NCBI GenBank assembly: GCA_044370415.1
Contig: JBILVO010000004.1
Span: forward strand, 3,467-67,466
Direction: 5' to 3'
Origin: Pirellulales bacterium
GTDB taxonomy: Bacteria; Planctomycetota; Planctomycetia; Pirellulales; UBA1268
DNA: 64,000 nt
Shown here: positions 1 to 64,000 of the stretch, one piece after another
Layout of the letters: the number at the start of each line of letters is the position of its first letter
Numbering within the stretch: the first letter of the stretch is position 1
Made by a program: the position numbers and the translations under genes
Notes under the pieces: model-generated
Databases searched by the model: none
What the model saw: the letters and a program-made list of their open reading frames with translations, nothing else
What the model was told of the DNA's origin: nothing

Positions 1-149
1 GCCAGGATCTCGGCGATCCGCGCGCCGTTCTCGCGGGCCTCGTTCACCAGCGCCCACCGCGCCGCGAACGTCTGCAGGAGGGTGTTGACGAGCACCGCAG
101 CCAGCACGAGCAGGGCGGCGGCGAGGGCGATCCGCGAGCGCAGGGACAT
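1..149 (-). CDS. Partial (runs off window) membrane-anchored protein, possibly a sensor/signalling protein
   Basis: ATG at 149 preceded by GGAG; reads MSLRSRIALAAALLVLAAVLVNTLLQTFAARWALVNEARENGARIAEILA, an N-terminal TM helix like those of sensor proteins; not in the ORF track. Confidence 0.5.
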   Translation of the reverse strand, partial: MSLRSRIALAAALLVLAAVLVNTLLQTFAARWALVNEARENGARIAEIL

Positions 150-292
150 GGAGTGGCTCCGCGGGCGCGTGGCACCGACCCGCAGCAGCAAGGCTAGTGT
201 GCGGCCGGAGCCGCCGCCAGTTTCCGGGATGACGGCGCCGATCGCGGCATCCCCGCCGTCACGACCGCGCCAACCGGCCTCCCGCTCCCCAC

Positions 293-378
293 TGGCCGAG
301 GCGGGGGTCGAACCCGCACGGAGATTGCTCTCCACAGGATTTTAAGTCCCGTGCGTCTGCCTGTTTCGCCACTCGGCC
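293..378 (-). tRNA. tRNA-Leu(TAA)
   Basis: Acceptor stem GGCCGAG/CTCGGCC + discriminator A, D arm TGGCGAAACAGGCAGACGC, anticodon arm CGGGA-CTTAAAA-TCCTG, long variable arm GGAGAGCAATCTCC, T loop GGTTCGAC; CCA not encoded. Confidence 0.95.
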
Positions 379-413
379 GCCGCCGGGCCCGGGCCACCGG
401 TCGTGATCTGGCG

Positions 414-443
414 ATCGTATCGCCGGCCCGACGAACGCTGCAA
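414..443 (-). promoter_or_regulatory. Putative sigma70 promoter for tRNA-Leu
   Basis: TTGCAG-18 nt-TACGAT on minus strand about 35 nt upstream of the tRNA 5' end. Confidence 0.4.
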
Positions 444-597
444 ATGAGGCACCCCACCGCTGGCGCAGGGGCGAAGCGGCTACAATTCGGTCTGCTCTGC
501 GGCCGCCGGCCGCCAAGCGTCTGGCGTCAGGCGTCGGCGCGATCCCCGGCCGCTCCGTCGTGTTCCTCCTGCCCCACATTCCCGCACCGGAAAGACC

Positions 598-1107
598 GTG
601 CCCCCATCGACACCCTCCGCCGTCGCCTTGCCGGGCATCGACGGCTTCCTCGGCTCGCGGGCCTCGTTCGGAATGGACCTCGTGCTGGTGGTGCTGATCG
701 CCCTCCTGCCAGTGCTCGCCTGGAGCATCTATCTGGTGAGCCGGCGGCGGAACTACGCGGCACACCGTCGGCTGCAGATCTTCGTCGCCGTGGCGCTGCT
801 CGCAGCCATCGTGGTGTTCGAGGTCGACATCCGGCTGTTGAGCGATTGGAGGCTCCGCGCGGCCCCGAGCCCCTGGTGGCCCGCCGGCGTCCTGACGGCA
901 CTCGGCATCCACCTGGTGTTCGCCGTGTCGTCGCTCGCGCTCTGGGCGTGGGTGCTGTGGGAGGCGGTGAAACGGTTCCCCGTGCCCCCCGCGCCGGGCA
1001 CCCACGGGCCGCGACACCGGCGGATGGCCCGCCTCGCTGCCGCCGATCTGGTGCTCACCGCCGTGACCGGCAGCGTCTTCTACTGGCTGGCCTTTGTCGC
1101 CACCTGA
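598..1107 (+). CDS. DUF420 family membrane protein
   Basis: 4 hydrophobic segments, GFLGSRASFGMDLV start, HRRLQ and HRRMARL motifs; 3' end overlaps convergent tatC. Confidence 0.78.
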   Translation: MPPSTPSAVALPGIDGFLGSRASFGMDLVLVVLIALLPVLAWSIYLVSRRRNYAAHRRLQIFVAVALLAAIVVFEVDIRLLSDWRLRAAPSPWWPAGVLTALGIHLVFAVSSLALWAWVLWEAVKRFPVPPAPGTHGPRHRRMARLAAADLVLTAVTGSVFYWLAFVAT

Positions 1108-2201
1108 CGGCCGTCGGTCGCCGCAACCCAGCGGCAGATCGCCAGCCCGCCGAAGTAGAGCAGGCACAGCGGGATCGCCAGGAAGAGCAGGCTGTAGGGA
1201 TCGGCGGGCGTAAGAATGGCCGACACGACGAAGATCACGATCACTGCGATCCGCCACTGGGCGGCGTAGGTCGCCGCGTCGAAGATGCCGATCCGCTCGA
1301 GGAACAGCATCACCAGCGGCAGCTGAAAGCCCAGGCCGAAGCCGATCGGCAGGATGAGCACGAACCCCAGCCACTCGCTGATCCGCGGATCGGGATCGAG
1401 GCCGAGCCACTCGTTGAACTCGAGCAGGTAGTCGAGCACGAAATCGAAGACGAAGAAGAATGCCAGGGCCACGCCCGCGAGGAACAGGCCCACGCTGATC
1501 GGCAGGAAGACCCAGACCCACCGCTTCTCGTGCGTGTAGAGACCGGCGGCCACGAACGTCCAGAGCTGGTAGAAGATCCAGGGGCTGGCCAGCACCACGC
1601 CGGTGAGCAGCGCCGCCTTCACGTAGATGCCGAACGCCTCCTGGGCGCTCAGGGTCGTGATGCTGACCCGCGGATCGCGGGTCAGCGGCTGCCACAGGAG
1701 CATCGGCACGAGCGCGTCGAGCGCGAATGCGGGATTCCCCTCCTGGGGCCCGGCGGCGGCCGGGTTGGCCCTGCCCGGCGCGGCGGCCGGGCCTGCCTCG
1801 CCCAACGCGGCAGCCGGGCCTGGACCGCCCGGCGCGGAGGCCGGGCCGAGCACCATCCGCAGTCGGTCGGGATGCACCTCGCGCAGCTCGAACGACATTC
1901 CATGCCGCTCGACGGCGTCGACGATCTCGTCTCGGGAATAGGGGAGGGGGGGCCCGCCGGCCAGACGCGGCTGCCAGGTGTCGAACGTCTCGATCGCCCG
2001 TTCGGAGTAGTACTTTCCCAGAGCGCGGCGCAGGGGCTGCTCAATCAGGTGCACGACCGGCCGGGCCACGAAGAATCCCACCAGCACCGCCAGCAGCAGC
2101 CCGATCGCCGCCCGGATCAGGCAGACCCGCAGCTCTTCGAGGTGCTCGCCGAAGGTCATCGTCGAGCTCTGAAACAGGTCCTCGTCCGACGTTCGCGGCA
2201 T
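1080..2201 (-). CDS. tatC: Twin-arginine translocase subunit TatC with long loop-1 insertion
   Basis: MTFGEHLEELR, EAFGIYVK, PWIFYQLWTFVAAGLYTHEKR, GFQLPLV, SAILTPADPYS motifs. Confidence 0.95.
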   Translation of the reverse strand: MPRTSDEDLFQSSTMTFGEHLEELRVCLIRAAIGLLLAVLVGFFVARPVVHLIEQPLRRALGKYYSERAIETFDTWQPRLAGGPPLPYSRDEIVDAVERHGMSFELREVHPDRLRMVLGPASAPGGPGPAAALGEAGPAAAPGRANPAAAGPQEGNPAFALDALVPMLLWQPLTRDPRVSITTLSAQEAFGIYVKAALLTGVVLASPWIFYQLWTFVAAGLYTHEKRWVWVFLPISVGLFLAGVALAFFFVFDFVLDYLLEFNEWLGLDPDPRISEWLGFVLILPIGFGLGFQLPLVMLFLERIGIFDAATYAAQWRIAVIVIFVVSAILTPADPYSLLFLAIPLCLLYFGGLAICRWVAATDGRQVATKASQ

Positions 2202-2311
2202 GATGGCTCGATCCGCCTGTCGGCCGGCGTGGCCGATGGGCGTGCTCGTGATGTTTCGTCAAGAATGTGGCGGTCGAAGCCGCTCACTGCAGCTCCGGGA
2301 TCGGCCGTGTG

Positions 2312-2341
2312 ATGACCGCCGACCGCCCCCCGACTTATACT
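2312..2341 (+). promoter_or_regulatory. Putative sigma70 promoter for the PQQ-repeat/MoxR cluster
   Basis: ATGACC-18 nt-TATACT upstream of ATG 2384. Confidence 0.4.
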
Positions 2342-2383
2342 CCAAAAACGGCTTCTCTGCCGGGAAAAGACGCCGCTTCTCGG

Positions 2384-4105
2384 ATGGTGCCCATGCCGGT
2401 CGCACTCCGCCGATTCCGCACCACCGTCGCCACCGCGATCACCGGCACGGCCCGTCGTGAGCTGCGTCCGCTGTGGGGTCCTGGGTCGCTGGCTGCCGGA
2501 CTGACTGTCGCACTGACTGTCGGATTGGCCGCCGCGGTCTTCACCTGCCGGGCTTCCAATGCCGGCGATGCGGCGGCGTCGCCGCCGGCTGCGAGACGGC
2601 TGCTCGCCGCGGGGGAGGTGGCCGCGGAGCGCGGCTGGCTCGCCACGGCCCGCGACCACTGGCAGGCCGCGGCCGAAGCCGCGGAGCGGGACGGCGACTC
2701 GGCAACACGGGCGCAGGCTGTCGCCCACATGACGACGCTCGACGCCGTCGCCCGTGAAGCGGCAGCGGACCATCTCCGCGATGCCAACCGCGACGAGGCC
2801 GTTTCGTCCGCGACCGACTGGCGACCCGCGTGGCGCATGGCGGCCGCAGGGTGGTCGGCCGCGGCGGGACCGCCGACGGTCGGGGGCGGGCTCGTCGCCT
2901 GGAGCGACGGGCGGGCCGTCCACGCCGTGGCGTTCGCCGACGGCACGGCGGCCTGGCCTGTCGGAGCCCCCGATGACACGCTCGTGTTCCCCCGCGACGT
3001 CACCTCCTTCGCCGGCATCGGCCGCGGACCCGACGCGTTCTCCGGCGCACCGAGCCCCGTGGTGCTCGCCACGTCAGGCCGCGGCTTCGTGGTGCTCGAC
3101 CGTGGCCGCGACGGCGATCGGCTCGTCTGCCTCGATCTCTCGGACCGGGCGCAGGGCCGGCTCGCATGGTCGACGCGCGCGGCCGACCTGCCGCGCGCCG
3201 CGTCTCCAGCCGCGCCACGATCCCGGGCGACGTTCGCCGGGCCGCCGGCGGTCGACGACGACCTCTGCGCCATCGTGCTCCGGACCGACGACGGCCGTGG
3301 CAGCCTGACGCTCGCCGTGTACGACGCCCGTGACGGCAGCCTGCGTTGGTCGCACGATCTGGGTCCCTCGAACGCCGAGGAGGGAATCGACGGGCCGCGG
3401 GACTGCCGCCGGCCCTGCCTCGCCGAGGATCGGATCGTGGTCGACACACTCGCCGGCACGGTGCGTGCGTTCGACCGGGATGGCGCGGCGATCTGGAAGG
3501 CGGCAACACCCCCGATGGCCAACGGCAGCGGAGCCTCCCGCTGCGGTCCCTCCGCGATCTTCGCCGCGGGCCGGCTCATGTGCTGCGCCGCGGACGGCTC
3601 CGCGATCAGCGCGATCGAGCCGCGGCGCGGCGGCCCGATCTGGAGGTGGCAGGCCGACGACGCGCGGGTGGTGGCGATGCTGGGCACGGCCGACGCCGGG
3701 CTCCTGATCGCGACACAGCGAGAGGCGGACGGCGCCGGCGCGACCACGCTGCGGCGGCTGTCGCTCGACGACGGCCGCCAGACGGCGGCATGGACGATGG
3801 ACGGGACGGCCGTGGGCCGGGGAACGCTGGCGGGTGGCACCGTGTTCTGGCCTGTCGGATCGAGCACGCCGTCCGGTGATGTCACCCTGTACATCGAACT
3901 GCTCGATGCAGGCACGCTCGAGCGCCGTCGGCCGCCGATCGACTGCGGGCCGGCGCCGCGGACCGTCCGCGGCGTCCCACCCGGCGACCACCCCGAGCCC
4001 ACCCTGCGGCTCACGGTCGCGGACGGCAGCATCGTGCTCGCCGACGACGCTCTCACCTGCCTGCGGCCCGCATCCGATCACAGCCACGACGCCCCCTCCC
4101 GGTGA
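2384..4105 (+). CDS. PQQ-like beta-propeller repeat protein (start uncertain)
   Basis: N-terminal hydrophobic segment; repeated propeller blades LVCLDLSDRAQGRLAW, AVYDARDGSLRW, AFDRDGAAIW, AIEPRRGGPIW, LSLDDGRQTAAW. Confidence 0.65.
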   Translation: MVPMPVALRRFRTTVATAITGTARRELRPLWGPGSLAAGLTVALTVGLAAAVFTCRASNAGDAAASPPAARRLLAAGEVAAERGWLATARDHWQAAAEAAERDGDSATRAQAVAHMTTLDAVAREAAADHLRDANRDEAVSSATDWRPAWRMAAAGWSAAAGPPTVGGGLVAWSDGRAVHAVAFADGTAAWPVGAPDDTLVFPRDVTSFAGIGRGPDAFSGAPSPVVLATSGRGFVVLDRGRDGDRLVCLDLSDRAQGRLAWSTRAADLPRAASPAAPRSRATFAGPPAVDDDLCAIVLRTDDGRGSLTLAVYDARDGSLRWSHDLGPSNAEEGIDGPRDCRRPCLAEDRIVVDTLAGTVRAFDRDGAAIWKAATPPMANGSGASRCGPSAIFAAGRLMCCAADGSAISAIEPRRGGPIWRWQADDARVVAMLGTADAGLLIATQREADGAGATTLRRLSLDDGRQTAAWTMDGTAVGRGTLAGGTVFWPVGSSTPSGDVTLYIELLDAGTLERRRPPIDCGPAPRTVRGVPPGDHPEPTLRLTVADGSIVLADDALTCLRPASDHSHDAPSR

Positions 4106-4112
4106 TGCTCCC

Positions 4113-5156
4113 ATGCCAGATTCCCCGCCATCCGCCCCCGCAGCGCTCCGCCAGGCGGCCGACTTCCGCGATCGCGTCCGCGACGCACTCGCGCCGCTCA
4201 TCGTCGGGCAGCGGGACGTGATCGACGACCTGCTCGTCGCCGCGGCCTGCGGCGGCCACTGCCTGCTCGAGGGCGTGCCCGGGCTCGCCAAGACGCTGCT
4301 CGTCAAGTCGCTGGCGCGGGCGCTGTCGCTCGACTTCGGCAGAATCCAGTTCACTCCCGACCTCATGCCCGCTGACATCACCGGCACCGAGGTGCTCGAC
4401 GAGGATCCGGCCGACGGCCGCCGGCGGCCGCGGTTCATTCCCGGCCCGATCTTCCGCAACCTCATCCTGGCGGACGAGATCAACCGCGCGCCGCCGAAGA
4501 CGCAGTCCGCCCTGCTCGAAGCGATGCAGGAGGGGCACGTCACCGCCGGCGGCGCGTCCCACGAGCTGCCACGGCCATTCCTCGTGCTCGCCACGCGCAA
4601 CCCGATCGACCAGGAGGGCACCTACCCGCTTCCCGAGGGCCAACTCGATCGCTTCATGTTCCTCGTGGCGGTCGACTACCCCGACGGCGACGAGGAGCTG
4701 GAGATCGTCCGTCGCACCACGTCCCCGGACGCGCCGACGGTCGCCGCGGTGGCCGATCGCGGCACGCTCGCAGCGGTGTCGGCCACCGTCAGGGCGATCC
4801 CGGTGGCGGACCATGTCTTGCGGAAGGCGGTCGGCCTCGTGCGGGCGACGAGGCCGGGGTGTGCCGAGTCGCCCGAATGGCTGCGGCGGCTCGTCCGCTA
4901 CGGCGCGGGCCCGCGGGCCGCGCAGTTCCTGGTGCTGGCGGCGAAGGCGTCCGCCGCGCTCGACGGCCGCCCATGTGCGGAGGTCCGCGATGTCCAAAGG
5001 GCCGCCACCGCGGTGCTCCGTCACAGGCTCGTCACCACGTTCGAGGCGGAGAGCGAGGGAATCCGTCCCGACGCGATCGTCGCCAGGATGCTCGGCGAGG
5101 ACCCCGGCTGGCGAGCACCGTCTCCACCGCAACGGCCCGGCCCGGGGAACCGCTGA
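4113..5156 (+). CDS. moxR: MoxR-family AAA+ ATPase
   Basis: Walker A GVPGLAKT, RIQFTPDLMPADITG, Walker B ILADEINRAPPKTQSALLEAMQE, NPIDQEGTYPLPEGQLDRF. Confidence 0.93.
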   Translation: MPDSPPSAPAALRQAADFRDRVRDALAPLIVGQRDVIDDLLVAAACGGHCLLEGVPGLAKTLLVKSLARALSLDFGRIQFTPDLMPADITGTEVLDEDPADGRRRPRFIPGPIFRNLILADEINRAPPKTQSALLEAMQEGHVTAGGASHELPRPFLVLATRNPIDQEGTYPLPEGQLDRFMFLVAVDYPDGDEELEIVRRTTSPDAPTVAAVADRGTLAAVSATVRAIPVADHVLRKAVGLVRATRPGCAESPEWLRRLVRYGAGPRAAQFLVLAAKASAALDGRPCAEVRDVQRAATAVLRHRLVTTFEAESEGIRPDAIVARMLGEDPGWRAPSPPQRPGPGNR

Positions 5157-8100
5157 TGGGCCTGGGCCTCTCGTTGCCGTGGATGCTCTGCTGGCTGGCG
5201 ACGGCGACCATCCCGCTCGTGCTGGCCCGCCATGCGCTGCGTCGGCCGCGACTGGTCCGCTGGGGACCGACCGACCTGCTGGCCGCAGCCGCGCGTTCGA
5301 GCCATCTCACCCGCGGCGGCCTCCCGTGGCTGCTCCTGCTCGGCCGCGGACTCGTGCTGGCAGCGGCGGCGGCTGCCGCCGCCCGGCCATTCCTGGCGGC
5401 ACCCGCGGCCGGCACGCGAGAGCTCCACGACGGTGCGGCTCCGCACGCCACTGCCACCGACGGCGGCCGCAGGATCGTGATCCTGACGAGCTCCCAGACC
5501 GCCCCCCCCCAGACCGCCCGCCCGTGGGTCGGCGCAACGCTGCCGGCGCTCGCCGCCGCCGTCGAGTCGCTGGCGGCCGCGCCGGGAGCCGCACCAGGCA
5601 CCGGCTCGGGCCCGCGGCCGGAGGTCGTGAAGCTCGATCCGGCCGAACTGCACCTGCTGCCCTCCGCGGAACGTTCGCTCTTGGTGCTCGGCGATCAACC
5701 GCCCCCCACTCCATCCGACGCCCGCCGGCTCGCCGCCGCGGTCGCGGCGGGCGACAGCCTCCTCGTCTGTCTCGGCCCGCAGTCTGTCGGCGACGAGGAT
5801 GCCCGGCGGCGAACGTCGGCATGGCTCGAGGAGATGGCTGGCATCACGGTCGACGGCCGCGTGTCGCTTGCGGACTCGTGCATCGACGTGGCTGACGGGC
5901 TGGCCACCGAACCCCGCACCGATGCCGGCCCTTCGGCGCCGACCGGAGCGGACGGATTCGCGACGCTGCCCGGCCCGCGCGTGCTGGCGGCGGCGGCCCT
6001 CGGCGGCCGACCGGCGACGATCCTCGCCCGTGCGGCGCCCGTGCCGCTGCCGCTGGTCGTCGAGGCCCGTCACGGCCTCGGCACGATCTGCGTGTCGGCG
6101 CTGCCGATGTCGCTGCCGGCGACCGGGTGGGCCGACGACGCCTGGAGCGACATCGCCGCCTGGCCCGCCTTCGTGCCGTTCGTCGATCGCCTCGTCTCGC
6201 GGCTGCTCGACGCGGCCGCGCCGAAAGCCCCGTCCGACGCCGCCCGCTCCACGGCCGCGATCCTGCCGCTGGCACCCGCGTTGATCGCCGTCGCCAGCGC
6301 CGCGCTGCTGGCCGACTGGTGGCTGTCGCGCCGCATGGCCGGGGCCGCGATGGACCGGCCAGCGACGCTGCCGACGCTCGGCCGCGTTGTGGCGCTGGCG
6401 ATCCTGGTGACGATGGCGGCGGCCTGGGCACGGCTGCCAGCGGCCACGGCGACACTGGCAACACGGCGGCCCATCGCGTTCGTCGTCGACACGTCGCCGA
6501 GCATGGGAACCGTGATGACGGGCACTGCCGGGCCTACGAGACTGGCCGAGTTGCTCGCGGCGCTGGCGAACCCCGTCGACGGCACCGGTCCCCTCGACCG
6601 CATCGCCGGCGACCGCCCGGTCGAGCTGTTCACGGCAGCGACACGGCTCACGCCCATCGGCACGTATCCGCCCGCCGCCGCTGCCGCCGCGTTGCACGAA
6701 CTCGCACCCTCGCCGGCCGCCGCTGCCTCCAGCCGCATCGGCGACGCCGTCGAGTCGCTGCTGACCACCGCGGACGGCACAGGCGGAGCCCACGACCGAC
6801 TGCCGGCCGCGATCATCATCGCCAGCGATGGCGCGATCACCGCCGGCCACTCGTGGGCGACGGCCGCCCGCACGGCGACAGGCCGCGGCGTGCCGCTCGT
6901 GGCGATTCCCGTGGCCGGCGCGGGCGCTGCCACAGGCTCGCTGCCCCCGGGGTTTCGCATCACGCTGCTCGAGCCGCCGCGGCTGTGCCACGCGGCGGAA
7001 CCGTTCGCGATCGACGTCCACGCCGAGGCGACGGCGGCGGACGGGCCGCTCGAGGTCGTGCTCGCCGCCGCGGAAGCAGGCCGGGTGCTCGCGCGAGGCA
7101 TGCTCACTCCCGAGCCGGCGGCGGACGGCATGTTCGTCCGCTTCACCGGCCGGCTCACCGTGCCGGCGGGGTTCGGCGCCGCGGGCTCGGGGCTGGCGTC
7201 GCCCGTCGTGCTCGTCGGCCGCCCCGGAGCCGCGGCGACGCCGCTGGCGACATGCCCGCTGGCGGTGACCGACGCGCCGATCCGCGTGCTCCTGATCGAA
7301 GCGGCGCCGCGATTCGAGCACCGCTTCCTCTCCCGCCTCCTCGCCCGGGACGCGGCGTTCGCGGTGGAGACGTGCCTGCTCGACCCGCGGCCTGCGGGCG
7401 TCGTCGCGACGGCGGCGTTGCCGCGATCGACGGCCGAGTGGAACCGCTACGACGTCGTGGTCCTCGGGGACGTGGCCGCCGACGCTGCCACCGACTCCGC
7501 CGCCGCTCGTGCCGACGCGTGGCGCAGTCTGCGGGAGGCCGCCGCCGCGGACGGCATCGGCATCGCCTGGATTCCCGGTAGCCGCTGGTGGACCGATCCC
7601 GACCCGGGACTCGCCTGGCTGCCCGCGGTGCCCGGAGGCATGGCGTCGTCCTCCGCGCCGTGTCGCCTCCGGCCCGTGTCGGCGGGCCGCGCCGACGCCT
7701 GGCTGCCGTCGACCGCGGGGCGGCTGGCCGCAGCATCGGGCGGCGACGATGCCTTCGAGCCTGAGATCTTCCGGGGGCTGCGGGCAGCCGCGCTGCGGCC
7801 GACTGCCAGGATCATCGCATCGTGCCTTCCGGTCGACGGCCCACGGCCGGAGCCCGCCACGGCTGCCGCGATCGTCGTCGACAGGATCGGTGCGGCCACC
7901 ATCCTCGGGCACCTCTGCGAGACCTGGCGGTGGCAGCGCGACGATCCGCAGGCCTACGCCGCGTACTGGCGGCGGAATCTGCTGCGGCTGGCCGGGCCAC
8001 ACCAGCTCGACAGGCTGTTCCCCGCGACGGTCCGGGTGCATCCGGCCGCGCCGGTCACCGGGGAGCCAGTGCGGCTCGAGATCGTGCCCAGCCGGACCGC

Positions 8101-8596
8101 CGCGCCGCTCGCCGGCTGGCAGGTGGAGGTGGTGGCACGCGGTGCCGATCCGCCGGACGGAATGCGTCGCATCCCGCTGTCCGCCGCAGGCCTCGGTGGC
8201 GTGACGACGGTCGCGATCGACGGCCTCGCAGCCGGGCTGCACACCGCGCGGCTCGTGCCTCCCGCGGACACACCGTCAGCGGCCCCCGCGGCGATCGACC
8301 TCGTCGTGACCGATCCACCCGCCGAAATGCCGGACGGAGCCGCTGCCGTCACGGCGTTCGCGGCAGCGGCACGGGCCAGCGGCGGCGCAGTCGTGCGGCT
8401 CGACGCGATCACGTCGCTGGCGGAGACGCTCGCCGCGATCGATTCGCGGGCTGAAGCCGCCGCGGTGCATGCGGCAGGTCGGGCCGATCGACCGGGCCGG
8501 CTGTCGTCGCGTGGCCTGGCACATCTCCTGCTGGCGGCGCTCGTCGCCGTCACCACGGCCGCATGGTGGCAGCCGCGCCGGGGAGCGACGCCATGA
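5156..8596 (+). CDS. BatA-like N-terminus + vWA + glutamine-amidotransferase-like fusion membrane protein (divergent)
   Basis: BatA-type start (PWMLCWLATATIPLVLARHALRRPRLVRWG), MIDAS VVDTSPSMG and IASDG, IRVLLIEAAPRFEHRFLSRLL and YDVVVLGDV, C-terminal TM; TGATG coupling to moxR. Confidence 0.72.
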   Translation: MGLGLSLPWMLCWLATATIPLVLARHALRRPRLVRWGPTDLLAAAARSSHLTRGGLPWLLLLGRGLVLAAAAAAAARPFLAAPAAGTRELHDGAAPHATATDGGRRIVILTSSQTAPPQTARPWVGATLPALAAAVESLAAAPGAAPGTGSGPRPEVVKLDPAELHLLPSAERSLLVLGDQPPPTPSDARRLAAAVAAGDSLLVCLGPQSVGDEDARRRTSAWLEEMAGITVDGRVSLADSCIDVADGLATEPRTDAGPSAPTGADGFATLPGPRVLAAAALGGRPATILARAAPVPLPLVVEARHGLGTICVSALPMSLPATGWADDAWSDIAAWPAFVPFVDRLVSRLLDAAAPKAPSDAARSTAAILPLAPALIAVASAALLADWWLSRRMAGAAMDRPATLPTLGRVVALAILVTMAAAWARLPAATATLATRRPIAFVVDTSPSMGTVMTGTAGPTRLAELLAALANPVDGTGPLDRIAGDRPVELFTAATRLTPIGTYPPAAAAAALHELAPSPAAAASSRIGDAVESLLTTADGTGGAHDRLPAAIIIASDGAITAGHSWATAARTATGRGVPLVAIPVAGAGAATGSLPPGFRITLLEPPRLCHAAEPFAIDVHAEATAADGPLEVVLAAAEAGRVLARGMLTPEPAADGMFVRFTGRLTVPAGFGAAGSGLASPVVLVGRPGAAATPLATCPLAVTDAPIRVLLIEAAPRFEHRFLSRLLARDAAFAVETCLLDPRPAGVVATAALPRSTAEWNRYDVVVLGDVAADAATDSAAARADAWRSLREAAAADGIGIAWIPGSRWWTDPDPGLAWLPAVPGGMASSSAPCRLRPVSAGRADAWLPSTAGRLAAASGGDDAFEPEIFRGLRAAALRPTARIIASCLPVDGPRPEPATAAAIVVDRIGAATILGHLCETWRWQRDDPQAYAAYWRRNLLRLAGPHQLDRLFPATVRVHPAAPVTGEPVRLEIVPSRTAAPLAGWQVEVVARGADPPDGMRRIPLSAAGLGGVTTVAIDGLAAGLHTARLVPPADTPSAAPAAIDLVVTDPPAEMPDGAAAVTAFAAAARASGGAVVRLDAITSLAETLAAIDSRAEAAAVHAAGRADRPGRLSSRGLAHLLLAALVAVTTAAWWQPRRGATP

Positions 8597-10224
8597 CGCC
8601 ACCGGAGACTTCCGCCGCCGGCCGCGGTGCCGACGAGCTGCGTCGATCGCTGGACCGTGCGGTGCGCGGCACGCGGGTGGGCCGACTGCTGGCGGCGTGC
8701 GGCTGCTGGCTCGCAGCCGCGAGCTGTCTCGTCGCGGCCCTCGCCACCATCGACATCTGCTCCGCCGGCAGGCTCGGCCTCCCCATCATGCCGGTGGCCG
8801 CCCGCGCCGCCGTCCTGCTCGTCGCCGCCGGCATCCCGGTGATCGCCTTCGTCCGCTGGCGACTCCTCCGCGACGGCTGGCCGGATCGCCTGGGGATCGC
8901 GGTCGCAACCGAGGCGCGACACCCCGTGCTCGGCGAAACGCTCTCCCGGGCGGTCGGGTTCGTGGACGAGCCCACGGACGCCGGCCGGCAAGGCGGCGCC
9001 GCCAAACCCTCCCCGGCGACGGTCGCACTGCAACGCCTGGCGATCGATCAGGCAGCCGACGCGGTCCGTCAGGTCGGCGGACCGGTGCTGCCGGGGCTCG
9101 GCGTCGACCTGCGGGCCGCGGCGGCGGGCGTTGCCACGGCCGTCGCGCTCTGGCTCTCGACGACGTGCCTGCCTGACCGCTGGGCCGCCGCCGTGCAGCG
9201 GCAGTGCATCGTGTCGGCCGACCGGGCCGCCACACCGGCGCCGCTGGCACCGCCGTCACCGGACCGCCCCGCGACCGCCGACAGCGCGGCCACGACGGCC
9301 CTGCCGGCCGACGTCCGGCGGGCGGCGGGACGGCTCGCGCTGGCGGCAGCGGTGGAGCGGCAGCTCGGCGACCTGCTCGCAGCGCGGTTCGCACAGGCAC
9401 CGGGCGTGCCGACGGCGGCGCTGCCGCGACAGCGGCGGCAGGATCTCGACGAGCTCGCCGCAATCCAGACAGACTGCTCACGGTCGATCGCCGCCGCCCG
9501 CAGCACGATCGCCGACAGCCGGCTGCAGCCGGCGGCGGCTCGGCATGACGACCGGCTGCTGGCCGCCATCGACCGGCTCGACGGCCCCGAGGTGGCCGAC
9601 GCAGACGCAGCCACCGCACACATCACCGCCAATCGGCTCCAGCTGGCGGCGACCGCGGCCGACCGGGCCGCGGAGGTGGTCGCCGAGGTCGCCGCGGAGC
9701 TGGGCGCGGCCCCCGTCGATGCGCCACGCGATCGACTCAGCGCGGAACGGGGTGCCGCACTCGGTGGGGATCTCGACGTCGATCCGGGCACGCAGCTCGA
9801 ATCCGATCGGCCGCTCGCACGCGCCGTGGCCACGATCGCACGGATCGCCGCCGATTCCGACCACTCCGCCACCGCTTCCGCACGCGTCCCTGCCGGTGGC
9901 AGCCGGCCGACATCCGCCACTGCGGGAACGAGCGGCTCCGCTGCGGCTGGCAGCGGGGGCACGACGACCGCCACGACAGATCCCTCCGGAGCGTCATCCT
10001 CCGCGGCGGCAGTGTCCGCCGAGATCAGCGCGACGGCCGAACAGTTGTCGCCGCTCGGCCGCGTCTGGAGCCGACTGCCGGCGACCGCGCGGTCGCAGAC
10101 CGCTCGCACGGCCCTGGAGTCGATGCCCCCGGCCTACCGGCCTGCGATCGACGCCTACTACCGGCTGCTGCTCCAATCGATGCCCGACCCGGTCCCCGAT
10201 CGCCCCGACGCACCATCACGATGA
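8593..10224 (+). CDS. Membrane-anchored helical hypothetical protein (DUF4175-like, degenerate)
   Basis: Three hydrophobic segments, helical Ala/Arg-rich body, C-terminal WSRLP...MPPAYRPAIDAYYRLL typical of such cluster proteins; ATGA overlap with upstream gene. Confidence 0.55.
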   Translation: MTPPETSAAGRGADELRRSLDRAVRGTRVGRLLAACGCWLAAASCLVAALATIDICSAGRLGLPIMPVAARAAVLLVAAGIPVIAFVRWRLLRDGWPDRLGIAVATEARHPVLGETLSRAVGFVDEPTDAGRQGGAAKPSPATVALQRLAIDQAADAVRQVGGPVLPGLGVDLRAAAAGVATAVALWLSTTCLPDRWAAAVQRQCIVSADRAATPAPLAPPSPDRPATADSAATTALPADVRRAAGRLALAAAVERQLGDLLAARFAQAPGVPTAALPRQRRQDLDELAAIQTDCSRSIAAARSTIADSRLQPAAARHDDRLLAAIDRLDGPEVADADAATAHITANRLQLAATAADRAAEVVAEVAAELGAAPVDAPRDRLSAERGAALGGDLDVDPGTQLESDRPLARAVATIARIAADSDHSATASARVPAGGSRPTSATAGTSGSAAAGSGGTTTATTDPSGASSSAAAVSAEISATAEQLSPLGRVWSRLPATARSQTARTALESMPPAYRPAIDAYYRLLLQSMPDPVPDRPDAPSR

Positions 10225-11414
10225 ACCTCCTGCCCGACCCCGCCTGCGACCGCGTTCAGCACGGCGCGCAGAACGCACGGCACCGTCCGCCCCTGCGGGC
10301 ATGCGGCCGGCGCTTGCGCGGAACGTGCTCGCGCACCCCTTGGCCATGTGGAGCCGCGTCGGGATGGCTCCGGGCGGCGGCCGCCGGGGCCGCGTTCCTG
10401 AGCGTCGGGGCCTGGCTGCAGACCGCGCGGCCGGCTCACGCCGCCCCCACACCGCACGAGCGGGCGGTGGACCGCGGGCTCGCGTGGCTCGAGCAGGCGC
10501 AGCAGACCGACGGCTCGTGGGGATCGGGGCCGTTTCGCGGCAGTGCCGCCGTCACCGCCCAGGTGGTGATGGCGATGATCGCCGCGGGCAGCACGCCGGC
10601 GTCGGGGCCTCATGCCGTGTCGGTTGCCCGCGGTGTCGAGCATCTCGTCGGCTGCGCGCGTGCCGACGGTCTCGTCGCGGGGGACGAGCAGGCGGCCCAC
10701 GGCCCCATGTATGCGCATGCCTTCGCCACCACGGCGCTGGCAGAGGCCTACGGCGAGGCCGACGACGACCGGCTGGCCGACATCCTCGTCGCTGCACGCG
10801 GCCTCATCGAGCGGACGCAGAACGAGCAGGGGGGCTGGCGGTACCAGCCCCAGCGACGCGACGCCGATCTCTCCGTGACCGCCGCCATGGTGGTCGCACT
10901 GCGGGCCCTCCACGACGGCGGCTTCGAGGTCTCCGCCGACACGGTCTCCCGCGCCGCCGACTTCCTCACCGCCCTGCAAAACGACGACGGAGGCTTTCGC
11001 TACCTGCCCGAGGCCGGCCCGAGCGGCGCACCGCGGACCGCCGCCGCCCTCTTCGCACTCCTGCTCGCGGGCCGGGCCGAAGCGACCGTGGGGGAGCGCG
11101 GTTTCTCCTGGCTCGACGACCATCCGATCACGCTCGACGCCGCCGATGGCTACGCCCTTTACGGGCTCGCCCACGAGACGGCGGCCCGGTGGCGGTGGCA
11201 GGGGCTGCGGACCGAGCGCACCGCCGCCTGGACGTCCTGGCACGCCGCGATCGCCGACCGGCTCGTCGACAGGCAGCGTGACGACGGCTCCTGGTCGGAT
11301 CCATCGTGCCCGGAATACGGGACCGCCGCCGCGATCTCCATCCTCGCGATGCCGCGGGGCCTGGTGCCGCTGTTTCAGCCCGAGCCCTCCGGCGAGCACG
11401 AGGAGCCGCGATGA
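10221..11414 (+). CDS. Prenyltransferase/squalene oxidase repeat protein
   Basis: QW-like repeats QQTDGSW, QNEQGGWRY, QNDDGGFRY, QRDDGSW; DADLSVT; YGTAAAISIL; twin-Arg-like/hydrophobic leader. Confidence 0.85.
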   Translation: MNLLPDPACDRVQHGAQNARHRPPLRACGRRLRGTCSRTPWPCGAASGWLRAAAAGAAFLSVGAWLQTARPAHAAPTPHERAVDRGLAWLEQAQQTDGSWGSGPFRGSAAVTAQVVMAMIAAGSTPASGPHAVSVARGVEHLVGCARADGLVAGDEQAAHGPMYAHAFATTALAEAYGEADDDRLADILVAARGLIERTQNEQGGWRYQPQRRDADLSVTAAMVVALRALHDGGFEVSADTVSRAADFLTALQNDDGGFRYLPEAGPSGAPRTAAALFALLLAGRAEATVGERGFSWLDDHPITLDAADGYALYGLAHETAARWRWQGLRTERTAAWTSWHAAIADRLVDRQRDDGSWSDPSCPEYGTAAAISILAMPRGLVPLFQPEPSGEHEEPR

Positions 11415-12697
11415 TCGGCTGCCGGTGGAAATGGTGGCCGCGGCTGCTCGTGATCATCGCGGCCGCCTGCCGCACGGACTCGAGCCTGGCGGCACAGCCG
11501 CAGGACGAGCCCGCTGCCCGGCGGCTCGAGCTGGCCGCGGCCCTGCACGACGGCGTCGAGCCGGAGGCGATCACGGCGGACCGCTCACGCTGGCGGCAGG
11601 TCGCGAACGCCGACGCGCGACCGGTCGTCGTGCCCACGTCCGCTGTGATCCGCTGGGGCGAATGCCCCCCGTGGCCGACCGGCCCCACGGTGCTCCTGGC
11701 CGACGGCGGCGTGCTCGCGGGCCGCATCGTAGCGGCCGACGAACGGACGATCGTCGTCGACACGGCCACGTTCGGCCCGCTCACGCTGCCGTCCGCCGCG
11801 GTCCGCGGCTGGCGCGTCAGCCCGGCCATCGGCCCCGGCCCGCTCGCAGAGGTGCGCACGTCGGGCGGCCGCCCGACCAGGCTGCTCCTCGCCAACGGCG
11901 ACCGTGTCACTGCCCGACGGGTCGCCTGGCGCGACGGCACGCTGAGCGTCACCCCCGAGGCCGGTCGCGCCGAAGGCCCCGCCTCCGGCGCGGTGACGAT
12001 CCCGGCCGCGGTGCTGCGGGCCGTCGACTTCGCGGTGTCGGAGCCGTCGCGGCCGGTCACCAGCGGGCTGTGCATCCTCGTCGCGGTGATGGACGGCTCG
12101 CGCTTCGCGATCGCCGCGCTCGAGCCGGCGCCAGCGATCGCGGGCGCCGCTCGGGTGCGACTCGCGCTGCGGCTGCCGGAGGCCGCCGTGGCCGTCGCGT
12201 GCGACGCCGACGAGATCCTGGCTGTCGCCGTGGACGGAGGCCGGGCCGGGCTCCTCGCTCCGCGCGACCCTGCCGCCTACGAGCAGACGCCCGTGCTGGG
12301 CCCGGCCTGGCCGCTGGCCCGCGGCCGCACGCTCACGGGCGACTGGCCGTCCCTCCGCGGCGCGACGGCGTTTTCGGCGCTCGGCATCCACTCGGCGGCG
12401 GCGGTCCGCTACCGCCTCGACGAGCCGGCGACACGATTCCGGGCACGCGTCGCGATCGACGATTCCGCGGCCACCGGAGGCAGCGTGGTCGTGCGTGTGG
12501 TGGCCGGCGATCCGGGGCACCCCGGGCGGGAGGTGTTTTCGTCGGGGGTGATCCGCGGTGGTGAGCCGCCGGTGCGGATCGACACTCCGCTGCCCGCCGC
12601 GACCGAGGTGCAGCTGGTGGTGGAGCCCGCGGGCGGCGGCGACGTCCTCGACCGCACGCTGTGGCTCGACCCGCTCGTCCTGCGGCAGGCCGAGTGA
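11411..12697 (+). CDS. NPCBM/NEW2 domain-containing exported protein
   Basis: Signal peptide; C-terminal ALGIHSAAAVRYRL...FRARVAIDD...VQLVVEPAGGGDVLDRTLWLDP. Confidence 0.75.
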   Translation: MIGCRWKWWPRLLVIIAAACRTDSSLAAQPQDEPAARRLELAAALHDGVEPEAITADRSRWRQVANADARPVVVPTSAVIRWGECPPWPTGPTVLLADGGVLAGRIVAADERTIVVDTATFGPLTLPSAAVRGWRVSPAIGPGPLAEVRTSGGRPTRLLLANGDRVTARRVAWRDGTLSVTPEAGRAEGPASGAVTIPAAVLRAVDFAVSEPSRPVTSGLCILVAVMDGSRFAIAALEPAPAIAGAARVRLALRLPEAAVAVACDADEILAVAVDGGRAGLLAPRDPAAYEQTPVLGPAWPLARGRTLTGDWPSLRGATAFSALGIHSAAAVRYRLDEPATRFRARVAIDDSAATGGSVVVRVVAGDPGHPGREVFSSGVIRGGEPPVRIDTPLPAATEVQLVVEPAGGGDVLDRTLWLDPLVLRQAE

Positions 12698-12778
12698 CTC
12701 TCGCCGCGCATCATCGCGCCGCTCGATCACCCGGCATGCCAGGGCAATACCGTGCACGACTGTGGCGCATCGGGCCCA

Positions 12779-13960
12779 TCACCTCCTCGGGCCACCCTGC
12801 ATGGTCTTCGGCCCACCCTTCGTCGCCTTCGGCCCGCCCTTCATTGCCATCAAGGAGTCGGCCATCTGCCCCGACGACACACATACAGGGATCAGCCCCA
12901 CACCGACGAGGAGAACGCACATGAGATACGCGGGTGCATACTTGAGGAACCCGGTGAATCGCTCGGGAGCAGCATCCCCACCCACTACCGAAGACCCCAA
13001 CGCGCCAGTCGACTCCGAGGTCGCACCAACCCTGTCGGGCATGTCGCCCGCCACCGGCGAGTCAAGCGGGGCGTCCTGCCGGTCCGCGCGAGCCGGCGCA
13101 TCCGGCGATCCCTCGTCGACGACGTCCTGTCGCTCGGCCTTGAACAGCCGCTCGGCGTTCACGCGAAACGACTCGAACAGGCTCCGCTTCTCCCCAACGC
13201 TCACCGGTTTCGCAAGTTCCTCGAGCATCGCCTCGTAGGCACGCGAATCGAACGTGTTCGTGGCCGCATTCGTCCGTGGCGGAGGGATGAGTGACAAGAG
13301 CATCTCGGCCGCCATGACGCGCGCCTCGGCATCGTCACCACAGCTGATCTCCAGTTTCTCGTCTTCCGTGAGCTTCCGCACGACCCCCGAAAAAGCGACG
13401 GCGTAGGAGAACGTGCCTCTTTTCACTCGCATGCACGGCCTGACGTCCCAATCGTCGTTGGATATCCCCATCATCACGATCAGCGTGAACAACTGCTTCG
13501 TCTTTACGCCGCTCTCCGCCTGCGAAGACACCCACGTGCGCCCGTTCGGCTCACGGATAATGAAGTCCGTGAGCAGCATGGGATCCGGTCGTTTCTGCGG
13601 CTCCTTGAAGTAGCCCAATTCCTGGAGCTTGTTGATCCACATCTCTCCAAGACATTTGCCAAACCCCCTGAATTCGTAGCGTCGATCCTTCTCCAACATG
13701 GCCACATAGCTCCAACTCCCATCCCCTCCATCCTTCCTGGTCTCTTTGCCTGCGTTTTCGCACGACTTGATGAACGGGGAAATGCGGGATTCGTGGAACG
13801 CCATCCAGTTGCGAAAGCTCTGCAACGCCATGCCGGAAGTGACTTCCTGACTCGCGAGCACGTTCCCGAAATGGAAATTCGAGTAATTCTCAAACAGGAA
13901 ATAGAGCAACGAGCCAACGCTCACCGCGATGATCGCGAAGGACGCAAACTTCCGAACCAT
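12779..13960 (-). CDS. Low-GC orphan protein with N- and C-terminal hydrophobic segments
   Basis: Long ORF in an AT-richer segment where alternative frames are closed; MVRKFASFAIIAVSVGSLLYFLF leader; C-terminal YAPAYLMCVLLVGVGLIPVCV; alternative start 13993. Confidence 0.65.
   Translation of the reverse strand: MVRKFASFAIIAVSVGSLLYFLFENYSNFHFGNVLASQEVTSGMALQSFRNWMAFHESRISPFIKSCENAGKETRKDGGDGSWSYVAMLEKDRRYEFRGFGKCLGEMWINKLQELGYFKEPQKRPDPMLLTDFIIREPNGRTWVSSQAESGVKTKQLFTLIVMMGISNDDWDVRPCMRVKRGTFSYAVAFSGVVRKLTEDEKLEISCGDDAEARVMAAEMLLSLIPPPRTNAATNTFDSRAYEAMLEELAKPVSVGEKRSLFESFRVNAERLFKAERQDVVDEGSPDAPARADRQDAPLDSPVAGDMPDRVGATSESTGALGSSVVGGDAAPERFTGFLKYAPAYLMCVLLVGVGLIPVCVSSGQMADSLMAMKGGPKATKGGPKTMQGGPRR
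12789..12851. repeat. 3 x 21-bp imperfect tandem repeat (encodes GGPK-type heptads at the C-terminus of the orphan gene)
   Basis: GGGCCACCCTGCATGGTCTTC / GGCCCACCCTTCGTCGCCTTC / GGCCCGCCCTTCATTGCCATC. Confidence 0.7.
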
Positions 13961-14287
13961 GAACAGGCACCCTTTGGCGAAACAACGCCCCACGGCGTGA
14001 GAACACTCCCCTCTTCAGGGGGCTGCGCCCGTTCAGGTTAGGGGAAGTCGGCGACGTCGTCAATCATCATCGTCGACCATCTTCGTGGCCGTGCTCGCGG
14101 CGTTGATCCGATGCGACCAGACGCACGGTGGGAAAGCGTCCGTGCATAAACGGCGCCTGCCTGCAGCTTCCTTGCCTGCGCGTACACTGAGTGCGAGGCG
14201 TCGATCGGGCGCCACGGACAGGTTTTCGAGATCTCACCACGCTTCGGAGCCCGATTGCCCCCGCCCCATCCTTTCGGAGATCACACA

Positions 14288-16285
14288 ATGGCTGGCAGCG
14301 TCATCCATCCCGCGCTCGTGAGATCGCTCGTTCTGGTGTCGTTGAGCGCCGCCGTGGCCGTCGGACAGCAGCCCGTCAGGCCGATTCCGCCGCCGGGCAT
14401 CGAGGTGCCGGAGCAGGACGCCAAGCAGCTCGCGGAGGGCATCCGCCAGCTCGGCGGGCAGATCGAGATCCTCCGCAAGAAGCTCAAGGCCAAGCCCCGG
14501 CACCTGGCGCTCCTCCCCGACGTCGAGATCTTCCACAAGTCGGCCGACTGGGCGCTGCGGCACCGCGAGTTCTTCGATCCCAAGCAGATCGCCGTCGCCA
14601 AGGAGCACGTCCTCCGCGGCATGCAGCGGGCGCAGGAACTCTTCGCCGGCAAGCCCTCGTGGACCAAGGCCACTGGGCTCGTCGTGCGGGGCTACGTCTC
14701 CGCGATCGACGGCTCCGTGCAGCCCTACGGACTCGAGGTCCCGGAGAACTGGAAGCCCGGGGAAAAGGCCGGCCGACGGCTCGACTTCTGGATGCACGGC
14801 CGCGGAGAGAAGCTCAGCGAGCTCGACTTCATCGAGCAGCGGCTGAAGAACAAGGGAGAGTTCGCGCCGCAGGATGCGTTCGTGCTGCACCTCTACGGCC
14901 GCTACTGCTGCGCCAACAAGTTCGCCGGCGAGGTGGATCTCTTCGAGGCGCTCGCCCACGCCCGCGATCACTACACGATCGACCCCGACAAGCTCGTGGT
15001 CCGCGGCTTTTCCATGGGCGGAGCCTCCTGCTGGCAGTTCGCCACGCACTTCGGCTCGCTGTGGGCGGCGGCCGCCCCGGGCGCCGGCTTCGCGGAGTCA
15101 AAGGAGTTTCTTCGCCTCGGCACGAGCCCCGAAAAACCGCTGCCCGCGGCATGGGAGCAGACGCTCTGGCGGTGGTACGACGCGACCGTCTACGCGGGCA
15201 ATCTCGCCAACGTTCCCACGATCGCCTACTCCGGCGAGACCGACGGCCAGAAGCAGGCAGCCGACATCATGCTGAAGTTTCTCGATCAGGAAGGGCTCAG
15301 CGTGCCGCACGTCATCGGCCCGCAGACGGCCCACAAGTACCACCCCGACTCGAAGCGGGAGATCGAGGAGTTTCTCGCGAAGGCGGTGGCCGACAGGAAG
15401 GCCGTGCCCGAGACGATTCGGTTCACGACCTACACGCTGATCTACCCGAAGATGGGCTGGGTGGAGGCGGAGGGGCTGGAGCGGCACTGGGAGCGGGCCG
15501 ACGTCGTGGCCAGCCTCGGCGCGGACGGCATCGAAGCCACGACCAAGAACGTCACGGCGCTCTGCCTGCACGCCGGCGAGCTGCCACGGTTTGCCGAAGC
15601 CAAGAAAATTCCGGTCGTGATCGACGGCGAACGGCTCGACGTGCCGGTCGAAGATGGCCAGGCGCAGCTGCACCGCGGAAAGGACGGGTGGCGGGCCGGG
15701 GCAACGCCGTCCGCCGGACTCCGCAAGCAGCCGGGGCTCTGCGGGCCGATCGATCATGCGTTCATGGCGCCGTTTGTGATGGTGAAACCCACGGGCAGGC
15801 CGCTCAACGAGAAGGTGGGGCGGTGGGTCGAGGCCGAGGCCGCCCATGCCGCCGACTTCTGGCGAAAGGTGTTTCGCGGCGACGCGCCGGTGAAGAACGA
15901 CAAGGCCGTGAGCGAGGCCGACATCGAGCGGTGCAACCTCGTCCTCTGGGGCGACCCCTCGAGCAACGCGGTGCTCGGCCGCATCCTGCCGCAGCTCCCC
16001 ATCGAATGGACCGGCAAGGAGCTGCGCATGAGCGGCGCCACTCACGACGCCGGCCACTGCGCGCCGGTGCTGATCTTTCCGAACCCGCTCAACCCGCGCC
16101 GCTACGTCGTGGTCAACAGCGGCGTCACGTTTCGCGAGGAGGCGCTGCTCAACAACGCCAACCAGATCCCGAAGCTGCCCGACTGGGCGGTGATCGACCT
16201 CGACAGCCCGCCCGACGCGGTCCGGCCCGGCAAGGTGCTCGACGCCGGGTTCTTCGACGAGCGGTGGGAGCTCGTCCGGCCCTGA
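14288..16285 (+). CDS. Exported alpha/beta hydrolase (prolyl oligopeptidase-like family)
   Basis: Signal peptide; LDFWMHGRGE, nucleophile elbow GFSMGG, GETDGQ, TAHKYH. Confidence 0.8.
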   Translation: MAGSVIHPALVRSLVLVSLSAAVAVGQQPVRPIPPPGIEVPEQDAKQLAEGIRQLGGQIEILRKKLKAKPRHLALLPDVEIFHKSADWALRHREFFDPKQIAVAKEHVLRGMQRAQELFAGKPSWTKATGLVVRGYVSAIDGSVQPYGLEVPENWKPGEKAGRRLDFWMHGRGEKLSELDFIEQRLKNKGEFAPQDAFVLHLYGRYCCANKFAGEVDLFEALAHARDHYTIDPDKLVVRGFSMGGASCWQFATHFGSLWAAAAPGAGFAESKEFLRLGTSPEKPLPAAWEQTLWRWYDATVYAGNLANVPTIAYSGETDGQKQAADIMLKFLDQEGLSVPHVIGPQTAHKYHPDSKREIEEFLAKAVADRKAVPETIRFTTYTLIYPKMGWVEAEGLERHWERADVVASLGADGIEATTKNVTALCLHAGELPRFAEAKKIPVVIDGERLDVPVEDGQAQLHRGKDGWRAGATPSAGLRKQPGLCGPIDHAFMAPFVMVKPTGRPLNEKVGRWVEAEAAHAADFWRKVFRGDAPVKNDKAVSEADIERCNLVLWGDPSSNAVLGRILPQLPIEWTGKELRMSGATHDAGHCAPVLIFPNPLNPRRYVVVNSGVTFREEALLNNANQIPKLPDWAVIDLDSPPDAVRPGKVLDAGFFDERWELVRP

Positions 16286-16297
16286 CGGCGACGCAGC

Positions 16298-17503
16298 CTA
16301 CGCCCCGTACTTGCCGAACCGCAGTGCGTGGGCCATCGCCAAGAGCATGAGGTGCTTCGCCGGAAACTGGCCGAACCCGCCCCGCAGGCACTCGCGCTCC
16401 GAAAATTTCTCGAGGCCGTCGGGCCGGCAGGTGTCGGCCACCAGCAGCGTCGGCACCGGGTGCCAGCTGTGGCTCTTGAGCCTGCTCGGGGTGGAGTGGT
16501 CGCCCGTGACGATGAGCACGTCGGGCTTGAGCTTCTCGATCCGCGGGATCGCCCGATCGAGCTCCTCGATCCGCTTCACCTTCTGCTCGAAGGCGCCGTC
16601 CTCGCCGGTCGAGTCGGTGTACTTGAAGTGCAGGAAGAAGAAGTCGTAATCCTTCCAGCACTTCTCCAGGGCGTCGATCTGTTCGTCAAGCGACTGGGCC
16701 TTGCCCACGAGTGTCATGCCGGCCAGCTGGGCCAGCCCCTTGTACATGGGATAGACGGCGATCGCAGCGGCCCGCAGGCCGTAGAGGTCGAGGTAGCTCG
16801 GCAGCTGCGGCTTGGCGGCGAAGCCGCGGAGCACCATGCCGTTGGCCTTCTTCTCGTCGGCCAGGATCGCCCGGGCCTGCCGCACGAACTCCTTGGCGAC
16901 CTCGGCGGTCCGCTGCGCCGCGGGGGAGACCGCGACCGGATCGAGCGGCGCCACGCCGATGGCCTGCGGGTCGGTGTCGGCGACCGCGCCGTCGAGCCCC
17001 TTGCCACGGAACACGACCACGAAGCGGTGCTCCTTCACGGGCTTCACGAACGTCTCCACGCCGGTGATCTTCACGCCCTGGAGCCGCTCGACCACCTTGA
17101 AGCTCTCGTCGGAGGGGATCCGCCCCGCGCGGCGATCGCTGATCAGGCCGGCGGAATCGAGCGTGCAGAAGTTGCCCCGCGCGGCCACGTCGTCGGGTCC
17201 GAGCTCGAAGCCGATGCCGGTCGCCTCGAGCGCACCGCGGCCGATCTTGAAGGCGAGCGGGTCGTAGCCGAAGAGCCCGAGGTGGCCCGGCCCCGACCCG
17301 GGAGTGATGCCGGGCAGCACCGGCACGCTCAGGCCGCTGGTGCCGCGGCGGGCCAGGGCGTCGAGGTGGGGCGTCGTGGCGGTCTCGAGTTCCGTCCTGC
17401 CGCCCGGCTCCATCGGCAGCCCGCCGAGGCCGTCGGCGACCAGCATCACGATCTTCGAGCCGTTCTTCTCGACCAAGTCCCGCACCAGCTCATGCTCTGT
17501 CAC
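16298..17503 (-). CDS. apgM: 2,3-bisphosphoglycerate-independent phosphoglycerate mutase (archaeal/ApgM type)
   Basis: ADGLGG, TELETATTPHLD, TPGSGPGHLGLFGYDP, HFKYTDSTGEDG, TGDHSTP, HSWHPVP; GTG start after GAGGAG. Confidence 0.92.
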   Translation of the reverse strand: MTEHELVRDLVEKNGSKIVMLVADGLGGLPMEPGGRTELETATTPHLDALARRGTSGLSVPVLPGITPGSGPGHLGLFGYDPLAFKIGRGALEATGIGFELGPDDVAARGNFCTLDSAGLISDRRAGRIPSDESFKVVERLQGVKITGVETFVKPVKEHRFVVVFRGKGLDGAVADTDPQAIGVAPLDPVAVSPAAQRTAEVAKEFVRQARAILADEKKANGMVLRGFAAKPQLPSYLDLYGLRAAAIAVYPMYKGLAQLAGMTLVGKAQSLDEQIDALEKCWKDYDFFFLHFKYTDSTGEDGAFEQKVKRIEELDRAIPRIEKLKPDVLIVTGDHSTPSRLKSHSWHPVPTLLVADTCRPDGLEKFSERECLRGGFGQFPAKHLMLLAMAHALRFGKYGA

Positions 17504-17586
17504 GATTGGCAACTCCTCAGGGTGAGCCAAGGTTTTCGGCCGTTTGCCCGCCGCCTGCAAGAGGCGCGGGCGGTTCGCGGGAGGGA

Positions 17587-18042
17587 TCAGTCGCCGGCAG
17601 TCGGGCCGGGGCAGGCGTCCACGGCCCGCCGCAGCGCGAATCGCGTGGCGACGTGCAGGAGGAACCCGACGGGACCGGCCAGAAACGTGAACACGAGCGC
17701 GATCGTGCGGATGGGCCAGGGGAGGCCGAGCCGGACGGCATCCCTGGCGATCCACGCCCCCACGACCATGTCGAACACGAGATAGTGCGTCCAGGCTGCG
17801 GCGAACACCCAGTCGTCGGCGAACACAGCCCGCAGGCCGGTGAGCGTCATGACGTCGTCCGGCGGCGGGCCGTTCTCCGCGAGCTTCCAGCCGATCACGG
17901 CGGCGTAGGCCGCCGCCAGCAGCCCGGGCACGAGCACAGCGCAGAGCGTGTGAGAGACGAACCTCCGGCCCGGCGCGGCCACCAGGACGATCCAGGCGAG
18001 CAGGGCGACGGTGTTCGTGACCTGAAAAAAGAGCTGGGGCAT
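17587..18042 (-). CDS. ABA4-like (DUF4281) membrane protein
   Basis: AAAWTHYLVFDMVVGAWIARDA and FTFLAGPVGFLL motifs. Confidence 0.82.
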   Translation of the reverse strand: MPQLFFQVTNTVALLAWIVLVAAPGRRFVSHTLCAVLVPGLLAAAYAAVIGWKLAENGPPPDDVMTLTGLRAVFADDWVFAAAWTHYLVFDMVVGAWIARDAVRLGLPWPIRTIALVFTFLAGPVGFLLHVATRFALRRAVDACPGPTAGD

Positions 18043-18137
18043 GGCTGCATCCACTACAACTGCGTCTGCGATGATGACGGCGCCGCCCCACAGAGACTAT
18101 CCTCCCGCCGCCCCAGCCGACACCGTTGCCCGCCGCG

Positions 18138-19397
18138 ATGAGCGTCATTCGCCCCAAGCCGCCCGAGGATCCGATCGAGTACGCCCCCACGGCTCGCGCG
18201 GCCGCGTCCGGGGCGGCGGAAGCGTCCGCGGTGCCGATCGACGCGCTCGTGCACGCGCGGGAGGCGGCCGGCGACGATCCCGTGGTGCGGATTCCGGAGC
18301 AACTGCTCGCCGACTACAACGGCACGTCGGCCGGGCGGCCCGCCGGCCGGACGCGGGCCACGAGCGAGCTGTTCGCGATCCTGCAGGCGGCGCGCGGGAT
18401 CCGCGACACGGTCGACCGCATGATCGTGGCGGGCGATGCCGGCGCCGTGCAGGCGGTGCGGGCGGTCTTCTCCTGCTGCTGCCATCCGTTCCACAACGAG
18501 CTCCCCCGCGGTGAGCGCGGAGGCCGGCCGCGGCTCTCGTTCGTGGGCCATCCCCTCGATGCTGACGCACTCCAGGGGCTCGTCGACCTCGTCGCCCCGG
18601 CGGGTGCGGCCCGGACGGGAGACCTGCTGGAGCAATGGGGCGTCGTGCTCTGCGCCGGTGACGACGAGTCACCGGCGGCGCGGCTCCTGCCACGGCTGCT
18701 CGCCCGGTCCGTCGGCGACGATCCCTCGCGGACCGCCGATCGCGTCGCCACGGTCCTGCGGCCGGCCTCCTCCGACGGTGACGTCGCCCATGTCGCACAT
18801 GTCGCCCATGTCACGCAGGCCGTCGGCAGCCGGCACGCGTTCGTGATGCCCGACGTCGCCGGTGAGCGCGGCGTGTTCACGGCCGCCTGCCTGCTCCCTC
18901 TGGCGATCGTGGGCATCGACGTGGTGCGGCTCCTGCAGGGGGCCGTCCTGATGAATCGTCGATTCCGGGAGGCGGCGGCCGATCTGAATCCGGCGCTGCA
19001 GTGCGCCGCGGTCTCCCGCCTCGCGGGCCGGCGGGGGCACGCGCCGCCACGGCTCGTCTCGCCCGATACGGATCGGCTGTTCGAACTCGCGCGCTGGCAC
19101 GAGCTGCTCGCGACCGGCCACGCCGGCGCCGCGGCGGTCGAGGCCGCGGCCCAGGTCACGCTGCTCCGCGCCGGCGCGCCGCGGCGCGATCCCGAGGCGG
19201 CGGTGCCTCTGGCGACCGCGGGCGGCTTCGTCCGCGGACGCGATGGTGCCTCCGCCCCGCAGCCGACGACGGCCGCCGGCGTCGGTCCGCATGTCGCCGC
19301 CGTCGTCCACCTGCCGCGGATCGACGAGCATGCGATCGGCCAGCTGTTGCAGATGCACCTGCTGGCGGCCGTCGTGGAGGAGCGGCTCCCCGACTGA
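18138..19397 (+). CDS. Degenerate glucose-6-phosphate isomerase-like (SIS fold) protein, catalytic motifs lost
   Basis: HNELPRGERGGRPRLSF, LLPLAIVGIDVVRLLQGAVLMNRRF, LPRIDEHAIGQLLQMHLL align to PGI; GIGGS, SKSGGT and ESxGK motifs absent. Confidence 0.65.
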   Translation: MSVIRPKPPEDPIEYAPTARAAASGAAEASAVPIDALVHAREAAGDDPVVRIPEQLLADYNGTSAGRPAGRTRATSELFAILQAARGIRDTVDRMIVAGDAGAVQAVRAVFSCCCHPFHNELPRGERGGRPRLSFVGHPLDADALQGLVDLVAPAGAARTGDLLEQWGVVLCAGDDESPAARLLPRLLARSVGDDPSRTADRVATVLRPASSDGDVAHVAHVAHVTQAVGSRHAFVMPDVAGERGVFTAACLLPLAIVGIDVVRLLQGAVLMNRRFREAAADLNPALQCAAVSRLAGRRGHAPPRLVSPDTDRLFELARWHELLATGHAGAAAVEAAAQVTLLRAGAPRRDPEAAVPLATAGGFVRGRDGASAPQPTTAAGVGPHVAAVVHLPRIDEHAIGQLLQMHLLAAVVEERLPD

Positions 19398-19484
19398 GCG
19401 CCGCCGGGTATATTCCGCCACGCCGCGGCGGACGACCGCAGCGACGGCCGCAACGCCTCGAGGCCAGCCCTGGAGACCCATCGC

Positions 19485-20189
19485 ATGTCGATCTCGCTCA
19501 CCTGGACGGGACACGCCACCTGGCTCGTCGACACCGGCGCGGGCGTCCTGCTCGTCGACCCGTTCTTCGACGAGTGCCCGACCGCGTCGATGAAGGCCGC
19601 CGACGTCGCTTGCGACGCCATCCTCGTCACACACGGCCACTTCGACCACGTGGCCGACCTCGTCGCCATCGCCAAGCGGACGCGGGCCCGCGTCCACTGC
19701 AACTGGGAGATCGGCCAGTGGCTCGGCCGGCAGGGGATCGACGCCGTGCAGCCGATGAATCTCGGCGGCCGCGCGATGGTGCCGGGCGGGACCGCGCGGA
19801 TGGAGATCGCGCACCACTCGTCGAGCCTGCCGGACGGCACCTACGGCGGCACCGCGGCCGGCTGGGTGCTCGACGTCGGCGGCCTGCGGCTCTACTTCGC
19901 CGGTGACACCGCGCTCTTCTCAGACATGGCGCGGATCGGCCGGCCGCACGACGGCGGTCGGATCGACGCGGCCGTGCTGCCGATCGGCGACCTCTTCACG
20001 ATGGGGCCCGACGATTCGCTGGAGGCGATCCGCCTGCTGGCGCCGCGGATCGTGCTGCCGAGCCACTACGGCACCTGGCCGCCGATCGCGCAGGACGCGG
20101 CCGCCTGGGCGGCGCGGGTCCGCGAGGCCGGGATCGCCGAACCACGGGTGCTCTTACCGGGCCAGTCGACCACCATCAGCCGCGGCTGA
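19485..20189 (+). CDS. Metal-dependent hydrolase, metallo-beta-lactamase fold (UPF0173-like)
   Basis: LTWTGHATW, THGHFDH, AHHSS, YFAGDT, LPIGDLFTMG, PSHYGTWP. Confidence 0.92.
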   Translation: MSISLTWTGHATWLVDTGAGVLLVDPFFDECPTASMKAADVACDAILVTHGHFDHVADLVAIAKRTRARVHCNWEIGQWLGRQGIDAVQPMNLGGRAMVPGGTARMEIAHHSSSLPDGTYGGTAAGWVLDVGGLRLYFAGDTALFSDMARIGRPHDGGRIDAAVLPIGDLFTMGPDDSLEAIRLLAPRIVLPSHYGTWPPIAQDAAAWAARVREAGIAEPRVLLPGQSTTISRG

Positions 20190-20237
20190 GGCAGTTGCCA
20201 GACTTGCTTCGAGCCATTGCCACGCCCTCGTCGAATA

Positions 20238-20381
20238 CGCGAGGGGCTGCCCGTGCCCCGGGAGCCGGCCTTGGCAGCCAGCGGAGACAGGATGTCGGAG
20301 CGCAGCCGGCATGGAGTGAGCGGAGGGCAGGATGCCCGGAGCGAACGTCCGGCGATGGGGCACGGGCAGCCCCGGCTCGCG
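20238..20381. repeat. REP/MITE-like element: 17-bp perfect terminal inverted repeat enclosing two imperfect internal direct repeats
   Basis: GGGGCTGCCCGTGCCCC (20243-20259) / GGGGCACGGGCAGCCCC (20357-20373); internal GCGGAGACAGGATGTCGGAGCG and GCGGAGGGCAGGATGCCCGGAGCG. Confidence 0.7.
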
Positions 20382-20400
20382 CCGTCTCGTCATGAGACGG
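20382..20400. terminator. Hairpin between convergent genes (possible terminator)
   Basis: CCGTCTC-GTCAT-GAGACGG; no clear U tract. Confidence 0.35.
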
Positions 20401-20432
20401 AGAACCCACCGTGGCGTTTCGTCAGCGAATCG

Positions 20433-20831
20433 CTAAGACGGCTTCGTCCCCGGCAGTTCGACCGGCTTCGCGGGCGGCACGCGCACCTCCACCATGCCGT
20501 CGGCGACGCGGGTCTCGAAGACGTCGACCCGCAGCTTCGGGTTGTCGCACCAGGCACCGTCGCACAGCCGGAACCGCCAGGCATGCCACGGGCACGTCAC
20601 CACGCCGTCCACCATCGGCCCGGAGCCGAGCGACGCCCCCATGTGCGGGCAGAGGTCGTCGATCGCCGAGTAGTCGCGGCCGTCGAAGAACACCGCCACG
20701 AGCCGGCCGGACACCTCGTAGACCCGGCCCTCGCCGGCCGGAATCTCGCCGGACCGCGCCACGCGCGTGAACGGGACCGCGGCGGGATCGGCGGCGCCAT
20801 CGGCGCCGGTTGGTGCAGGGTCGCTCGACAT
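20433..20831 (-). CDS. Rieske [2Fe-2S] ferredoxin (NirD/dioxygenase ferredoxin-like)
   Basis: CPHMGASL and CPWHAWRF cluster boxes. Confidence 0.9.
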   Translation of the reverse strand: MSSDPAPTGADGAADPAAVPFTRVARSGEIPAGEGRVYEVSGRLVAVFFDGRDYSAIDDLCPHMGASLGSGPMVDGVVTCPWHAWRFRLCDGAWCDNPKLRVDVFETRVADGMVEVRVPPAKPVELPGTKPS

Positions 20832-20908
20832 GCCCCCACATCTACCACAACGCCGCACGTCACGCACGCCGCAGCGCACGGTCGGCCGCGCCGGGTACGA
20901 TTGTGGGC

Positions 20909-21844
20909 ATGCACGACGCCCCCGCCGTCCGCCGCCCGTCACGTCCCCGGCTGCTCGTCCTCGACGTCGACGGCACGCTCACCAACAGCCGCCACGAGGT
21001 CAGCGACGCGACCCGCCGCGCCGTGGCCCGCATCCGCGCCGCCGGCATCCGGGTGATGCTCGCCACCGGCCGCCGCTACCGCGACGCGATCCCCGTGGCG
21101 GAGTCGCTCGGCATCACCGAGCCGATCGTCACCGCGTCCGGCGCGCTCGTGAAGCGGCCGGGGGACCATGCCACGCTCTTCCGGGCCGAATTCGGCCCGG
21201 GAGTGCTGCCGGCCGTGCTCACCATGCTCGTCGCCGCGGGCCACGAGCCCGTGCTCTATTCAGACAGCTTCGCGCTCGGCTTCGACTTCCACTGCCGCCG
21301 ACTCGGCGGGGAGGGGCAGGGGGGTGAGCATGCCCAGGGTAACGGCGGCCGGGGGCTCGACGAGTACCTCGATCGCAATCGCAGCCTGGCGAACGTGGTG
21401 CCCGACCTGCACTTGAGCCCGCCCGCGGGCGTGTTCGCCGGATTCACGATGGGCACACACGACGGCATGCTCGCACTCGAGCGGTCGCTCGACGATGCGT
21501 TTCCCGGCCGGCTCTCGCTGCACACCATCCGCAGCCCGCGGTACCGCGACTGGATGTGCGAGATCGCGCCCGCGGGCGTGACGAAGTGGTCGGGCATCCT
21601 CGCCCTGGCAGCGGGCTGGCGGATCGACCCCGCCGAGATCTGCGCCGTCGGCGACGACGTCAACGACCTGCCGATGATCCGCGGCGCCGGCCGCGGCATC
21701 GCGATGGGCAACGCACGACCGGAGGTTCAGGCTGCCGCCGACACGGTCGTGGGCAGCCACGACGAGGACGGCCTGGCGGATGTCGCGGACCTGCTCCTGA
21801 CGGCCGGCCCGGGCGAACCCGAGCCCTCTGGGGCGTTTCCCTGA
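20909..21844 (+). CDS. Cof-type HAD-IIB hydrolase
   Basis: LDVDGTL, LATGRR, GVTKWSG, GDDVNDLPM, AMGNA. Confidence 0.92.
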   Translation: MHDAPAVRRPSRPRLLVLDVDGTLTNSRHEVSDATRRAVARIRAAGIRVMLATGRRYRDAIPVAESLGITEPIVTASGALVKRPGDHATLFRAEFGPGVLPAVLTMLVAAGHEPVLYSDSFALGFDFHCRRLGGEGQGGEHAQGNGGRGLDEYLDRNRSLANVVPDLHLSPPAGVFAGFTMGTHDGMLALERSLDDAFPGRLSLHTIRSPRYRDWMCEIAPAGVTKWSGILALAAGWRIDPAEICAVGDDVNDLPMIRGAGRGIAMGNARPEVQAAADTVVGSHDEDGLADVADLLLTAGPGEPEPSGAFP

Positions 21845-22232
21845 GAACGCCTCCGAGTTTCCTGGCTTGTTCTGGCAGCAGTGATCACAGCCGGGCCGGC
21901 AGAAGTCTCCTCGCGGGATGATGTCGCGCGACGTGCTTTCACGCCGCATACGCCTTGGACACGCGAAATCCTCCACGCTCGTCGAGCTTCCGCAGATCCC
22001 GGCTGGCACTTTTTCCGCTGGCACGCGTCCGCCCCGTCCGCCCAGATCGCCCTGCCTCCCGCGGCGGGGCATGAATCGCACGCATCACGAGGCCGCGAAC
22101 GAGAACGGGGGGCCAGTTGGGTTGAAGCGATCGGCCCCGGTCCGTACTGTCCCGCGCCGTCCCTCTGCCCCGGTTCGCGATCGGTCCCCGTTACCGGCAG
22201 TCCCAACCCGGCAGCCCCAGCGCAGCGCCCTC

Positions 22233-22748
22233 ATGGACATCGCCATCCACCGCCCCCGCACCGCCTGTGCCCGGTCGGGCCGGCAGTTCGTCGCCGGCGA
22301 GCCGTTCTTCTCGGCGCTGGTGCGGTCGCAGGGCAGCCTGGAGCGGCTCGACTTCGCGGACGCCGCCTGGTCCGGACCGCCCGACAACACGCTCGCCTGG
22401 TGGCGGTCGACCTATCCGGCGACCACCTCGTCAGGCGCAGCCCTCGCGCCGGTCGACGTGCTGCTCGACGTGGTCGAGGAGCTCGACGGCGACGGCGACG
22501 CGGCCCTCCGCTACCTCGTGTCGCTCGAACTGGTCCGCCGCCGCGTGCTGCGGTTCGTCGATCATCCCGGCCCGCCCGTGGGGGAGGAGCCGTCGCCGGG
22601 CGACCCCGACGCATCGCAGCACGTCGTCCTCGCCTGCCGCCGACGGGATCGCGAATACCGCGTGCGGGTCGTGTCTCCGGCGGAGGCGGCGGCCACGGGC
22701 GTCGAGGAGCGGCTCACGGCGCTGTTGTGGAGCGGAGGTGCCGCATGA
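22233..22748 (+). CDS. Hypothetical protein
   Basis: Complex-composition ORF (CARSGRQFVAGEPFFSALV...LAWWRS...LRYLVSLELVRRRVLRF); ATGA coupling to next gene. Confidence 0.7.
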   Translation: MDIAIHRPRTACARSGRQFVAGEPFFSALVRSQGSLERLDFADAAWSGPPDNTLAWWRSTYPATTSSGAALAPVDVLLDVVEELDGDGDAALRYLVSLELVRRRVLRFVDHPGPPVGEEPSPGDPDASQHVVLACRRRDREYRVRVVSPAEAAATGVEERLTALLWSGGAA

Positions 22749-23677
22749 CGGATGCCGCGGCCTGCACCCGCAGCGCTCGCCCCGGGCTCGCGATACCGCG
22801 GGCGTTCGCGCTCATGGTCGTCGCGGCGGCCCTGGCCTCCACGGGCGCCGCCTGCCCGCAGGCGCTGCGGGGATACCAGGTCGGCACGCTGCCGCTGCCG
22901 CGGACGCTGCCCGCGCAGCCGACGCTCGACCAGATCATCGCCACCGTGCACGACAACACCCAGCGGGTGCGGAGCTACATGGCGCCCCAGGCGGTGCTCA
23001 TCGTGCCCGGCGTGCCGCGGCTGTCGGCCCAGGTCGCCAGCGAGCCGCCGCGGCGGTTCCGCCTCCGCGCCCAGACGGCCGTCACCGGCAGCGAGCTCGA
23101 CATCGGCAGCAACGACGACCTGTTCTGGCTCTGGATCCGCCGCCACCAGCCGCCGGTCATGCTGTACTGCCGACACGACCAGTACGCGCAGTCGTCGGCC
23201 CGTCGCCTGCTTCCCATCCGTGCCGAGTGGATGCCGGAACTCCTCGGACTGGTGCAGTTTCGGCCGGAGGACCGGCATGACGGGCCGTTTCCGCTGCCCG
23301 ACGGCCGAATCGAGATCCGCACCAGGATCGCGTCCGCCGGCGGCGCCGACGGGGAGATGCTGAAGTCGACGATCCTCGACGGCACCACCGGCCTGGTGCT
23401 CGAGCAGCACCTGTTCACCGTGGCGGGTGAGCGGCTGGCCAGTGCCCGCACCACGAAGCATCGCGTCGACCCGCAGTCCGGGGCGGCGCTGCCCCGGTTC
23501 GTCGAGGTGTCGTGGCCGACGTCGGGCATCGAGTTCCAGCTCGAGATCTCCGCGATCTCGACCAACGTTCCCGCGAGCGACCCTGGGCAGCTCTGGCAGA
23601 TGCCGGCCTACGAGGGCTACCAGCCGATCGACCTGGCCGATCCTTCGGTCGCGATCGGCCCGGCCGCGGAACGATGA
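22745..23677 (+). CDS. Hypothetical exported/lipoprotein
   Basis: Signal-like N-terminus ending TGAAC; LDIGSNDDLFWLWIRR segment; beta-rich, outer-membrane-lipoprotein-sorting-like fold guessed. Confidence 0.7.
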   Translation: MTDAAACTRSARPGLAIPRAFALMVVAAALASTGAACPQALRGYQVGTLPLPRTLPAQPTLDQIIATVHDNTQRVRSYMAPQAVLIVPGVPRLSAQVASEPPRRFRLRAQTAVTGSELDIGSNDDLFWLWIRRHQPPVMLYCRHDQYAQSSARRLLPIRAEWMPELLGLVQFRPEDRHDGPFPLPDGRIEIRTRIASAGGADGEMLKSTILDGTTGLVLEQHLFTVAGERLASARTTKHRVDPQSGAALPRFVEVSWPTSGIEFQLEISAISTNVPASDPGQLWQMPAYEGYQPIDLADPSVAIGPAAER

Positions 23678-23743
23678 GCCGGCGGCCTGATGACGCGGCA
23701 GCGGCCCCCGTGCCTGTGGCCGTGAAAGCCCCGCGCGTGCCCG

Positions 23744-24370
23744 CTACTCGTCCCGCTCCCGCATCTTGTGCCGCGCCCGGGCCAGCATCGGACCGATCGA
23801 CCCCAGCGGCACGCCGGTCAGCCGGCTGATCTCCCCGTAACTGCGGCCCTCCAGGTGATGCAGCCGCAGCATCTCGGCGCCGGCGGGATCGGTGCGGGCG
23901 AGCTGCGAGAGCATGACCTCGATCTCCTCGCGGTCGTCGTGACGCGCCGGGCCGACGTCATCGCGGCAGACCTGCGCCGCGTCCGCGCCCGCGCCCCGCC
24001 GCCGCTCCGCCAGCCGGTCCAGGGAGCGCACGGCGAGCCTGCGCGCGACGACCACGAGGTAGGTCGCCAGCGTGGAGTTGCCGCGGAACGAGCGGAGCAC
24101 GGCGGCGTCGCGCTGCAGGAGTTCCAGCACGATGTCGGCCAGCAGGTCGTCGCGGTCGGCAGCCGAAACCGCGATCCGCCGCTGGGCAGCCGTGCGGTCC
24201 ACGACGAAGGAAAACAGTCCGCCGAAGCGGTCGAGGAAGATGTCCCAGGCGGCCGGATGACCCGCGAGGCATTCCGAGACGAGCTGGCGATCACGAGCGG
24301 GAAAGAGCGAGGCGGTCTGATCGGGCCCGCTGGCGGGTCCGACGGAAGGTGTGGAAGTGAGCGTCGCCAT
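23744..24370 (-). CDS. ECF-type RNA polymerase sigma-70 factor
   Basis: Region 2 AWDIFLDRF...DDLLADIVLELL...FRGNSTLATYLVVVARR; region 4 LHHLEGRSYGEISRLTGVPLGSIGPMLARAR. Confidence 0.9.
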   Translation of the reverse strand: MATLTSTPSVGPASGPDQTASLFPARDRQLVSECLAGHPAAWDIFLDRFGGLFSFVVDRTAAQRRIAVSAADRDDLLADIVLELLQRDAAVLRSFRGNSTLATYLVVVARRLAVRSLDRLAERRRGAGADAAQVCRDDVGPARHDDREEIEVMLSQLARTDPAGAEMLRLHHLEGRSYGEISRLTGVPLGSIGPMLARARHKMRERDE

Positions 24371-24466
24371 GGCACGCCTCTGCGATCCCCTCCCTGGCGG
24401 CAGCCAGCCCTCCTGGCACGGCCGTCCTACGCGGGATTCGGATCCGGTTTCGCCCCGACTCCACCA

Positions 24467-24495
24467 ATCATAGGAGGCCCCGCCGGCGCCACCAA
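24467..24495 (-). promoter_or_regulatory. Putative sigma70 promoter for the ECF sigma gene
   Basis: TTGGTG-17 nt-TATGAT on minus strand. Confidence 0.5.
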
Positions 24496-24549
24496 CACCA
24501 CCCGAAAACCGACTCATGAAACCCGGAAAAACCGCCGATTTCTGATTCG

Positions 24550-24578
24550 TTGACAGGTTCCGCGACCCATCCTACGAT
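24550..24578 (+). promoter_or_regulatory. sigma70 promoter for the ferredoxin gene
   Basis: TTGACA-17 nt-TACGAT, near consensus. Confidence 0.75.
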
Positions 24579-24673
24579 TCGTCGCACACGAGTTCGTTTC
24601 ACGCACCTCGCCGCCGGCACCATCTGCGGGTCCGCCCTCGACGAGTGCCGTTCTCTTTCAAGGAGTCCGCGTC

Positions 24674-24949
24674 ATGACGCACGTCGTCGCCGAGCCCTGC
24701 TTCGCCTGCAAGTACACCGACTGCGTGGTGGTCTGCCCCGTCAACTGCTTCTACGAGGGGGACAAGATGGTCTACATCCACCCCGACGAGTGCATCGACT
24801 GCGAGGCGTGCGTTCCGGAGTGCCCCGTCGAGGCGATCTTCCTGGAGGACAACCTTCCGGCCGAGTGGAAGGAGTTCACAACGCTCAACGCCGAGATGGC
24901 GAAGGCGGACCTGCCCGTCATCACCGAGAAGAAGGATCCGCTCTGCTGA
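24674..24949 (+). CDS. fdxA: 7Fe ([3Fe-4S][4Fe-4S]) ferredoxin
   Basis: [18 protein letters not shown] and [21 protein letters not shown]. Confidence 0.93.
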
Positions 24950-25008
24950 GAGTGATCGCGGCAAGGACTACCAGCGACTGATCCCAGATCGCGGAAACGA
25001 CCGGCCGA

Positions 25009-25659
25009 TCACCGCAGGTCGACCAGCCAGTAGGCACTGTCGACGAAGCTCTTCCAGCTCTCGTACTTCGGATTGCCGAGCTTGACCGACAGCAGCGGGC
25101 TCCGCTTGGGCTTCACGGGCTGCCTGACGAGGTTCATCCGGGCCTCCTGCGGCGTCCGGCCTCCCTTGCGCACGTTGCAGGCGACGCAGGCGCAGACGAT
25201 GTTTTCCCAGCTCGTGACGCCGCCGCGGCTCCGCGGCACGACATGATCCAGCGAGAGTTCGCTCGTCGGAAAGCCGCGGCCGCAGTACTGGCACTGGTTT
25301 CCGTCGCGGGCGAACACGTTGCGGCGGTTGAACCGCAGCCCCTGCCGCGGCCCGCGGTCACATGACACGAGCCGGATCACCCGCGGCGCCTGGAGGTCGT
25401 ATCCCACGGCCCGGATCCAGTCCTCATTCGGCCCGCGAAACTCCGAGCGCAGGGCCGAGAGCTCCCGCCAGGAATCGAGCGAATAGCCCGCGAATTGCCC
25501 CTCTTCGATGTGCACCACCTCGGCCAGTTGGCGGAAGAGGAGCGTGATCGCCCGCCGGACGTTGGTGATGTGCACCGCCACGAACGAGCGGTTGAGCACG
25601 AGCACGCTGAGAGACAGTGCCCCTGGGGCCATTGCGGCAGGCATCGCGGAACCCGACAT
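25009..25659 (-). CDS. HNH endonuclease (McrA-like)
   Basis: VLVLNRSF, FNRRNVFARDGNQCQYCG, LSLDHVVPRSRGG, WENIVCACVACNVRKGGRTP. Confidence 0.92.
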   Translation of the reverse strand: MSGSAMPAAMAPGALSLSVLVLNRSFVAVHITNVRRAITLLFRQLAEVVHIEEGQFAGYSLDSWRELSALRSEFRGPNEDWIRAVGYDLQAPRVIRLVSCDRGPRQGLRFNRRNVFARDGNQCQYCGRGFPTSELSLDHVVPRSRGGVTSWENIVCACVACNVRKGGRTPQEARMNLVRQPVKPKRSPLLSVKLGNPKYESWKSFVDSAYWLVDLR

Positions 25660-25693
25660 GGCACCTCCTCGGCCGGCGACCGACGCCTGGGAG

Positions 25694-25722
25694 AGTCTAG
25701 TCGTGCGGCTGCTCGCTGCCAA
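25694..25722 (-). promoter_or_regulatory. Putative sigma70 promoter for the HNH gene
   Basis: TTGGCA-17 nt-TAGACT on minus strand. Confidence 0.6.
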
Positions 25723-25870
25723 ACTCGCCGCACGCCGACGGGCGGACTGATGGCTTGCCTTCGCCGCAGATTGCGGGCAGACTCACGGCAAGGGAACGTC
25801 GAGTTCTCGGCCGTTCCCAGCCGCGCCCCGGCGGAGGCAAGGCCGGTCCCCAACCCCGCGGAGATCTCCG

Positions 25871-26194
25871 ATGCTTCATTACTCGTGTGACCTGTGCAAG
25901 CGGCCGATCGACCCGCGCACGGACGTGCACCACGTCGTCAAGATCGAGGTGTTCCCGGCCGTCGATGACGCCGCCCACAACGGCTGCTGCAGCGGCGACG
26001 CACAGGCCGACGACGCCGACCACCTCGAGGAGATGCAGGACATGCTCGAGCAGCTCGACGACGACGAGCTGCCGGAGTGCCTCGACGCCGCCCGCTCGAT
26101 GCGATTCGATCTGTGCGACGCCTGCCGGCAGCGGTTCGTGAAGAATCCGCTCGGTGCCAAGTCCGGCAAGCAGCTCGACTTCAGCAACAACTGA
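25871..26194 (+). CDS. Small hypothetical protein with two CxxC pairs
   Basis: CDLC near N-terminus, CDAC near C-terminus, acidic middle. Confidence 0.75.
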   Translation: MLHYSCDLCKRPIDPRTDVHHVVKIEVFPAVDDAAHNGCCSGDAQADDADHLEEMQDMLEQLDDDELPECLDAARSMRFDLCDACRQRFVKNPLGAKSGKQLDFSNN

Positions 26195-26376
26195 CCCGCC
26201 GCCGATCGTCCGCCGCCCGCATCCGGGGCGGCGGAGGGCTGCGACGTCCCCCGGCCGCTTCCGTCTCAGCGACGGCCCAGGGAGTCCTGCCCTCGCACCG
26301 CGCCCCCCCGCTTCCGTCCCGGCCACGTCCCTTCCACCCGTTTCTTTCCCCCCACGTGCAGGAGCATTGACGTTTC

Positions 26377-27462
26377 ATGGCCCAGCGCCCGCTCGCGATC
26401 GCCGCCCTTCCCGGAGACGGCACCGGCCCCGAAGTCACCGCCGAGGCGATGAAGGTGCTCGCGGCCATCGCGAAGCTCGAGGGCTTCAGCTACGACGTCG
26501 AGACCCTCGACTGGGGCGGCGACCGCTACCTGCGGACCGGCGAGATCATCCCCGAGGGCGGGCTCGATCTGCTGCGGAGCAAGGATGCCATCTTCCTCGG
26601 GGCGATCGGCCATCCCGGCGTGGCTCCGGGCATCCTCGAGAAGGGCCTGCTGCTCGACCTGCGGTTCAAGCTCGACCAGTACATCAACCTGCGTCCCGTG
26701 AAGCTGCTGCCGGGTGTGGAGACGCCGCTGGCCGGCCGCGGCCCCAAGGACATCGACTTCGTCGTGGTCCGCGAGAACACCGAGGACCTCTACTGCGGCG
26801 TGGGCGGATATCTGAAGAAGGGCACGCCCGACGAGGTGGCCGTGCAGCAGGCGATCTACACCCGGAAGGGCTGCGAGCGGTGCATCCGCTGGGCCTTCGA
26901 ATACACGCGGAAGCGGAACAGCCCCAAGAAGACGCTCACGCTCGTCGCCAAGACGAACGTGCTCACCTTCGGCCACGACCTCTGGTGGCGGACGTTCCAG
27001 GACGTGGCGAAGGAGTATCCCGACGTGAAGACCGACTACAACCACGTCGACGCCTGCTGCATGTGGATGGTGAAGAATCCGGACGCCTACGACGTCATCG
27101 TCACCACCAACATGTTCGGCGACATCATCACCGACCTCGGCGGCATCCTGCAGGGGGGCATGGGCGTGGCGGCCGGTGCGAACCTCAACCCCGACGTGTC
27201 GGCGACGGGCAGACGGGGCGTCAGCATGTTCGAGCCGATGGGCGGCAGCGCGCCGAAGTACACCGGACTCAACCAGATCAACCCGATCGCGGCGATCAAC
27301 GCGATGGCGATGCTCCTGGAGCACACGGGGCATCCCGCCGCGGGCGCGCGGATCGACCGCGCGGTCGCCCAGGTCACCGGGACCAAGATGAAGAGCCAGG
27401 CGGCGGGCAAAATGGGGCACGGCACCCGCGAGGTGGGCGACCTCGTTGTGGCCGCGCTCTGA
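26377..27462 (+). CDS. leuB: 3-isopropylmalate dehydrogenase
   Basis: LPGDGTGPEV, LGAIGHP, LRFKLDQYINLRP, VVRENTEDLY, NMFGDIITD, FEPMGGSAP. Confidence 0.87.
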   Translation: MAQRPLAIAALPGDGTGPEVTAEAMKVLAAIAKLEGFSYDVETLDWGGDRYLRTGEIIPEGGLDLLRSKDAIFLGAIGHPGVAPGILEKGLLLDLRFKLDQYINLRPVKLLPGVETPLAGRGPKDIDFVVVRENTEDLYCGVGGYLKKGTPDEVAVQQAIYTRKGCERCIRWAFEYTRKRNSPKKTLTLVAKTNVLTFGHDLWWRTFQDVAKEYPDVKTDYNHVDACCMWMVKNPDAYDVIVTTNMFGDIITDLGGILQGGMGVAAGANLNPDVSATGRRGVSMFEPMGGSAPKYTGLNQINPIAAINAMAMLLEHTGHPAAGARIDRAVAQVTGTKMKSQAAGKMGHGTREVGDLVVAAL

Positions 27463-27468
27463 CGCCGG

Positions 27469-28476
27469 TCACAGCCGCACGCGGCGGCCCTCGGCCTGGC
27501 TGTCCGCCGCGGCCTGCACGATCCGCATCGCGGTGAGCGCGTCGTCGAGGCCGCTCGCCCCGCGGACGAGGCTCGTCACTTTGCGGTGGAAGTGCAGCAG
27601 CATGTGCTCGCCCACCGGCCGTTCGCTCTCCAGCGACTCTTGGTGCCTTCCCGCGGGGTCGAACCAGACGAGGCTCGAGGGCATGTCGACGAAGGCGATG
27701 CCCCTCTCGCAGGCCACCTGCAGCGCCGCCGGCGGCCGGAATCCCACAGCCTCCTCCCACTGCCGCGGCATGTAGTAGCCGCAGCTGATCTGGGCGAGGG
27801 GGCCGTCGCCGGGCGGGCCGTCGCCGGTGAAGTCGAGGCTCATCATCTGGTAGTCGTCGGTGTCGCCGCCGGCCGTCTCGGCGTGCCTCACGGCCACGAC
27901 ACTCGTGGGCTCGGACCCGGCGACGTAGCGGCACCAGTCGACGAGCTCCATGAGGTCGCGGGCCTCGCTGGCCCGATCCCGAGGCGGCGCCTGTGCGGGG
28001 CCGCCCGACAGCGGCACGCGGCGGTGGCAGAAGAGGAGCCGCGGCCGGCCGAGCGCCGTGGCGACCAGCTCCTTCAGCCGCACGGTGGCGGGCGCGTGCC
28101 GCCGTGGCAGCTCCGCCATGAACGCGATGCCCGACTCGTCGACCCTGCGTCGCAGCAGGTCGGCCTCGTCCGGGGCGAGCGGCAGGGAGATCGCCGAGTA
28201 GACCGCCTTGCCGTGGTCGCAGGCGGCGAGGATGGGGGTCGCCCCGTACCACTGGTCGGCGAGGTAGAGGATCGCGTCGATGTCGTCCCGGGCGGCGAGC
28301 GCGCGAAAGCCGTCGACGGGCGCCGCGTCGAACTGCGCGGCGGCCCGCTTCGCCAGGTGCGCCACCTGCTCGCAGATGGCCCGAACCTCGAAGCGATCTG
28401 CCAACGCGCGCAGTGCGGGCAGATGGCGTGACTCCCAGTGGCTGCCCAGGCCGACGATGCCCACCCGCAGCTTCAT
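27469..28476 (-). CDS. Gfo/Idh/MocA family oxidoreductase
   Basis: Rossmann start MKLRVGIVGLG, RHLPAL, ACDHGKAVY; ATG overlaps purD stop. Confidence 0.85.
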   Translation of the reverse strand: MKLRVGIVGLGSHWESRHLPALRALADRFEVRAICEQVAHLAKRAAAQFDAAPVDGFRALAARDDIDAILYLADQWYGATPILAACDHGKAVYSAISLPLAPDEADLLRRRVDESGIAFMAELPRRHAPATVRLKELVATALGRPRLLFCHRRVPLSGGPAQAPPRDRASEARDLMELVDWCRYVAGSEPTSVVAVRHAETAGGDTDDYQMMSLDFTGDGPPGDGPLAQISCGYYMPRQWEEAVGFRPPAALQVACERGIAFVDMPSSLVWFDPAGRHQESLESERPVGEHMLLHFHRKVTSLVRGASGLDDALTAMRIVQAAADSQAEGRRVRL

Positions 28477-29825
28477 GGGGGCCCCTCCGCCGCCGGCTCC
28501 GCGGCGAGCAGCTCGCGCTCCCGCACGAGCCCCTTGTCGGAGATGTCCTTGCGGCACCAGGCGCCCTGCCAGCGGATCTGCTTCACTCCCGTATACGCCT
28601 GGAGCTTCGCCCGCGCCAGCGACCCGCCGAGGGCGGTGACGGCCAGCACGCGGCCGCCGTCGCTGACGATCCTGCCGTCCGCGTGCCGCGTGGCCGCGTG
28701 AAAGACCTGCACGTCCGGCAGCCCGGCCGCCGCGTCGAGCCCGCGGATCTCGTGGCCCCGGCTGACCGTTCCAGGGTATCCCTCTGAAGCCATCACCACG
28801 GTCACGCTCGCGCCGTCCCGCCAGCGGGGCGGCTCCACGGCCTCGAGCCGCCGGTCCACGGCCGCGTCGAGCAGCTCCAGCAGGCTCGAATCCAGCCGCA
28901 TGAGGAGCGCCTCGCACTCCGGGTCGCCGAAGCGGGCGTTGAATTCCAGCACCTTCGGCCCCTGGGCGGTGAGCATCAGACCCGCGTAGAGAACGCCCTG
29001 GAAGGGGACCTTCGCCCGCCGCATCGCGTGGGCCGTCGGCACGAGGATGCGGGCCTCGATGTCGGCGAGCATGCTCGCATCCACGAACGGCGTGGGGCAG
29101 TAGGCGCCCATGCCACCGGTGTTGGGCCCCGTGTCGCCGTCGTGCGCCGCCTTGTGATCCTGCAGCGGCGGCAGCGTCACGATCGTCCTGCCGTCGGTGA
29201 TCGCCATCACGCTCACCTCGACGCCGTCGAGCCGTTCCTCGATGAGGATCCCCTTGGCGGCGGCCGCGAACTGGGGATCGCCGGCGAGGCTCTCGACGGC
29301 CGCCAGCGCCTCCGCGCGGTCGTCGCAGACGAACACACCCTTGCCCGCCGCCAGCCCGTCGGCCTTGACGACGACCGGCATGTCCTCGCGGGCCTCGAGG
29401 TATTCGCGGGCCCGCGCCGCACCGCGAAACTCGCGGAACATGGCGGTGGGGACGTCGCCCCGATGCAGGATCTGCTTGCAGAAGAGCTTGCTGCCCTCGA
29501 GCTGCGCGGCCTTCGCCGTCGGACCGAAGATCCGCAGCCCCGCGGCCTCGAACGTGTCGACGATGCCGGCGACGAGGGGCGCCTCCGGACCGACGACGGT
29601 GAGGTCGACCTGGCGATCGCGGGCGAGCCGCACCAGGCCCGCCAGATCGTCGGCGGGCACGGCCACGTTTTCGGCGACGGCCGCCGTACCGGCGTTGCCT
29701 GGGGCGACCAGCACATCGGCTCCGTCCGCGGCCAGCTTCCAGGCGATGGCGTGCTCGCGCCCGCCTCCGCCCACCACGAGCACGCGACGCGATGGACCTG
29801 CTGACGTGCGGCGCGATGATGGCAA
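28473..29825 (-). CDS. purD: Phosphoribosylamine-glycine ligase (start uncertain; TTG after GAAGGA chosen)
   Basis: VLVVGGGGREHAIAW, APGNAG, LEGSKLF, VVKADGLAAGKGV, QDHK...GPNTGGMGAY, EFNARFGDPE. Confidence 0.95.
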   Translation of the reverse strand: MPSSRRTSAGPSRRVLVVGGGGREHAIAWKLAADGADVLVAPGNAGTAAVAENVAVPADDLAGLVRLARDRQVDLTVVGPEAPLVAGIVDTFEAAGLRIFGPTAKAAQLEGSKLFCKQILHRGDVPTAMFREFRGAARAREYLEAREDMPVVVKADGLAAGKGVFVCDDRAEALAAVESLAGDPQFAAAAKGILIEERLDGVEVSVMAITDGRTIVTLPPLQDHKAAHDGDTGPNTGGMGAYCPTPFVDASMLADIEARILVPTAHAMRRAKVPFQGVLYAGLMLTAQGPKVLEFNARFGDPECEALLMRLDSSLLELLDAAVDRRLEAVEPPRWRDGASVTVVMASEGYPGTVSRGHEIRGLDAAAGLPDVQVFHAATRHADGRIVSDGGRVLAVTALGGSLARAKLQAYTGVKQIRWQGAWCRKDISDKGLVRERELLAAEPAAEGPP

Positions 29826-30024
29826 GGGACCGTGTCCTTCTCGGGAGGTGGCTCGGTGCGGATTGTGCCGCGAGCATTCCACCACATTCAAGCGGCCCGC
29901 GGTTCAGACGGCCTGCGGCAAGGCGTGCGCTGCCGCGATGCCCGCGAGAATTTCCACCCCTTCCATGCTCCAGACGTCCGCTGTCCGAAGCTGCACAGCC
30001 CAGAACTGCGTCGGCGGGATCGTC

Positions 30025-30069
30025 ACCGACAGCGGCCGGACCGACAGCGGCCGGACCGACAGCAGCCGG
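30025..30069. repeat. 3 x 15-bp tandem repeat in the purD-qcrA intergenic region
   Basis: ACCGACAGCGGCCGG x2 + ACCGACAGCAGCCGG. Confidence 0.8.
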
Positions 30070-30178
30070 ACGGGGGCCGGGTGGCGAGCCGGAGCCCCCT
30101 CGACGGCATCCCGCGGCGACGCCCCCTCGCCGAAGCGGCAGGAAGTCCCCGCTTTTCCGAACTACAGTTGAATAAGGG

Positions 30179-30204
30179 GAGTTCGTGAAAAAAATCACGA
30201 ACTC
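30179..30204. promoter_or_regulatory. Perfect palindromic operator candidate upstream of the respiratory cluster
   Basis: GAGTTCGTGA-AAAAAA-TCACGAACTC; GTGA-N6-TCAC core as in CRP- and Rex-type sites. Confidence 0.6.
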
Positions 30205-30326
30205 TGCCGTTCGCGGTCGAAACCTGCTTTTTGGGCGGCTGCACGGGCGGTTCCGAGACGCCTCGCCGAGGTCTCGGGGCCAGCCGCGTCGTCCATCTGG
30301 CGCAGCCACTTTTCGGGGCGTATCGG

Positions 30327-31403
30327 ATGTCTGAAAAGAAGAAAATGTCGGTGGCTGAAATCATGGCCGCGGCGCGGGCCCAAAAGGCCGCCGCCACGGG
30401 CTCCGAAGCGACGCCCGAAACCGCCGCGGAGCCGACAGCCGACCCGCCAGCCTCTCCGAAAACAGCTGCCCCGAAGACCGCGGCGGCAAAGCCCGCGGCG
30501 GCCTCTGCGGGCGGCAGGCCCAGCGTCGCCGAAATGATGGCGATGGCTCGCGCTCAGAAGTCGGGCGATGCGGCGGCCGCACCGAAGCCGGCGGCCAAGC
30601 CGGCCGCGGCGGCCGACAAGCCCAAACCCGCCGCCAAGCCGGCGGCAGCGAAGCCGGCGGGCGGCGCGCCGAAGACCGGCGTGCAGCGCGACACCGCAAG
30701 CATCCTCGCAGCGGCGCGGGCGGCCGCGAAGCCGGGCCCCGTCAGCAAGGCCGACGCGCCCCCCGGGGTCGCCGCCCGACTCCAGCCCGCCGCGAAGGCC
30801 AAGTCCGCAGTCGAAAAGCCCGCGGCGGCGCCGCGGGCACTGCCTCCGATGCCGGTGAGGCCCGCGAAGCCGGCGAAGAAGGACGCGGCGGGGGAGAATC
30901 GTCGCGGCTTCCTCGAAATCGCGCTCGGATCGTTCATGGCGATGGGCTTCAGCGCCCTATCGGTCACCGGCGGGCTCTTCACGCTGGGCCTCGCGCGATA
31001 CATGTTTCCCAACGTCCTCGCCGAGCCTCCGAGCCGCTTCAAGGTGGGCTTCAAGGAGGGCTTCCCTGCCGGCAAGGTGGAGACGAAGTTCGTCCCGCAG
31101 TACGGCGTGTGGGTCGTGAACGGCGAGTTCCAGGGGCAGCAGCAGATCTACGCCCTGAAGACCGTGTGCACGCACCTCGGCTGCACGCCCAACTGGCTCG
31201 AGGCCGAGCAGAAGTTCAAGTGCCCCTGCCACGGCAGCGGGTTCTACAAGGACGGCATCAACTTCGAGGGGCCCGCGCCGCGGCCGCTGGAGCGGTACGC
31301 CGTGCGGATCTCCGACGACGGCCAGCTCGAGATCGACAAGAGCCGGGCCTTCCAGGAGGAACTCGGCCAGTGGGCCGACCCCGACTCGTTCGTGCCCGTC
31401 TGA
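30327..31403 (+). CDS. qcrA: Rieske iron-sulfur subunit of a Rieske/cytochrome b complex, with long low-complexity N-terminal extension
   Basis: Tat motif NRRGFL + TM; CTHLGC and CPCHGSGF; GPAPRPL. Confidence 0.93.
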   Translation: MSEKKKMSVAEIMAAARAQKAAATGSEATPETAAEPTADPPASPKTAAPKTAAAKPAAASAGGRPSVAEMMAMARAQKSGDAAAAPKPAAKPAAAADKPKPAAKPAAAKPAGGAPKTGVQRDTASILAAARAAAKPGPVSKADAPPGVAARLQPAAKAKSAVEKPAAAPRALPPMPVRPAKPAKKDAAGENRRGFLEIALGSFMAMGFSALSVTGGLFTLGLARYMFPNVLAEPPSRFKVGFKEGFPAGKVETKFVPQYGVWVVNGEFQGQQQIYALKTVCTHLGCTPNWLEAEQKFKCPCHGSGFYKDGINFEGPAPRPLERYAVRISDDGQLEIDKSRAFQEELGQWADPDSFVPV

Positions 31404-31469
31404 GCCACGCCCCCCGCGACCTACTGACAGACCAAACAGGACCACCGGAACAGGAAACGACAGCCCCCC

Positions 31470-32243
31470 ATGGCCATCGGCGAAACCATCCGCAACTCCC
31501 AGATCTGGAAGAGCATCTTCCGGCATCCGATGCCGCTCGACAGGCGGAACCGGATCGTCGTGATGCTGACGAACTTCTTCCTGCACCTTCACCCGGTGTC
31601 GATCAAGAAGCAGGGCATCGCCCTGTCGTTCACCTGGTGCATGGGCGGCGTGACCTTCTTCCTGTTCCTCGTGGAGACGGTCACCGGCGTGCTGCTGATG
31701 TTCTACTACCGTCCCACGCTCGAGTGGGCCTACAACGACATCCTCGCTCTCCGCGACGTCACGAGCCTCGGCATCCTGCGGGAGCTCCATCGCTGGGGAG
31801 CCCATGCGATGGTGATCACCACGTGGCTGCACATGTATCGCGTGTTCCTCACCGGCAGCTACAAGCCGCCGCGCGAGTTCAACTGGGTGATTGGCGTGAT
31901 CCTGCTGTTGCTCACGCTCTTGCTCTCGTTCACCGGCTACCTCCTGCCGTGGGACCAGCTGGCGATCTGGGCCATCACGGTCGGCTCCAACATGGCCCGC
32001 GCCACCCCGATCCTCGGCTACGAGGGCCCCGGCCAGCAGCTGCTCACGATCGGCGGGATCGACATGATCACCGACGGCTCCGACGCGAGGTTCGGCCTGC
32101 TCGGCGCCCGCTTCGTGGGCGAGGAAACGCTCAACCGCTTCTACGTGCTGCACTGCATCGCCATCCCGCTCGTGGTGGCACTGCTCCTGGCGATCCACTT
32201 CTGGCGCGTGCGAAAGGACGGCGGCATCAGCGGGCCGCTGTAG
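31470..32243 (+). CDS. qcrB: Cytochrome b6-type N-terminal subunit
   Basis: WCMGG, heme ligands LHRWGAH..WLH and [26 protein letters not shown]; ends [10 protein letters not shown] like cyt b6. Confidence 0.93.
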
Positions 32244-32253
32244 ACCGAACCCC

Positions 32254-33579
32254 ATGCACTCAAACGGCTTTTTTCTCAAGGACGTCGCCGGCTTCCTGGG
32301 CGGCTACTACACGTTCGTAGCGCTGATGAACGGCGTCGCCGCCTTCATTCTCTGGCGCCGTAAGAACCAGCCCGGCTGGGCCGTGGTCTGGGCGACGTTC
32401 GCCGGGATCATGATGATCCTCGCCAGCCTGGCGCTGTCCGGCTCGGCCTCGCTGGTGCCGGCGCTGCCGCTGTCGGCCCGCATGCTGGTCAACACGCTCT
32501 CCGGTCCGGTGCTCTACACGCTCGGCACGACGGCGCTGTTCACGATCTTGTTCGTCTTCCGGCGGTTCTTCGTGAAGCCGATGGTCGCCTGGACGATCCT
32601 CAACGCTGCCCTCGTGCTGATGGGCCTCTCAATGGCCGACGAGAACTTCGCCTCCATCGTCATGAAGCCCGACAACGTGCCGATCGTCGGCCTGGTGTTC
32701 CTGCTGGCCTTCTTCACCTGGCTCGCGACGAGCAAGGCCGTCGTCAACGACGACAGGATCGCGCAGGGCCTGCCCCCGCTCGAGAAACTCGACGACGAGA
32801 AGGTGCTCGTGTGGCCCGACTTGGTCTACACGGAGCTGATCTGCATGATCGCCGTGTCGGCGTTCCTGCTCGTCTGGGCGATCTTCCTCCAGGCGCCGCT
32901 CGAGGAGCCGGCCAGCAGCGTCAAGACTCCCAACCCGTCGAAAGCGCCGTGGTACTTCCTTGGGTTGCAGGAGATGCTCGTCTACTTCGATCCCTGGTAT
33001 GCGGGAGTCGTGCTGCCGAGCCTGGTCGTATTCGGCCTGATGGCGATGCCCTACCTGGACTTCAACAAGAAGGGCAACGGCTACTACTCGATCGAGGAGC
33101 GCAAGTTCAGCTACCTCGTGTACCAGTTCGGTTTTTTCGAACTCTGGATCACGCTGATCATCCTCGGCACGTTCCTCCGTGGCCCCAACTGGAACTTCTT
33201 CGGGCCGTTCGAGTATTGGACTCCCTACAAGGTCGAGGTGCTCAACAACGTCGATCTTCCGCAGATGTTCTGGGTCAACCTGCTCGACCGCCCGCTGCCT
33301 CGTGCGCCGCAGGGCGCAAGCGCGTTGACTCAGGTCGGAACCATCTTGCTGCGTGAATCGCCGGGGATCGTGCTGATGGGAGCCTACCTCTTGCTCCTGC
33401 CGCCGCTGCTCGCGGTCACCGTGTTCCGTTCGTTCTTCGCCAAGATGGGTTTCGTGCGGTACATGCTGATGGCGAACCTGATGCTGCTGATGTTGTCGCT
33501 GCCACTGAAGATGATCCTGCGGTGGACGCTCAACCTGAAATACATCGTGAGCATTCCCGAATTCTCTCTCAACTTCTAG
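32254..33579 (+). CDS. Expanded subunit IV (PetD/QcrC-like, cytochrome b C-terminal domain) with extra TM helices
   Basis: VWPDLVYTEL, LEEPASSVKTPNPSKAPWYFLGLQEML; many additional hydrophobic segments. Confidence 0.82.
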   Translation: MHSNGFFLKDVAGFLGGYYTFVALMNGVAAFILWRRKNQPGWAVVWATFAGIMMILASLALSGSASLVPALPLSARMLVNTLSGPVLYTLGTTALFTILFVFRRFFVKPMVAWTILNAALVLMGLSMADENFASIVMKPDNVPIVGLVFLLAFFTWLATSKAVVNDDRIAQGLPPLEKLDDEKVLVWPDLVYTELICMIAVSAFLLVWAIFLQAPLEEPASSVKTPNPSKAPWYFLGLQEMLVYFDPWYAGVVLPSLVVFGLMAMPYLDFNKKGNGYYSIEERKFSYLVYQFGFFELWITLIILGTFLRGPNWNFFGPFEYWTPYKVEVLNNVDLPQMFWVNLLDRPLPRAPQGASALTQVGTILLRESPGIVLMGAYLLLLPPLLAVTVFRSFFAKMGFVRYMLMANLMLLMLSLPLKMILRWTLNLKYIVSIPEFSLNF

Positions 33580-33669
33580 GAGCCGGGCCGTCGCTTCCGG
33601 ACGCCACGGCGGTGCCGTCGCGAACGGCCTCCGCCCCGCACCCCCGGAACCCCTCACGCTCGGACACCG

Positions 33670-36600
33670 ATGCCTGCCACAGAACAGACCTGGCGTAATT
33701 TGAAGGTGCTGCACGTCGTCTTCGGCGTCGTGGCCATCCTGCTGCTGCTGGCGACCGTGCTCATGCTGGCGATCGACCACGACCGCCCGTGGAAGAAGTA
33801 CCAGCGGGAGTTCCGCGCCCTCGAGACCTGGTCGGCGGCCGCCCGGATCGACGAGCAGGAGTCGCGTTCGTTCGCCGAGCAGTCCACGACGCTGGAGGCA
33901 GCGGTCGCCGAGGCCCGCCGCGCGAGCCTCGATCCCTCGCTGGCCGACGCCTTCATCGCCCAGGTCCGCAGCGTGCCGGCCGACGCCGAGGCCGCGGACC
34001 GGGCCAAGCTCGACATCGACCAGCTGCAGTCCCAACCCGACCCCGAGCAGCGGCTCGTGCTCCGCGGAGACCTGCTCGCGCGGCTGCGCGACATCGTCGG
34101 CCGTGCCAAGTTCCGCGAGGACCTGCTCGCGGGCCAGCTCAAGCTCCGCAAGGCCGAGCTCGACAAGAACCGCGCCGACTACGAGCTCGCCGTCGCTGAG
34201 GACGCCGCCCAGGAGAAGCTCGTCGCGCTGCTGGCGGTCGCCGACGCCAAGCGGGCCGAGGTGACGACCGCCACGCTCGACTTCCAGACAGCTAACACGC
34301 ACCGCAAGACGCTCGACGCCATGCTGCGGAAGCTCACGGCGGACGAGGACGCCGCGGCCAAGGCTCTCGCCGACCATCGCGGCAAGCTCGGCCAGCTCGC
34401 CAAGGCGCTCAAGGAGCGGGCGCCCAACGCCGGCAAGTCGCTCCTGGAGCTGCCGGTGCTCGACGCGTTCAACGGACCGCTCCGTGTCGACCAGATCTGG
34501 CTGCCACAGCTGACGCTCAACAACAACTTCCGCGACGTGGCCCGGTTCGACCGCTGCGTCACCTGCCACAAGGGCATGGACAAGTCGGTGCCCGGATCAC
34601 CCACCGACCCCGCCTACCGGCAGACGGAAATGGTCACGGTTTCGCTGCCGGCCCCCGCGAAGGCGTCGGAGAAGCAGGCCGGCGACGGCAACGCCCAGCT
34701 CGAGGACGCCTACGGATTCCACATCGCCCCGCGCGGCCTGTTCCGCCCCGAGGATCCGACCGTCAGCACCGTGCTGCCGGAGTCACCCGCGGCTGCAGCG
34801 GGCCTGATGAGCGGCGACGTCATCGTTGACATCGGCGGGGGCAAGACGCTCGCCCGCCAGATGGCGGTCACGAGCCTGCTGGAGACGCCCAGTTCGGGCA
34901 AGCCGCTGGAGCTCACCGTCCGCCGTGGCGTGCCGCAGCCCTACGCGACGCACCCGCGGCTCGATCTCTTCGTCGGTTCCACCAGCCCGCATCCGATGCA
35001 GACGTTCGGCTGCACGGTCTGCCACCAGGGGCAGGGGAGTGCGACCAGTTTCAAGTGGTCGTCGCACACGCCCAATACGCCGAAGCAGGGGCACGAGTGG
35101 CATGACGAGCATGGTTGGTTCAACAACCACCACTGGATTTACCCGATGCTGCCGCAGCGGTTCGAGGAGTCGAGCTGCCTGAAATGCCACCACCAGGTCG
35201 TCGACCTCGAGCCGACCGAGCGGTTCCCCGAGCCGCCGGCGCCGAAGCTCGTGGAGGGCTACCACCTGATCCGGCAGTACGGCTGCTACGGCTGCCACGA
35301 GATCAACGGCTGGTCCGGCCCCGACAAGCGGATCGGCCCCGACATGCGGCTGGGGCCCAACTACCACGAGGTGGCGGAGGCGGTCTCCGCCGATCCCGGC
35401 CTGGCGGCGCTCGGCCCGACGGCGAACCGCTGGGTGGAGGAAGTCCGCTCGAGTCCCGACGGTCGGCAGTCGCGCGAGCGGCTCCGCGAATTGCTCGAGC
35501 GCGACGCTGCCGCCGGCGACGCCGCGAAACTGCAGCCGCGTTCGCATCAGCTCGCCGTGCTGCTCAAGGACCCCGAGACGCCGGGAACGCTGCCGAAGGT
35601 CGGCCCGAGCCTGCGGCACGTCGCCAGCAAGGTCGGCTTCGACTGGCTTTACTCCTGGCTGCGAAATCCCCAGGACTTCCGCCCGAGCACGAAGATGCCC
35701 CGCTTCTTCGGCCTCTGGGAGCACCTCGAGGGGAAGGGACTCGAGGAATCGATGCGCTACGAGCCGCTCGAGATCCGCTCGATGATCGCCTACCTGCAGC
35801 GCTCGAGCCAACCGTTCGAGTACGTGAAGCCCTACGACGGCATCACCGCCGCCCCCGACGTGGTCAGGGGCAGGAAGGTGGTCGAGGTGCGCGGGTGCCT
35901 CGCCTGCCACCAGCACGCCGACTTCCCGGCCGCGACCAGCACCCACGGCCCGAACCTGTCGCGGATCGGAGCCAAGGTCGCCTCCCTGCCGCGCGGCAAG
36001 GACTGGCTCTACAGCTGGCTCCGCGAGCCCGCCCGCTACCATCCGCGGACCATCATGCCCAACGTGCTCCTCGAGCCGGTGACGCTCGCCGACGGCAAGG
36101 TCAGCGACCCTGCGGCCGACGCGACCGCCTACCTGCTGCAGTCGACCGAGCAGTGGAAGCCCACCGAGATCCCGGCGGCCGCCTCGCTCACGGACGACGA
36201 GCGCAAGGCGCTCGACGAGCTGGCGCTGATGTATCTCAAGGAACGGTTCCCCACCACCAAGGCCCAGGAGGTGCTCGCCTCGGGACTCTCGGCCGACCAG
36301 TCCCGGATCCAGGGGGACGAACAGATGCTGCTCGGCCTCGCGCCGGCGAACCGTGACGCCACCTTGCTGCACTACGTCGGCAAGAAGACCATCGCCAAGC
36401 TCGCCTGCGCCTCCTGCCACGACATCCCCGGGTTCGAGGACGCCAAGGCGGCCGGCGCGGCGCTGGCCGACTGGGGCCGCAAGGACCCCTCGAAGATCGC
36501 GTTCGAGCAGGTCTCGCACTTCGTCATGCACCAGCTTGCCGACGGCCATGGCCATGGCCACGGGCATGCCCACGACAAGACCCATGCTCAGCACCAGGCG

Positions 36601-38265
36601 CAGGCCCACGCTCCGGGCCATGCCCAAGCCCACGGCACGCAACCAGGGCACGCCGCGACGCATGCGGAGAAGGACGGCCACGGCACCCCGCAGGACGATT
36701 CGTTGGCCACCGATCTGGCCTACGCGTCCACCGAGACCCCGCACCTGAATCCCGAATCGGTCGATTCCGACACCGGCTTCTTCCTCGAGAAGCTCCTCGC
36801 GCACGAGCGTGAGGGCTTCCTCTGGCAGAAGCTGCGGGCGCCGCGGAGCTACGACTACAAGAAGGCGGAGAACAAGAGCTATAACGAGCGCTACCGCATG
36901 CCGAAGTTCCCTTTCGACGACCGGCAGCGGGAGGCGGTGATGACCTTCGTGCTGGGGCTTGTCGCGGAGCCGCCCGCACCGCAATTCGTGAGCCGGCCCG
37001 ACGCCCGTGAGCAGGCCCGGCTCGACGGCCTCAAGGTCGCGGAACAGTACAACTGCGGTGGCTGTCATGCGCTGCAGATGGATCGCTGGGACGTCCGCTA
37101 CAAGCCGGGCTCCCTCGGCGATGCTTCCGAGGTGGCGGACTATCCGTTCCTGTCGCCGCACTTCACCGACCAGGATGTGCAGAAATCGCTCGCCGTCGAC
37201 CGGCAGGGCAGGCGGCACGCCCGGCTCGTCGGCATGCCGGTGCTCGACCCGGCCACCGGCCGGCCACAGTTCGTCGACGAGGACGGCGTCCCGATCGAGG
37301 AGGGAGACACCGAGGCGGCTCCGCACCAGCCCGTGATGCTCTGGCACGACGCGCTCGTCGATGGCCAGCCCAGGATCGTCGGCGGCCAGAACGTCGTCGT
37401 GCCGATCGATGCCGTGAAGGCCGGCACCCACTATCCCTCCCGCGGCGGCGATCTCGCCCGCCTGCTGTTCCCGGTCGTAATCGCCGACGAGAAGCAGATC
37501 AACCCGAACGTCAAGGCCGACGACGCCTGGGGCTGGCTGCCGCCGCCGCTTGTGGGCGAGGGGAAGAAGGTGCAGTCCGGCTGGCTGCACAAGTTCCTGC
37601 TCAACCCGCAGACCATCCGGCCGTCCGCCGTGCTGCGGATGCCGCGGTTCAACTTCCAGTCGTCGGAGGCGGCCGCCCTGGTCGAATACTTCGCGGCCGT
37701 CGACGGCGCCGACTCGCCCTACGTCTATGATCCGCGTCTCGACGAGAGCTCGCTCGCCGCGACGGAGCAGGGCAAGCCCGGCCACCTCGAGGGCGCGCTC
37801 AAGATCGTCACCAACAACAACTACTGCGTGAAGTGCCACCTCGTCGGCAGCTACTCGCCGCCGGGCAACCCGAAGGCGCTCGCGCCGCAGCTGGAGCGGG
37901 TGCACGAGCGGCTGCGGCCCGACTACGTGCACAATTGGATCGCCAATCCGAAGCGCTACCTGCCCTACACCGGCATGCCGGTGAACATCCCGTACGACAA
38001 GCCTGTGAGCCAGGATCTCTACGCGGGCACGAGCGAGCAGCAGGTAGACGCCCTCACGGATCTGCTCATGCACTTCGACGCCTTCGCCAAGCGGAGCCTG
38101 TCGCTGGAGGCCTACCTACGGCAGCAGCCCGCCCCCCAGCAGGGGCAGCAGCCGGCTGCCAGCGTGTCTCCCGGCGAGCAGCCCGTTCCCGACACAACGC
38201 CTGCCGAACGGCGGGTTCCGCCGCAGGCGTCAGCCTCCCGAGGGCCGTCCACGGCGCTAAACTGA
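33670..38265 (+). CDS. Membrane-anchored octaheme cytochrome c with coiled coil, PDZ domain and His-rich insert
   Basis: Eight CxxCH motifs (34555, 35011, 35176, 35284, 35896, 36406, 37054, 37825); N-terminal TM; PDZ-like VSTVLPESPAAAAGLMSGDVIVDI. Confidence 0.9.
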   Translation: MPATEQTWRNLKVLHVVFGVVAILLLLATVLMLAIDHDRPWKKYQREFRALETWSAAARIDEQESRSFAEQSTTLEAAVAEARRASLDPSLADAFIAQVRSVPADAEAADRAKLDIDQLQSQPDPEQRLVLRGDLLARLRDIVGRAKFREDLLAGQLKLRKAELDKNRADYELAVAEDAAQEKLVALLAVADAKRAEVTTATLDFQTANTHRKTLDAMLRKLTADEDAAAKALADHRGKLGQLAKALKERAPNAGKSLLELPVLDAFNGPLRVDQIWLPQLTLNNNFRDVARFDRCVTCHKGMDKSVPGSPTDPAYRQTEMVTVSLPAPAKASEKQAGDGNAQLEDAYGFHIAPRGLFRPEDPTVSTVLPESPAAAAGLMSGDVIVDIGGGKTLARQMAVTSLLETPSSGKPLELTVRRGVPQPYATHPRLDLFVGSTSPHPMQTFGCTVCHQGQGSATSFKWSSHTPNTPKQGHEWHDEHGWFNNHHWIYPMLPQRFEESSCLKCHHQVVDLEPTERFPEPPAPKLVEGYHLIRQYGCYGCHEINGWSGPDKRIGPDMRLGPNYHEVAEAVSADPGLAALGPTANRWVEEVRSSPDGRQSRERLRELLERDAAAGDAAKLQPRSHQLAVLLKDPETPGTLPKVGPSLRHVASKVGFDWLYSWLRNPQDFRPSTKMPRFFGLWEHLEGKGLEESMRYEPLEIRSMIAYLQRSSQPFEYVKPYDGITAAPDVVRGRKVVEVRGCLACHQHADFPAATSTHGPNLSRIGAKVASLPRGKDWLYSWLREPARYHPRTIMPNVLLEPVTLADGKVSDPAADATAYLLQSTEQWKPTEIPAAASLTDDERKALDELALMYLKERFPTTKAQEVLASGLSADQSRIQGDEQMLLGLAPANRDATLLHYVGKKTIAKLACASCHDIPGFEDAKAAGAALADWGRKDPSKIAFEQVSHFVMHQLADGHGHGHGHAHDKTHAQHQAQAHAPGHAQAHGTQPGHAATHAEKDGHGTPQDDSLATDLAYASTETPHLNPESVDSDTGFFLEKLLAHEREGFLWQKLRAPRSYDYKKAENKSYNERYRMPKFPFDDRQREAVMTFVLGLVAEPPAPQFVSRPDAREQARLDGLKVAEQYNCGGCHALQMDRWDVRYKPGSLGDASEVADYPFLSPHFTDQDVQKSLAVDRQGRRHARLVGMPVLDPATGRPQFVDEDGVPIEEGDTEAAPHQPVMLWHDALVDGQPRIVGGQNVVVPIDAVKAGTHYPSRGGDLARLLFPVVIADEKQINPNVKADDAWGWLPPPLVGEGKKVQSGWLHKFLLNPQTIRPSAVLRMPRFNFQSSEAAALVEYFAAVDGADSPYVYDPRLDESSLAATEQGKPGHLEGALKIVTNNNYCVKCHLVGSYSPPGNPKALAPQLERVHERLRPDYVHNWIANPKRYLPYTGMPVNIPYDKPVSQDLYAGTSEQQVDALTDLLMHFDAFAKRSLSLEAYLRQQPAPQQGQQPAASVSPGEQPVPDTTPAERRVPPQASASRGPSTALN

Positions 38266-38363
38266 TTCATGATGGGAGACGGCATCCAGCAGTCGATCCA
38301 CCTGGCTATCCCTCAGCACGGCGAACCCCAGCCACGTCCAGCACCACCCGACCGGAGCGAACC

Positions 38364-39173
38364 ATGACCACTCGTTCGAACAGCACATGCGCACGCCGCC
38401 TCGCCACCTGCGCCGCCGGCCTCGCCGCCGGCCTCGCTCTGGGCATCGGTGCGGCCTCGGCCGGCGCCGAGGAATGGGGCACGATCAAGGGGCGGTTCCT
38501 CTTCGGGGGCACGCCGCCGACGGCCGCGGAGATCAAGGCAGACAAGGACGTCGAGGTCTGCGGCAAGCACAAGCTCGTCAATGAGGAACTCTCCATCGGC
38601 TCCGACAAGGGGCTCGGCAACGTGGTCGTATTCGTGCGTGACAAGGAAGTGAAGATCCATCCCGACGCCGCCGCGGGCAAGACCGAGAAGGTCGTCCTCG
38701 ACAACAAGGACTGCCGGTTCACCCCCCACGTCGCGTTCGTGCAGACCGGACAGCCGTTCATCCTCAAGAACTCCGACACCGTCGGCCACAACAGCAACGT
38801 GGCCACGCTCAAGAACCCGCCGTCCAACAGCCTGATCCCGGCCGGCGGCGAGTCGAGCATCACGTTCGCCAACGACGAGGCGATCCCCGCGCAGGTAACG
38901 TGCAACATCCATCCGTGGATGAAGGCCTGGGTGCTCGTGCGGCCCAATCCCTACGCCGCCGTTTCGAAGGCCGACGGCAGCTTCGAGATCAAGAACGTGC
39001 CGGCCGGCGAGGTCGAACTGCAGTTCTGGCACGAGAAGGCCGGCTACATCGGCGAGGTTACCGTCGGCGGCAAGACCGAGAAGATCTCCAAGGGCCGCAA
39101 GAAGGTGAAGGTCGCCGCGGCGGGCACCGACCTCGGCGACATGACCCTGGCTCCGGCCCTCTTCCAGAAGTGA
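38364..39173 (+). CDS. Exported beta-sandwich/cupredoxin-like protein with H...CxxHxxM motif
   Basis: Signal peptide; DNKDCRFTPHV, NSDTVGHN, CNIHPWM. Confidence 0.75.
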   Translation: MTTRSNSTCARRLATCAAGLAAGLALGIGAASAGAEEWGTIKGRFLFGGTPPTAAEIKADKDVEVCGKHKLVNEELSIGSDKGLGNVVVFVRDKEVKIHPDAAAGKTEKVVLDNKDCRFTPHVAFVQTGQPFILKNSDTVGHNSNVATLKNPPSNSLIPAGGESSITFANDEAIPAQVTCNIHPWMKAWVLVRPNPYAAVSKADGSFEIKNVPAGEVELQFWHEKAGYIGEVTVGGKTEKISKGRKKVKVAAAGTDLGDMTLAPALFQK

Positions 39174-39179
39174 CGTCTC

Positions 39180-40064
39180 ATGACCAGGCTCCCTCCCGTT
39201 CTTTTCGTCGCCTCGTGTTTCGTGATGCTCCAGGGCTGCGGCCCGACGCGTCTCGCCGCGCCAATCGCCGACGCCGGGGCCGCTGAGAAGATTCGTGCGA
39301 CCCTCGTCGCCGCTTCGGCGGGCGGCGGTGGTGGCGGGACGGCCGCTGCCACCGGCACGGGCTGGGCCACGCTCAAGGGCCGCTTCACGTTTGCTGGCAC
39401 TCCCGGCCAGGCCAAGGCTCTCGTCGTCGACAAGGACACCGAGGTCTGCTCGAAGGGCGGCATGAAACTCTTGGACCGGTCGCTGCTGGTCGATCCGTCC
39501 AGCAAGGGCCTCGCCAACGTCGTGGTCTTCGCCCGTAAGACCAGCCGCGTGAAGGAGGCTGACGCCTCCGGCACCCCGCCGGTGTTCGACCAGAAGAACT
39601 GCGAATTCCTCACGCCGGTGTTCGCCGCCCGCGTCGGCCAGCCGATCGACGTGAAGAACAGCGACCCCGTGGGCCACAACACGAACGTCGCGGGTACGAG
39701 CTTCAATCAGCTCATTCCGGCCGGCGCCGGCACGCTGTTCAAGCCCGATTCCGAGACCGGCATGCCGACGATGGTGACCTGCAACATCCACCCGTGGATG
39801 AAGGCCTACGCCGTCTTCCGGAAAGACGGCTACGTCTCGGTCAGCGCCGCGGACGGCTCGTTCACCATCCCCGACCTGCCCGCGGGCGAGACCATCGAAT
39901 TCCAGGTCTGGCACGAGCGTTCCAGCGGCCCCAACGGCGCGGTGGGCATCGACAAGCCCGACCTGAAGTGGACGCCAAAGGGCCGCTTCCAGATCAAGCT
40001 CCAGGAAAACGAGGTCAAGGATCTCGGCGCCCTCGAGGTGCCGGCCTCCGCGATCGGCACGTGA
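39180..40064 (+). CDS. Lipoprotein paralog of the upstream cupredoxin-like protein
   Basis: Lipobox LQGC; DQKNCEFLTPV, NSDPVGHN, CNIHPWM. Confidence 0.75.
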   Translation: MTRLPPVLFVASCFVMLQGCGPTRLAAPIADAGAAEKIRATLVAASAGGGGGGTAAATGTGWATLKGRFTFAGTPGQAKALVVDKDTEVCSKGGMKLLDRSLLVDPSSKGLANVVVFARKTSRVKEADASGTPPVFDQKNCEFLTPVFAARVGQPIDVKNSDPVGHNTNVAGTSFNQLIPAGAGTLFKPDSETGMPTMVTCNIHPWMKAYAVFRKDGYVSVSAADGSFTIPDLPAGETIEFQVWHERSSGPNGAVGIDKPDLKWTPKGRFQIKLQENEVKDLGALEVPASAIGT

Positions 40065-40105
40065 CACCGTCGTCCCCGCTCCCCGTTTTGCACGCCACCA
40101 AGCCT

Positions 40106-41353
40106 ATGAACCTCCTCTCTGCCTGCCGCATCCTGCCCGCGACACTCGCCGCTTGTCTCGCGCTTGCCGCCACCGGTTGCGGCACCACGCCACCGGCATC
40201 CTTCCGTCCCAACATGGTGGAGGCTGCGGCGCCATCCGCCGAGAAGGACTCGATCTCCGCCGAGCAGGCGCTCACGCCTGCCCAGCGAAAGCAGGTCGCC
40301 ACCATCCTCCTCGCCATGTTCGGCACGCCCGACAATCCCGTGGCGCTGCCCGAGACGGGCCTCGACGAGGCGAAGTTGCACCTGTGCGCCGGCCCGGTCC
40401 GCAGCGACATCGTGGGCCGCAAGAACGGCCTCTACCGCGAGCACTGTGCCCACTGCCACGGCATCAGCGGCGACGGTCTCGGCCCAACGGCCGCATTCCT
40501 CAACCCCTACCCCCGCGACTATCGGCCTGGCGTTTTCAAGTTCAAGAGCACCGAGCGGGCCGACAAGCCGACGCACGCCGACCTCGTGCGCATCCTCCAC
40601 AACGGCATCCCCGGCACGTCGATGCCGTCGTTCGCACTCCTGAGCGCGGCCCAGGTCGACGCGCTCGCCGAGTACGTGAAATACCTCAGCATCCGCGGCG
40701 AGACCGAACTGGCGCTCATGCGGGCGTTCTTTGAGCTCGACGACGACGCCCAGGGCACTCTGCCGGAGACGAAGGAGTTCCTCGTCGGCGAGACCCTAAC
40801 GCCGATCGCGGAAAAGTGGCAGGCAGCCGCGGCCGCACAGATTCCGGTGCCGGTGATGCCTGCCGACCTCGACATGACCGCCTCCATCGCCAAGGGGCGC
40901 GAGCTCTTCTACGGCGACAAGGCCAACTGCGTGAAGTGCCACGGCCCCACCGCTCTCGGCGACGGTCAGGCCAACGATTACGACGACTGGAACAAGAACG
41001 TCCACAAGATCACCAACAAGCTGGTGAAGCTCCGCGAGTCCGAGAATGGCCTTGACGCGGGGCAGCGGACCTGGGCCAACGAGTTCTCGCAGGTGCTCGC
41101 CGGCGACGCGCTCAGGCCCCGGACGATTCCGCCGCGAAACCTGCGGCAGGGCGTCTACCGCGGCGGTCGCCGTCCGATCGACCTCTACTACCGGATCCAC
41201 GCCGGCATCAACGGCGCGCCGATGCCGGCCGCCAAGGGCACCATCTCGCCGGAGGACATCTGGCACATCGTCAACTACATCCAGTCGCTGCCCTATGACT
41301 TCGACGGCGAACTCGGGGCGGATCGACCGATGGTGGCACAGGATCGGTACTGA
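40106..41353 (+). CDS. Diheme cytochrome c lipoprotein
   Basis: Lipobox ATGC; CAHCH and CVKCH; candidate distal Met in GTSMP and GAPMP. Confidence 0.88.
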   Translation: MNLLSACRILPATLAACLALAATGCGTTPPASFRPNMVEAAAPSAEKDSISAEQALTPAQRKQVATILLAMFGTPDNPVALPETGLDEAKLHLCAGPVRSDIVGRKNGLYREHCAHCHGISGDGLGPTAAFLNPYPRDYRPGVFKFKSTERADKPTHADLVRILHNGIPGTSMPSFALLSAAQVDALAEYVKYLSIRGETELALMRAFFELDDDAQGTLPETKEFLVGETLTPIAEKWQAAAAAQIPVPVMPADLDMTASIAKGRELFYGDKANCVKCHGPTALGDGQANDYDDWNKNVHKITNKLVKLRESENGLDAGQRTWANEFSQVLAGDALRPRTIPPRNLRQGVYRGGRRPIDLYYRIHAGINGAPMPAAKGTISPEDIWHIVNYIQSLPYDFDGELGADRPMVAQDRY

Positions 41354-41394
41354 GTCGAGGAATCCCGGCCGGGCACGGCCGCCGCGGGGCGGAC

Positions 41395-41493
41395 GGCGAA
41401 AACACGACACGCAAGAAACGTTCAAGCAAGAGACATCCGAGACGGTGACGACGGCCCCGCCGGGCCGCGGTGATCCGAGACACGCGAACACGA
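41395..41493. repeat. Degenerate relative of the 81-bp element, upstream of coxB
   Basis: Contains GCGAAAACACG, CGACGGCC-CCGCC-GGGCCG and ACACGCGAACACG, resembling the 47995-48185 units. Confidence 0.45.
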
Positions 41494-41509
41494 CGGTGGA
41501 GCGATCGAC

Positions 41510-42307
41510 ATGAGCCGACTGTCTGGAATCTTCTGGTCTCTGCTGTTCCTCGCCGTGCCGGTGCTGGGCGTGGCCACGTTCGCCGTGGCGCCCGCCTACG
41601 ACATCTGGCTGCCGAAGGACGTCTCCGAGCACGGTCCCGCGATCGACGGCCTGTTCATGTTCATCCTCGTCCTCACGGGCGTGGTCTTCATCGTCACGGA
41701 GATGCTGCTCTTTTGGTTCATCTGGAAGTACGATGCATCGCAGGTGAAGGGACCCGCCACCTACATCCATGGCAGCCACGTGCTCGAGGTAGTGTGGACG
41801 ATCATCCCGGCGGCCACGCTGCTCTTCCTCGCGATCTACCAGATGAACACCTGGGCCGACGTGAAGATGCGTCGGCCCGCGATGGCACCGACCGTGGAGG
41901 TCGTGGCGCGGCAGTTCGAGTGGCGGCTCCGCTATCCGGGCCGCGACGGCGTGCTGGGCACCCGCGACGACCTGTTCCTCACGAACGACCTGCACGTGCC
42001 GGTCGACGAGGATGTCCTCATCCAGCTCAAGAGCATGGACGTGCTCCACAGCTTCTTCCTCCCCAACCTGCGGATCAAGCAGGACGCCGTGCCGGGCATG
42101 AAGATTCCGGTCTGGTTCAAGGCGAAGGAGACGGGACAGTTCGACATCGTCTGTGCCGAGCTGTGCGGCTGGGGCCACTACAAGATGAAGGGCCGCATCA
42201 CCGTCGAATCCCGTGCCGACTTCGACCGCTGGCTCGAGGAGACCTACGCCCGCCAGGAGGCGACGCAGCCCGCTCCCGAGGACGTCGCCGCCTCCACCGC
42301 CGAGTGA
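41510..42307 (+). CDS. coxB: Cytochrome c oxidase subunit II
   Basis: LEVVWTIIP, RQFEW, CuA ligands DVLHSF and CAELCGWGHYKM. Confidence 0.95.
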   Translation: MSRLSGIFWSLLFLAVPVLGVATFAVAPAYDIWLPKDVSEHGPAIDGLFMFILVLTGVVFIVTEMLLFWFIWKYDASQVKGPATYIHGSHVLEVVWTIIPAATLLFLAIYQMNTWADVKMRRPAMAPTVEVVARQFEWRLRYPGRDGVLGTRDDLFLTNDLHVPVDEDVLIQLKSMDVLHSFFLPNLRIKQDAVPGMKIPVWFKAKETGQFDIVCAELCGWGHYKMKGRITVESRADFDRWLEETYARQEATQPAPEDVAASTAE

Positions 42308-42388
42308 CCGCATCGAATCGCACCTCCGCAACCTTCCCGCTCCCCGCCCCCTACGAACACACAGTCAGGCCTCCCAGGAGAGACTGCC

Positions 42389-44206
42389 ATGAGCATCGCT
42401 ACGACCTCCTCGCTCTCGCACGGAACGGCCACGAGCCTGCCGCCGGCCCGCAAACCGCGGCCGGTGGCCGAATTCCTCTCGACCTACGTCTTTTCCAAGG
42501 ACCACAAGGTCATCGGCCTGCAGTTCCTCTTCTCCACGCTGCTGTGGTTCCTCATCGGCGGGCTCTTGGCGCTCGCCGTCCGCTGGCAGGTCGCCTGGCC
42601 GTGGTCCGACGTGCCGGTGCTCGGCAAGCTGTTCGCGCAGCAGGGCGGCCAGATGTCGCCCGAGTTCTACACGATGCTCTTCACGATGCACGCCTCGGTG
42701 ATGATCTTCCTGGTGATCATCCCGATCCTCGCGGGCGCCTTCGGCAACTTCCTCATCCCGCTGATGATCGGCGCCGATGACATGGCGTTCCCCACGCTCA
42801 ACATGCTTTCGTACTGGTTCATGTGGCCCGCCTTCGCCTGCTTCGGTGCGAGCTTCTTCGTCGAGGGCGGCGCCGCCTCGGGCGGCTGGACGAGCTACCC
42901 GACACTGTCGACGAACCCCGCGTCGTCGCCCTCCAGCGGCATGGGGCAGACGCTCTGGCTGCTCGGCCTCACCTTTGTGGGCGTTTCGAGCATGCTCGGC
43001 AGCGTCAACTACATGACCACGATCATCCTCATGCGGGCGCCGGGCATGACGATGTTTCGCCTGCCGATGACGATCTGGGGCATGTTCATCACCGCCATCC
43101 TCCAGGCCTTCGCCCTCCCCGTGCTCACGGCGGCCGGCTTCATGCAACTGGCGGACCGCATGTTCGGCACCGGCTTCTTCTCGCCCGAGGGGAACGTCGT
43201 CAACAACGCGATCGCCGGCGCCGGCGGCGGCCAACCGCTCCTCTGGCAGCACCTCTTCTGGTTCTACAGCCACCCGGCCGTCTACATCATGATCCTGCCG
43301 GCGATGGGCATGGTGAGCGACATCCTCACCGTCTTCGCCCGCAAGCCGCTGTTCGGCTATCGGCCGATGGTCTACTCGGTCGCCGGCATCGCCGGCCTCG
43401 GGTTCATCGTCTGGGGCCACCACATGTTCATGTCGGGCATGAACCCGGCGCTGGGCATCACCTTCATGGTGTCGACGATGATGATCGCCCTGCCGAGCGC
43501 CGTGAAGACGTTCAACTGGCTCGGCACTCTGTGGGGTGGAAAGATCGAGTTCACGACGTCGATGCTCTTCGCACTCTCGTTCGTCTCGATGTTCATCATC
43601 GGCGGCCTGTCGGGCATCTTCATGGCCGCCACCCCGGTCGACATCTTCATCCACGACACCTACTTCATCGTGGCGCACTTCCACTACGTGCTCTTCGCCG
43701 GCACGGCGATGGGAGTGTGGGCGGCGATCTACTTCTGGTTCCCGAAGATGTTCGGCCGCACGATGAACGAGTTCTGGGGGAAGGCCCACTTCTTCCTGAC
43801 CTTCATCTTCCTCAACGGCACGTTCTTCACGATGCACATCCTCGGCGCCGTGGGCTTCCCGCGGCGGCTCGCCGATGCATACCACTACGAGACGTTCCAC
43901 CACCTGCAGCCGCTCAACGCGTTCATGACGTGGTGCGCCATCGGCATGGTGTCGTGCCAGATCATCTTCGCGATCAACTTCTTCTGGAGCATGTTCTTCG
44001 GCCCGGTCGCAGGCCGGAATCCGTGGAACGCCAACACGCTCGAGTGGACCGCGCCGAGCCCTCCTGGCCACGGCAACTTCGACTTCCAGCCCGTGGTCTA
44101 CCGCGGGCCGTACGAATACTCGGTGCCGGGCGTCGAGAAGGACCACCTGATGCAGACCGATCCTCCGAACGCGGCCGCGGCGGCTGCTGCGGCGGCGTCG
44201 CACTGA
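42389..44206 (+). CDS. coxA: Cytochrome c oxidase subunit I, type A2
   Basis: TMHAS, helix VI WFYSHPAVY (YS motif = A2), WGHHM, VAHFHY, GFPRR. Confidence 0.97.
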   Translation: MSIATTSSLSHGTATSLPPARKPRPVAEFLSTYVFSKDHKVIGLQFLFSTLLWFLIGGLLALAVRWQVAWPWSDVPVLGKLFAQQGGQMSPEFYTMLFTMHASVMIFLVIIPILAGAFGNFLIPLMIGADDMAFPTLNMLSYWFMWPAFACFGASFFVEGGAASGGWTSYPTLSTNPASSPSSGMGQTLWLLGLTFVGVSSMLGSVNYMTTIILMRAPGMTMFRLPMTIWGMFITAILQAFALPVLTAAGFMQLADRMFGTGFFSPEGNVVNNAIAGAGGGQPLLWQHLFWFYSHPAVYIMILPAMGMVSDILTVFARKPLFGYRPMVYSVAGIAGLGFIVWGHHMFMSGMNPALGITFMVSTMMIALPSAVKTFNWLGTLWGGKIEFTTSMLFALSFVSMFIIGGLSGIFMAATPVDIFIHDTYFIVAHFHYVLFAGTAMGVWAAIYFWFPKMFGRTMNEFWGKAHFFLTFIFLNGTFFTMHILGAVGFPRRLADAYHYETFHHLQPLNAFMTWCAIGMVSCQIIFAINFFWSMFFGPVAGRNPWNANTLEWTAPSPPGHGNFDFQPVVYRGPYEYSVPGVEKDHLMQTDPPNAAAAAAAAASH

Positions 44207-44420
44207 TTGAGGCAGCCGTCCCGGCGGCTGCGAGAGACTTGAGGCAGCCGTCCCGGCGGCTGCGAGAGACTTGAGGCAGCCGTCCCGGCGGCTGCGAGAG
44301 ACTTGAGGCAGCCGTCCCGGCGGCTGCGAGAGACTTGAGGCAGCCGTGCTGGATGAGGCGGCTGCGAGAGACTTGAGGCAGCCGTGCTGGATGAGGCGGC
44401 CAACGAGCGGCTGCGAGAGA
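44207..44420. repeat. Tandem hairpin (REP/BIME-like) array: 4 x identical 32 bp + 38-bp + ~48-bp variants
   Basis: TTGAGGCAGCCGTCCCGGCGGCTGCGAGAGAC at 44207, 44239, 44271, 44303; units at 44335 and 44373 keep the GCAGCCG/CGGCTGC stem with longer loops. Confidence 0.92.
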
Positions 44421-44469
44421 GTTGCGAGACAACAGACGTTCGACCATCGAGCCGACCGACCACGCCCCC

Positions 44470-45477
44470 ATGACACGCCGCTCCTTCAACTGGCCGCACG
44501 CGATTGCGTGCCTGCTCGTCGCGGTGACGGCGGTGCTGCTGTCGTTCGGGGCGCTCGTCACGACCTATGAGGCGGCGATGGCGGTGCCCGACTGGCCGGG
44601 CACCTACGGCCACAACATGTTCCTGTTTCCACTGACCGAGTGGCTCCACGGTCCCTGGGACCTGTTCCTCGAGCACGGCCACCGGCTCCTCGGCGCGGCC
44701 ACGGGCATCGTGACGCTCGTGCTCGTCGCAGTCGCCTGGCGCGGGCAGGCATCGCCCGCCGTCCGCTGGCTGGCGGTGGCGGCGGTGGCGCTCGTGGTGG
44801 TGCAGGGGCTCCTCGGCGGCGCGAGGGTGCTGCTCGACGACAAGACGGTGGCGAAGGTGCACGCCTGCACCGGCCCGCTGTTCTTCGCCGTGGCGGTGGC
44901 GATCGCGACCGCCACCCGGCCGCAGTCGGTCCAAGGCCCGGGGCGGCCCTCCCCCGAGCCTCCCAGTGCCCGGGCGATCGTGGCCTCGACGGCCGCAGCC
45001 GGCCTCGTGATCGCCTCCTACCTGCAGCTCGTGGCCGGCGCCCAACTGCGGCACCTGGATGCCACCGTCGATCCGTTCACCTTCCGTTGGCTCGTCGGCG
45101 TGCACGTGGCTGGTGCGGCCATCGTGGCTGCAATCGCCCTGGTGCTCGCCTGGGCCAATGCCTCCGCCACCGCGTCGACACGGACGTGGTCATGGCTGAT
45201 CGCCGCGTTCGTCGTCGCCCAGGTGGTTCTCGGCTGCGGCGCCTGGGTCGCCTCCTGGGGGCTTCCCTCGGGCCTCCTCCCCGTCGATTGGCAGCCCACA
45301 CGGGCCGTCGTCGCCCGGAGCACGAGCGGCGCGATGATCGTCACCGGCCACGTGCTGCTCGGCATGGCAATCCTCGGCTCGTCGGTCGTGCTCTGGATCA
45401 TCGGCGGCGGACTGGCGTCCCACGGCGACCGTCGCCGGCTTCCGGGCGACGTCGAGATGGAAAGGGCCTTCGCATGA
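44470..45477 (+). CDS. ctaA: Heme A synthase (COX15/CtaA)
   Basis: [34 protein letters not shown]; 8 TM segments. Confidence 0.88.
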
Positions 45478-46457
45478 GCCCGCCCCCCGTGCTCGCGCCC
45501 GTCCCCGTCGCCATCCCCGCGGCTGCGCTGCCGGTCGACGCCGAGTCGCTGACGGTACCCCGTGGATTCGCCGCCTGCTGGGCCGACGGCTCGCAGCTCG
45601 TGCGGCCGCGGATCGCGCTGATGGTCCTCGCGACCGTGTGGGCAGCGGCCTGGATCACCGCCGGCGCCGACCGGCTGCCGGCCGGCACGATCGGCTGGCT
45701 CCTGCTCGGCACGGCGCTCGTCGCCGCAAGCTCGAGCATCGCGAACCAGATCGTCGAGCGTGCCACCGATCGGCTGATGCCCCGCACGGCGCGGCGTCCG
45801 ATCGCCAGCGGTCGCCTGGCCGTGGAGCCGGCCGTCGCGGCGGCGGCGGTGCTGCTCGCAGCCGGCCTCGCCATCCAGACGCGGGTCTGCGGCTGGCCGC
45901 CGGCCGCGGCCGCACTTGCCACGTGGCTGCTCTACGTCGTCGTCTACACGCCGCTGAAAAAGACCACGCCGCTCAACACCGCAGTCGGCGCCGTGGCCGG
46001 AGCGTTGCCCGTCGCGATCGGATGGCTGGCCGCCGACGGCCCGCGGCGACTGGCTGCCGGCGACGCGGCGGGAACGCTCGCCGTGGCGGCGCTGGCCACC
46101 GTGCTCTACCTCTGGCAGTTCCCGCACTTCATGGCGATCGCCTGGCTCTACCGGCGGCAGTACGCGGCCGCCGGGCTGCGGATGCTCACCGTCGACGATC
46201 CCTCGGGCCTGCGGGCGGCGGCGCAATCGCTGGCCGCCGCGCTGGCGATGATCCCGGTGAGCCTGGTGCTGGCCGTGCCCTCCGGCAGCGTCAGGCTCTT
46301 CCTGGCTGCGGCGATCGCCGCGGTCGCCTATGCTGTCGCCACCGTCAGTTTCGCGATCCGCCGCGACGACGCGTCGGCCCGCGTGCTCCTGTTCACCTCC
46401 CTCGGCTCCCTGCTCGCGCTGCTCACGGCCGCGGTCGTGCTCGGCACGCCGTCCTGA
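45474..46457 (+). CDS. ctaB: Protoheme IX farnesyltransferase (heme O synthase)
   Basis: [42 protein letters not shown]. Confidence 0.93.
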
Positions 46458-46501
46458 CCTCCTCCACGCTCCACGAACGACCTCCGGAAAGCGACCTGCT
46501 C

Positions 46502-47488
46502 ATGTCCGCCTCAGCGATCACGGCTTCCCACGGCCACGACGGCCACGGTCACGGTCACGACGACGGCCACCACGGGCACATCACACTGCAGTACCAGCCC
46601 GGGCTGCCGCTCACTCGCGGCAAGCTGATCATGTGGCTGTTCTTGTCGACGGAGATCATGTTCTTCGCGGCGCTGCTGGGCAGCTACGTCGTGCTGCGGT
46701 TCGGCGCCCCCGTCTGGCCCAAGCCGCATCACGTGCACCTGTCGGAGCCGATCGGGGCGTTCAACACCTTCGTGCTGATCTGCTCGAGCGTCACCATCGT
46801 TCTCGCCCTCGAGTCCGCGCGGGCCAACAAGGCGAGCGTGGCGAAGATCTGGATGCTGCTGACCCTCCTGCTCGGAACGCTCTTCCTCGGCGTGAAGGGC
46901 TACGAGTACGCGGCCAAGTTCTCGCACGGCATCTACCCGGCGATGCCCCACAGCCGCATCTACGAGCGGCCCGATCTCTACTACGGCTCCGCCGTCCGGG
47001 CCAGGCTCGGCGAGCCGGCGATCATCGACAGGCTCAAGGAACTCGACGACACGCCCGCCGACAAGCTGACCGCCGAGCAGGTCGCGGCCCGCGGCCGGCT
47101 CCAGCAGATCCGCAAGATGGTGGCGAGCCCCGACCAGCAGGCCTTCGACCTCGCCGTCGTCGCCGACCAGGTGATGCCGCTGCCGACGGAGGGCTCCGGG
47201 AGCGACCACGGCGGAGGGCACGGTGGCCACGCCAGCGGCCTCAACGACGTCTTCCCGTGGCTGAGGCTGCCCACCGTCATTCCCGGCGGCAACATGTGGG
47301 CCAGCACCTACTTCCTGCTCACGGGCTTCCACGCGATCCACGTCGGCGTGGGACTGCTCGTGTTCGCGATCATGCTCACCTGGACGCTCAATGCCAAGCG
47401 GGCCGGGGCGATCGAGAACATCGGCCTCTACTGGCACTTCGTCGATCTCGTGTGGATCTTCCTCTTCCCGCTCCTCTACCTCTTTTGA
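46502..47488 (+). CDS. coxC: Cytochrome c oxidase subunit III with His-rich N-terminus and large insertion
   Basis: [57 protein letters not shown]. Confidence 0.93.
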
Positions 47489-47493
47489 GGCTC

Positions 47494-47994
47494 ATGATGT
47501 CCGACCACGACCCCCACGGCCCCGTCACCCGGCCCGGCGCGTCCGCCGACGAGACGCTGCAGCACGCGATCGAGGCGGAGCACGGCGGACACGGCGACCA
47601 CCACTCCCACGGCGGGCTGGGCAAGTACCTGCTCGTGTTCCTCGCCCTCTGCGGCCTGACGACGATGTCGTTCTTCACCTACTCGCCGGCCTGGCCCTGG
47701 CGGGACCAGCCGCAGGTGGGCTGGACCTTCATGATGGCGGTCTCGTGCACGAAGGCGATGCTCGTGATCCTGTGCTTCATGCACGTCTGGTGGGAGGCGA
47801 ACTGGAAGTACGTGCTCACGATCCCCGCCGCCATGATGGCGCTGTTTCTGGCGATCATGCTCATCCCCGACATCGGCCTGCGGAACCGGATGGTTTCTCA
47901 GGAGCGGGCGCTGCACATGGCGCGGGGCTCCGACGTGCGGCTTATGGAGCAGGCCGGCGAGGCGAAGGCGCTCGAGCAACCGGCGGGGCACTGA
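47494..47994 (+). CDS. coxD: Cytochrome c oxidase subunit IV
   Basis: YLLVFLALCGLT, KAMLVILCFMHV, three TM segments. Confidence 0.85.
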   Translation: MMSDHDPHGPVTRPGASADETLQHAIEAEHGGHGDHHSHGGLGKYLLVFLALCGLTTMSFFTYSPAWPWRDQPQVGWTFMMAVSCTKAMLVILCFMHVWWEANWKYVLTIPAAMMALFLAIMLIPDIGLRNRMVSQERALHMARGSDVRLMEQAGEAKALEQPAGH

Positions 47995-48185
47995 ATACAC
48001 GCGAAACACGGCCATCCTGGCCGTTTTCGCTGGGAACCTCGCGACGGCCGTCCGGGCCGTCGAGTCACACACTTGATACACGCGAAACACGGCCATCCTG
48101 GCCGTTTTCGCTGGGAACCTCGCGACGGCCGTCCGGGCCGTCGGAGGGGATGCCTGATCCACACGAAACACGGCCGTCCATGGCC
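47995..48185. repeat. 81-bp-period tandem element: two identical 68-bp copies + one degenerate partial copy, each full copy with two hairpins
   Basis: ATACACGCGAAACACGGCCATCCTGGCCGTTTTCGCTGGGAACCTCGCGACGGCCGTCCGGGCCGTCG at 47995 and 48076; partial at 48157. Confidence 0.92.
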
Positions 48186-48866
48186 CACAGTGAAACGTTG
48201 TCCAGCAAAGACGTCAGTGTCTCGCGTGGCATTCTTGCCGCAGTCGTGATCGCGTGCGTCACCCCGGCCTGTCTCGGCTGTGGCCGGCCCGCTGCGGTCG
48301 AGGCCGTGCCGCGCGTCCGCGAATCCGCTCCACAACCGGCGCCGGCGCGGATGGAGCCGGGCGCGCCGGCGGCGCGGTTCCTGCTCACCGAGCGCGACGG
48401 CACCCCGTTCGATTCCGCTGCGCTTCGCGGCAAGGTCTGGCTGGCAAGCGTGTTCTTCGCCAACTGCCCCGGCCCGTGCTTCCGCGAGAACCAGGCGATC
48501 GCCGACATCCTGCGGGCCATTCCCGATCCCGATTTCGTCGCCGTCAGCGTGACCTGCGATCCGGAAAATGACACGCCGGAGGCGCTGCGTCGCTACGCCG
48601 AGCGTTTCGAGGCCGACGCGGGCCGCTGGAAGTTCCTCACCGGCGACATGGCCACGATCAAAGAGCTCGCCAACGGCACCCTCCTGTTGCCGGCGGAAGT
48701 GGGCGTGCACTCGGAACGGGGCGTCGTCTTCGACCGGCAGGGACGGCTGCGCGGCAGCTACCACCTGCTGCAGCCCGACCGCGTGAAGCTGCTGGAGAAG
48801 CTGATCCGCGAGGTGCTCGACGAGCCCGCGGACGCCGCCGCCCCCGGGGAGGAGGTCCGTCCATGA
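48180..48866 (+). CDS. SCO family copper chaperone (start uncertain)
   Basis: Lipobox CLGC; FFANCPGPC (CxxxC), SVTCDPENDT, GVHS. Confidence 0.9.
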   Translation: MAHSETLSSKDVSVSRGILAAVVIACVTPACLGCGRPAAVEAVPRVRESAPQPAPARMEPGAPAARFLLTERDGTPFDSAALRGKVWLASVFFANCPGPCFRENQAIADILRAIPDPDFVAVSVTCDPENDTPEALRRYAERFEADAGRWKFLTGDMATIKELANGTLLLPAEVGVHSERGVVFDRQGRLRGSYHLLQPDRVKLLEKLIREVLDEPADAAAPGEEVRP

Positions 48867-49321
48867 GCCTCGTCGAAGCGGCCCGCGCGCTGCCCGCCGT
48901 CAATGCCTCGCTCAACGCGCTGGCGACGATCCTGCTCGTGTACGGCTGGGCGGCCATCCGCCGTGGCGACGTTCGCACGCATCGCAAGGCGATGGTGGCG
49001 GCGTTCGGCGTGTCGACGCTCTTCCTGGCCTGCTACCTGTCGTACCACGCCGTCGTGGGGCACGTGCCCTTCGCGGGGCAGGGGATGGCCCGCACGGTCT
49101 ACTTCACGATCCTGATCTCACACATCCTGCTGGCCGTCGCGGTGCCCGTGCTGGCGATCTCGATGTTCGCACTGGCGTGGCGGGGCCGTTTCGAAGCGCA
49201 CCGCCGGCTCGGACGGATCGCACTGCCGATCTGGCTGTACGTCTCGGTGACCGGCGTCGTGATCTACCTGATGCTCTACCACCTGTTCCCCGGGGCCGTC
49301 CCCATCCCGGCGGCAGGCTGA
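48863..49321 (+). CDS. DUF420 family membrane protein (CtaM-like)
   Basis: LPAVNASLN, HRKAM, FLACYLSYH, ILISHILLA, HRRLGR, WLYVSVTGVVIY. Confidence 0.9.
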   Translation: MSLVEAARALPAVNASLNALATILLVYGWAAIRRGDVRTHRKAMVAAFGVSTLFLACYLSYHAVVGHVPFAGQGMARTVYFTILISHILLAVAVPVLAISMFALAWRGRFEAHRRLGRIALPIWLYVSVTGVVIYLMLYHLFPGAVPIPAAG

Positions 49322-49371
49322 CCGTCCGGCCCGTCGATGGAGAGACGTCGACAGGGATGACGAGCGGCACG

Positions 49372-49400
49372 TTGGTCGACGCGGCACGGGAGCCTATGAT
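49372..49400 (+). promoter_or_regulatory. Putative sigma70 promoter
   Basis: TTGGTC-17 nt-TATGAT upstream of ATG 49483. Confidence 0.5.
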
Positions 49401-49482
49401 TGAATCAGACGTGCTGGGTGATGCAGGCTCGGCGGCCGTCGCCGGCATGCCGGAGGCACGACGCGGGGAGACGAGGCGAACC

Positions 49483-49848
49483 ATGCTCGAGATGGCGAAA
49501 CGAGCCCTCCACATCCTCCGTTCGCCGACGTCGCGCGGCCTGCTCGCCGCGGCCGTGCTGCTGCTCTGCGTGGCCGCGGGGTCCGAGGCCCTCGGCTGCC
49601 CGAACTGCAAGGACGCGGTCAACACGACCGACCCGGAGGGCCTGAACGTCGCCCGCGGCTACTTCTACAGCATTCTGCTGATGCTGGCGATGCCGTTCAC
49701 GCTCGTCGGCTCGTTCGGCATCTACGTCTGGCGCGAGATGCGCCGGCAGCGACAGTCGTCCGACGCCGTGCCGCCCGACTTCGTGGCGGAGCCGCGGCTC
49801 GGCGGCGGGCAGGGCGTCGCGTCCCCTCCGACGGCGGCGGTGCCGTGA
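49483..49848 (+). CDS. Small exported membrane protein with CPxC motif
   Basis: Signal peptide then CPNCKDAV, followed by TM GYFYSILLMLAMPF; GAGG RBS. Confidence 0.75.
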   Translation: MLEMAKRALHILRSPTSRGLLAAAVLLLCVAAGSEALGCPNCKDAVNTTDPEGLNVARGYFYSILLMLAMPFTLVGSFGIYVWREMRRQRQSSDAVPPDFVAEPRLGGGQGVASPPTAAVP

Positions 49849-50867
49849 CCGACGAGCCGTCGCCATCCGCGCCGGTCGCCCCCCCGCGCGACAGTGGCGC
49901 ACGGCGCGGCGACGGCCCCCGCAACTTCCTCTCCCGGCGGGAAAACCGGCGGATCTTCTGGCTCTTCATGCCGCCCGCCATGCTCGTGATGCTCGCGCTC
50001 GGCTGGGTCGAGCGGCAGTGGTTCGGCCGACCGGCGGCACCGTCGCCGCCGCAGGTCGACACGCGGGTGGCGGCGATCCGCGGCGAGGCACCGGACGCCG
50101 AATCGGTGATGATCGAGATGGACCGGGAACAGCCGGCCACGCTGCCGGAAGAACGCGGGCTGGCCGCGTCGGCCGAGGCGCTGGCGAAGGTGCGGGACGA
50201 CACGGTCTTCCGGGCCGCCGACGAGGATGCGTGGTTCCAGATCCTGACGACGCTCCGCTCGGCCGAGTCCGGCCCGCCGCCGCGGTCCGCCGCACAGGCG
50301 GTGAGCTTCGCCGAGCTCTTCGGCCAACCGACGAGCTTCCGCGGCCGGCTGGTCCGGTTTCGCGGCACGCTGCGCCGGCTCGAGAAGCTCGCAGCCCCGC
50401 CCAACCCGTACGGCTTCGCCGACTACTGGCAGGGATGGCTGGAGCCCGAGGGCGGCCCCCCTTCGCCGATCGTGGTCTACTTCCTGCAGGTGCCTCCACG
50501 GATTCCCGAGGGCCCGTCGATCCGTGAACCGGTCGAGGTGGTGGGCTACTTCTTCAAGCGCTGGGCATACGCCGCGACCGACGCCGTGCGGCTCGCGCCG
50601 CTCGTGCTCGCCCTCGAGCCCGCCTGGCGGCAGCAGCCCGCCGGCCGACGCGGGAACGACCCGATCGGCACCGCCGCCCTGCTCACGATCGCGGCGATTG
50701 TCCTGCTCACGCTCGCGGGCATCCGGGCCGCGGGTGGCGGCCCATCCCAGCGCCGTCCTCCGGCGGAACCGCGTGACCTCGCCACCGCGCTGGCCGACGT
50801 GGAGGCCTGCTCCACGGAGGAATCGCTGCGCCGGCTTGCCGATGCGGCTCGAAACCGCGAACCTTGA
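49845..50867 (+). CDS. Hypothetical bitopic membrane protein (OB-fold-like periplasmic domain)
   Basis: N- and C-terminal TM; FRGRLVRFRGTLRR...PIVVYF...VEVVGYFFKRWAY; GTGA overlap. Confidence 0.7.
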   Translation: MTDEPSPSAPVAPPRDSGARRGDGPRNFLSRRENRRIFWLFMPPAMLVMLALGWVERQWFGRPAAPSPPQVDTRVAAIRGEAPDAESVMIEMDREQPATLPEERGLAASAEALAKVRDDTVFRAADEDAWFQILTTLRSAESGPPPRSAAQAVSFAELFGQPTSFRGRLVRFRGTLRRLEKLAAPPNPYGFADYWQGWLEPEGGPPSPIVVYFLQVPPRIPEGPSIREPVEVVGYFFKRWAYAATDAVRLAPLVLALEPAWRQQPAGRRGNDPIGTAALLTIAAIVLLTLAGIRAAGGGPSQRRPPAEPRDLATALADVEACSTEESLRRLADAARNREP

Positions 50868-51018
50868 CGAGGCGGGCGGCTGCGGCGGCACTGGCCGCGA
50901 CGGCGGGCCGTCCCGCGTCGGGTGTGCTCGCGCGCCGCCACGCGTCGTCTCCGTCATGCCCCCGATGCTCACCATGTCCCCGATCACCATGCCCCCGATC
51001 ACCCAGGGAGCCAGCGCG

Positions 51019-53548
<2,530 letters not shown>

Positions 53549-53966
53549 GCGACGCAGGCCTCACAGGCCGTGGATACATTCATTCGCCGCTGGAGGCGGC
53601 GGCAGCGAGCGCCGAAAAACATCGGCTTCTTCGCCGCTCGCTCTCGTGGAGAAAGGCCAGGGAGGGCTTTTCCCACAGCCAGCTGAGCAGCGCATCTGCG
53701 ACACGTACGGCCGACCGATGCGGCCGCGTTCCGCCCGAGTCGCTTCGTGGTCAACAGGGCGCCTCTTCCATGCCGCCGCGACGGCACGGGCCCGCTTGCG
53801 CCGATTGCCCGTCTTACCCCGCCTCTCCCGGGGCTTCTCCGCGTGATCCTGCCGTTGCCGCCCCTGGGAGGTTCCGTTACAAACCCCGGGCCTGAAACGG
53901 CCTGTTCGTCCCGGTTTTTCGCCGCGAACACGTGCCGGAGCACGAGGCCCAGCCCAGAGGTGTCCG

Positions 53967-54728
53967 ATGAGCAGCCGCCTTCCGGAACGGAAACAGGATC
54001 ATCGGAAACAGGATCTTCGGGCCTCGGGCGGCCGCCGCCGTGCGGCTGGGCGACGGCCGGCCGTCGCCACCGTGGCCGGGTCATCCGCCTGGCTCGGGGA
54101 CGACCGCCTCTTCACGCCGCTGGCGTACGAGCCCGGCTACGACTACCCGCTGCTGGTCTGGCTGCCCGGGCAGGCGGAGGAGGAGCCGGCCAAGCGATTC
54201 GATCTGGCCCGCACGATGACGCGGGTGAGCCTCCGCAATTTCGTCGCGATCCAGCCGCTGCCCGCGGCGGATGATCCGGCGACGCTCGGCTGGGACGACC
54301 TGGTCTTCCGCTCGATCGACCGCGTCCGCGAACGGCTCTCGATCCATCGCCGACGCGTCTTCCTCGTGGGCCGTGGTTCGGGCGGCACCGAGGCGTTTCG
54401 CATCGCCTGCCGGCATCCCGACGCCTTCGCCGGTGTCGTGTCGATCGGCGGGCCGTTTCCTCTCGACGAGGGGCTGTTCGCACGGATCGCCGAGGTGCGA
54501 CGCCTCCCGATGCTGCTCTGCTGCCGACAGGGCGGTGCCGACGACGTCCGCGCCGCGCACGTGGACCGCACCCTGCGGCTCTTCCACGCCGCCGGCGCGT
54601 CGCTCGCCATGCGGATCTATCCCGGCCGCAACGACCTGGCCCGTGGAGTCCTGGCCGACGTGAACCGCTGGGTCATGGACGAAGTCTGCGGCAGTCCGGC
54701 CAACGTCCACTCGCTCTCCGCCTCGTGA
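53967..54728 (+). CDS. Alpha/beta hydrolase-fold protein (carboxylesterase-like) lacking the canonical catalytic Ser/His
   Basis: YEPGYDYPLLVWLPG, SIHRRRVFLVGRGSGG, FAGVVSIGG, YPGRNDL. Confidence 0.75.
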   Translation: MSSRLPERKQDHRKQDLRASGGRRRAAGRRPAVATVAGSSAWLGDDRLFTPLAYEPGYDYPLLVWLPGQAEEEPAKRFDLARTMTRVSLRNFVAIQPLPAADDPATLGWDDLVFRSIDRVRERLSIHRRRVFLVGRGSGGTEAFRIACRHPDAFAGVVSIGGPFPLDEGLFARIAEVRRLPMLLCCRQGGADDVRAAHVDRTLRLFHAAGASLAMRIYPGRNDLARGVLADVNRWVMDEVCGSPANVHSLSAS

Positions 54729-55267
54729 CAGGCAACACGACGATGTCGCTCCCCTCCCGTTCCCGCCACCTGGTTCCCGACGGCGCGTCGCTCCGCGACC
54801 TGCTCGCGTCGATCGTCGCCGACTGCTGCCGCTCCGCCCGGGAGCGGGGCCTGCCCGCCGTCGCCGTGACGCTCGATGCGCCCGGAGGGCAGCTCGTCCC
54901 GGCCGCGGCCACACCGCTTCGCCGCCTCCTCGAATCGCTGCTGCGCCGGGCCGTCGAGTCGGCCGCGGGAGCCGAGCGTGAGGGGGATGCCCCGCTGATG
55001 CGCGAAGTGCTTGTGACAAGCGTCGACATGGACGATTGCATCGAGATCGAGGTCGCCGATTCCGGGGCCGGACTCCCGCGGGAGGTCCGCGCGTGGCTCG
55101 CCGGCCAAGGCGACGAGACGCCCGCCGGGGCGGGGCTGGCGCTGGCTGCGGTGCGGGCGGCGGCCGATCGGATCGGCGGCACGGTCTGCGCCGTCGATTG
55201 CCCCGAGGGAGGCGTGGCCGTCACGCTCCGCCTGCCGCGTCGTCAGGCACAGCGGCTGGCCGCCTGA
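54725..55267 (+). CDS. Stand-alone HATPase_c-like domain protein (no HisKA, degenerate N box)
   Basis: G1 IEVADSGAGL, G2 GAGLALA, CPEGGVAVTLRLP; N box reads ESLLRRAVES; GTGA overlap. Confidence 0.75.
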   Translation: MTGNTTMSLPSRSRHLVPDGASLRDLLASIVADCCRSARERGLPAVAVTLDAPGGQLVPAAATPLRRLLESLLRRAVESAAGAEREGDAPLMREVLVTSVDMDDCIEIEVADSGAGLPREVRAWLAGQGDETPAGAGLALAAVRAAADRIGGTVCAVDCPEGGVAVTLRLPRRQAQRLAA

Positions 55268-55357
55268 CCCGCCCGAGCACCACCGCGGTCCGACACACCA
55301 CGAGGACGTCGCCGCACAACCGGTCTTTTCACGGCCGCACGTCACGAAGGGCAGTGC

Positions 55358-57553
55358 ATGGACGCACAGCTGGGTTCATCGTCGATTCGCCATCACACCC
55401 TGCCGCTCGCGCCGGCGCAGGTGATCGCGCTGGGCCTCGTCGCAGCGTCGATCGGCTGGGCCGTGTGGCTGCTGCGCGACAGGCCGGCCAGCGAGGAGGT
55501 CGAGCTGCTCGCCGGGATGGTGCTGCCGTCGTCGGAGATGGCCATCATGGAGGCCGCCTTCGACCGGGCACAGCTCGGCGACCACCGCACCGAGGGCGGC
55601 CGGGTGTGGGTGCCGCGTAGCCGGCAGAGCGCCTACATGCGGGCGTTGGTCGATGCCGAGGCGTTGCCGCGCGAGTTCGGCGGCAGCCTCCGCCGCGCCC
55701 TCGAGAAGAACAGTCCGTGGCAGAGCAGGGCGGTGCAGGACGAGCTGCTGCGGGTGGCGACCCAGGAGGAGCTGTCGCTGGTGATCTGTTCGATGCCCGG
55801 CATCGAGCGGGCGGCCGTGCTCTACGACACGGAGAGCCGCGGCGGGTTTGACGGCACCGGCCACGGTCAGCCCGCCAAGACGGCGAGCGTGAACGTGCGC
55901 ACCCAGCCCGACACCGAGCTCGATCCGGCGCGGGTGCAGGCGATCCGCGTGCTGGTGAGCTCGTCGATCGCGGGGCTGACGCCCGAGCGGGTCGCGGTCA
56001 CGGACCTGCGCAGCGGCCGCGTCCACGCGGGACCGCTCGACGCCGACGCCGACCGTGAGTCGGCCGCGGCGGCGGCCGATCCGGCGCTGGCCCGCCGGAT
56101 CGCCCACGAGCGGCACCTGGCCGCGAAGGTGCGGCAGGCGATCTCCTTCATCAAGGGGGCCGCCGTCGACGTCACCGTGGAGTTCGCCGGGCCCGAGAGC
56201 GATGCGGCGCCGGTGCCGCCCGCACCGGCCGTGGTCGACGTCCGCGGCGCCGTGCCGCTCCAGAGGGCCGCCGACGCCAACGCCCCCGCCGAGATCCAGC
56301 CGGCGGCGCCGGTGGCAGCAGTGCCGCCGCCCGCGGCCGCTCCGCGGGCGACCCCGGAGCCGCCCGATGCGGCCCCGAACGCCATCTTCGTCTCGATCGC
56401 CGTGCCCGAGAGCTACTTCCAGGCCGCTTGCCGCGCCGCCGCCGAACGGGCGGGGCAGCCGCTGCTCCAGCCGCTCGCCATCGAGACCCAGGAGACCGAA
56501 CGGATCCGTCAGCACGTACTCGCGCTGCTGCCGGCGACCCGCGATCCCGCCCGCCGCCGCGTCGTCGTCACCGGGTTTCCGATCGGGGGGCCGCTCGCCG
56601 GCCGTCGCGACCAGCCATCGCGTGCCGCCAGCTCCGCCGTCGACGGCGGCAGCCGCGACAAGGCGTCGCCGGCGAGCCTCGAAGAGGTCGTCGCGCTGGT
56701 CGCCGCCGGCCGCTTCGACGAGGTGCCGCGGCAGATCTGGCTGGCGACCATGAGCGTGAGCGTCGGCCTGCTGGCGGCCCTGCTGTGGATGCTCGGCGGG
56801 CGCGCCGACTCCTCCGGAGACAGCGGGATGCACGCCCGTCGTGCCCCGCCGCGGATCGACTGGTCGGCGGCGGGCGATCCGCACGAAGAAGGACATGCGA
56901 CGCAGGAACGCCCCGGCATCGCGCGGGCAGCGACTCTGCTCCTCTGCCTGACTCTCTCGGCCGGCACCGTGCGGGCTGCCGGCGCCGACCCGGTGCCGCC
57001 GTCGCCGGAGTCGGTCCTGCCCGAGCCGGACGCAGCCCCGCAGTCCGAGCCGACCGCCCGCGGCGCGGAGTCCGCGACGCCGCGATCGGTGGCGCACCGC
57101 CATGCGGGGCCGGCCCCCCAGGTGCTGCCGGCCTTGCCGCTCGACGGATCAAGGGGCTCCGCGGGAGACGATCCCGTCGCCGCTTCCCCGCGGATCGGCG
57201 ACTGGAAACTGCTCGCCGTGATCGTCGCCGCCTTTGCCGCGGTCGGCGTCGCCTCGCGGCTGTCGCGGCGCAAGACGGCGACACTGCCGCCCGACGTGTT
57301 CGAAGTGCTCGGGACGGCACCACTCGCCGGACAGCACGCGGTGCGGATCGTGCGGTTCGGCCCCAAGACGCTCCTCATCGGCGTGTCCACGGGCGGCTGC
57401 CAGACCCTCGCCGAGATCTCGGATCCGCAGGCCACGGCCTGCATCGCCGCAGCCTGCCGCGGCAGTCATCCGCCCCTGCGGGCCGCCGCGCGGAGCGATC
57501 AACGGCCCGCACCGCCGCCGGCGACGCCGCGGACCGGCCGGGAGGCCGCATGA
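55358..57553 (+). CDS. FliF/YscJ-like MS-ring protein fused in-frame to a FliO-like C-terminal domain
   Basis: RBM2 motifs EELSLVICSMPGIERAAV, KTASVNV, QAIRVLVSSSIAGLTPERVAVTD; RBM3 fragments; TM2; then FliO-like TM + PDVFEVLGTAPLAGQHAVRIVRFGPKTLLIGVSTGGCQTLAEISDP. Confidence 0.78.
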   Translation: MDAQLGSSSIRHHTLPLAPAQVIALGLVAASIGWAVWLLRDRPASEEVELLAGMVLPSSEMAIMEAAFDRAQLGDHRTEGGRVWVPRSRQSAYMRALVDAEALPREFGGSLRRALEKNSPWQSRAVQDELLRVATQEELSLVICSMPGIERAAVLYDTESRGGFDGTGHGQPAKTASVNVRTQPDTELDPARVQAIRVLVSSSIAGLTPERVAVTDLRSGRVHAGPLDADADRESAAAAADPALARRIAHERHLAAKVRQAISFIKGAAVDVTVEFAGPESDAAPVPPAPAVVDVRGAVPLQRAADANAPAEIQPAAPVAAVPPPAAAPRATPEPPDAAPNAIFVSIAVPESYFQAACRAAAERAGQPLLQPLAIETQETERIRQHVLALLPATRDPARRRVVVTGFPIGGPLAGRRDQPSRAASSAVDGGSRDKASPASLEEVVALVAAGRFDEVPRQIWLATMSVSVGLLAALLWMLGGRADSSGDSGMHARRAPPRIDWSAAGDPHEEGHATQERPGIARAATLLLCLTLSAGTVRAAGADPVPPSPESVLPEPDAAPQSEPTARGAESATPRSVAHRHAGPAPQVLPALPLDGSRGSAGDDPVAASPRIGDWKLLAVIVAAFAAVGVASRLSRRKTATLPPDVFEVLGTAPLAGQHAVRIVRFGPKTLLIGVSTGGCQTLAEISDPQATACIAAACRGSHPPLRAAARSDQRPAPPPATPRTGREAA

Positions 57554-58449
57554 GGCGGGCCATGCGGCTCGGCGTCGTCCGCGCGACCGCGGCCGCACTG
57601 CTGGCGGCATGCGTCCTGGCATCGGCCTGCGCGGAGGAGCCGGCCGCGACGGCGGTGGAGCCGGCGTCGCTCCGCCTGATCCCGGCGACGGGCGAGCCCG
57701 CGGTCGCGGGGACGGCCGCGCCGCAGCCCGCGCGTCCGCAGGGTGAGGCAGGAGAAGCCGCGGCACTGGCGGTGCGGCTGCTCGGCACCCGCTCGCTCGA
57801 CACGCTCCTCCCGGCGCTGCTGATGTTCGGCGTGGCGAGCCTGGCGCCCGCCGTGCTCCTGATGACCACGTGCTTCGTGCGGATCTCGATCGTGCTGGCG
57901 CTCGTCCGCCAGGGTCTCGGCACGGCGCAGCTGCCGTCGAACCAGATCCTCACGTCGCTGGCCCTCTTCCTCTCGGCGCTGGTCATGTGGCCGGTCTGGA
58001 CCGCCGCCTACCGCGACGGCATCGAGCCCTACCAGCAGGGCAGGATCGAACTGGCCGCGGCATACGACCGGGGGAGCCTGCCGGTGCGCCGCTGGATGGC
58101 GGCGCAGATCGAGCAAGCGGGCAACCGAGACACGATGCTCTTCTTCCTCGCGCGGCATCCCTCGGCGCCCACCCGCGTGGCGACCTACGACGACGTGCCG
58201 GTCGAGACGCTGCTGCCCGCGTTCCTCGTGAGCGAGCTGAAGACCTCCTTCGCCATCGGCTTCCGGATCCTGCTGCCGTTCCTGGTGCTCGACGTGCTCG
58301 TGGCGACGCTCGTGGTGTCGACCGGGCTGGTCATGCTGCCGCCGACACTGGTGTCGCTGCCGCTGAAGCTGCTGGTGTTCGTGGCCGCGGACGGCTGGTC
58401 TCTGGTGGTGCGGTCGCTGCTCGACGGGATGCGGCAGGCGACCTCGTGA
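57550..58449 (+). CDS. fliP: Flagellar/T3SS export gate protein FliP (SctR), divergent
   Basis: SLAPAVLLMTTCFVRISIVL, LPSNQILTSLALFLS, LLPAFLVSELKTSF, LPPTLVSLPLKLLVFVAADGW. Confidence 0.93.
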   Translation: MRRAMRLGVVRATAAALLAACVLASACAEEPAATAVEPASLRLIPATGEPAVAGTAAPQPARPQGEAGEAAALAVRLLGTRSLDTLLPALLMFGVASLAPAVLLMTTCFVRISIVLALVRQGLGTAQLPSNQILTSLALFLSALVMWPVWTAAYRDGIEPYQQGRIELAAAYDRGSLPVRRWMAAQIEQAGNRDTMLFFLARHPSAPTRVATYDDVPVETLLPAFLVSELKTSFAIGFRILLPFLVLDVLVATLVVSTGLVMLPPTLVSLPLKLLVFVAADGWSLVVRSLLDGMRQATS

Positions 58450-58480
58450 CCCCGCGACACCCCCGGCCCGGGAGGGTCCG

Positions 58481-58732
58481 ATGAACGACGGCGAACTCGT
58501 GGAACTCGTCAGGCAGGCGATCCTGTCGGGCCTGATCGTGATCGCGCCGGTGCTCTGCGCGGGCTTCGCGGTGGCCACGGTCGTCGGACTCGTCCAGGCG
58601 GCGACCGGCGTCCACGAACCGCTCGTCGGCTTCGTGCCGCGGCTGGTGGCCATGGCCGCCACGCTCCTGATCACGATGCCCTGGATGGTCGAGCGGCTCG
58701 CCGACATGTTCCGCACCGCGGCGGGGCCGTGA
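58481..58732 (+). CDS. fliQ: Export gate protein FliQ (SctS), divergent
   Basis: 83 aa, two hydrophobic helices, GLVQAATGVHEPLVGFVPR, MPWM; position after fliP. Confidence 0.88.
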   Translation: MNDGELVELVRQAILSGLIVIAPVLCAGFAVATVVGLVQAATGVHEPLVGFVPRLVAMAATLLITMPWMVERLADMFRTAAGP

Positions 58733-58800
58733 TCGCGCCCGCTCGACGCCTGTCGTCGTATCGATCCACCGAGAGGAGCGGCTGAGCCGCAGCGCCCGTC

Positions 58801-59574
58801 ATGCCCATCACCCCGCTGCCGTCCGCCGACATGCTCGTCGCCACGGGGGTCTGCCTCCGGATGGTGGCGGCGGTCATCGCCGGCACGCTGCCGATCCTCG
58901 AGGGCGCGTCGGTCCGGATCCGGATCGCGCTGGCCGCGGCGCTGGCCGTCGTCGCCGTGCCCATGGCCTGGCAGGCGCACGCGGTGCACCCGGCTGCGGG
59001 GCCGGCGGTCGTGCTGGCCGGGGAGCTGCTCGTGGGCCTGGTGATGGGCACGGCCGTGGCGGCACTGCTCTCCGCCACCGGCTGGGCCGGGGCGATCCTC
59101 GGCAGCGTCTCGGGCCTGTCCTGGTCCGACGACTTCGCCGCGGCAGGCGATCCGCAGTCGGCGGGCGTCGCCAGGCTGGCGTGGTGGATCGGGCTGGCCG
59201 CCTTCGTCGCTGCCGGCGGACAGCTGACCGTCGTCGGGGGCCTCGTCGACAGCGTGCGCCACCTGCCGGTCGGCACCGTGGGCAGCATGCAGTCGGCCGG
59301 GGGCTCGATCCTCGATCTCGCCATCGCCATGCCCGCCATGGCGATCTCGCTGGCCGTGACGCTGGCGATCCCCGCGCTGGCCGCTGTGCTGGCCTTTCAC
59401 TTGGCCGCCGTCTTCTGCCTGCGCACGGTGGCGCTGCCGCCGGGAGCGGGATTCCTGCAGGGAATGGCCGCGGTCGTGCTCCTGGCCGCCGTGTGGCTCG
59501 GGCTGCGGACGTGGACGGACGGTGGCGTCGCCATGACGCTCGGCTCGATCGCCGACTGCTTCGCGCCGAGGTGA
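58801..59574 (+). CDS. fliR: Export gate protein FliR (SctT), strongly divergent
   Basis: 257 aa hydrophobic; VRIRIALA, GELLVGLVMG, AGAILGSVSGLS, VDSVRHLPVG, SLAVTLAIPALAA; position after fliQ. Confidence 0.82.
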   Translation: MPITPLPSADMLVATGVCLRMVAAVIAGTLPILEGASVRIRIALAAALAVVAVPMAWQAHAVHPAAGPAVVLAGELLVGLVMGTAVAALLSATGWAGAILGSVSGLSWSDDFAAAGDPQSAGVARLAWWIGLAAFVAAGGQLTVVGGLVDSVRHLPVGTVGSMQSAGGSILDLAIAMPAMAISLAVTLAIPALAAVLAFHLAAVFCLRTVALPPGAGFLQGMAAVVLLAAVWLGLRTWTDGGVAMTLGSIADCFAPR

Positions 59575-59578
59575 ATCG

Positions 59579-60376
59579 ATGGGAGACGCGGACGACCGCA
59601 CGATCCCGGCGACGCCCCGCCGCCGGGAACTGGCCCGTCGGCAGGGCGGCATGCCGCTGGCGCACCAGCCGGCCTGGGCGGCCGCCGCGGCGACGACCGT
59701 GCTGCTGCTGCCGGCCTGGGCGCGGGCCACCTTCCCCGCGGCGACCGAGATGATGCGGGGGGCACTGACCGCGGCCGTGATCGACGGCGGCTCGGCGGCC
59801 CCGCGGGCCGCCCCGGCGGTCCCGTTGGCGATGCTCGTCCCCACCGCGGCCGTGATCGTCGCGGCCGGTGTCGTCGGCCTGGCGGTGCGGCTGCTGCTCG
59901 ACGGCGGCGGCTGGAGGCCGTCGCGGGTGGCGCCGTCGCTCGACAGGATCAGCCTGATCGCGGGGCTCGCGCGGATCTTCTCGGCACGCACCGCCGTCGT
60001 CGTGGCGACGAGCGCCGCGGCACTGGCCACCGTGACCGCGGTCGGGATCCTCTTCGTGGGCCCGCTCGTGGCCGTGCTCGGGGAGCCGGCGGCCGCGGCC
60101 GAGCCCGAACTGCTCATGCTTCCCATGCGTCGCGCCCTCGTCGCCGTCGCGGCCGGGTCTGTGGTGCTGGCCGCCGGCCAATGGATCATGGCGCGGCTGC
60201 GTTTCGAGCGTCGCATCCGCATGACCCCGCAGGAATATGCGGACGAGGCCCGGAGCATGCAGGCGGCGCCGCAGGTGCGGCTGATGCAGCGTCGGGCCGG
60301 CGCCACCACCGCCCATCCCCGGCCCGCGGCCGCGGATTCCGCCGCCGGGCTGCGATCCGCAGCGGCTTCGCGATAG
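59579..60376 (+). CDS. flhB: FlhB (SctU)-like protein truncated before the NPTH autocleavage domain
   Basis: N-terminal DDRTIPATPRRRELARRQG, PSRVAPSLDRISLIAGLARIFS, FERRIRMTPQEYADEAR; stop ~30 codons later, no NPTH. Confidence 0.8.
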   Translation: MGDADDRTIPATPRRRELARRQGGMPLAHQPAWAAAAATTVLLLPAWARATFPAATEMMRGALTAAVIDGGSAAPRAAPAVPLAMLVPTAAVIVAAGVVGLAVRLLLDGGGWRPSRVAPSLDRISLIAGLARIFSARTAVVVATSAAALATVTAVGILFVGPLVAVLGEPAAAAEPELLMLPMRRALVAVAAGSVVLAAGQWIMARLRFERRIRMTPQEYADEARSMQAAPQVRLMQRRAGATTAHPRPAAADSAAGLRSAAASR

Positions 60377-60444
60377 AATGTGATGACGCGCGGCTGCGCG
60401 GTCCTCAGGGGAGTCTCGTCGAACACCGTCTCGTCGAACCATCC

Positions 60445-63400
60445 ATGATCTACACGACCCACACCTGCCGCGGCCTGCTCCGATCCGTCCTCCTGGTTCT
60501 GGCGTGCGCGTCGACCTCCATCGGCCAGCCGCCGCCACCTGGCGGTCCGCCCGGCGCCGCTCCTCCCCCCGCCAGCGAGCCCAACCCGCCGCCCAAGGAC
60601 GCCAAGCTGGTCGCCGAGGTCTATACGAAGCTCGTCGCGGCGAAGCCCGTCGATGCCGACACGCTGGCCGCGAAAGTCTCCGACTACCCCGTCTGCCGGC
60701 TGCGGCTCTACGTGCCGCCGCAGGTCGGCGAGAAGGGCATCGTCGGCATCGACCACGGTATCTTCCGGTCGACCGGAAAGGTGAAGTCGATCACGCTGTC
60801 GGGCACGAGCGCGGTCTTCCGCTCGCGGCTCAATCAACTGCTCGCCGACCCCGCGGCCGCGTCGACGAAGAACGGCGAGGCCGGGGTGCGGGTCGTCGAC
60901 TTCTGGTGCCAGCGGCCGGAGGGCGCGACGACCTACGTGCCCTACCTGCCGCTGCTGGCGAAGGTGTGGTCCAACGCGTCGGCGGCCGACATTCCCGCCG
61001 GCGACACGACGACGCCGGTGCCGGGACTCGTCTGTTACGACGACACGCCGGAGATCGCCGAGTGCCAGCAGGCGTTCGACTACTCGCCTCCCGTGTTCAA
61101 GAAGGGCATGACCGAGGTCGAGGCTCCGGCGAGCACCGTCACCGCACTGGCGGAGGCGATCAAGTCGCACCGCACGCAGTTGGCGGCGGTGGTCACCAAG
61201 CTGGCAGCGGACAGGATGACGACCAAGCGCATGCCGAATCTCGGCGGGTCCCTGATCATGCTCGACTCGACGCACTCGCTCGGCGAGGAGGCGTGCTCGC
61301 ACGCGGGCACGGCGCCCCGGGTGCTCACAGGAGGCGAGTCGTTCATCGGACTGTCCCCCGACGTGAAGGAGGGCACGGTAACGCTCCGCCAGAAACTGCC
61401 CTTCCCGCTCGGCGCCGGAATCCTGAGGGTGCCGGCGCGAATCACGAGCCCCAAGGCGACGATCGACGTCGAGATCTCGAAGGACGGCGAGAATTGGACG
61501 CGGCTCTTCCTGCTCGCCGCCGACCGCGGCGGCAGCAAGTGGGAGGCCGACGCCTCGTATCCCCTACCCAAGTCATTCCGCGGCTCGGCCAAGTTCCAGA
61601 TCCGCGCCCGTCTCTCTTCGACCGACGAAAAAACCGCCGGCCTCGACCGCGCGGGCGGGCCGCGATTTCTCGACGCCGTGACACGGCTGCCGCGCACGAC
61701 AGAACTCCGCGTGGACGACGGTCTCCTGCGGACGGTCTCGTGCAAGGATCAGGCCGCGGCCGCGGCCAAGCCCTTCTCCCTGCTCATCCAGCCGGAGCGG
61801 CTCGACGTGCAGGCGCTGTCGGAACTGCTGCAGGCACGCGAGGCGGAGAGCGATGTCTACGCTCCGTGCGACCTCGACGAGGCTGCCTGCTCGGCCATCG
61901 CAAAACACGACGGCACGCTGCGCTTCTGGTCGCCGGACGAATGGCAGCAGCATCCTCCCGCCTGGCTGTCGGCGATGGCGGGCGGAGCGGGCCACCTGGT
62001 GTTCGCCGGGCTCGAGCAGCCGGCGCCGGAACTGGCCTCGGCGCTGGCCCCGGGAAAGAAGGCGCTATCGTTCCCGCTCGCCACAGCGCCAGACATCGAA
62101 CTCCTGAAGATCCTCGCCACGTGCACCACCCCGCTGTCGCTGGACGGCATTGTTGATGTGTCCGCAGAGCAGGCCGGTGCGCTGAACGCCTACGCCGGGC
62201 CGAAGCTCTCCCTCGCCGCCGCACGAGCCGCCACCACCTCCGATCCGCCCGGGGCGGCGCTGGCGGCCGCGGTCGTAGCGTCTTCCGGCACGTTCACCAT
62301 CGGCGGTGCGGCGGCTCCGGACGCCGCCACGCTGGCCATCCTGGCCGGTGGACAAAAACACCTCGTATTCGACGGGCTGGAAGCCCTCGACGCGGGAGCC
62401 GCCAAGACCCTGGCAGCCTCGGGCAACGGACTCGCACTGACCGGCCTGGTGTCGTTGCCGCGTGATGCCGCCGACGCGCTCCTCGGCTACCAGGGTCCGC
62501 TGCTTTCGCTGCCCAAGCTGAAGCATGTGACATGCAGCGTGGAAGGGCTGTACCCAGCGAATCAGAAGCCCGTAGTCCGGCTGGCGGCCGCCGTGCGGCA
62601 GGCGGCGCTGGAGGTGGGCGACGACGCAAAGGCCCAGGCGGCCGCGGCGGTGAAGGAACTCGACGCGATCCTCGCCGAAGCGGTGGATCGCGGGCTGTGC
62701 TCTGCCAAGGACAAGGAGCGGATCGCCCGGGGTGTGGAGGCGGCGACGACTTCTCCGGCGGCCATCGTGGACAGGGTCCGCGAAGCGCTCCCGTTGCTGT
62801 CCCCGGACACCCGGCTGGGCATGCGGACCGGGCTCCCGCTCACCGCCTTCGTCGACGCCCCCGGCGTCTTCGTCCTCGAGTCGCCATCGACGGCCCGCAA
62901 GGGCGTGCCCGACAAGGCGTTCTTCGAGACGCTCGCCCAGGGGCGGAAGCACCTCGATCTCTCCAGCCTCACGTCGCTCGACACCGACATGGCCACGGTG
63001 CTGGCGACCACCGAGGGCATCCTGTCGCTCGACGGCCTCACCTCCATCACACCGGAGGCGCTCACTGCACTCGCCGCCTACAAGGGTCCGTTCCTCTCCC
63101 TCAACGGCCTCAAGGTGCCACAGACAGCGGACGATCTAACCAAACTGACGGCAGCATTGAAGCCGATCTTCGAGATGGTGCGCGAGGACCGCGCGAGCGC
63201 CGGCGGACTCTACGCGATCAACATCTCGGGCATGCGCGACTATGTCCTCGAGGCCACCGACTCACTCCCCGAGAAACCGAAGAAGGCCGCCAAGCAGCTC
63301 CAGGCCAATTCGGGCTCTCGCGACTGGGCGAGCCAGGCCGGCCAGCGGGTCAAGGGCAAGGTGCTCGCGCTGCTCGGTCCCGACGTGATCATCGAGACGC

Positions 63401-63573
63401 CGTTCGGGCCCTCGGACGCGACTTCGATCGGTTCGTTCGTGCCGCTCAGCAAGAAGCCACTCATGATGCTGCAGGAGGTGGGTGCGCAGCTCGCCCCCCT
63501 GCGGACAAAGGCCAAGTTCGCCGCGGAGAGCGGTCAGGCCGACGCCGGGGCGGCCACCCCGGCCGGCAACTAA
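60445..63573 (+). CDS. Large exported protein with degenerate ~24-aa leucine-rich repeats
   Basis: Signal peptide + Pro-rich linker; repeats LSLDGIVDVSAEQAGAL, LALTGLVSLPRDAADAL, LDLSSLTSLDTDMATVL, LSLDGLTSITPEALTAL; TAGAAT -10-like box at 60374. Confidence 0.75.
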   Translation: MIYTTHTCRGLLRSVLLVLACASTSIGQPPPPGGPPGAAPPPASEPNPPPKDAKLVAEVYTKLVAAKPVDADTLAAKVSDYPVCRLRLYVPPQVGEKGIVGIDHGIFRSTGKVKSITLSGTSAVFRSRLNQLLADPAAASTKNGEAGVRVVDFWCQRPEGATTYVPYLPLLAKVWSNASAADIPAGDTTTPVPGLVCYDDTPEIAECQQAFDYSPPVFKKGMTEVEAPASTVTALAEAIKSHRTQLAAVVTKLAADRMTTKRMPNLGGSLIMLDSTHSLGEEACSHAGTAPRVLTGGESFIGLSPDVKEGTVTLRQKLPFPLGAGILRVPARITSPKATIDVEISKDGENWTRLFLLAADRGGSKWEADASYPLPKSFRGSAKFQIRARLSSTDEKTAGLDRAGGPRFLDAVTRLPRTTELRVDDGLLRTVSCKDQAAAAAKPFSLLIQPERLDVQALSELLQAREAESDVYAPCDLDEAACSAIAKHDGTLRFWSPDEWQQHPPAWLSAMAGGAGHLVFAGLEQPAPELASALAPGKKALSFPLATAPDIELLKILATCTTPLSLDGIVDVSAEQAGALNAYAGPKLSLAAARAATTSDPPGAALAAAVVASSGTFTIGGAAAPDAATLAILAGGQKHLVFDGLEALDAGAAKTLAASGNGLALTGLVSLPRDAADALLGYQGPLLSLPKLKHVTCSVEGLYPANQKPVVRLAAAVRQAALEVGDDAKAQAAAAVKELDAILAEAVDRGLCSAKDKERIARGVEAATTSPAAIVDRVREALPLLSPDTRLGMRTGLPLTAFVDAPGVFVLESPSTARKGVPDKAFFETLAQGRKHLDLSSLTSLDTDMATVLATTEGILSLDGLTSITPEALTALAAYKGPFLSLNGLKVPQTADDLTKLTAALKPIFEMVREDRASAGGLYAINISGMRDYVLEATDSLPEKPKKAAKQLQANSGSRDWASQAGQRVKGKVLALLGPDVIIETPFGPSDATSIGSFVPLSKKPLMMLQEVGAQLAPLRTKAKFAAESGQADAGAATPAGN

Positions 63574-63591
63574 GCCGTACCGGGCCGCTGG

Positions 63592-64000
63592 CTACGACGG
63601 AGCCGCGTAGCCGTAGCGCTCGATGAACGGCCCCCAGCGCCGCGAAATTTCCGCGACGATCCGCGGATCGCTGACGTAGGTGTTGGTGCGGTACTGCTTC
63701 ATCGACCGCGCCGTCTCCTCGAGCGTCGGCCGCACCTGGTCGAACCCGCCGAGATCGAGCCGCTCGTACGCCTCCGCCAGCCGGGCGACAGGATCGGCGA
63801 CCAGATCCTCGTAGCGGATCTCGTGCAGCCGGCCGGGCGCGAGGGCGGCCCGATCACGGTCGAAGGCCGCATACATCTCCTCGAAGGCCGCGAAGACGTA
63901 GGGCTCGAGCGTGTCGCCGCGGTCGACCTGCAGGCTCTGCACCTCGTGCAGCGATCGCCACAGCCGCATCGTGGAAGAGAACACGACGAACGGATCGCGA
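63592..64000 (-). CDS. Sulfotransferase family protein (partial, 5' end outside window)
   Basis: RDPFVVFSSTMRLW (3'-phosphate-binding RDP motif), EIRYEDLVADP, YERLDLGGF, FIERYGY. Confidence 0.85.
   Translation of the reverse strand, partial: RDPFVVFSSTMRLWRSLHEVQSLQVDRGDTLEPYVFAAFEEMYAAFDRDRAALAPGRLHEIRYEDLVADPVARLAEAYERLDLGGFDQVRPTLEETARSMKQYRTNTYVSDPRIVAEISRRWGPFIERYGYAAPS

Follow-up and report, generated by a model that had tools for sequence, protein, structure and literature searches.

Tandem two-domain cupredoxins encoded between complex III and complex IV genes of a planctomycete as candidate tethered copper electron carriers

The route that electrons take between the Rieske/cytochrome b complex and the terminal oxidase in Planctomycetota has, to our knowledge, not been worked out. 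A 64,000-nucleotide stretch of a Pirellulales genome (the window) raises the question of whether copper proteins take part in it, as two tandem genes, here named cupA and cupB, lie between those of complex III and complex IV. The genes run in the order Rieske, split cytochrome b, subunit-IV-like protein, 1531-aa octahaem cytochrome, cupA, cupB, dihaem cytochrome c lipoprotein, CoxB and CoxA, followed by CtaA, CtaB, CoxC, CoxD, SCO and DUF420 (Table 1). An initial annotation had placed tandem paralogues between the two sets of respiratory genes, and the flanks were confirmed by Pfam matches and haem-motif counts. In close relatives, the product of the SCO gene is 229-246 aa long. A search of the genome with PF13442 for a small soluble cytochrome c returned matches that all lie in stop-to-stop frames of 321-1947 aa, frame lengths that are uninformative at 71% G+C. 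Our literature searches turned up no paper on these genes in Planctomycetes, and for no member of the cup family did we find spectroscopic data, a copper analysis, a redox potential, a knockout or a purified complex.

Table 1. Positions of the respiratory genes, the cup genes and the predicted copper ligands, counted from the first nucleotide of the window
Feature	Position	Strand	Basis or remark
Rieske protein (start uncertain), cytochrome b N-terminal part (31470-32243) and C-terminal subunit-IV-like part (32254-33579)	30231-33579	+	Pfam
Membrane-anchored octahaem cytochrome c of the bc complex, 1531 aa, 8 CxxCH, PDZ; presumed donor	33670-38265	+	Pfam and haem-motif count
cupA, exported two-domain cupredoxin, 269 aa	38364-39173	+	Translation
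cupA His142 codon (VGHNSN), predicted N-terminal copper ligand	38787-38789	+	His in 59/60 representatives; falls on amicyanin His53
cupA ligand loop CNIHPWM, Cys180-x2-His183-x2-Met186	38901-38921	+	Aligned to amicyanin CTPHPFM
cupB, cupA paralogue, 294 aa, same C-terminal beta-sandwich	39180-40064	+	Translation
cupB ligand loop CNIHPWM, C201-M207	39780-39800	+	Translation
Dihaem cytochrome c lipoprotein, 415 aa, lipobox ATGC, 2 CxxCH; putative parallel or serial carrier	40106-41353	+	
CoxB, CuA subunit II, 265 aa, without cytochrome c domain; presumed acceptor	41510-42307	+	Pfam
CoxA, haem-copper oxidase subunit I	42389-44206	+	Pfam COX1, E 3.7e-147
SCO1/SenC copper chaperone, end of the oxidase operon	48126-48866 (start approximate)	+	Open frame 47391-48866, in which residues 328-428 form the SCO domain

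The two cup genes have the same orientation and are separated by 6 nt, and a pairwise comparison of their products gave 45% identity over 216 residues (E 2e-51). A genome-wide search identified them as the sole copies of the family in the 4.2-Mb genome. An ancient divergence of cupA and cupB was considered and rejected, because it runs against the tree, where tandem pairs are independent in the window lineage, in family f3 and in two further genomes (G240 and G172). The N-terminus of cupA is a hydrophobic signal peptide of approximately residues 1-35 that ends in AASAGA, directly before EEW. cupB carries a lipobox-like LQGC, with Cys20 (39237-39239) behind the h-region VLFVASCFVM, in which the Gln at -2 was atypical on inspection against the motif [LVI][ASTVI][GAS]C; an Ala/Gly-rich linker of about 40 residues follows Cys20 and reaches approximately residue 60. 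The initial annotation had likewise noted a cleavable-looking signal on one copy and a lipobox on the other, the latter being a candidate by our inspection. Tat export of cupA was rejected: an ARRL motif is present, yet a twin-arginine-like pattern occurred in just 16 of 114 close homologues. A lipobox-like Cys was observed within the signal peptide in about 45% of 114 close cupA homologues.

The translations contain GHN and CNIHPWM in both paralogues, the latter exactly where the initial annotation had located it, the upstream His of cupB being H166 in VGHNTN (39675-39677). The predicted ligands are accordingly numbered His142, Cys180, His183 and Met186 in cupA, and His166, Cys201, His204 and Met207 in cupB. 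Their conservation was examined in a representative set of 60 distant relatives, with 33-48% identity to cupA. The ligand columns were at least 90% conserved; within the loop, Cys was found in 59, His in 60 and Met in 55 of the sequences, and Trp185 in 59. The C-x2-H-x2-M pattern was intact in all 26 copies located near respiratory genes. In a PDB sequence profile search, the family profile matched amicyanin (1aac, E 3e-5; best mutant entry, 4.7e-6), and the alignment placed H142, C180, H183 and M186 onto amicyanin His53, Cys92, His95 and Met98. The conservation of the ligand columns, together with this alignment, indicated that CNIHPWM is no chance match. Two further cysteines, C66 and C117, are conserved upstream, and 51 of the 60 representatives retained all of C66, C117, H142, C180, H183 and M186. 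C66 and C117 were missing jointly in two sequences, and of the four sequences without C117, three had C180. This joint loss and the retention of C180 argue indirectly that the ligand Cys is not tied up in a disulfide and that C66 and C117 can pair mutually; a Cys66-Cys117 disulfide in cupA is probable.

The AlphaFold2 models, with a pLDDT of 92.1 for cupA and 90.1 for cupB (the first 60 residues of the latter being less confident), showed a cupredoxin fold in which the ligand Cys ends one strand and the Met begins the next. A Foldseek search against the PDB returned amicyanin, the type-1 domain of NirK, Cu-bound Cupredoxin_1 and plastocyanins on top, with E values of 1e-6 to 1e-4, a probability of 1.00 and a target TM of approximately 0.7. 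Type-1 sites are characterized by a Cu-S(Cys) distance of about 2.1 A, a trigonal N2S plane and an axial Met, and are recognized by a charge-transfer band near 600 nm and a type-1 EPR spectrum with a small A-parallel. Taken together, the profile homology, the fold, the ligand conservation and a presumably free ligand Cys support the prediction that cupA and cupB are type-1 copper cupredoxins with amicyanin loop spacing, as the initial annotation had proposed.

Curated family models do not recognize the pair. With the Pfam cupredoxin models PF00127 and PF13473, cupA remained below threshold (13.9 vs 21.2 and 17.3 vs 27 bits, respectively) and cupB gave no match; NCBIfam, searched at E up to 1, yielded no family for either protein, and a PDB search with the single protein sequence at E up to 10 retrieved only RACK1 and SdrD noise. 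cupA and cupB are cupredoxin relatives that the curated Pfam models miss. Their relatives are named “plastocyanin”, “methylamine utilization protein”, “carboxypeptidase regulatory-like” or “hypothetical” in the databases, in agreement with the earlier remark that such proteins are left with uninformative annotations. Clustering at a threshold of 50% identity divides the family into more than 10,000 clusters. A second domain, a CarboxypepD_reg-like beta-sandwich, begins at approximately residue 194 of cupA. The window proteins scored 16.7 and 14.2 bits against CarboxypepD_reg (PF13620), under the gathering threshold of 32.3, which a rhizobial homologue (P0272) passed with 35.7 bits. After excision of the cupredoxin, the E value of the PF13620 match improved from 0.0096 to 6e-5, and the matched HMM positions extended from 30-57 to 11-57. 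The better and longer match suggested that the cupredoxin domain probably sits as an insertion inside the CarboxypepD_reg-like fold.

To describe the distribution of the family, we searched 301 Planctomycetota genomes, which are related and not independent samples, and found it in 119 of the 121 genomes with this type of bc complex. A survey of 40 loci anchored on cytochrome b, with one genome per family, showed a cup gene nearby in 23, either behind the octahaem gene or directly before a CoxB without cytochrome c domain; no cup gene was nearby in 9 of the 32 untruncated loci. Close relatives share the operon of the window, as does a further family of the class (L063-L068). Where cox lies elsewhere, cup was found behind the octahaem gene (e.g., L077, L081, L096, L097, L102 and L106), and where the bc and cox operons are split or divergent, it was found at the head of the cox operon (L033, L078, L090, L105, L107, L110 and L111). 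For 14 loci in which cup directly precedes CoxB, the CoxB sequence was checked, and each contained a CuA motif but lacked CxxCH; no dihaem-like gene was observed between cup and an adjacent CoxB in the neighbourhoods surveyed. The placement between bc complex and oxidase genes holds across the phylum.

The cup module also occurs fused to cytochromes. It forms the C-terminus of octahaem-type cytochromes in P0197 (8 CxxCH) and in L073_2 (7 CxxCH, with a Pro/Thr linker), and it is fused to a monohaem cytochrome c in P0158. Operon-linked copies often have a lipobox (FSGC, MSGC, VTGC, TVGC or LTAC) and a long linker; among the longer family members, the consensus has a “GC” lipobox with a linker behind it. 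Unlinked paralogues have plain signal peptides for the most part. Their neighbours include PQQ-propeller genes at three loci, one glucose/sorbosone dehydrogenase (GSDH) and an ABC-3 transporter, and no conserved neighbourhood was found past these. In rhizobia, the gene of a homologue lies next to those of a SoxA-like cytochrome and a cbb3-like oxidase. The module was also observed, with degenerate ligands, in BlaR1-like proteins.

From these data, we consider it reasonably likely that cupA and cupB are tethered type-1 copper electron carriers that connect complex III with the aa3 oxidase. The copper binding, redox role, direction of transfer and partners that we infer are as follows. Each protein would bind one Cu via His142, Cys180, His183 and Met186 (cupA numbering) in an amicyanin-length loop. 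cupA would be exported to the periplasm by its ordinary signal peptide, while cupB would be held at the membrane by a lipid anchor with its flexible linker of about 40 residues; both would act tethered or bound and not as a free diffusing pool. Single electrons would leave the high-potential end of the octahaem cytochrome c, pass through cupA/cupB and reach the CuA centre of the cytochrome-less CoxB, either directly or jointly with the neighbouring dihaem cytochrome c lipoprotein. The CarboxypepD_reg-like beta-sandwich may serve as a spacer or docking module.

The initial annotation had offered a blue-copper carrier and a copper chaperone for CuA side by side. In the second case, cupA and cupB would act with SCO to deliver Cu to CuA or CuB, or to buffer copper, in the place of PCuAC, and the nearest parallel would be a CopI-like cupredoxin in copper tolerance. 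Gene content is consistent with such a function: PCuAC (PF04314) gave no match in this 94%-complete genome and was found in 8 of the 301 Planctomycetota genomes, with six occurrences in family f14, where 1 of 15 genomes has the cup family; the SCO gene closes the operon of the window, and SCO directly adjoins cup in several lineages (L076 and L105, divergent; L113, same strand) as well as on rhizobial megaplasmids. However, the complementary distribution of PCuAC tracks phylogeny and may be a coincidence. PCuAC is likewise a periplasmic beta-sandwich copper protein, whose gene in other bacteria lies close to those for SCO and the oxidase, but its Met/His-rich Cu(I) site contains no Cys and follows the motif H(M)X10MX21HXM, whereas cupA and cupB do not match PF04314, and their predicted His/Cys/His/Met site, complete and rigid with a loop of amicyanin length, is the signature of electron transfer. 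An electron carrier is further favoured over a CuA chaperone because the fusion partners are octahaem and monohaem cytochromes c and no chaperones, because cup stays linked to the bc operon where the oxidase operon is found at another site, because the family persists in genomes without a detectable CuA subunit (four of five near-complete genomes with 3-5 cup copies lack any CuA-domain gene), and because paralogues elsewhere adjoin PQQ-type dehydrogenases. The carrier half of the earlier alternative was thereby strengthened and the chaperone half weakened, and we regard copper handling as unlikely.

The proteins could also have an accessory, stabilizing or scaffolding function as subunits in the oxidase or in a bc-aa3 supercomplex, with the copper off the main path and the transfer carried out by the dihaem cytochrome c. 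The gene for this lipoprotein adjoins CoxB, and its product could link the complexes alone; the additional beta-sandwich, the lipid anchors and the fusions indicate a fixed position, and the degenerate BlaR1-like versions mean that non-redox roles are possible. We judge a purely structural function very unlikely, given the strong conservation of the four ligands in the operon-linked copies and the many lineages that have no dihaem gene between cup and a cytochrome-less CoxB. Highly improbable, in our view, is a role as branch-point carriers that, instead of joining complex III with complex IV, connect other periplasmic redox enzymes (for example, nitrogen-oxide reductases and dehydrogenases of the PQQ or another type) with the oxidase or the bc complex. 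Unlinked paralogues beside the PQQ-propeller and glucose/sorbosone dehydrogenase genes and the rhizobial gene neighbourhood point in this direction, as does a 99%-complete genome (G190) with a cup-dihaem-CoxB-CoxA cluster and no match to this bc type; against it stand the location of both window copies within the bc-cox operon of a genome that has no other copy, the fusions to the octahaem cytochrome of the bc complex, and the nearly complete co-occurrence with this bc type at the genome level. As for the suggestion of the initial annotation that the pair might be fixed subunits of a supercomplex, the recurrent lipobox-plus-linker forms and the cytochrome fusions lend it added support. A bolder version of the tethered-carrier reading, which we offer tentatively and consider doubtful in its full extent, would have a hard-wired link from complex III to complex IV in Planctomycetota and in relatives from other phyla. 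Anchored or fused two-domain blue-copper proteins would replace diffusible cytochrome c as the last relay to CuA, the soluble cupA and the tethered cupB would form a two-step or heterodimeric copper wire in an obligate bc-aa3 supercomplex, and the CarboxypepD_reg-like domain would dock.

If cupA and cupB are indeed tethered carriers, a family of this size would be a widespread respiratory electron carrier hidden behind uninformative names, and the annotation of metabolism could be improved for planctomycetes that are abundant in fresh water, the sea and soil. Copper would join the nutrients on which planctomycete respiration depends, and the free, lipid-anchored and cytochrome-fused forms would provide a natural series for studying tethering in electron transfer between complexes.

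Among known copper proteins, amicyanin (MauC of Paracoccus denitrificans/versutus, PDB 1aac and 1id2) is the best match to the cup family in both profile and fold. It shares the His...Cys-x2-His-x2-Met arrangement, the loop length (CTPHPFM vs CNIHPWM) and a hydrophobic Pro/aromatic pair around the exposed His. It differs in that its identity to the window proteins is approximately 20%, and the NCBIfam amicyanin family matched neither cupA nor cupB. The window proteins have, in addition, an N-terminal extension with the conserved Cys pair and the C-terminal CarboxypepD_reg-like domain. The partners of amicyanin are MADH and cytochrome c-551i, whereas those proposed here are the bc complex and the oxidase; no methylamine dehydrogenase (mau) genes were found near cupA and cupB, whose neighbours are bc and cox genes. 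One homologue (P0113) bears the NCBI name “methylamine utilization protein”, which we take to point to the CDD MauL family. MauL-like proteins and the cup proteins probably belong to one two-domain family; the name implies methylamine use, for which the genomic context of cup gave no support, and we know of no biochemical characterization of MauL.

Plastocyanin of cyanobacteria, which is soluble, and auracyanin of Chloroflexi, which is lipid-anchored, are type-1 carriers that take electrons from b6f or ACIII and are able to supply terminal acceptors. They are, however, single-domain proteins with another loop length, and their genes do not lie between those of complex III and complex IV. Sulfocyanin (SoxE of the Sulfolobus SoxM supercomplex) and haloarchaeal halocyanin are membrane-anchored blue-copper proteins that probably take the part of cytochrome c between a Rieske/cytochrome b module and a CuA oxidase. 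Both are single-domain proteins of archaea, to which the present analysis showed no specific relationship of cup in sequence, and unlike them the planctomycetal system keeps ten c-type haems within the operon.

A green copper site and a longer ligand loop distinguish AcoP of Acidithiobacillus ferrooxidans, and the first role proposed for it was reportedly that of an accessory or stabilizing subunit. Encoded in a respiratory operon, this cupredoxin purifies together with the oxidase, and electrochemical work has addressed its interaction with the dihaem Cyt c4 (PMC5982212). Much as we propose for the cup pair, it is a membrane-attached single-copper cupredoxin, and its gene likewise lies with dihaem cytochrome c and oxidase genes (PMC5982212; PMC4059628; PMC10804444), in its case in the rus operon cyc2-cyc1-acoP-coxBACD-rus. 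AcoP differs in its single domain, its transmembrane anchor and its context of acidophilic iron oxidation, and it was absent from our PDB matches (protein search at E up to 10, profile search at E up to 1) and from the top 50 fold matches. The resemblance is limited to gene placement and proposed role. If that role is correct, the cup family would be a bacterial counterpart to sulfocyanin, halocyanin and AcoP, distinguished by a new build of two domains and by tethered and fused forms; as a blue-copper protein between complex III and complex IV is already known as a kind, the cup pair would be an extension of it rather than a surprise.

The window, with a G+C content of 70.8%, carries a long respiratory cluster on its + strand, the content of which was established by Pfam searches and haem motif counts. 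The initial annotation had described two tandem paralogues, cupA and cupB (members of what we call the cup family), with an upstream GHN and an identical CNIHPWM, placed between the genes of complex III (the Rieske/cytochrome b, or bc, complex) and complex IV (the aa3 oxidase, cox). All of these elements were found in the translated open reading frames: CNIHPWM is encoded at 38901-38921 (cupA) and 39780-39800 (cupB), GHN lies upstream in both, and the pair is flanked by the octahaem cytochrome gene on one side and by the genes of the dihaem cytochrome, CoxB (the CuA subunit II) and CoxA on the other. The two products share 45% identity across 216 residues. As also described there, one paralogue (cupA) begins with a plain signal peptide and the other (cupB) with a putative lipobox (LQGC, residues 17-20); in cupB an Ala/Gly-rich linker comes next. 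A lipobox-like Cys (e.g., LVAAC or VASC) was present within the signal peptide of 51 of 114 (~45%) close cupA homologues (e.g., P0005-P0025) and absent from that of the window cupA (38364-38470 region); judging from these sequences, the "soluble" copy may be lipid-anchored in many relatives.

Respiratory gene cluster of the window
Feature	Position	Strand	Basis
Rieske protein	end at 31403	+	Pfam
Cytochrome b, N-terminal part	31470-32243	+	Pfam
Subunit-IV-like C-terminal part of cytochrome b	32254-33579	+	Pfam
Membrane-anchored cytochrome, 1531 aa, 8 CxxCH, PDZ domain	33670-38265	+	Pfam, haem motif count
cupA, 269 aa	38364-39173	+	translation
cupB, 294 aa	39180-40064	+	translation
Dihaem cytochrome c lipoprotein	40106-41353	+	Pfam, haem motif count
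CoxB, without CxxCH	41510-42307	+	Pfam, haem motif count
CoxA	42389-44206	+	Pfam
CtaA, CtaB, CoxC, CoxD, SCO, DUF420, in order 3' of CoxA		+	Pfam

Neither protein matched NCBIfam, and the Pfam matches (Cupredoxin_1, Copper-bind and CarboxypepD_reg) were all sub-threshold. The close relatives, from uncultured Planctomycetia and Pirellulales, are named "plastocyanin" (JGI) and "hypothetical" or "methylamine utilization protein" (NCBI), so that the uninformative annotation expected for such proteins was indeed encountered; the last label we take to reflect, probably, similarity to MauL. The family comprises 10,581 representatives of 50%-identity clusters at E <= 1e-3 and 636 at 1e-30. In an alignment of 60 representatives with 33-48% identity to cupA, Cys66, Cys117, His142, Cys180, His183 and Met186 (cupA numbering) were each at least 90% conserved, all six occurred together in 51 sequences, and Trp185 was nearly invariant. 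The profile from this alignment matched amicyanin in the PDB (E 3e-5 for wild-type 1aac, 4.7e-6 for the best mutant entry) and placed His142, Cys180, His183 and Met186 onto amicyanin His53, Cys92, His95 and Met98 with identical C-x2-H-x2-M spacing, in agreement with the proposed amicyanin-spaced type-1 copper motif. AlphaFold2 models built with family alignments gave pLDDT values of 92.1 (cupA) and 90.1 (cupB), and Foldseek against the PDB returned amicyanin, the NirK type-1 domain, a copper-bound Cupredoxin_1 protein, plastocyanins, pseudoazurin and CuA domains. The pattern of Cys losses argues against a disulfide between the motif Cys and another conserved Cys, which the initial annotation had named as a refutation: Cys66 and Cys117 were jointly lost in two of the 60 sequences, and Cys180 was retained in three of the four without Cys117, suggesting that Cys66 and Cys117 can pair and leave Cys180 free as a ligand. 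We consider it highly probable that cupA and cupB encode type-1 copper cupredoxins.

The C-terminal third of the cup proteins resembles a CarboxypepD_reg, or prealbumin-like, sandwich. Removal of the cupredoxin part in silico improved the CarboxypepD_reg match from E 0.0096 to 6e-5 and extended it from HMM positions 30-57 to 11-57, taking in the N-terminal strands, which suggests, as a lead only, that the sandwich is interrupted by an inserted cupredoxin. A cup module also forms the C-terminal end of P0197 (1809 aa, 8 CxxCH, PDZ) and, via a Pro/Thr-rich linker, of L073_2 (1941 aa, 7 CxxCH), and is fused to a monohaem cytochrome c in P0158. Operon-linked copies (in the Planctomycetota family f3 and elsewhere) have a lipobox and then a 40-100-residue low-complexity linker; paralogues outside the operon have mostly a plain signal peptide, with a conserved WGT motif at the start of the mature protein. 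The same module was matched in the metagenomic BlaR1/peptidase-M56 membrane proteins P0122, P0123 and P0192, the first two with ankyrin repeats; both copies in P0122 show degenerate ligands (Val for His; Asp for Cys or Tyr for Met) and loss of both extra Cys. From these sequences, the scaffold appears to serve also as a non-redox, perhaps sensory, domain. In the metagenomic P0195 (1375 aa), a cup module (CNIHPWM) is the C-terminal part of a protein that also has a Ser/Thr kinase, TPR repeats and a Cu/Zn superoxide dismutase domain.

The window's genome (4.2 Mb, 94% complete) holds only these two cup copies, and close relatives sampled from lake metagenomes share the identical operon. At other sites this genome encodes three more plastocyanin-type (PF00127) domains (C230:7-645, C18:5784-6131 and C210:11275-11400): one adjoins a cytochrome c domain at the edge of a contig, and the others lie within very long open frames. 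Among 301 evenly sampled Planctomycetota genomes, where related genomes are not independent samples, the cup family was present in 157 and the window-type cytochrome b C-terminal subunit in 121; 119 of these 121 carried cup. Because cup-based ascertainment was to be avoided, loci were surveyed from cytochrome b (+/-10 kb), with 40 further families represented by a single genome each: cup lay within the fetched stretch in 23, contig ends interrupted eight, and nine had no cup nearby, eight of them with copies elsewhere.

When the bc genes adjoin the cox genes, the place of cup is between the multihaem cytochrome gene and CoxB, as in the window, L044, L063-L068, L073, L089, L093, L099, L100 and L116. 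Where they are apart, it is found either 3' of the multihaem gene (L077, L081, L096, L097, L102, L106) or at the head of the oxidase operon, including operons divergent from bc (L078, L090, L111). The cup gene accompanies either bc or cox, as expected of a go-between. CoxB directly 3' of cup had the CuA motif and lacked c-haem in 14/14 loci examined, and no dihaem-like gene intervened in the surveyed loci where cup directly precedes CoxB. A maximum-likelihood tree indicated independent origins of tandem cup pairs in several lineages. The CoxB match of L116 falls within an open frame of 997 aa (14841-17651) that apparently continues into CoxA and, by its sequence, may be a fused CoxB-CoxA gene. 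In G190 (L033), a 99%-complete genome of the window's order where a search at E 1e-30 with the window-type cytochrome b C-terminal subunit found no match, cup heads the oxidase operon (cup-dihaem-CoxB-CoxA); this oxidase may receive its electrons from another quinol oxidoreductase. S. meliloti pSymA (L117 6899-7618) and a Phyllobacterium plasmid (L118 6899-7615) each encode a homologue of 239 aa that has all the ligands (LHN...CDAHGWM) and is annotated "carboxypeptidase regulatory-like domain-containing protein". Its gene is divergent from SCO, with a metallophosphoesterase gene and then a SoxA-like cytochrome c gene after it; nearby is a cbb3-like oxidase with a FixO-FixP fusion as subunit II.

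Ligand conservation, fold, placement and fusions lend computational support to the blue-copper carrier reading favoured in the initial annotation, and we regard it as fairly probable that the products of cupA and cupB, as tethered carriers, pass electrons between the bc complex and the aa3 oxidase. Copper delivery by the cup proteins deserves weight, as PCuAC (PF04314) was not found in the window's genome (94% complete) and is rare in the phylum (8/301 genomes, mostly in a largely cup-less family), and SCO directly adjoins cup in L076, L105, L113 and the rhizobial megaplasmids. However, the cup site is of the rigid four-ligand electron-transfer type, the fusion partners are cytochromes, and cup stays with the bc operon where cox is located elsewhere. 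Moreover, among five near-complete genomes that have three to five cup copies, four lack any CuA-domain gene, and cup paralogues adjoin PQQ-propeller genes and glucose/sorbosone-dehydrogenase genes, typical donors to cupredoxins. Six of the eight PCuAC-positive genomes belong to family f14, in which cup was present in 1/15 genomes; the two distributions are largely complementary, which may simply be phylogeny.

A scaffold or stabiliser role is possible, given the dihaem cytochrome encoded in the window cluster and the degenerate-ligand modules of the BlaR1-like proteins, but the C-x2-H-x2-M loop was kept in 26/26 copies near respiratory genes. A branch-point carrier role suits the cup paralogues elsewhere better than it suits cupA and cupB.

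By sequence and fold, amicyanin is the nearest solved relative of cupA and cupB, which are not amicyanin orthologues: they have no NCBIfam match, no mau context and additional domains. In role and in where its gene lies, AcoP of Acidithiobacillus ferrooxidans is the closest case that has been studied, with sulfocyanin, halocyanin, plastocyanin and auracyanin as further functional analogues. AcoP, a cupredoxin encoded in a respiratory operon, co-purifies with the oxidase, and its complex with the dihaem Cyt c4 has been studied (PMC5982212). Nothing in the PDB sequence, profile or Foldseek matches pointed to a specific sequence relationship with AcoP, and a literature search found no paper on these genes in Planctomycetes. 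That a blue-copper protein can link complexes III and IV is already known; what is new is the build of two domains, the occurrence of free, lipid-anchored and cytochrome-fused forms, and a placement that holds across the phylum.

Follow-up and report, generated by a model that had tools for sequence, protein, structure and literature searches.

A flagellar-type ring and export gate in one locus

Is a flagellar ring and export gate that stands apart from the rest of the flagellum a decaying remnant, or does it have a job of its own? The locus that raises this question lies at 55358-60376 of the window, the 64,000-nucleotide stretch of Pirellulales DNA analysed here. Five consecutive co-oriented open reading frames had been claimed by the first-pass annotation, and all five are present and were assigned by Pfam and NCBIfam to a FliF-FliO fusion, FliP, FliQ, FliR and a shortened FlhB (Table 1). 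The claimed ATGA coupling of fliO and fliP is also seen, with the fliP start lying over the fliF-fliO stop at 57550-57553. The same annotation called these proteins strongly divergent, which holds for FliF, FliR and FlhB, all of which score far under the NCBIfam equivalog cut-offs, but not for FliP, a well-conserved protein that matches solved FliP structures at E 2e-44. A genome search found a single FliP in the source genome, and synteny comparison found FliQ kept in all related loci.

Table 1. Genes of the ring and export gate locus and their upstream neighbours in the window
Feature	Coordinates	Strand	Length and evidence
alpha/beta-hydrolase-like protein	53967..54728	+	253 aa; weak Abhydrolase and PHB-depolymerase matches
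HATPase_c-only protein	54725..55267	+	180 aa; PF02518 E 9.2e-11 (histidine-kinase catalytic domain)
FliF-FliO fusion	55358..57553	+	731 aa; YscJ_FliF residues 78-217, E 1.6e-16; FliO domain 637-694, E 4.3e-6
FliP, export-gate pore subunit	57550..58449	+	299 aa; PF00813 E 1.7e-63, above cut-off; TIGR01103 219.3 bits vs cut-off 217.45
FliQ, export gate subunit	58481..58732	+	83 aa; PF01313 E 1.5e-19, above cut-off
FliR, export gate subunit	58801..59574	+	257 aa; PF01311 E 7.5e-20, above cut-off
FlhB N-terminal part	59579..60376	+	265 aa; PF01312 E 1.7e-27, profile positions 2-244 of 335

The gate is of the flagellar type. On the flagellar model FliP reaches 219 bits, on SctR models 147-159 bits, and FliQ, FliR and FlhB also score better on flagellar models. 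Neither an injectisome-type (Sct) export gate by these scores nor a SctN ATPase in a TIGR01026 search was found; the best TIGR01026 matches reach about 216 bits against a cut-off of 379.5 and are read as non-T3SS P-loop ATPases. At the locus itself, no secretin SctC, needle SctF or SctD ring gene adjoins the cluster.

Features of the fusion protein were taken from Pfam, NCBIfam, hydropathy and, for residues 1-500, an AlphaFold2 model with a mean pLDDT of 74. In order, it comprises the first FliF transmembrane segment (21-39), RBM1, RBM2, RBM3, the second FliF transmembrane segment (460-478), a signal-like hydrophobic segment (520-538), the FliO transmembrane segment (618-636) and the FliO domain (637-694). 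The best Foldseek matches of the model are FliF MS-ring structures, with TM-scores of 0.85-0.93 on RBM2 chains. RBM3 is split by a disordered Pro/Ala stretch (residues 276-341), a position at which the beta-collar is expected by comparison with Salmonella FliF. By eye, the C-terminal FliG-binding motif found in FliF of the related locus L063 is missing. The single fliF-fliO frame is shared with eight other loci (L003-L010), and these nine fused loci form a single clade in the FliP tree (support 99/98).

At the other end of the cluster, FlhB keeps its N-terminal hook, four transmembrane helices, cytoplasmic loop and linker. Compared with solved FlhB chains of 376-415 residues, it can be aligned only up to about chain residue 250, before the NPTH cleavage site, and the C-terminal autocleaving (NPTH) specificity-switch domain is absent. 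FlhB_C, the receptor and switch for rod and hook substrates, is gone; sequence searches found no FlhB_C or NPTH-context sequence anywhere in the source genome. All collapsed loci, in which fliF directly abuts fliO, encode an FlhB of 237-273 aa, versus about 350-362 aa in flagellated relatives. FlhB has also been cut independently, to 267-268 aa, in two families (f88 and f93) of another Planctomycetota class.

Deletion within the locus and purifying selection on what remains

Two flagellar loci of related genomes (L063 and G022) have the same upstream genes as here and carry fliG-fliH-fliI-fliJ-fliN, 5-6 kb in all, between fliF and fliO. Five further loci (L043, L044, L061, L068 and L073) are alike in context and spacing, the level at which they were compared. 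Since fliF abuts fliO in the collapsed loci, these have no room for fliG-fliN, and comparison of the loci shows that the fliG-to-fliN block is deleted here.

The missing genes are not found elsewhere in the genome either. The source genome is a metagenome-assembled genome (MAG) of 263 contigs, estimated to be 94% complete, and neither FliG/H/I/J/N of L063 nor FlgB, FlgC, FliE, FliG-K, FlgD, FlgE, FlbD, FliL and FliM/N of the flagellated genome G016 gave a tblastn match in it. MotA/MotB stator queries from G016 likewise gave no tblastn match there at E <= 0.01. The first-pass annotation had proposed searching the source genome and its relatives for flagellar genes, and in profile searches FliG_C (PF01706), rod Flg_bb_rod (PF00460), flagellin (PF00669) and the type III ATPase FliI exceed the cut-off in 0/16 genus genomes. 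FliP is present in 16/16 of these genomes and FlhA in 14/16, and FliG_C, rod, flagellin and FliI are found in most other families of the order. The rotor and switch, the rod, hook and filament and the stator of a functional flagellum are all lacking; of an export gate, the FliP/Q/R pore and FlhA are present, and the FlhB switch domain and the FliH/I/J ATPase complex are absent.

The collapsed gene order and its open frames are common to about 40 species-level genomes, whose FliP proteins are monophyletic (support 100/100). In the FliP tree the stem of this clade measures 1.97 substitutions per site and the crown branches at most 0.35, a pattern that suggests a burst of change on the stem and then stasis in the crown. 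Within close pairs, NG86 dN/dS is 0.02-0.15 for FliP, 0-0.27 for FliQ, 0.06-0.18 for FliR, 0.09-0.25 for FlhB and 0.13-0.22 for FliF/O, values that are imprecise at a GC3 above 90%. Short metatranscriptome contigs match fliF, fliO, fliP and the flhB 3' end, all from one run in which DNA carry-over is possible. More widely, FliP occurs without flagellin in 15 of 251 Planctomycetota genomes surveyed (FliG_C is also absent in 10 of the 15), and filament-less cores with a truncated FlhB are found in other Planctomycetota classes as well. This uncultured group of lake planctomycetes has lost its flagellum and keeps the ring and export pore under clear selection, which makes a non-swimming job for the ring-and-pore core very probable.

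FlhA, sigma-28, FlgM and the upstream neighbours

It had been noted that fliG, fliM/N, fliH/I and flhA are missing from the cluster and its surroundings. This is true of the window, which lacks fliJ as well, but the same genome encodes flhA on contig C118 (2779-4908; 710 aa; PF00771 619.8 bits over profile positions 2-655). The earlier description of a ring and export gate only does not hold, as this FlhA is full-length, under selection and encoded next to fliA and flgM. It aligns with a 692-aa FlhA across residues 11-691, so that the transmembrane/FHIPEP region and the cytoplasmic domain are both present. Its remodelling is domain-specific. Specifically, the ion-pathway residues R147, R154 and D158 are kept and two others are changed (K203R, D208E). 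At the chaperone-docking positions, F459 and T490 do not vary among four flagellated relatives but are T/S and R in the genus. FlhA_C is still about 70% identical across the genus, and close-pair dN/dS is 0.12-0.24 for the transmembrane domain and 0.21-0.33 for the C domain. The changes in FlhA, FlhB and FliF fit the loss of their partners.

The order flhA-fliA-flgM is found in four genus genomes, counting the source genome, where we infer that contigs C118 and C231 abut and so make the three genes adjacent. A sigma-28-type promoter lies 5' of flgM, and a motif search of the source genome found no other sigma-28 promoters with the flgM motif. FlgM varies in its middle part but not in its first 17 residues. 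Sigma-28 itself occurs in 223/251 Planctomycetota genomes, FliP-less ones included, and because it is so nearly universal its presence does not by itself tie it to the gate.

Upstream of fliF are two further genes. The 253-aa hydrolase-like gene is a conserved neighbour that occupies this position in about 30 of the collapsed loci as well as in L044, L061, L063, L068, L073 and G022, which are semi-reduced; its nucleophile-elbow motif reads GRGSGG, with Gly at the position expected to be Ser. Its 3' end shares 4 nt with the following gene, and it is possibly the first gene of the operon. That following gene, encoding the HATPase_c-only protein, lies directly 5' of fliF in every reduced locus compared by synteny. 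No complete kinase model fits this 180-aa protein, and in an alignment its N-box Asn is R/E in most of the collapsed clade and is retained in L044, L063 and L073.

Possible functions of the retained core

The reading that we favour, and consider moderately probable, is that this lineage, no longer making flagella, has retained under selection an orphan core of flagellar export proteins, which would probably act as a proton-motive-force (PMF)-driven gate with FlgM as candidate client. The ancestral Pirellulales locus would have read mdh-hydrolase-HATPase_c-fliF-fliG-fliH-fliI-fliJ-fliN-fliO-fliP-fliQ-fliR-flhB before losing the stretch from fliG to fliN together with the 3' third of flhB, and the rod, hook, filament, stator and ATPase genes are all gone from the genome. 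The surviving parts are the MS-ring protein FliF, joined to FliO (the assembly factor of FliP), the pore made of FliPQR and the pore-clasping membrane part of FlhB; a second contig adds a full-length FlhA, with sigma-28 (FliA) and the anti-sigma factor FlgM encoded after it. This core would still assemble in the inner membrane and would be driven by the proton motive force without ATPase, C-ring or specificity switch; in Salmonella, type III export has been established to proceed in the absence of the ATPase (PMC4230889). A rod-less gate would probably release a few unfolded substrates into the periplasm. FlgM is the most concrete candidate substrate, and its export is the least certain step: in model flagella FlgM is exported only once FlhB_C has switched, and the changed FlhA docking site, which normally takes late-substrate chaperones, could count against docking of FlgM/sigma-28 there. 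Export of FlgM would free sigma-28, and we propose that the flagellar assembly checkpoint would therefore become a free-standing gene switch.

A serious but clearly less probable alternative is that ring and gate are retained to do something besides exporting protein. They could serve as a scaffold in the membrane, as a polar landmark or as a platform for signalling, could form an FlhA-based ion channel, or could be the base of a membrane nanotube. Loss or remodelling of the substrate-recognising parts of FlhB and FlhA speaks for such a role, and so does the constant presence of the HATPase_c-only protein and the Ser-less hydrolase upstream of fliF in reduced loci. In the signalling version the co-transcribed HATPase_c protein would sense the platform, as the MS ring and fT3SS are sensed by FlgS in Campylobacter; a transcriptional checkpoint made up of fT3SS and MS ring has a precedent (PMC7064773). 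Kinase-type signalling by this protein is nonetheless doubtful here because the N-box Asn has been lost. For the nanotube version, a CORE of FliOPQR-FlhBA is reported to nucleate nanotubes, as proposed for Bacillus, and orphan COREs have been noted in non-flagellated bacteria (PMC6456723). FliP, FliQ and FliR, the clasp formed by FlhB and the ion-pathway residues of FlhA are conserved jointly under purifying selection, which is more than a mere scaffold would be likely to need. The roughly 70% identity of FlhA_C within the genus also speaks against the alternative. The nanotube role of the CORE is itself disputed.

It is very improbable that these are leftover flagellar genes turning into pseudogenes, with frames open by chance. 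Spurious frames do stay open in high-GC genomes, FliF, FliR and FlhB fall far under their equivalog cut-offs, and FliP (215 vs about 250 bits) and FlhA (620 vs about 845 bits) score below flagellated relatives; this reading is contradicted by intact, ordered genes in about 40 species-level genomes, by close-pair dN/dS of about 0.02-0.25, by divergence that is concentrated in the stem rather than within the crown, and by the recurrence of a like outcome in other Planctomycetota lineages. Of the two possibilities that the first-pass annotation left standing, a repurposed minimal T3SS-derived set agrees with purifying selection and with the failure to find rod, hook and flagellin genes; decay is rejected, since neither a full regulon elsewhere nor dN/dS near 1 appeared. 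Least credible of all is that a complete but dispersed regulon exists, with this locus as a normal part of it and the remainder outside an incomplete 263-contig MAG: flhA, fliA and flgM do lie on other short contigs, and flagellar genes are scattered in flagellated relatives (contigs C10 and C52 of G016, for example), but this is contradicted by the 0/16 count in independent genus MAGs, the fliF-fliO spacing, FlhB truncation in every member with no FlhB_C elsewhere in the source genome, and sensitive within-order protein queries that found no match there.

An orphan export core, as we favour, can be set beside several known systems. It shares with the Salmonella/Vibrio export apparatus in its MS ring (6F2D, 6S3L, 6SCN, 8WKQ) homologous FliF, FliO, FliP, FliQ, FliR, FlhB transmembrane part and FlhA, a FliP over the flagellar equivalog cut-off, FlhA R147, R154 and D158, and the FliF RBM1-3 folds. 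Unlike that apparatus, it is without the FlhB_C switch domain, FliH/I/J, FliG/M/N and FliE/rod on top, its FliF and FliO are fused, RBM3 carries disordered Pro/Ala, and the FlhA chaperone-docking residues are replaced. Another is the orphan CORE of Myxococci, Chloracidobacterium and Succinatimonas, in which FliOPQR-FlhBA persists with most flagellar/injectisome genes absent and for which a function of its own was suggested (Bhattacharya et al. 2019, PMC6456723). The same FliO/P/Q/R, FlhB and FlhA survive here without most others. Those cases come from presence/absence tables only, whereas the present locus has a mapped deletion, measured selection and a truncated FlhB; FliF, outside the CORE definition, is retained and fused to FliO. 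The nanotube role there is a proposal.

Lysobacter enzymogenes OH11 is also free-living and non-flagellated and keeps flagellum-derived FT3SS-like genes, which are expressed and serve some purpose besides swimming (PMC7688988, PMC7277350), but it retains the FliI ATPase, FlhB and hook-related proteins such as FlgD, and its secretion is FliI-dependent, whereas ATPase, rod and hook are all missing from the planctomycete set. Buchnera, as relayed in PMC3459982 (citing Maezawa 2006; Toft and Fares 2008), has flagellin-less basal bodies cut down by gene loss and proposed to export protein; it is an obligate aphid endosymbiont reduced only to the basal body, in contrast to a free-living lake bacterium with ring and gate only. 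Legionella oakridgensis, which has lost its flagella and has no export gate, still has a working sigma-28 and anti-sigma factor, with FlgM thought to be degraded (PMC5655016), whereas the present lineage keeps the gate and has flhA, fliA and flgM side by side.

Finally, we raise as a tentative and rather doubtful extension that Planctomycetota possess, next to flagellum and injectisome, a third machine derived from the T3SS, one that probably arose at least twice independently. If true, it would consist of the FliF ring, FliPQR, the FlhB membrane part and a re-tooled FlhA, without ATPase, C-ring, rod or switch, and would be a PMF-driven cytoplasm-to-periplasm exporter with FlgM as its client, a switch that would couple membrane energisation or cell-cycle state to sigma-28 expression.

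Ring and gate genes in the window

The collapsed set of flagellar genes in the window is, we infer with moderate confidence, a functional, non-flagellar export core. The window has a G+C content of 70-76% and is part of contig C227 in a 4.2-Mb genome of 263 contigs (completeness estimate 94%), whose relatives are metagenome-assembled freshwater Pirellulales and Planctomycetota; the DNA runs with the locus are lake-water metagenomes, and all genomes in the comparison are uncultured. The first-pass annotation had read five co-oriented frames as FliF/FliO, FliP, FliQ, FliR and FlhB, with ATGA coupling of fliO to fliP and a truncated FlhB. These identities are confirmed at the positions in the table, the fliO stop does overlap the fliP start, and alignment of FlhB to solved chains stops near residue 250 of 376-415. 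Specifically, this alignment indicates that FlhB retains the N-terminal hook, transmembrane helices, cytoplasmic loop and linker and that the autocleaving NPTH domain is absent. The hydrophobic gating loop of FliP is kept (GLVMLPP versus GMMMVPP in Salmonella). A scan of 53400-60700 for sigma-70 promoters and terminators gave nothing above chance.

Features of the locus in the window; dN/dS values are pairwise NG86 estimates from the least diverged pairs and are approximate at such high GC3
Feature	Position	Orientation	Description	dN/dS
Hydrolase-like protein	53967-54728		253 aa	
HATPase_c-only protein	54725-55267		180 aa	
FliF-FliO	55358-57553	co-oriented with the others	731 aa; YscJ_FliF domain 78-217, FliO domain 637-694	0.13-0.22 (FliF/FliO)
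FliP	57550-58449	co-oriented	flagellar equivalog, 219.3 bits vs cut-off 217.45	0.02-0.15
FliQ	58481-58732	co-oriented	family profile match	0-0.27
FliR	58801-59574	co-oriented	family profile match	0.06-0.18
FlhB	59579-60376	co-oriented	265 aa; profile positions 2-244 of 335 only	0.09-0.25
Protein 3' of flhB	60445-63573		1042 aa	

In the window FliF and FliO form a single reading frame, as they do in eight more genomes (L003-L010), where the junction is conserved. These nine loci make up a supported sub-clade of the FliP tree (99/98), so the fusion is a genuine single event and no artefact of assembly. Four hydrophobic segments lie along the fused protein (21-39, 460-478, 520-538 and 618-636); the even count after the second transmembrane segment of FliF means that the FliO domain, which is cytoplasmic in Salmonella, can remain so. 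The remaining members of the collapsed clade have fliF and fliO as separate frames. Where both fliO and fliP were located, the two share one open frame in about half of the loci, there being no stop between them in L011, L013-L017, L020, L023, L026-L029, L031, L032, L041 and L042, and such frames may be FliO-FliP fusions. FliO appears to be joined to either neighbor, FliF in the sub-clade of the window and FliP in many other members. An AlphaFold2 model of FliF residues 1-500 (mean pLDDT 74) shows TM1, RBM1, RBM2, RBM3 and TM2, and its best Foldseek matches are FliF MS-ring structures. RBM3 is split by a disordered Pro/Ala stretch of 65 residues, at what we take to be the beta-collar site of Salmonella FliF. 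The C-terminal FliG-binding motif seen in FliF of the semi-reduced locus L063 is, as read by eye, missing from the window FliF.

The 1042-residue protein 3' of flhB begins with a signal-peptide-like segment, and its N-terminus is rich in Pro and Gly. Neither Pfam nor NCBIfam gave a match; the protein was found after flhB in just one related locus (L005, 31% identity) and is outside the conserved module.

FlhA, sigma-28 and FlgM outside the window

The source genome has one FliP and one FlhA, the latter on the 5-kb contig C118. Three other genomes of the genus have the order TerC/flhA-fliA-flgM-fur, with the FliA/WhiG sigma factor beside flhA at 263 bits on TIGR02479 (cut-off 189.6) and the FlgM-like protein at 29.9 bits on PF04316 (cut-off 25). 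The source genome has TerC-FlhA on C118 and FliA, FlgM and Fur on the 3-kb contig C231; because the latter continue the order of the other genus genomes, these two contigs probably abut. Its FliA and FlgM are 92% and 80% identical, respectively, to those of genome G010.

When aligned with the 692-residue chain 36hw_A2, which we take to be Salmonella FlhA, FlhA of the genus keeps R147, R154 and D158 and carries K203R and D208E. These charged transmembrane and loop residues presumably constitute the ion pathway, and the charged residues of this putative pathway are preserved. The chaperone-docking residues F459 and T490 do not vary among four flagellated relatives and the compact-core genome G020; these positions hold T/S and R in the genus and L and A in the semi-reduced G022, and the segment is deleted in genome G018. 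FlhA_C is ~35% identical to that of flagellated relatives and ~70% identical within the genus. Between the genus and flagellated or semi-reduced relatives, identity is ~56-60% for the FlhA transmembrane domain and ~50% for FliP; FliA of G010 is ~78-82% identical to that of such relatives (L106-L110), far above FlhA or FliP. Overall, the parts that recognize rod, hook and filament substrates are gone or changed, namely FlhB_C and the FlhA dimple, the latter being the site that filament-type chaperones use; the translocating parts have stayed.

Of the classical type III substrates only FlgM is still encoded, and we regard it as a possible but rather doubtful retained client of the gate. Its gene sits after flhA-fliA, behind a conserved sigma-28-type promoter (CTGAAGT-N15-GTCGATGA, preceded by a T-run), and the polar FlgM N-terminus is invariant over its first 17 residues and variable in the middle, all of which speaks for export; the secretion signal of Salmonella FlgM is N-terminal. 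The promoter is conserved in four species of the genus (C231:1245-1273 in the source genome, outside the window, and L097, L098 and L099). The C231 site is the sole perfect match in the 4.2-Mb source genome, where no other convincing promoter of this type was found. Sigma-28 control of the ring and gate operon was rejected; even with up to 3 mismatches allowed, the motif does not occur in the window. The sigma-28 regulon may be very small or may use a looser motif. Export of FlgM is, however, opposed by the altered FlhA docking site and by Legionella oakridgensis, which regulates FlgM without any gate (PMC5655016). FliA is also nearly universal with or without FliP: in our survey of 251 Planctomycetota genomes (completeness at least 85%) FliA/WhiG is over cut-off in 223, many of them without FliP, so its co-occurrence is uninformative on FlgM export. 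In this phylum, sigma-28 seems to act beyond flagella as well. No FlgM was found by tblastn near fliA in the flagellated or semi-reduced relatives. Note that G022 has an 83-residue frame between flhA and fliA (L107:280-531) that matches the FlhF N-terminus only, apparently a remnant of flhF; this region has no flhG.

Loss of flagellar parts and selection on the remainder

The collapsed gene order, read in about 30 related loci (L003-L042) whose contig reaches far enough, is mdh, the genes for the hydrolase-like and HATPase_c proteins, fliF, fliO, fliP, fliQ, fliR and flhB (237-273 residues). In L063 and G022 these upstream genes recur, and fliG-fliH-fliI-fliJ-fliN lies between fliF and fliO, as verified by Pfam; L043, L044, L061, L068 and L073 share the upstream context with a 5-6-kb gap from fliF to fliO. 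The flagellated relative G016 has a long operon, flgB-flgC-fliE-fliF-fliG-fliH-fliI-fliJ-...-flgD-flgE-flbD-motA-motB-fliL-...-fliO-fliP, with names assigned by order and length and anchored on profile matches. The order Pirellulales holds a series of states, namely a full flagellum, a compact FliFGHIJN-OPQR-FlhB core without axial parts, and ring and gate only, in which the intermediates mark an ordered pathway of loss. In the compact-core state FlhB is full-length in G022 and truncated in G020, L043 and L073.

In most of the collapsed clade the HATPase_c-only protein no longer has the N-box Asn, which is present in L044, L063 and L073. Its G1 box DSGxG is retained, and a role as a degenerate, ATP-binding partner of the ring is possible. 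The hydrolase-like gene is syntenic with fliF across several families, and its product may be catalytically dead, as GRGSGG replaces the expected GxSxG nucleophile elbow.

A decaying locus, with dN/dS near 1, had been considered in the first-pass annotation and is not what we find. All values from the close pairs are far under 1 (see table), including those of FlhA within the genus (0.12-0.24 for the transmembrane domain and 0.21-0.33 for the C domain). The FliP tree unites the 40 collapsed loci in one clade (support 100/100), with a stem of 1.97 substitutions per site, internal branches of at most 0.35 and a median terminal branch of 0.09. The clade changed in a burst and then entered stasis, a pattern that fits a shift in function and not steady erosion. 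Several of the metagenome-assembled genomes carrying L004, L012, L013, L017, L020, L025, L029, L032 and L042 are titled 'Candidatus Kuenenia' or 'Chitinophagaceae'; these records are probably mislabelled, because the loci sit inside the Pirellulales clade.

Among 26 genomes searched (16 of the genus and 10 from as many other families of the order), FliP is present in all and FlhA in 24. FliG_C, the rod motif, flagellin and an over-cut-off type III ATPase were found in none of the 16 genus genomes and are present in most other families. Queries for FliG, H, I, J and N from L063, and for FlgB, FlgC, FliE, FliG-K, FlgD, FlgE, FlbD, MotA, MotB, FliL and FliM/N from G016, found none of these proteins in the source genome; the only matches were FliF, FliO and three weaker ATPase paralogs (to FliI). 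A separate FlhB_C gene was also rejected there: the full-length FlhB of a relative matched the N-terminal part only (tblastn), a weak extra match on contig C240 is ferrochelatase-like by eye, and no NPTH-context motif occurs in six frames. These absence calls rest on metagenome-assembled genomes, of which 16 agree, and the locus itself shows the deletion. The alternative that the locus is a dispersed piece of a complete flagellar set, with a full-length flhB elsewhere, is rejected by the genus counts, the source-genome queries and the FlhB_C search.

Parallel reductions and the proposed export core

Across the 251 surveyed genomes FliP occurs in 148, flagellin in 138 and FliG_C in 141. FliP without flagellin is found in 15, ten of which also lack FliG_C: the family of the source genome, G028, four genomes of family f60 and four of f88. 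The f88 locus has FliF, a FliG_N-only protein, FliO, P, Q, R, FlhB (268 residues), FlhA, FlhF, FlhG and FliA; that of f93 has FliF, G, H, I, N, O, P, Q, R, FlhB (267 residues), FlhA, FlhF, FlhG and FliA; and that of f60 retains FliH and FliI. The FliG_N-only protein of the f88 genome G264 (L111:8114-8788, 224 residues, FliF-binding domain) lies between fliF and fliO. G018, whose family belongs to the same order, was rejected as a member of the same collapse, being outside the 40-member clade and differently rearranged: a 632-residue frame (L100:6865-8763) joins FliF RBM1-2 to FliG_M and a degenerate FliG_C, and after it come FliO, P, Q, R and a 231-residue FlhB; the genome has no FliH/I/J/N, rod proteins or flagellin. 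G018 is a different route to a reduced ring, and loss of FlhB_C along with axial substrates has occurred more than once.

Suggestive transcript evidence comes from metatranscriptome X25, labelled fish gut, the sole one with near-identical short contigs (95-100% identity, 53900-61000); these cover ~18% of the locus versus ~4% of the neighboring respiratory cluster, DNA carry-over being possible. Their source may be ingested or water-borne planctomycete cells.

As a functional export core, the ring, pore, FlhB membrane part and FlhA would export without an ATPase. This is feasible because Salmonella exports without type III ATPase activity (PMC4230889), and the FlhB membrane part is known to assemble onto FliPQR (PMC7064499). 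We found no literature description of a planctomycete ring-and-gate system. Partial flagellar loci in non-flagellates have been noted generally (PMC3459982; PMC12199754), and an orphan CORE (FliOPQR-FlhBA) in Myxococci, Chloracidobacterium and Succinatimonas has been proposed as a nanotube nucleator (PMC6456723). Lysobacter and Buchnera, in contrast, keep much more of the basal body than the planctomycete cluster. For an orphan export core this cluster is unusually extreme, well conserved and recurrent, and its FlhB is truncated and its FliF fused to FliO.

The question of which type III secretion parts suffice alone bears on the evolution of flagellum and injectisome. In the laboratory the gate can export without its ATPase (PMC4230889), and this locus is a natural, long-lived experiment in which selection in a free-living lineage of ~40 species has maintained only the ring, the pore, the membrane part of FlhB and FlhA, with similar states reached by other Planctomycetota lineages. 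The pattern predicts pairs of domain and client, FlhB_C and the FlhA docking dimple vanishing with the rod, hook and filament substrates, and the seven-gene minimal set bears on the disputed 'CORE'/nanotube proposal.

Follow-up and report, generated by a model that had tools for sequence, protein, structure and literature searches.

Does an flhB gene that stops ahead of the switch domain of its product mark a flagellar locus in decay, or an export gate that has been kept in another form? The C-terminal domain of FlhB docks rod- and hook-type substrates and, after autocleavage at an NPTH motif, answers FliK, which ends early export. To our knowledge, FlhB and SctU have been treated as two-part proteins, and the switch domain has been held indispensable in every type III system studied. 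The question is raised by the MAG of a Pirellulales bacterium (4.2 Mb in 263 contigs, 94.4% completeness, 70.8% G+C), in which the gene lies on a 71.9-kb contig. The window analyzed here is a stretch of 64,000 nucleotides of that contig, and all positions below refer to it.

The flhB locus

Five genes of one orientation (forward strand) are tightly packed at 55358-60376 and encode FliF/FliO-like, FliP, FliQ, FliR and FlhB homologs. The first of them (55358..57553) is a single ORF for a FliF-like MS-ring protein (PF01514, residues 78-217) with a FliO-like C-terminal part (PF04347, residues 637-694); in the relative G020, the FliF-like and FliO-like parts are found in different frames. The fliP gene (57550..58449; PF00813, 214 bits) probably starts at the ATG at 57550, where an ATGA overlaps the upstream TGA and GGGAGG lies ahead. 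It is followed by fliQ (58481..58732; 83 aa; PF01313, 70.1 bits) and by fliR (58801..59574; 257 aa; PF01311, 71.9 bits), the latter being syntenic in all family members examined. The fliP-fliQ-fliR-flhB block is closed by the FlhB homolog at 59579..60376 (PF01312), a protein of 265 aa that consists of the membrane domain, the hinge helix and a short tail, and lacks the C-terminal switch domain. Two neighbors on the same strand upstream of the block (53967..55267) are conserved in synteny, namely a 253-aa ORF that matches no Pfam family above the cut-off and a 180-aa HATPase_c protein.

Downstream, the next gene begins at 60445, 68 nt past the TAG of flhB. The first-pass annotation had remarked on a −10-like box overlapping this stop codon. 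The hexamer TAGAAT is indeed present at 60374-60379, but a sigma-70 scan gave no promoter-like site in 60150-60600, and we reject a promoter at this position as unsupported. The 1042-aa downstream gene was considered as a conserved partner or substrate and was likewise rejected, having no Pfam family and a homolog at the locus of one relative only. An apparent conserved gene after flhB in genome G040 proved to be the antisense shadow cast by a flank gene on the opposite strand, which is sulfotransferase-like, and no partner. Overall, the analysis of the locus and its relatives turned up no gene for a substrate, a chaperone or a conserved partner.

FlhB ends at a domain boundary

Residues 6-249 of the FlhB homolog match positions 2-244 of the 335-position Pfam profile PF01312 (Bac_export_2) with 97 bits (cut-off 24.4), whereas positions 245-335 are unmatched and no NPxx motif is found in the protein. 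The four membrane helices, the N-terminal motif, the gate-wrapping loop and the basic hinge helix are all kept. Across 48 homologs, 35 columns are invariant, and they cluster in the N-terminal motif, the loop and the juxtamembrane helix. The N-terminal cytoplasmic motif PATPRRRELARRQG (residues 10-23; 59606..59647, forward strand) aligns with PTPxRxxxAREEGQ of full-length FlhB, and its P10, A11, T12, P13, R14, R15, R16, A19 and G23 are invariant in this set. The loop PSLDRISLIAGLARIFS (residues 119-135; 59933..59983, forward strand) aligns with PDxSRxNPLxGLKRxFS of full-length FlhB, with R123, G129, R132 and S135 invariant. The last conserved part is the juxtamembrane segment with the hinge helix, RLRFERRIRMTPQEYADEARSMQAAPQVRLMQRRAG (residues 206-241; 60194..60301, forward strand), in which R206, R208, F209, E210, R214, M215, E219, E223 and A229 are invariant.

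Homology extends across FERRIRMTPQEYADEARSMQAAPQVRLMQRR (residues 209-239), after which an Ala/Pro/Arg-rich tail of 24-26 residues leads to the TAG. The PF01312 match and the alignment thereby confirm the first reading of this 3′ end, which had described about 25 low-complexity residues and a TAG after the homologous part. An alignment with full-length FlhB of flagellated planctomycete relatives, which the same annotation had proposed, shows homology up to RMTPQEYADEARSMQAAPQVRLMQRR and none beyond, so that it ends before the C-domain; the FlhB proteins of the flagellated relatives continue for ~110 further residues, VVVTNPTELAVAI among them. Residue 241 aligns with residue 248 of Salmonella FlhB, ~20 residues ahead of N269. 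The tail itself (residues 242-265 and the TAG stop at 60374-60376; 60302..60376, forward strand) is of low complexity and variable, with a pLDDT of 52-54 in the AF2 model. Its length after the hinge helix ranges from 0 to 35 aa and its sequence is not conserved across the family; a weak tail ending DSAxG[LIM]R[SA]A...R is common to the closest sub-clade only.

The AF2 model of the FlhB homolog is all-helical (pLDDT 80.7) and predicts helices at 217-229 and 231-244, the second of which carries R234, R238 and R239. Foldseek returned one credible match to this model, 6s3l_K (FlhB in the FliPQR-FlhB complex of Vibrio; prob 1.00, TM 0.65 on target length), at an E of only 0.07. A profile of the 48 homologs searched against the PDB matched the FlhB chains 6s3l_K and 8z5s_x over residues 4-254 only (E 3e-16). 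According to an in situ structure published in 2026 (PMC13710759), two FlhB hairpins pack on FliPQR and the loops wrap the gate base, while a conserved basic hinge helix enters the FlhA tunnel, faces FlhA D158 and joins the N- and C-domains. The same work proposes that the hinge helix may couple the proton-driven engine to translocation (PMC13710759). Since the FlhB homolog stops within or just after this helix, the gate-associated parts are all kept and the globular domain alone is lost. The truncation thus falls at a domain boundary.

Conservation of the short FlhB

FlhB matches were obtained in 23 of the 24 relatives of the same family, covering six genera, and all of them end at profile positions 234-249 unless the gene is cut by a contig end. 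The truncation point is therefore common to every FlhB match of the family; a full-length flhB in close relatives, which the first-pass annotation had named as the sign of a recent lesion or an assembly break, was not encountered. In a large protein database, all lengths among the best 120 protein clusters fall within 219-272 aa, so that at least 120 clusters at 90% identity share this length. In a 50%-identity library, the nearest representatives that are almost complete in length measure ~236-270 aa, and many remoter short FlhB proteins stop right after a GDPxxxxRRR segment. Public annotations call these short proteins plainly FlhB or 'export apparatus switch protein'. The flhB ORFs of the family are intact at 31-93% identity. 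NG86 estimates of dN/dS are 0.13-0.33 for pairs with dS of 0.11-0.78, the estimate being confined to pairs with dS <0.8 because pairs that include the source genome are near saturation (dS near 1). As judged from this sequence conservation, the shortening of FlhB is genuine and ancient, and selection has maintained it.

The rest of the export machine

It is also evident that the remaining gate components have been kept. FliF/FliO and FliPQR are present in the genome by Pfam. FlhA, encoded on a short separate contig, is full length (profile 2-655) and has its cytoplasmic substrate-receptor domain whole. In Salmonella numbering, FlhA R147, R154, D158, D249 and R270 are kept, K203 is replaced by R and D208 by E. 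In Salmonella, the only charge that is essential is an acidic one at FlhA 208, and export still proceeds with D208E, though more slowly (PMC3139655). FliP sequences of the genus share 75-85% identity, and the FliP gasket segment reads STGLVMLPP in all family members versus SMGMLMLPP in flagellated relatives. Such a high identity, together with a gasket that is invariant in the family, suggests a derived but constrained state of FliP and not decay.

The rest of the flagellum was not found. The rod/hook domain PF00460 has no match in the genome or in the 24 family relatives, flagellin (PF00669) gives nothing above cut-off in either, and FliG (FliG_C) was not found in the genome nor across the relatives. 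In searches of the source genome, FliE and FliH were not found, FliM/N (FliMN_C) reached at best E 0.04, and FliK (PF02120), the hook-length ruler partner of the FlhB switch, reached E 0.03, below cut-off. FliI was not found either; the best FliI-like match is an F1 ATPase beta subunit, and the corresponding candidate on contig C60 was discarded as the F1 ATP synthase beta subunit, which is followed by the epsilon subunit. Because the MAG is 94% complete, each of these single-gene losses is to be read as 'not found' and not as 'absent'. With axial proteins, flagellin, rotor/switch proteins, FliH/FliI and FliK not found, the gene content is not that of a functional flagellum; with the gate genes present and the flagellar rest not found, it is that of an orphan flagellar export core. 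The first-pass annotation had proposed a gate lacking the specificity switch, in keeping with a system that does not build hook and filament, and the gene content is consistent with this proposal, in that axial genes were not found and FlhA, FliF/FliO and FliPQR are kept. Given the altered FliP gasket and the failure to find FliI, FliH and FliG, gating and energization would have to differ from those of any studied system.

Origin of the locus and a graded series of reduction

The gene order Mdh - ORF253 - HATPase - fliF is kept in all six genera of the family and also in G027 and G031, which belong to two other families. In the flagellated genome G035, homologs of Mdh and ORF253 border a flagellar supercluster that contains flgBC, fliF, fliG, fliI, hook genes, fliOPQR, flhB and flhA. 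The flanks shared with this supercluster suggest that the locus is an ancestral flagellar locus from which the intervening genes were deleted. An acquired injectisome is disfavored, as the synteny with the G035 supercluster and a gate-protein tree that follows taxonomy both indicate a reduced flagellar locus. These results point to vertical reduction of the flagellar locus.

Intermediate stages of reduction are found in other genomes. In G031, FlhB is still full length with its motif degraded to NQAE, and FliG is kept, with no rod, hook or flagellin. In G040, FlhB is truncated, and FliF, FliG, FliH, FliI, FliJ, FliO, FliPQR and FlhA lie in one cluster, with no axial proteins. In G027 and in the family of the source genome, FlhB is truncated and FliG is likewise not found. 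It is worth noting that in G040 the C-domain was lost even with the export ATPase still present, which argues against simple decay. These genomes offer a natural series for the minimal type III gate, from the full form through a degenerate NPTH and a truncated FlhB with ATPase to a truncated FlhB without ATPase or C-ring.

Recurrent truncation across Planctomycetota

We then surveyed 401 Planctomycetota genomes, each at least 90% complete. FlhB and rod proteins are both present in 245 of them, rod proteins occur without a detected FlhB in 4, and neither was found in 115. The remaining 37 (~9%) have FlhB with no rod proteins found. FlhB is low-scoring in all 37 of these rod-less genomes (E 7e-98 to 3e-16), whereas among the 245 flagellated genomes only 5 have FlhB at E >1e-80; four of the five are fragmented or contaminated assemblies, and the fifth is a closed genome with FlhB in five separate matches. 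Ten rod-less genomes were inspected individually. In seven, FlhB is truncated at profile positions 222-241 (families f18, f61, f78, f86, f91 and f99); in the other three it is of full length, two of them without an NP motif (LHAGSA, APNGE) and one with NPVH retained. Flagellated members with full-length FlhB and rod-less members occur side by side in f18, f21, f61, f78 and f99.

A maximum likelihood tree of 33 taxa was computed from a 793-column concatenation of the FlhB N-domain with FliP, FliQ and FliR. In it, the truncated forms of f61, f78 and f99 each branch with flagellated genomes of the same family (support 99-100), and f86 and f91 pair with each other (support 100). A single origin or a horizontal spread of the truncated cassette was rejected, as the one-clade constraint costs 434.5 lnL (AU p = 1.9e-10). 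The simplest reading of these sequences is that FlhB was truncated independently at least five times at the same boundary. The family of the source genome sits on a long stem (1.53), and the truncated lineages have longer branches. Part of the long stem may reflect relaxed constraint. Taken with the dN/dS estimates, the tree indicates that change sped up after the loss, yet purifying selection is measurable within the family.

A proposed single-mode export gate

We consider that the locus probably encodes a selected, flagellum-derived export gate that works in a single mode with a switchless FlhB, of which we infer both assembly and export. The ancestor would have been a flagellated planctomycete that lost the genes between fliF and fliO, plus all axial, rotor, ATPase and ruler genes. 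We propose that, once the early and late substrate classes were gone, nothing remained for the switch domain to act on, and that it was lost for this reason. The membrane part and the hinge helix would still be needed, as they would build the FliPQR gate and couple it to FlhA. [quoted passage not shown] This gate would operate in a single mode, with the cytoplasmic ring of FlhA, formed by its C-domain, as the sole substrate receptor. As it presumably has neither rod nor secretin, its cargo would be released into the periplasm. We know of no laboratory system in which FlhB or SctU without the C-domain supports export, and this counts against the export reading.

[quoted passage not shown] As part of the same joint reading, and equally tentative, the most reduced forms of such a translocase may not need an ATPase. 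If this were true, the planctomycete gate would represent a type III-derived translocase of a new class and not a leftover.

The gate could also be selected and functional without exporting proteins, serving as a scaffold, a polar landmark, an FlhA ion module, a regulator of an appendage or a platform for a protrusion. Purifying selection proves a function and not which one, and the changed FliP gasket and the missing ATPase, C-ring and all known substrates would fit an altered activity. There are precedents as well: leftover export genes control twitching motility in Lysobacter (PMC7277350), and the same core is the reported nanotube platform in Bacillus subtilis, with core-only species known (PMC6456723). 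However, the FlhA residues tied to ion-coupled export and the whole FlhA substrate-receptor domain (profile 2-655) are kept, the FlhB hinge helix and the FliPQR channel motifs are conserved, and G040 combines the FliH/I/J export ATPase with a truncated FlhB. We regard a role other than export as the less likely reading, but as a rival to be taken seriously.

The idea of a decaying flagellar relic, with the short FlhB as a pseudogene remnant, is already largely refuted and is left with little probability. The massive loss of flagellar genes, the variable low-complexity tail and the fast evolution of the gate proteins, evident from the long stem and from FlhB scores of ~90 bits in the family versus ~390, could all be expected of a relic. 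Such a relic would hardly have left intact ORFs in 23 relatives of six genera down to 31% identity, with dN/dS of 0.13-0.33, nor at least 120 distinct 90%-identity clusters of the same length. Gene order is also kept across the family, FliP is highly conserved, and the same end point was reached independently in several families.

Search for a switch domain elsewhere

The first-pass annotation had pointed to missing NPTH codons beside the end of homology. The C-domain is truly missing by alignment and profile coverage, but the absence of NPTH alone is not a sufficient test, because the cleavage motif in flagellated members of this order is NPTE, with NPTH or NPEH occurring in other classes of the phylum. 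Read-through of the TAG was dismissed as a source of the domain, as it would add only ~24 codons before a TGA. A C-domain in another frame or fused to another gene was also sought, and reading of the locus, PF01312, tblastn and six-frame HMM searches were all negative.

The switch or docking function might instead be supplied in trans, by a diverged protein or by one encoded in the unassembled 6% of the genome, as with Helicobacter FlhX. FlhX-type spare C-domains occur in other bacteria, and a genome that is 94% complete leaves some room for one. Yet the genome has no second PF01312 match at E<=1, and tblastn and six-frame HMM searches of it with the C-domains of seven planctomycete relatives returned only noise (best E 0.027 and 2.8, respectively). 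A stand-alone, FlhX-like C-domain was not found in any of the 23 same-family relatives with an FlhB match; a separate gene of this kind, which the first-pass annotation had allowed for, is thus found neither in the genome nor in these relatives. The clients of a switch (FliK, rod, hook and flagellin) were likewise not found. Supply in trans accordingly has very little probability. An assembly, frameshift or gene-calling artefact, for which one could cite only a draft MAG of 263 contigs, has a negligible probability and is already refuted by conservation across assemblies, as the gene lies well inside the 71.9-kb contig, the same protein length recurs in independent assemblies and metagenomes, and no C-domain coding remnant is present downstream in any frame.

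Relation to known type III systems

In genomes where rod and hook proteins were not found, evolution thus appears to have removed only the switch domain, at least five times and at the same boundary, with the membrane part under selection. This recurrent loss supports the idea that the membrane part and the hinge helix are an autonomous gate module, and also the idea that the C-domain exists only to order substrate classes. About 9% of the sampled well-assembled Planctomycetota (37/401) would carry a flagellum-derived export gate and no flagellum, annotated as ordinary flagellar genes.

The planctomycete protein shares with canonical FlhB/SctU (PF01312; PDB 6s3l_K, 8z5s, 36hu) the N-terminal motif, the four helices, the loop and the juxtamembrane segment with the hinge helix, and its gene likewise lies directly after fliR. 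It differs in the ~110 C-terminal residues that canonical FlhB has and that are missing here, which comprise the NPT(H/E) site, the docking fold for early substrates and the receiver of the FliK signal. A full-text literature search returned no report of FlhB without the C-domain nor of planctomycete orphan gates. Orphan flagellar export cores are already known, whereas a recurrent switchless FlhB is apparently undescribed.

The closest parallels are of three kinds. [quoted passage not shown] Protein secretion by the OH11 system and its effect on twitching motility have been demonstrated; OH11 also keeps FliI and some axial or assembly proteins such as FlgD, and the Xanthomonas gene complements the flhB mutant of OH11 (PMC7688988, PMC7277350). 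A truncated FlhB is not reported for OH11, while in the planctomycete system the ATPase, the axial proteins and the FlhB C-domain were not found. The 'CORE' of Bhattacharya et al. (2019; FliOPQR-FlhB-FlhA) has the same gene set as the locus described here, and Myxococci, Chloracidobacterium and Succinatimonas keep it without most flagellar or injectisome genes (PMC6456723). That work includes no Planctomycetota and no FlhB truncation, and its nanotube role comes from flagellated models with full-length FlhB (PMC6456723). The partial, flagellum-derived T3SS loci of Abby and Rocha (2012) and the Myxococcales 'Myxo' systems are likewise conserved, vertical and reduced, without motility parts, and were argued to be functional from their long-term conservation (PMC3459982). 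That study scores core genes by presence and absence and gives no description of a lost SctU/FlhB switch domain (PMC3459982). The planctomycete locus appears to be a flagellar locus reduced in situ, whereas the Myxo systems fall in the non-flagellar branch.

The FliP gasket and the FliF-FliO fusion

It is evident from a comparison of FliP across loci L033-L040 that the methionine-gasket segment (window 58318-58344) differs between the family of the study genome and its relatives. The eight family genomes examined, which span six genera, all have STGLVMLPP here, and flagellated and less reduced relatives have S/GMGM(L/F/I)ML(P/S)P. Judged from these sequences, the altered gasket of the family is a derived and strictly conserved state rather than a product of decay. 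FliF and a FliO-like part are carried by a single ORF in the study genome (window 55358-57553). Not every family member has such a fusion, since the FliF and FliO-like tblastn pieces of G020 lie in separate frames (L033 2777-4914).

Genes flanking the cluster

Directly upstream of fliF is a 180-aa protein with a HATPase_c domain and nothing else (window 54725-55267), preceded by a 253-aa ORF without any Pfam family above the cut-off (window 53967-54728). All genera of the family have this pair at the same place, as do two rod-less relatives outside it (G027 and G031). The corresponding position in G035, a flagellated relative, is occupied by a 307-aa ORF and a 462-aa ORF, the latter of which matches a sigma-54-type response regulator on another contig (C60) of the study genome. 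The small HATPase_c protein may be a remnant of a flagellar two-component regulator.

The gene next after flhB (window 60445-63573) encodes a protein of 1042 aa whose N-terminus resembles a signal peptide and which has no Pfam match; its homolog follows flhB in one relative only (G004, 37% identity). Beyond it is a sulfotransferase-like gene on the minus strand, convergent to the cluster, which occupies window 63592-64000 and extends past the window end. In G040, a rod-less relative of family f17, a homolog of this gene is located directly after the truncated flhB (L041 10857-12512, minus strand), and the sulfotransferase-like gene is therefore a flanking gene that has been conserved from the ancestral locus.

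FlhB in other genomes

Two unusual forms of FlhB were observed elsewhere. The closed 4.4-Mb genome G141 (family f47) has rod proteins, and its FlhB is found in five separate matches to the FlhB/SctU profile PF01312 (best E 2.6e-41); this flhB may be a broken or mosaic gene within an otherwise flagellated genome. In the library protein P0141 (541 aa), a short-type FlhB shares one ORF with TPR repeats and a signal sequence like that of a lipoprotein, probably because a stop codon was lost or two genes were merged in gene calling.

Among full-length FlhB proteins that were aligned or scanned, the predicted cleavage motif in flagellated members of the study genome's order (loci L002-L013, L045, L064, and L065) is NPTE, not NPTH. 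NPTE is also found in one f78 genome, and full-length FlhB of other classes of the phylum carries NPTH or NPEH.
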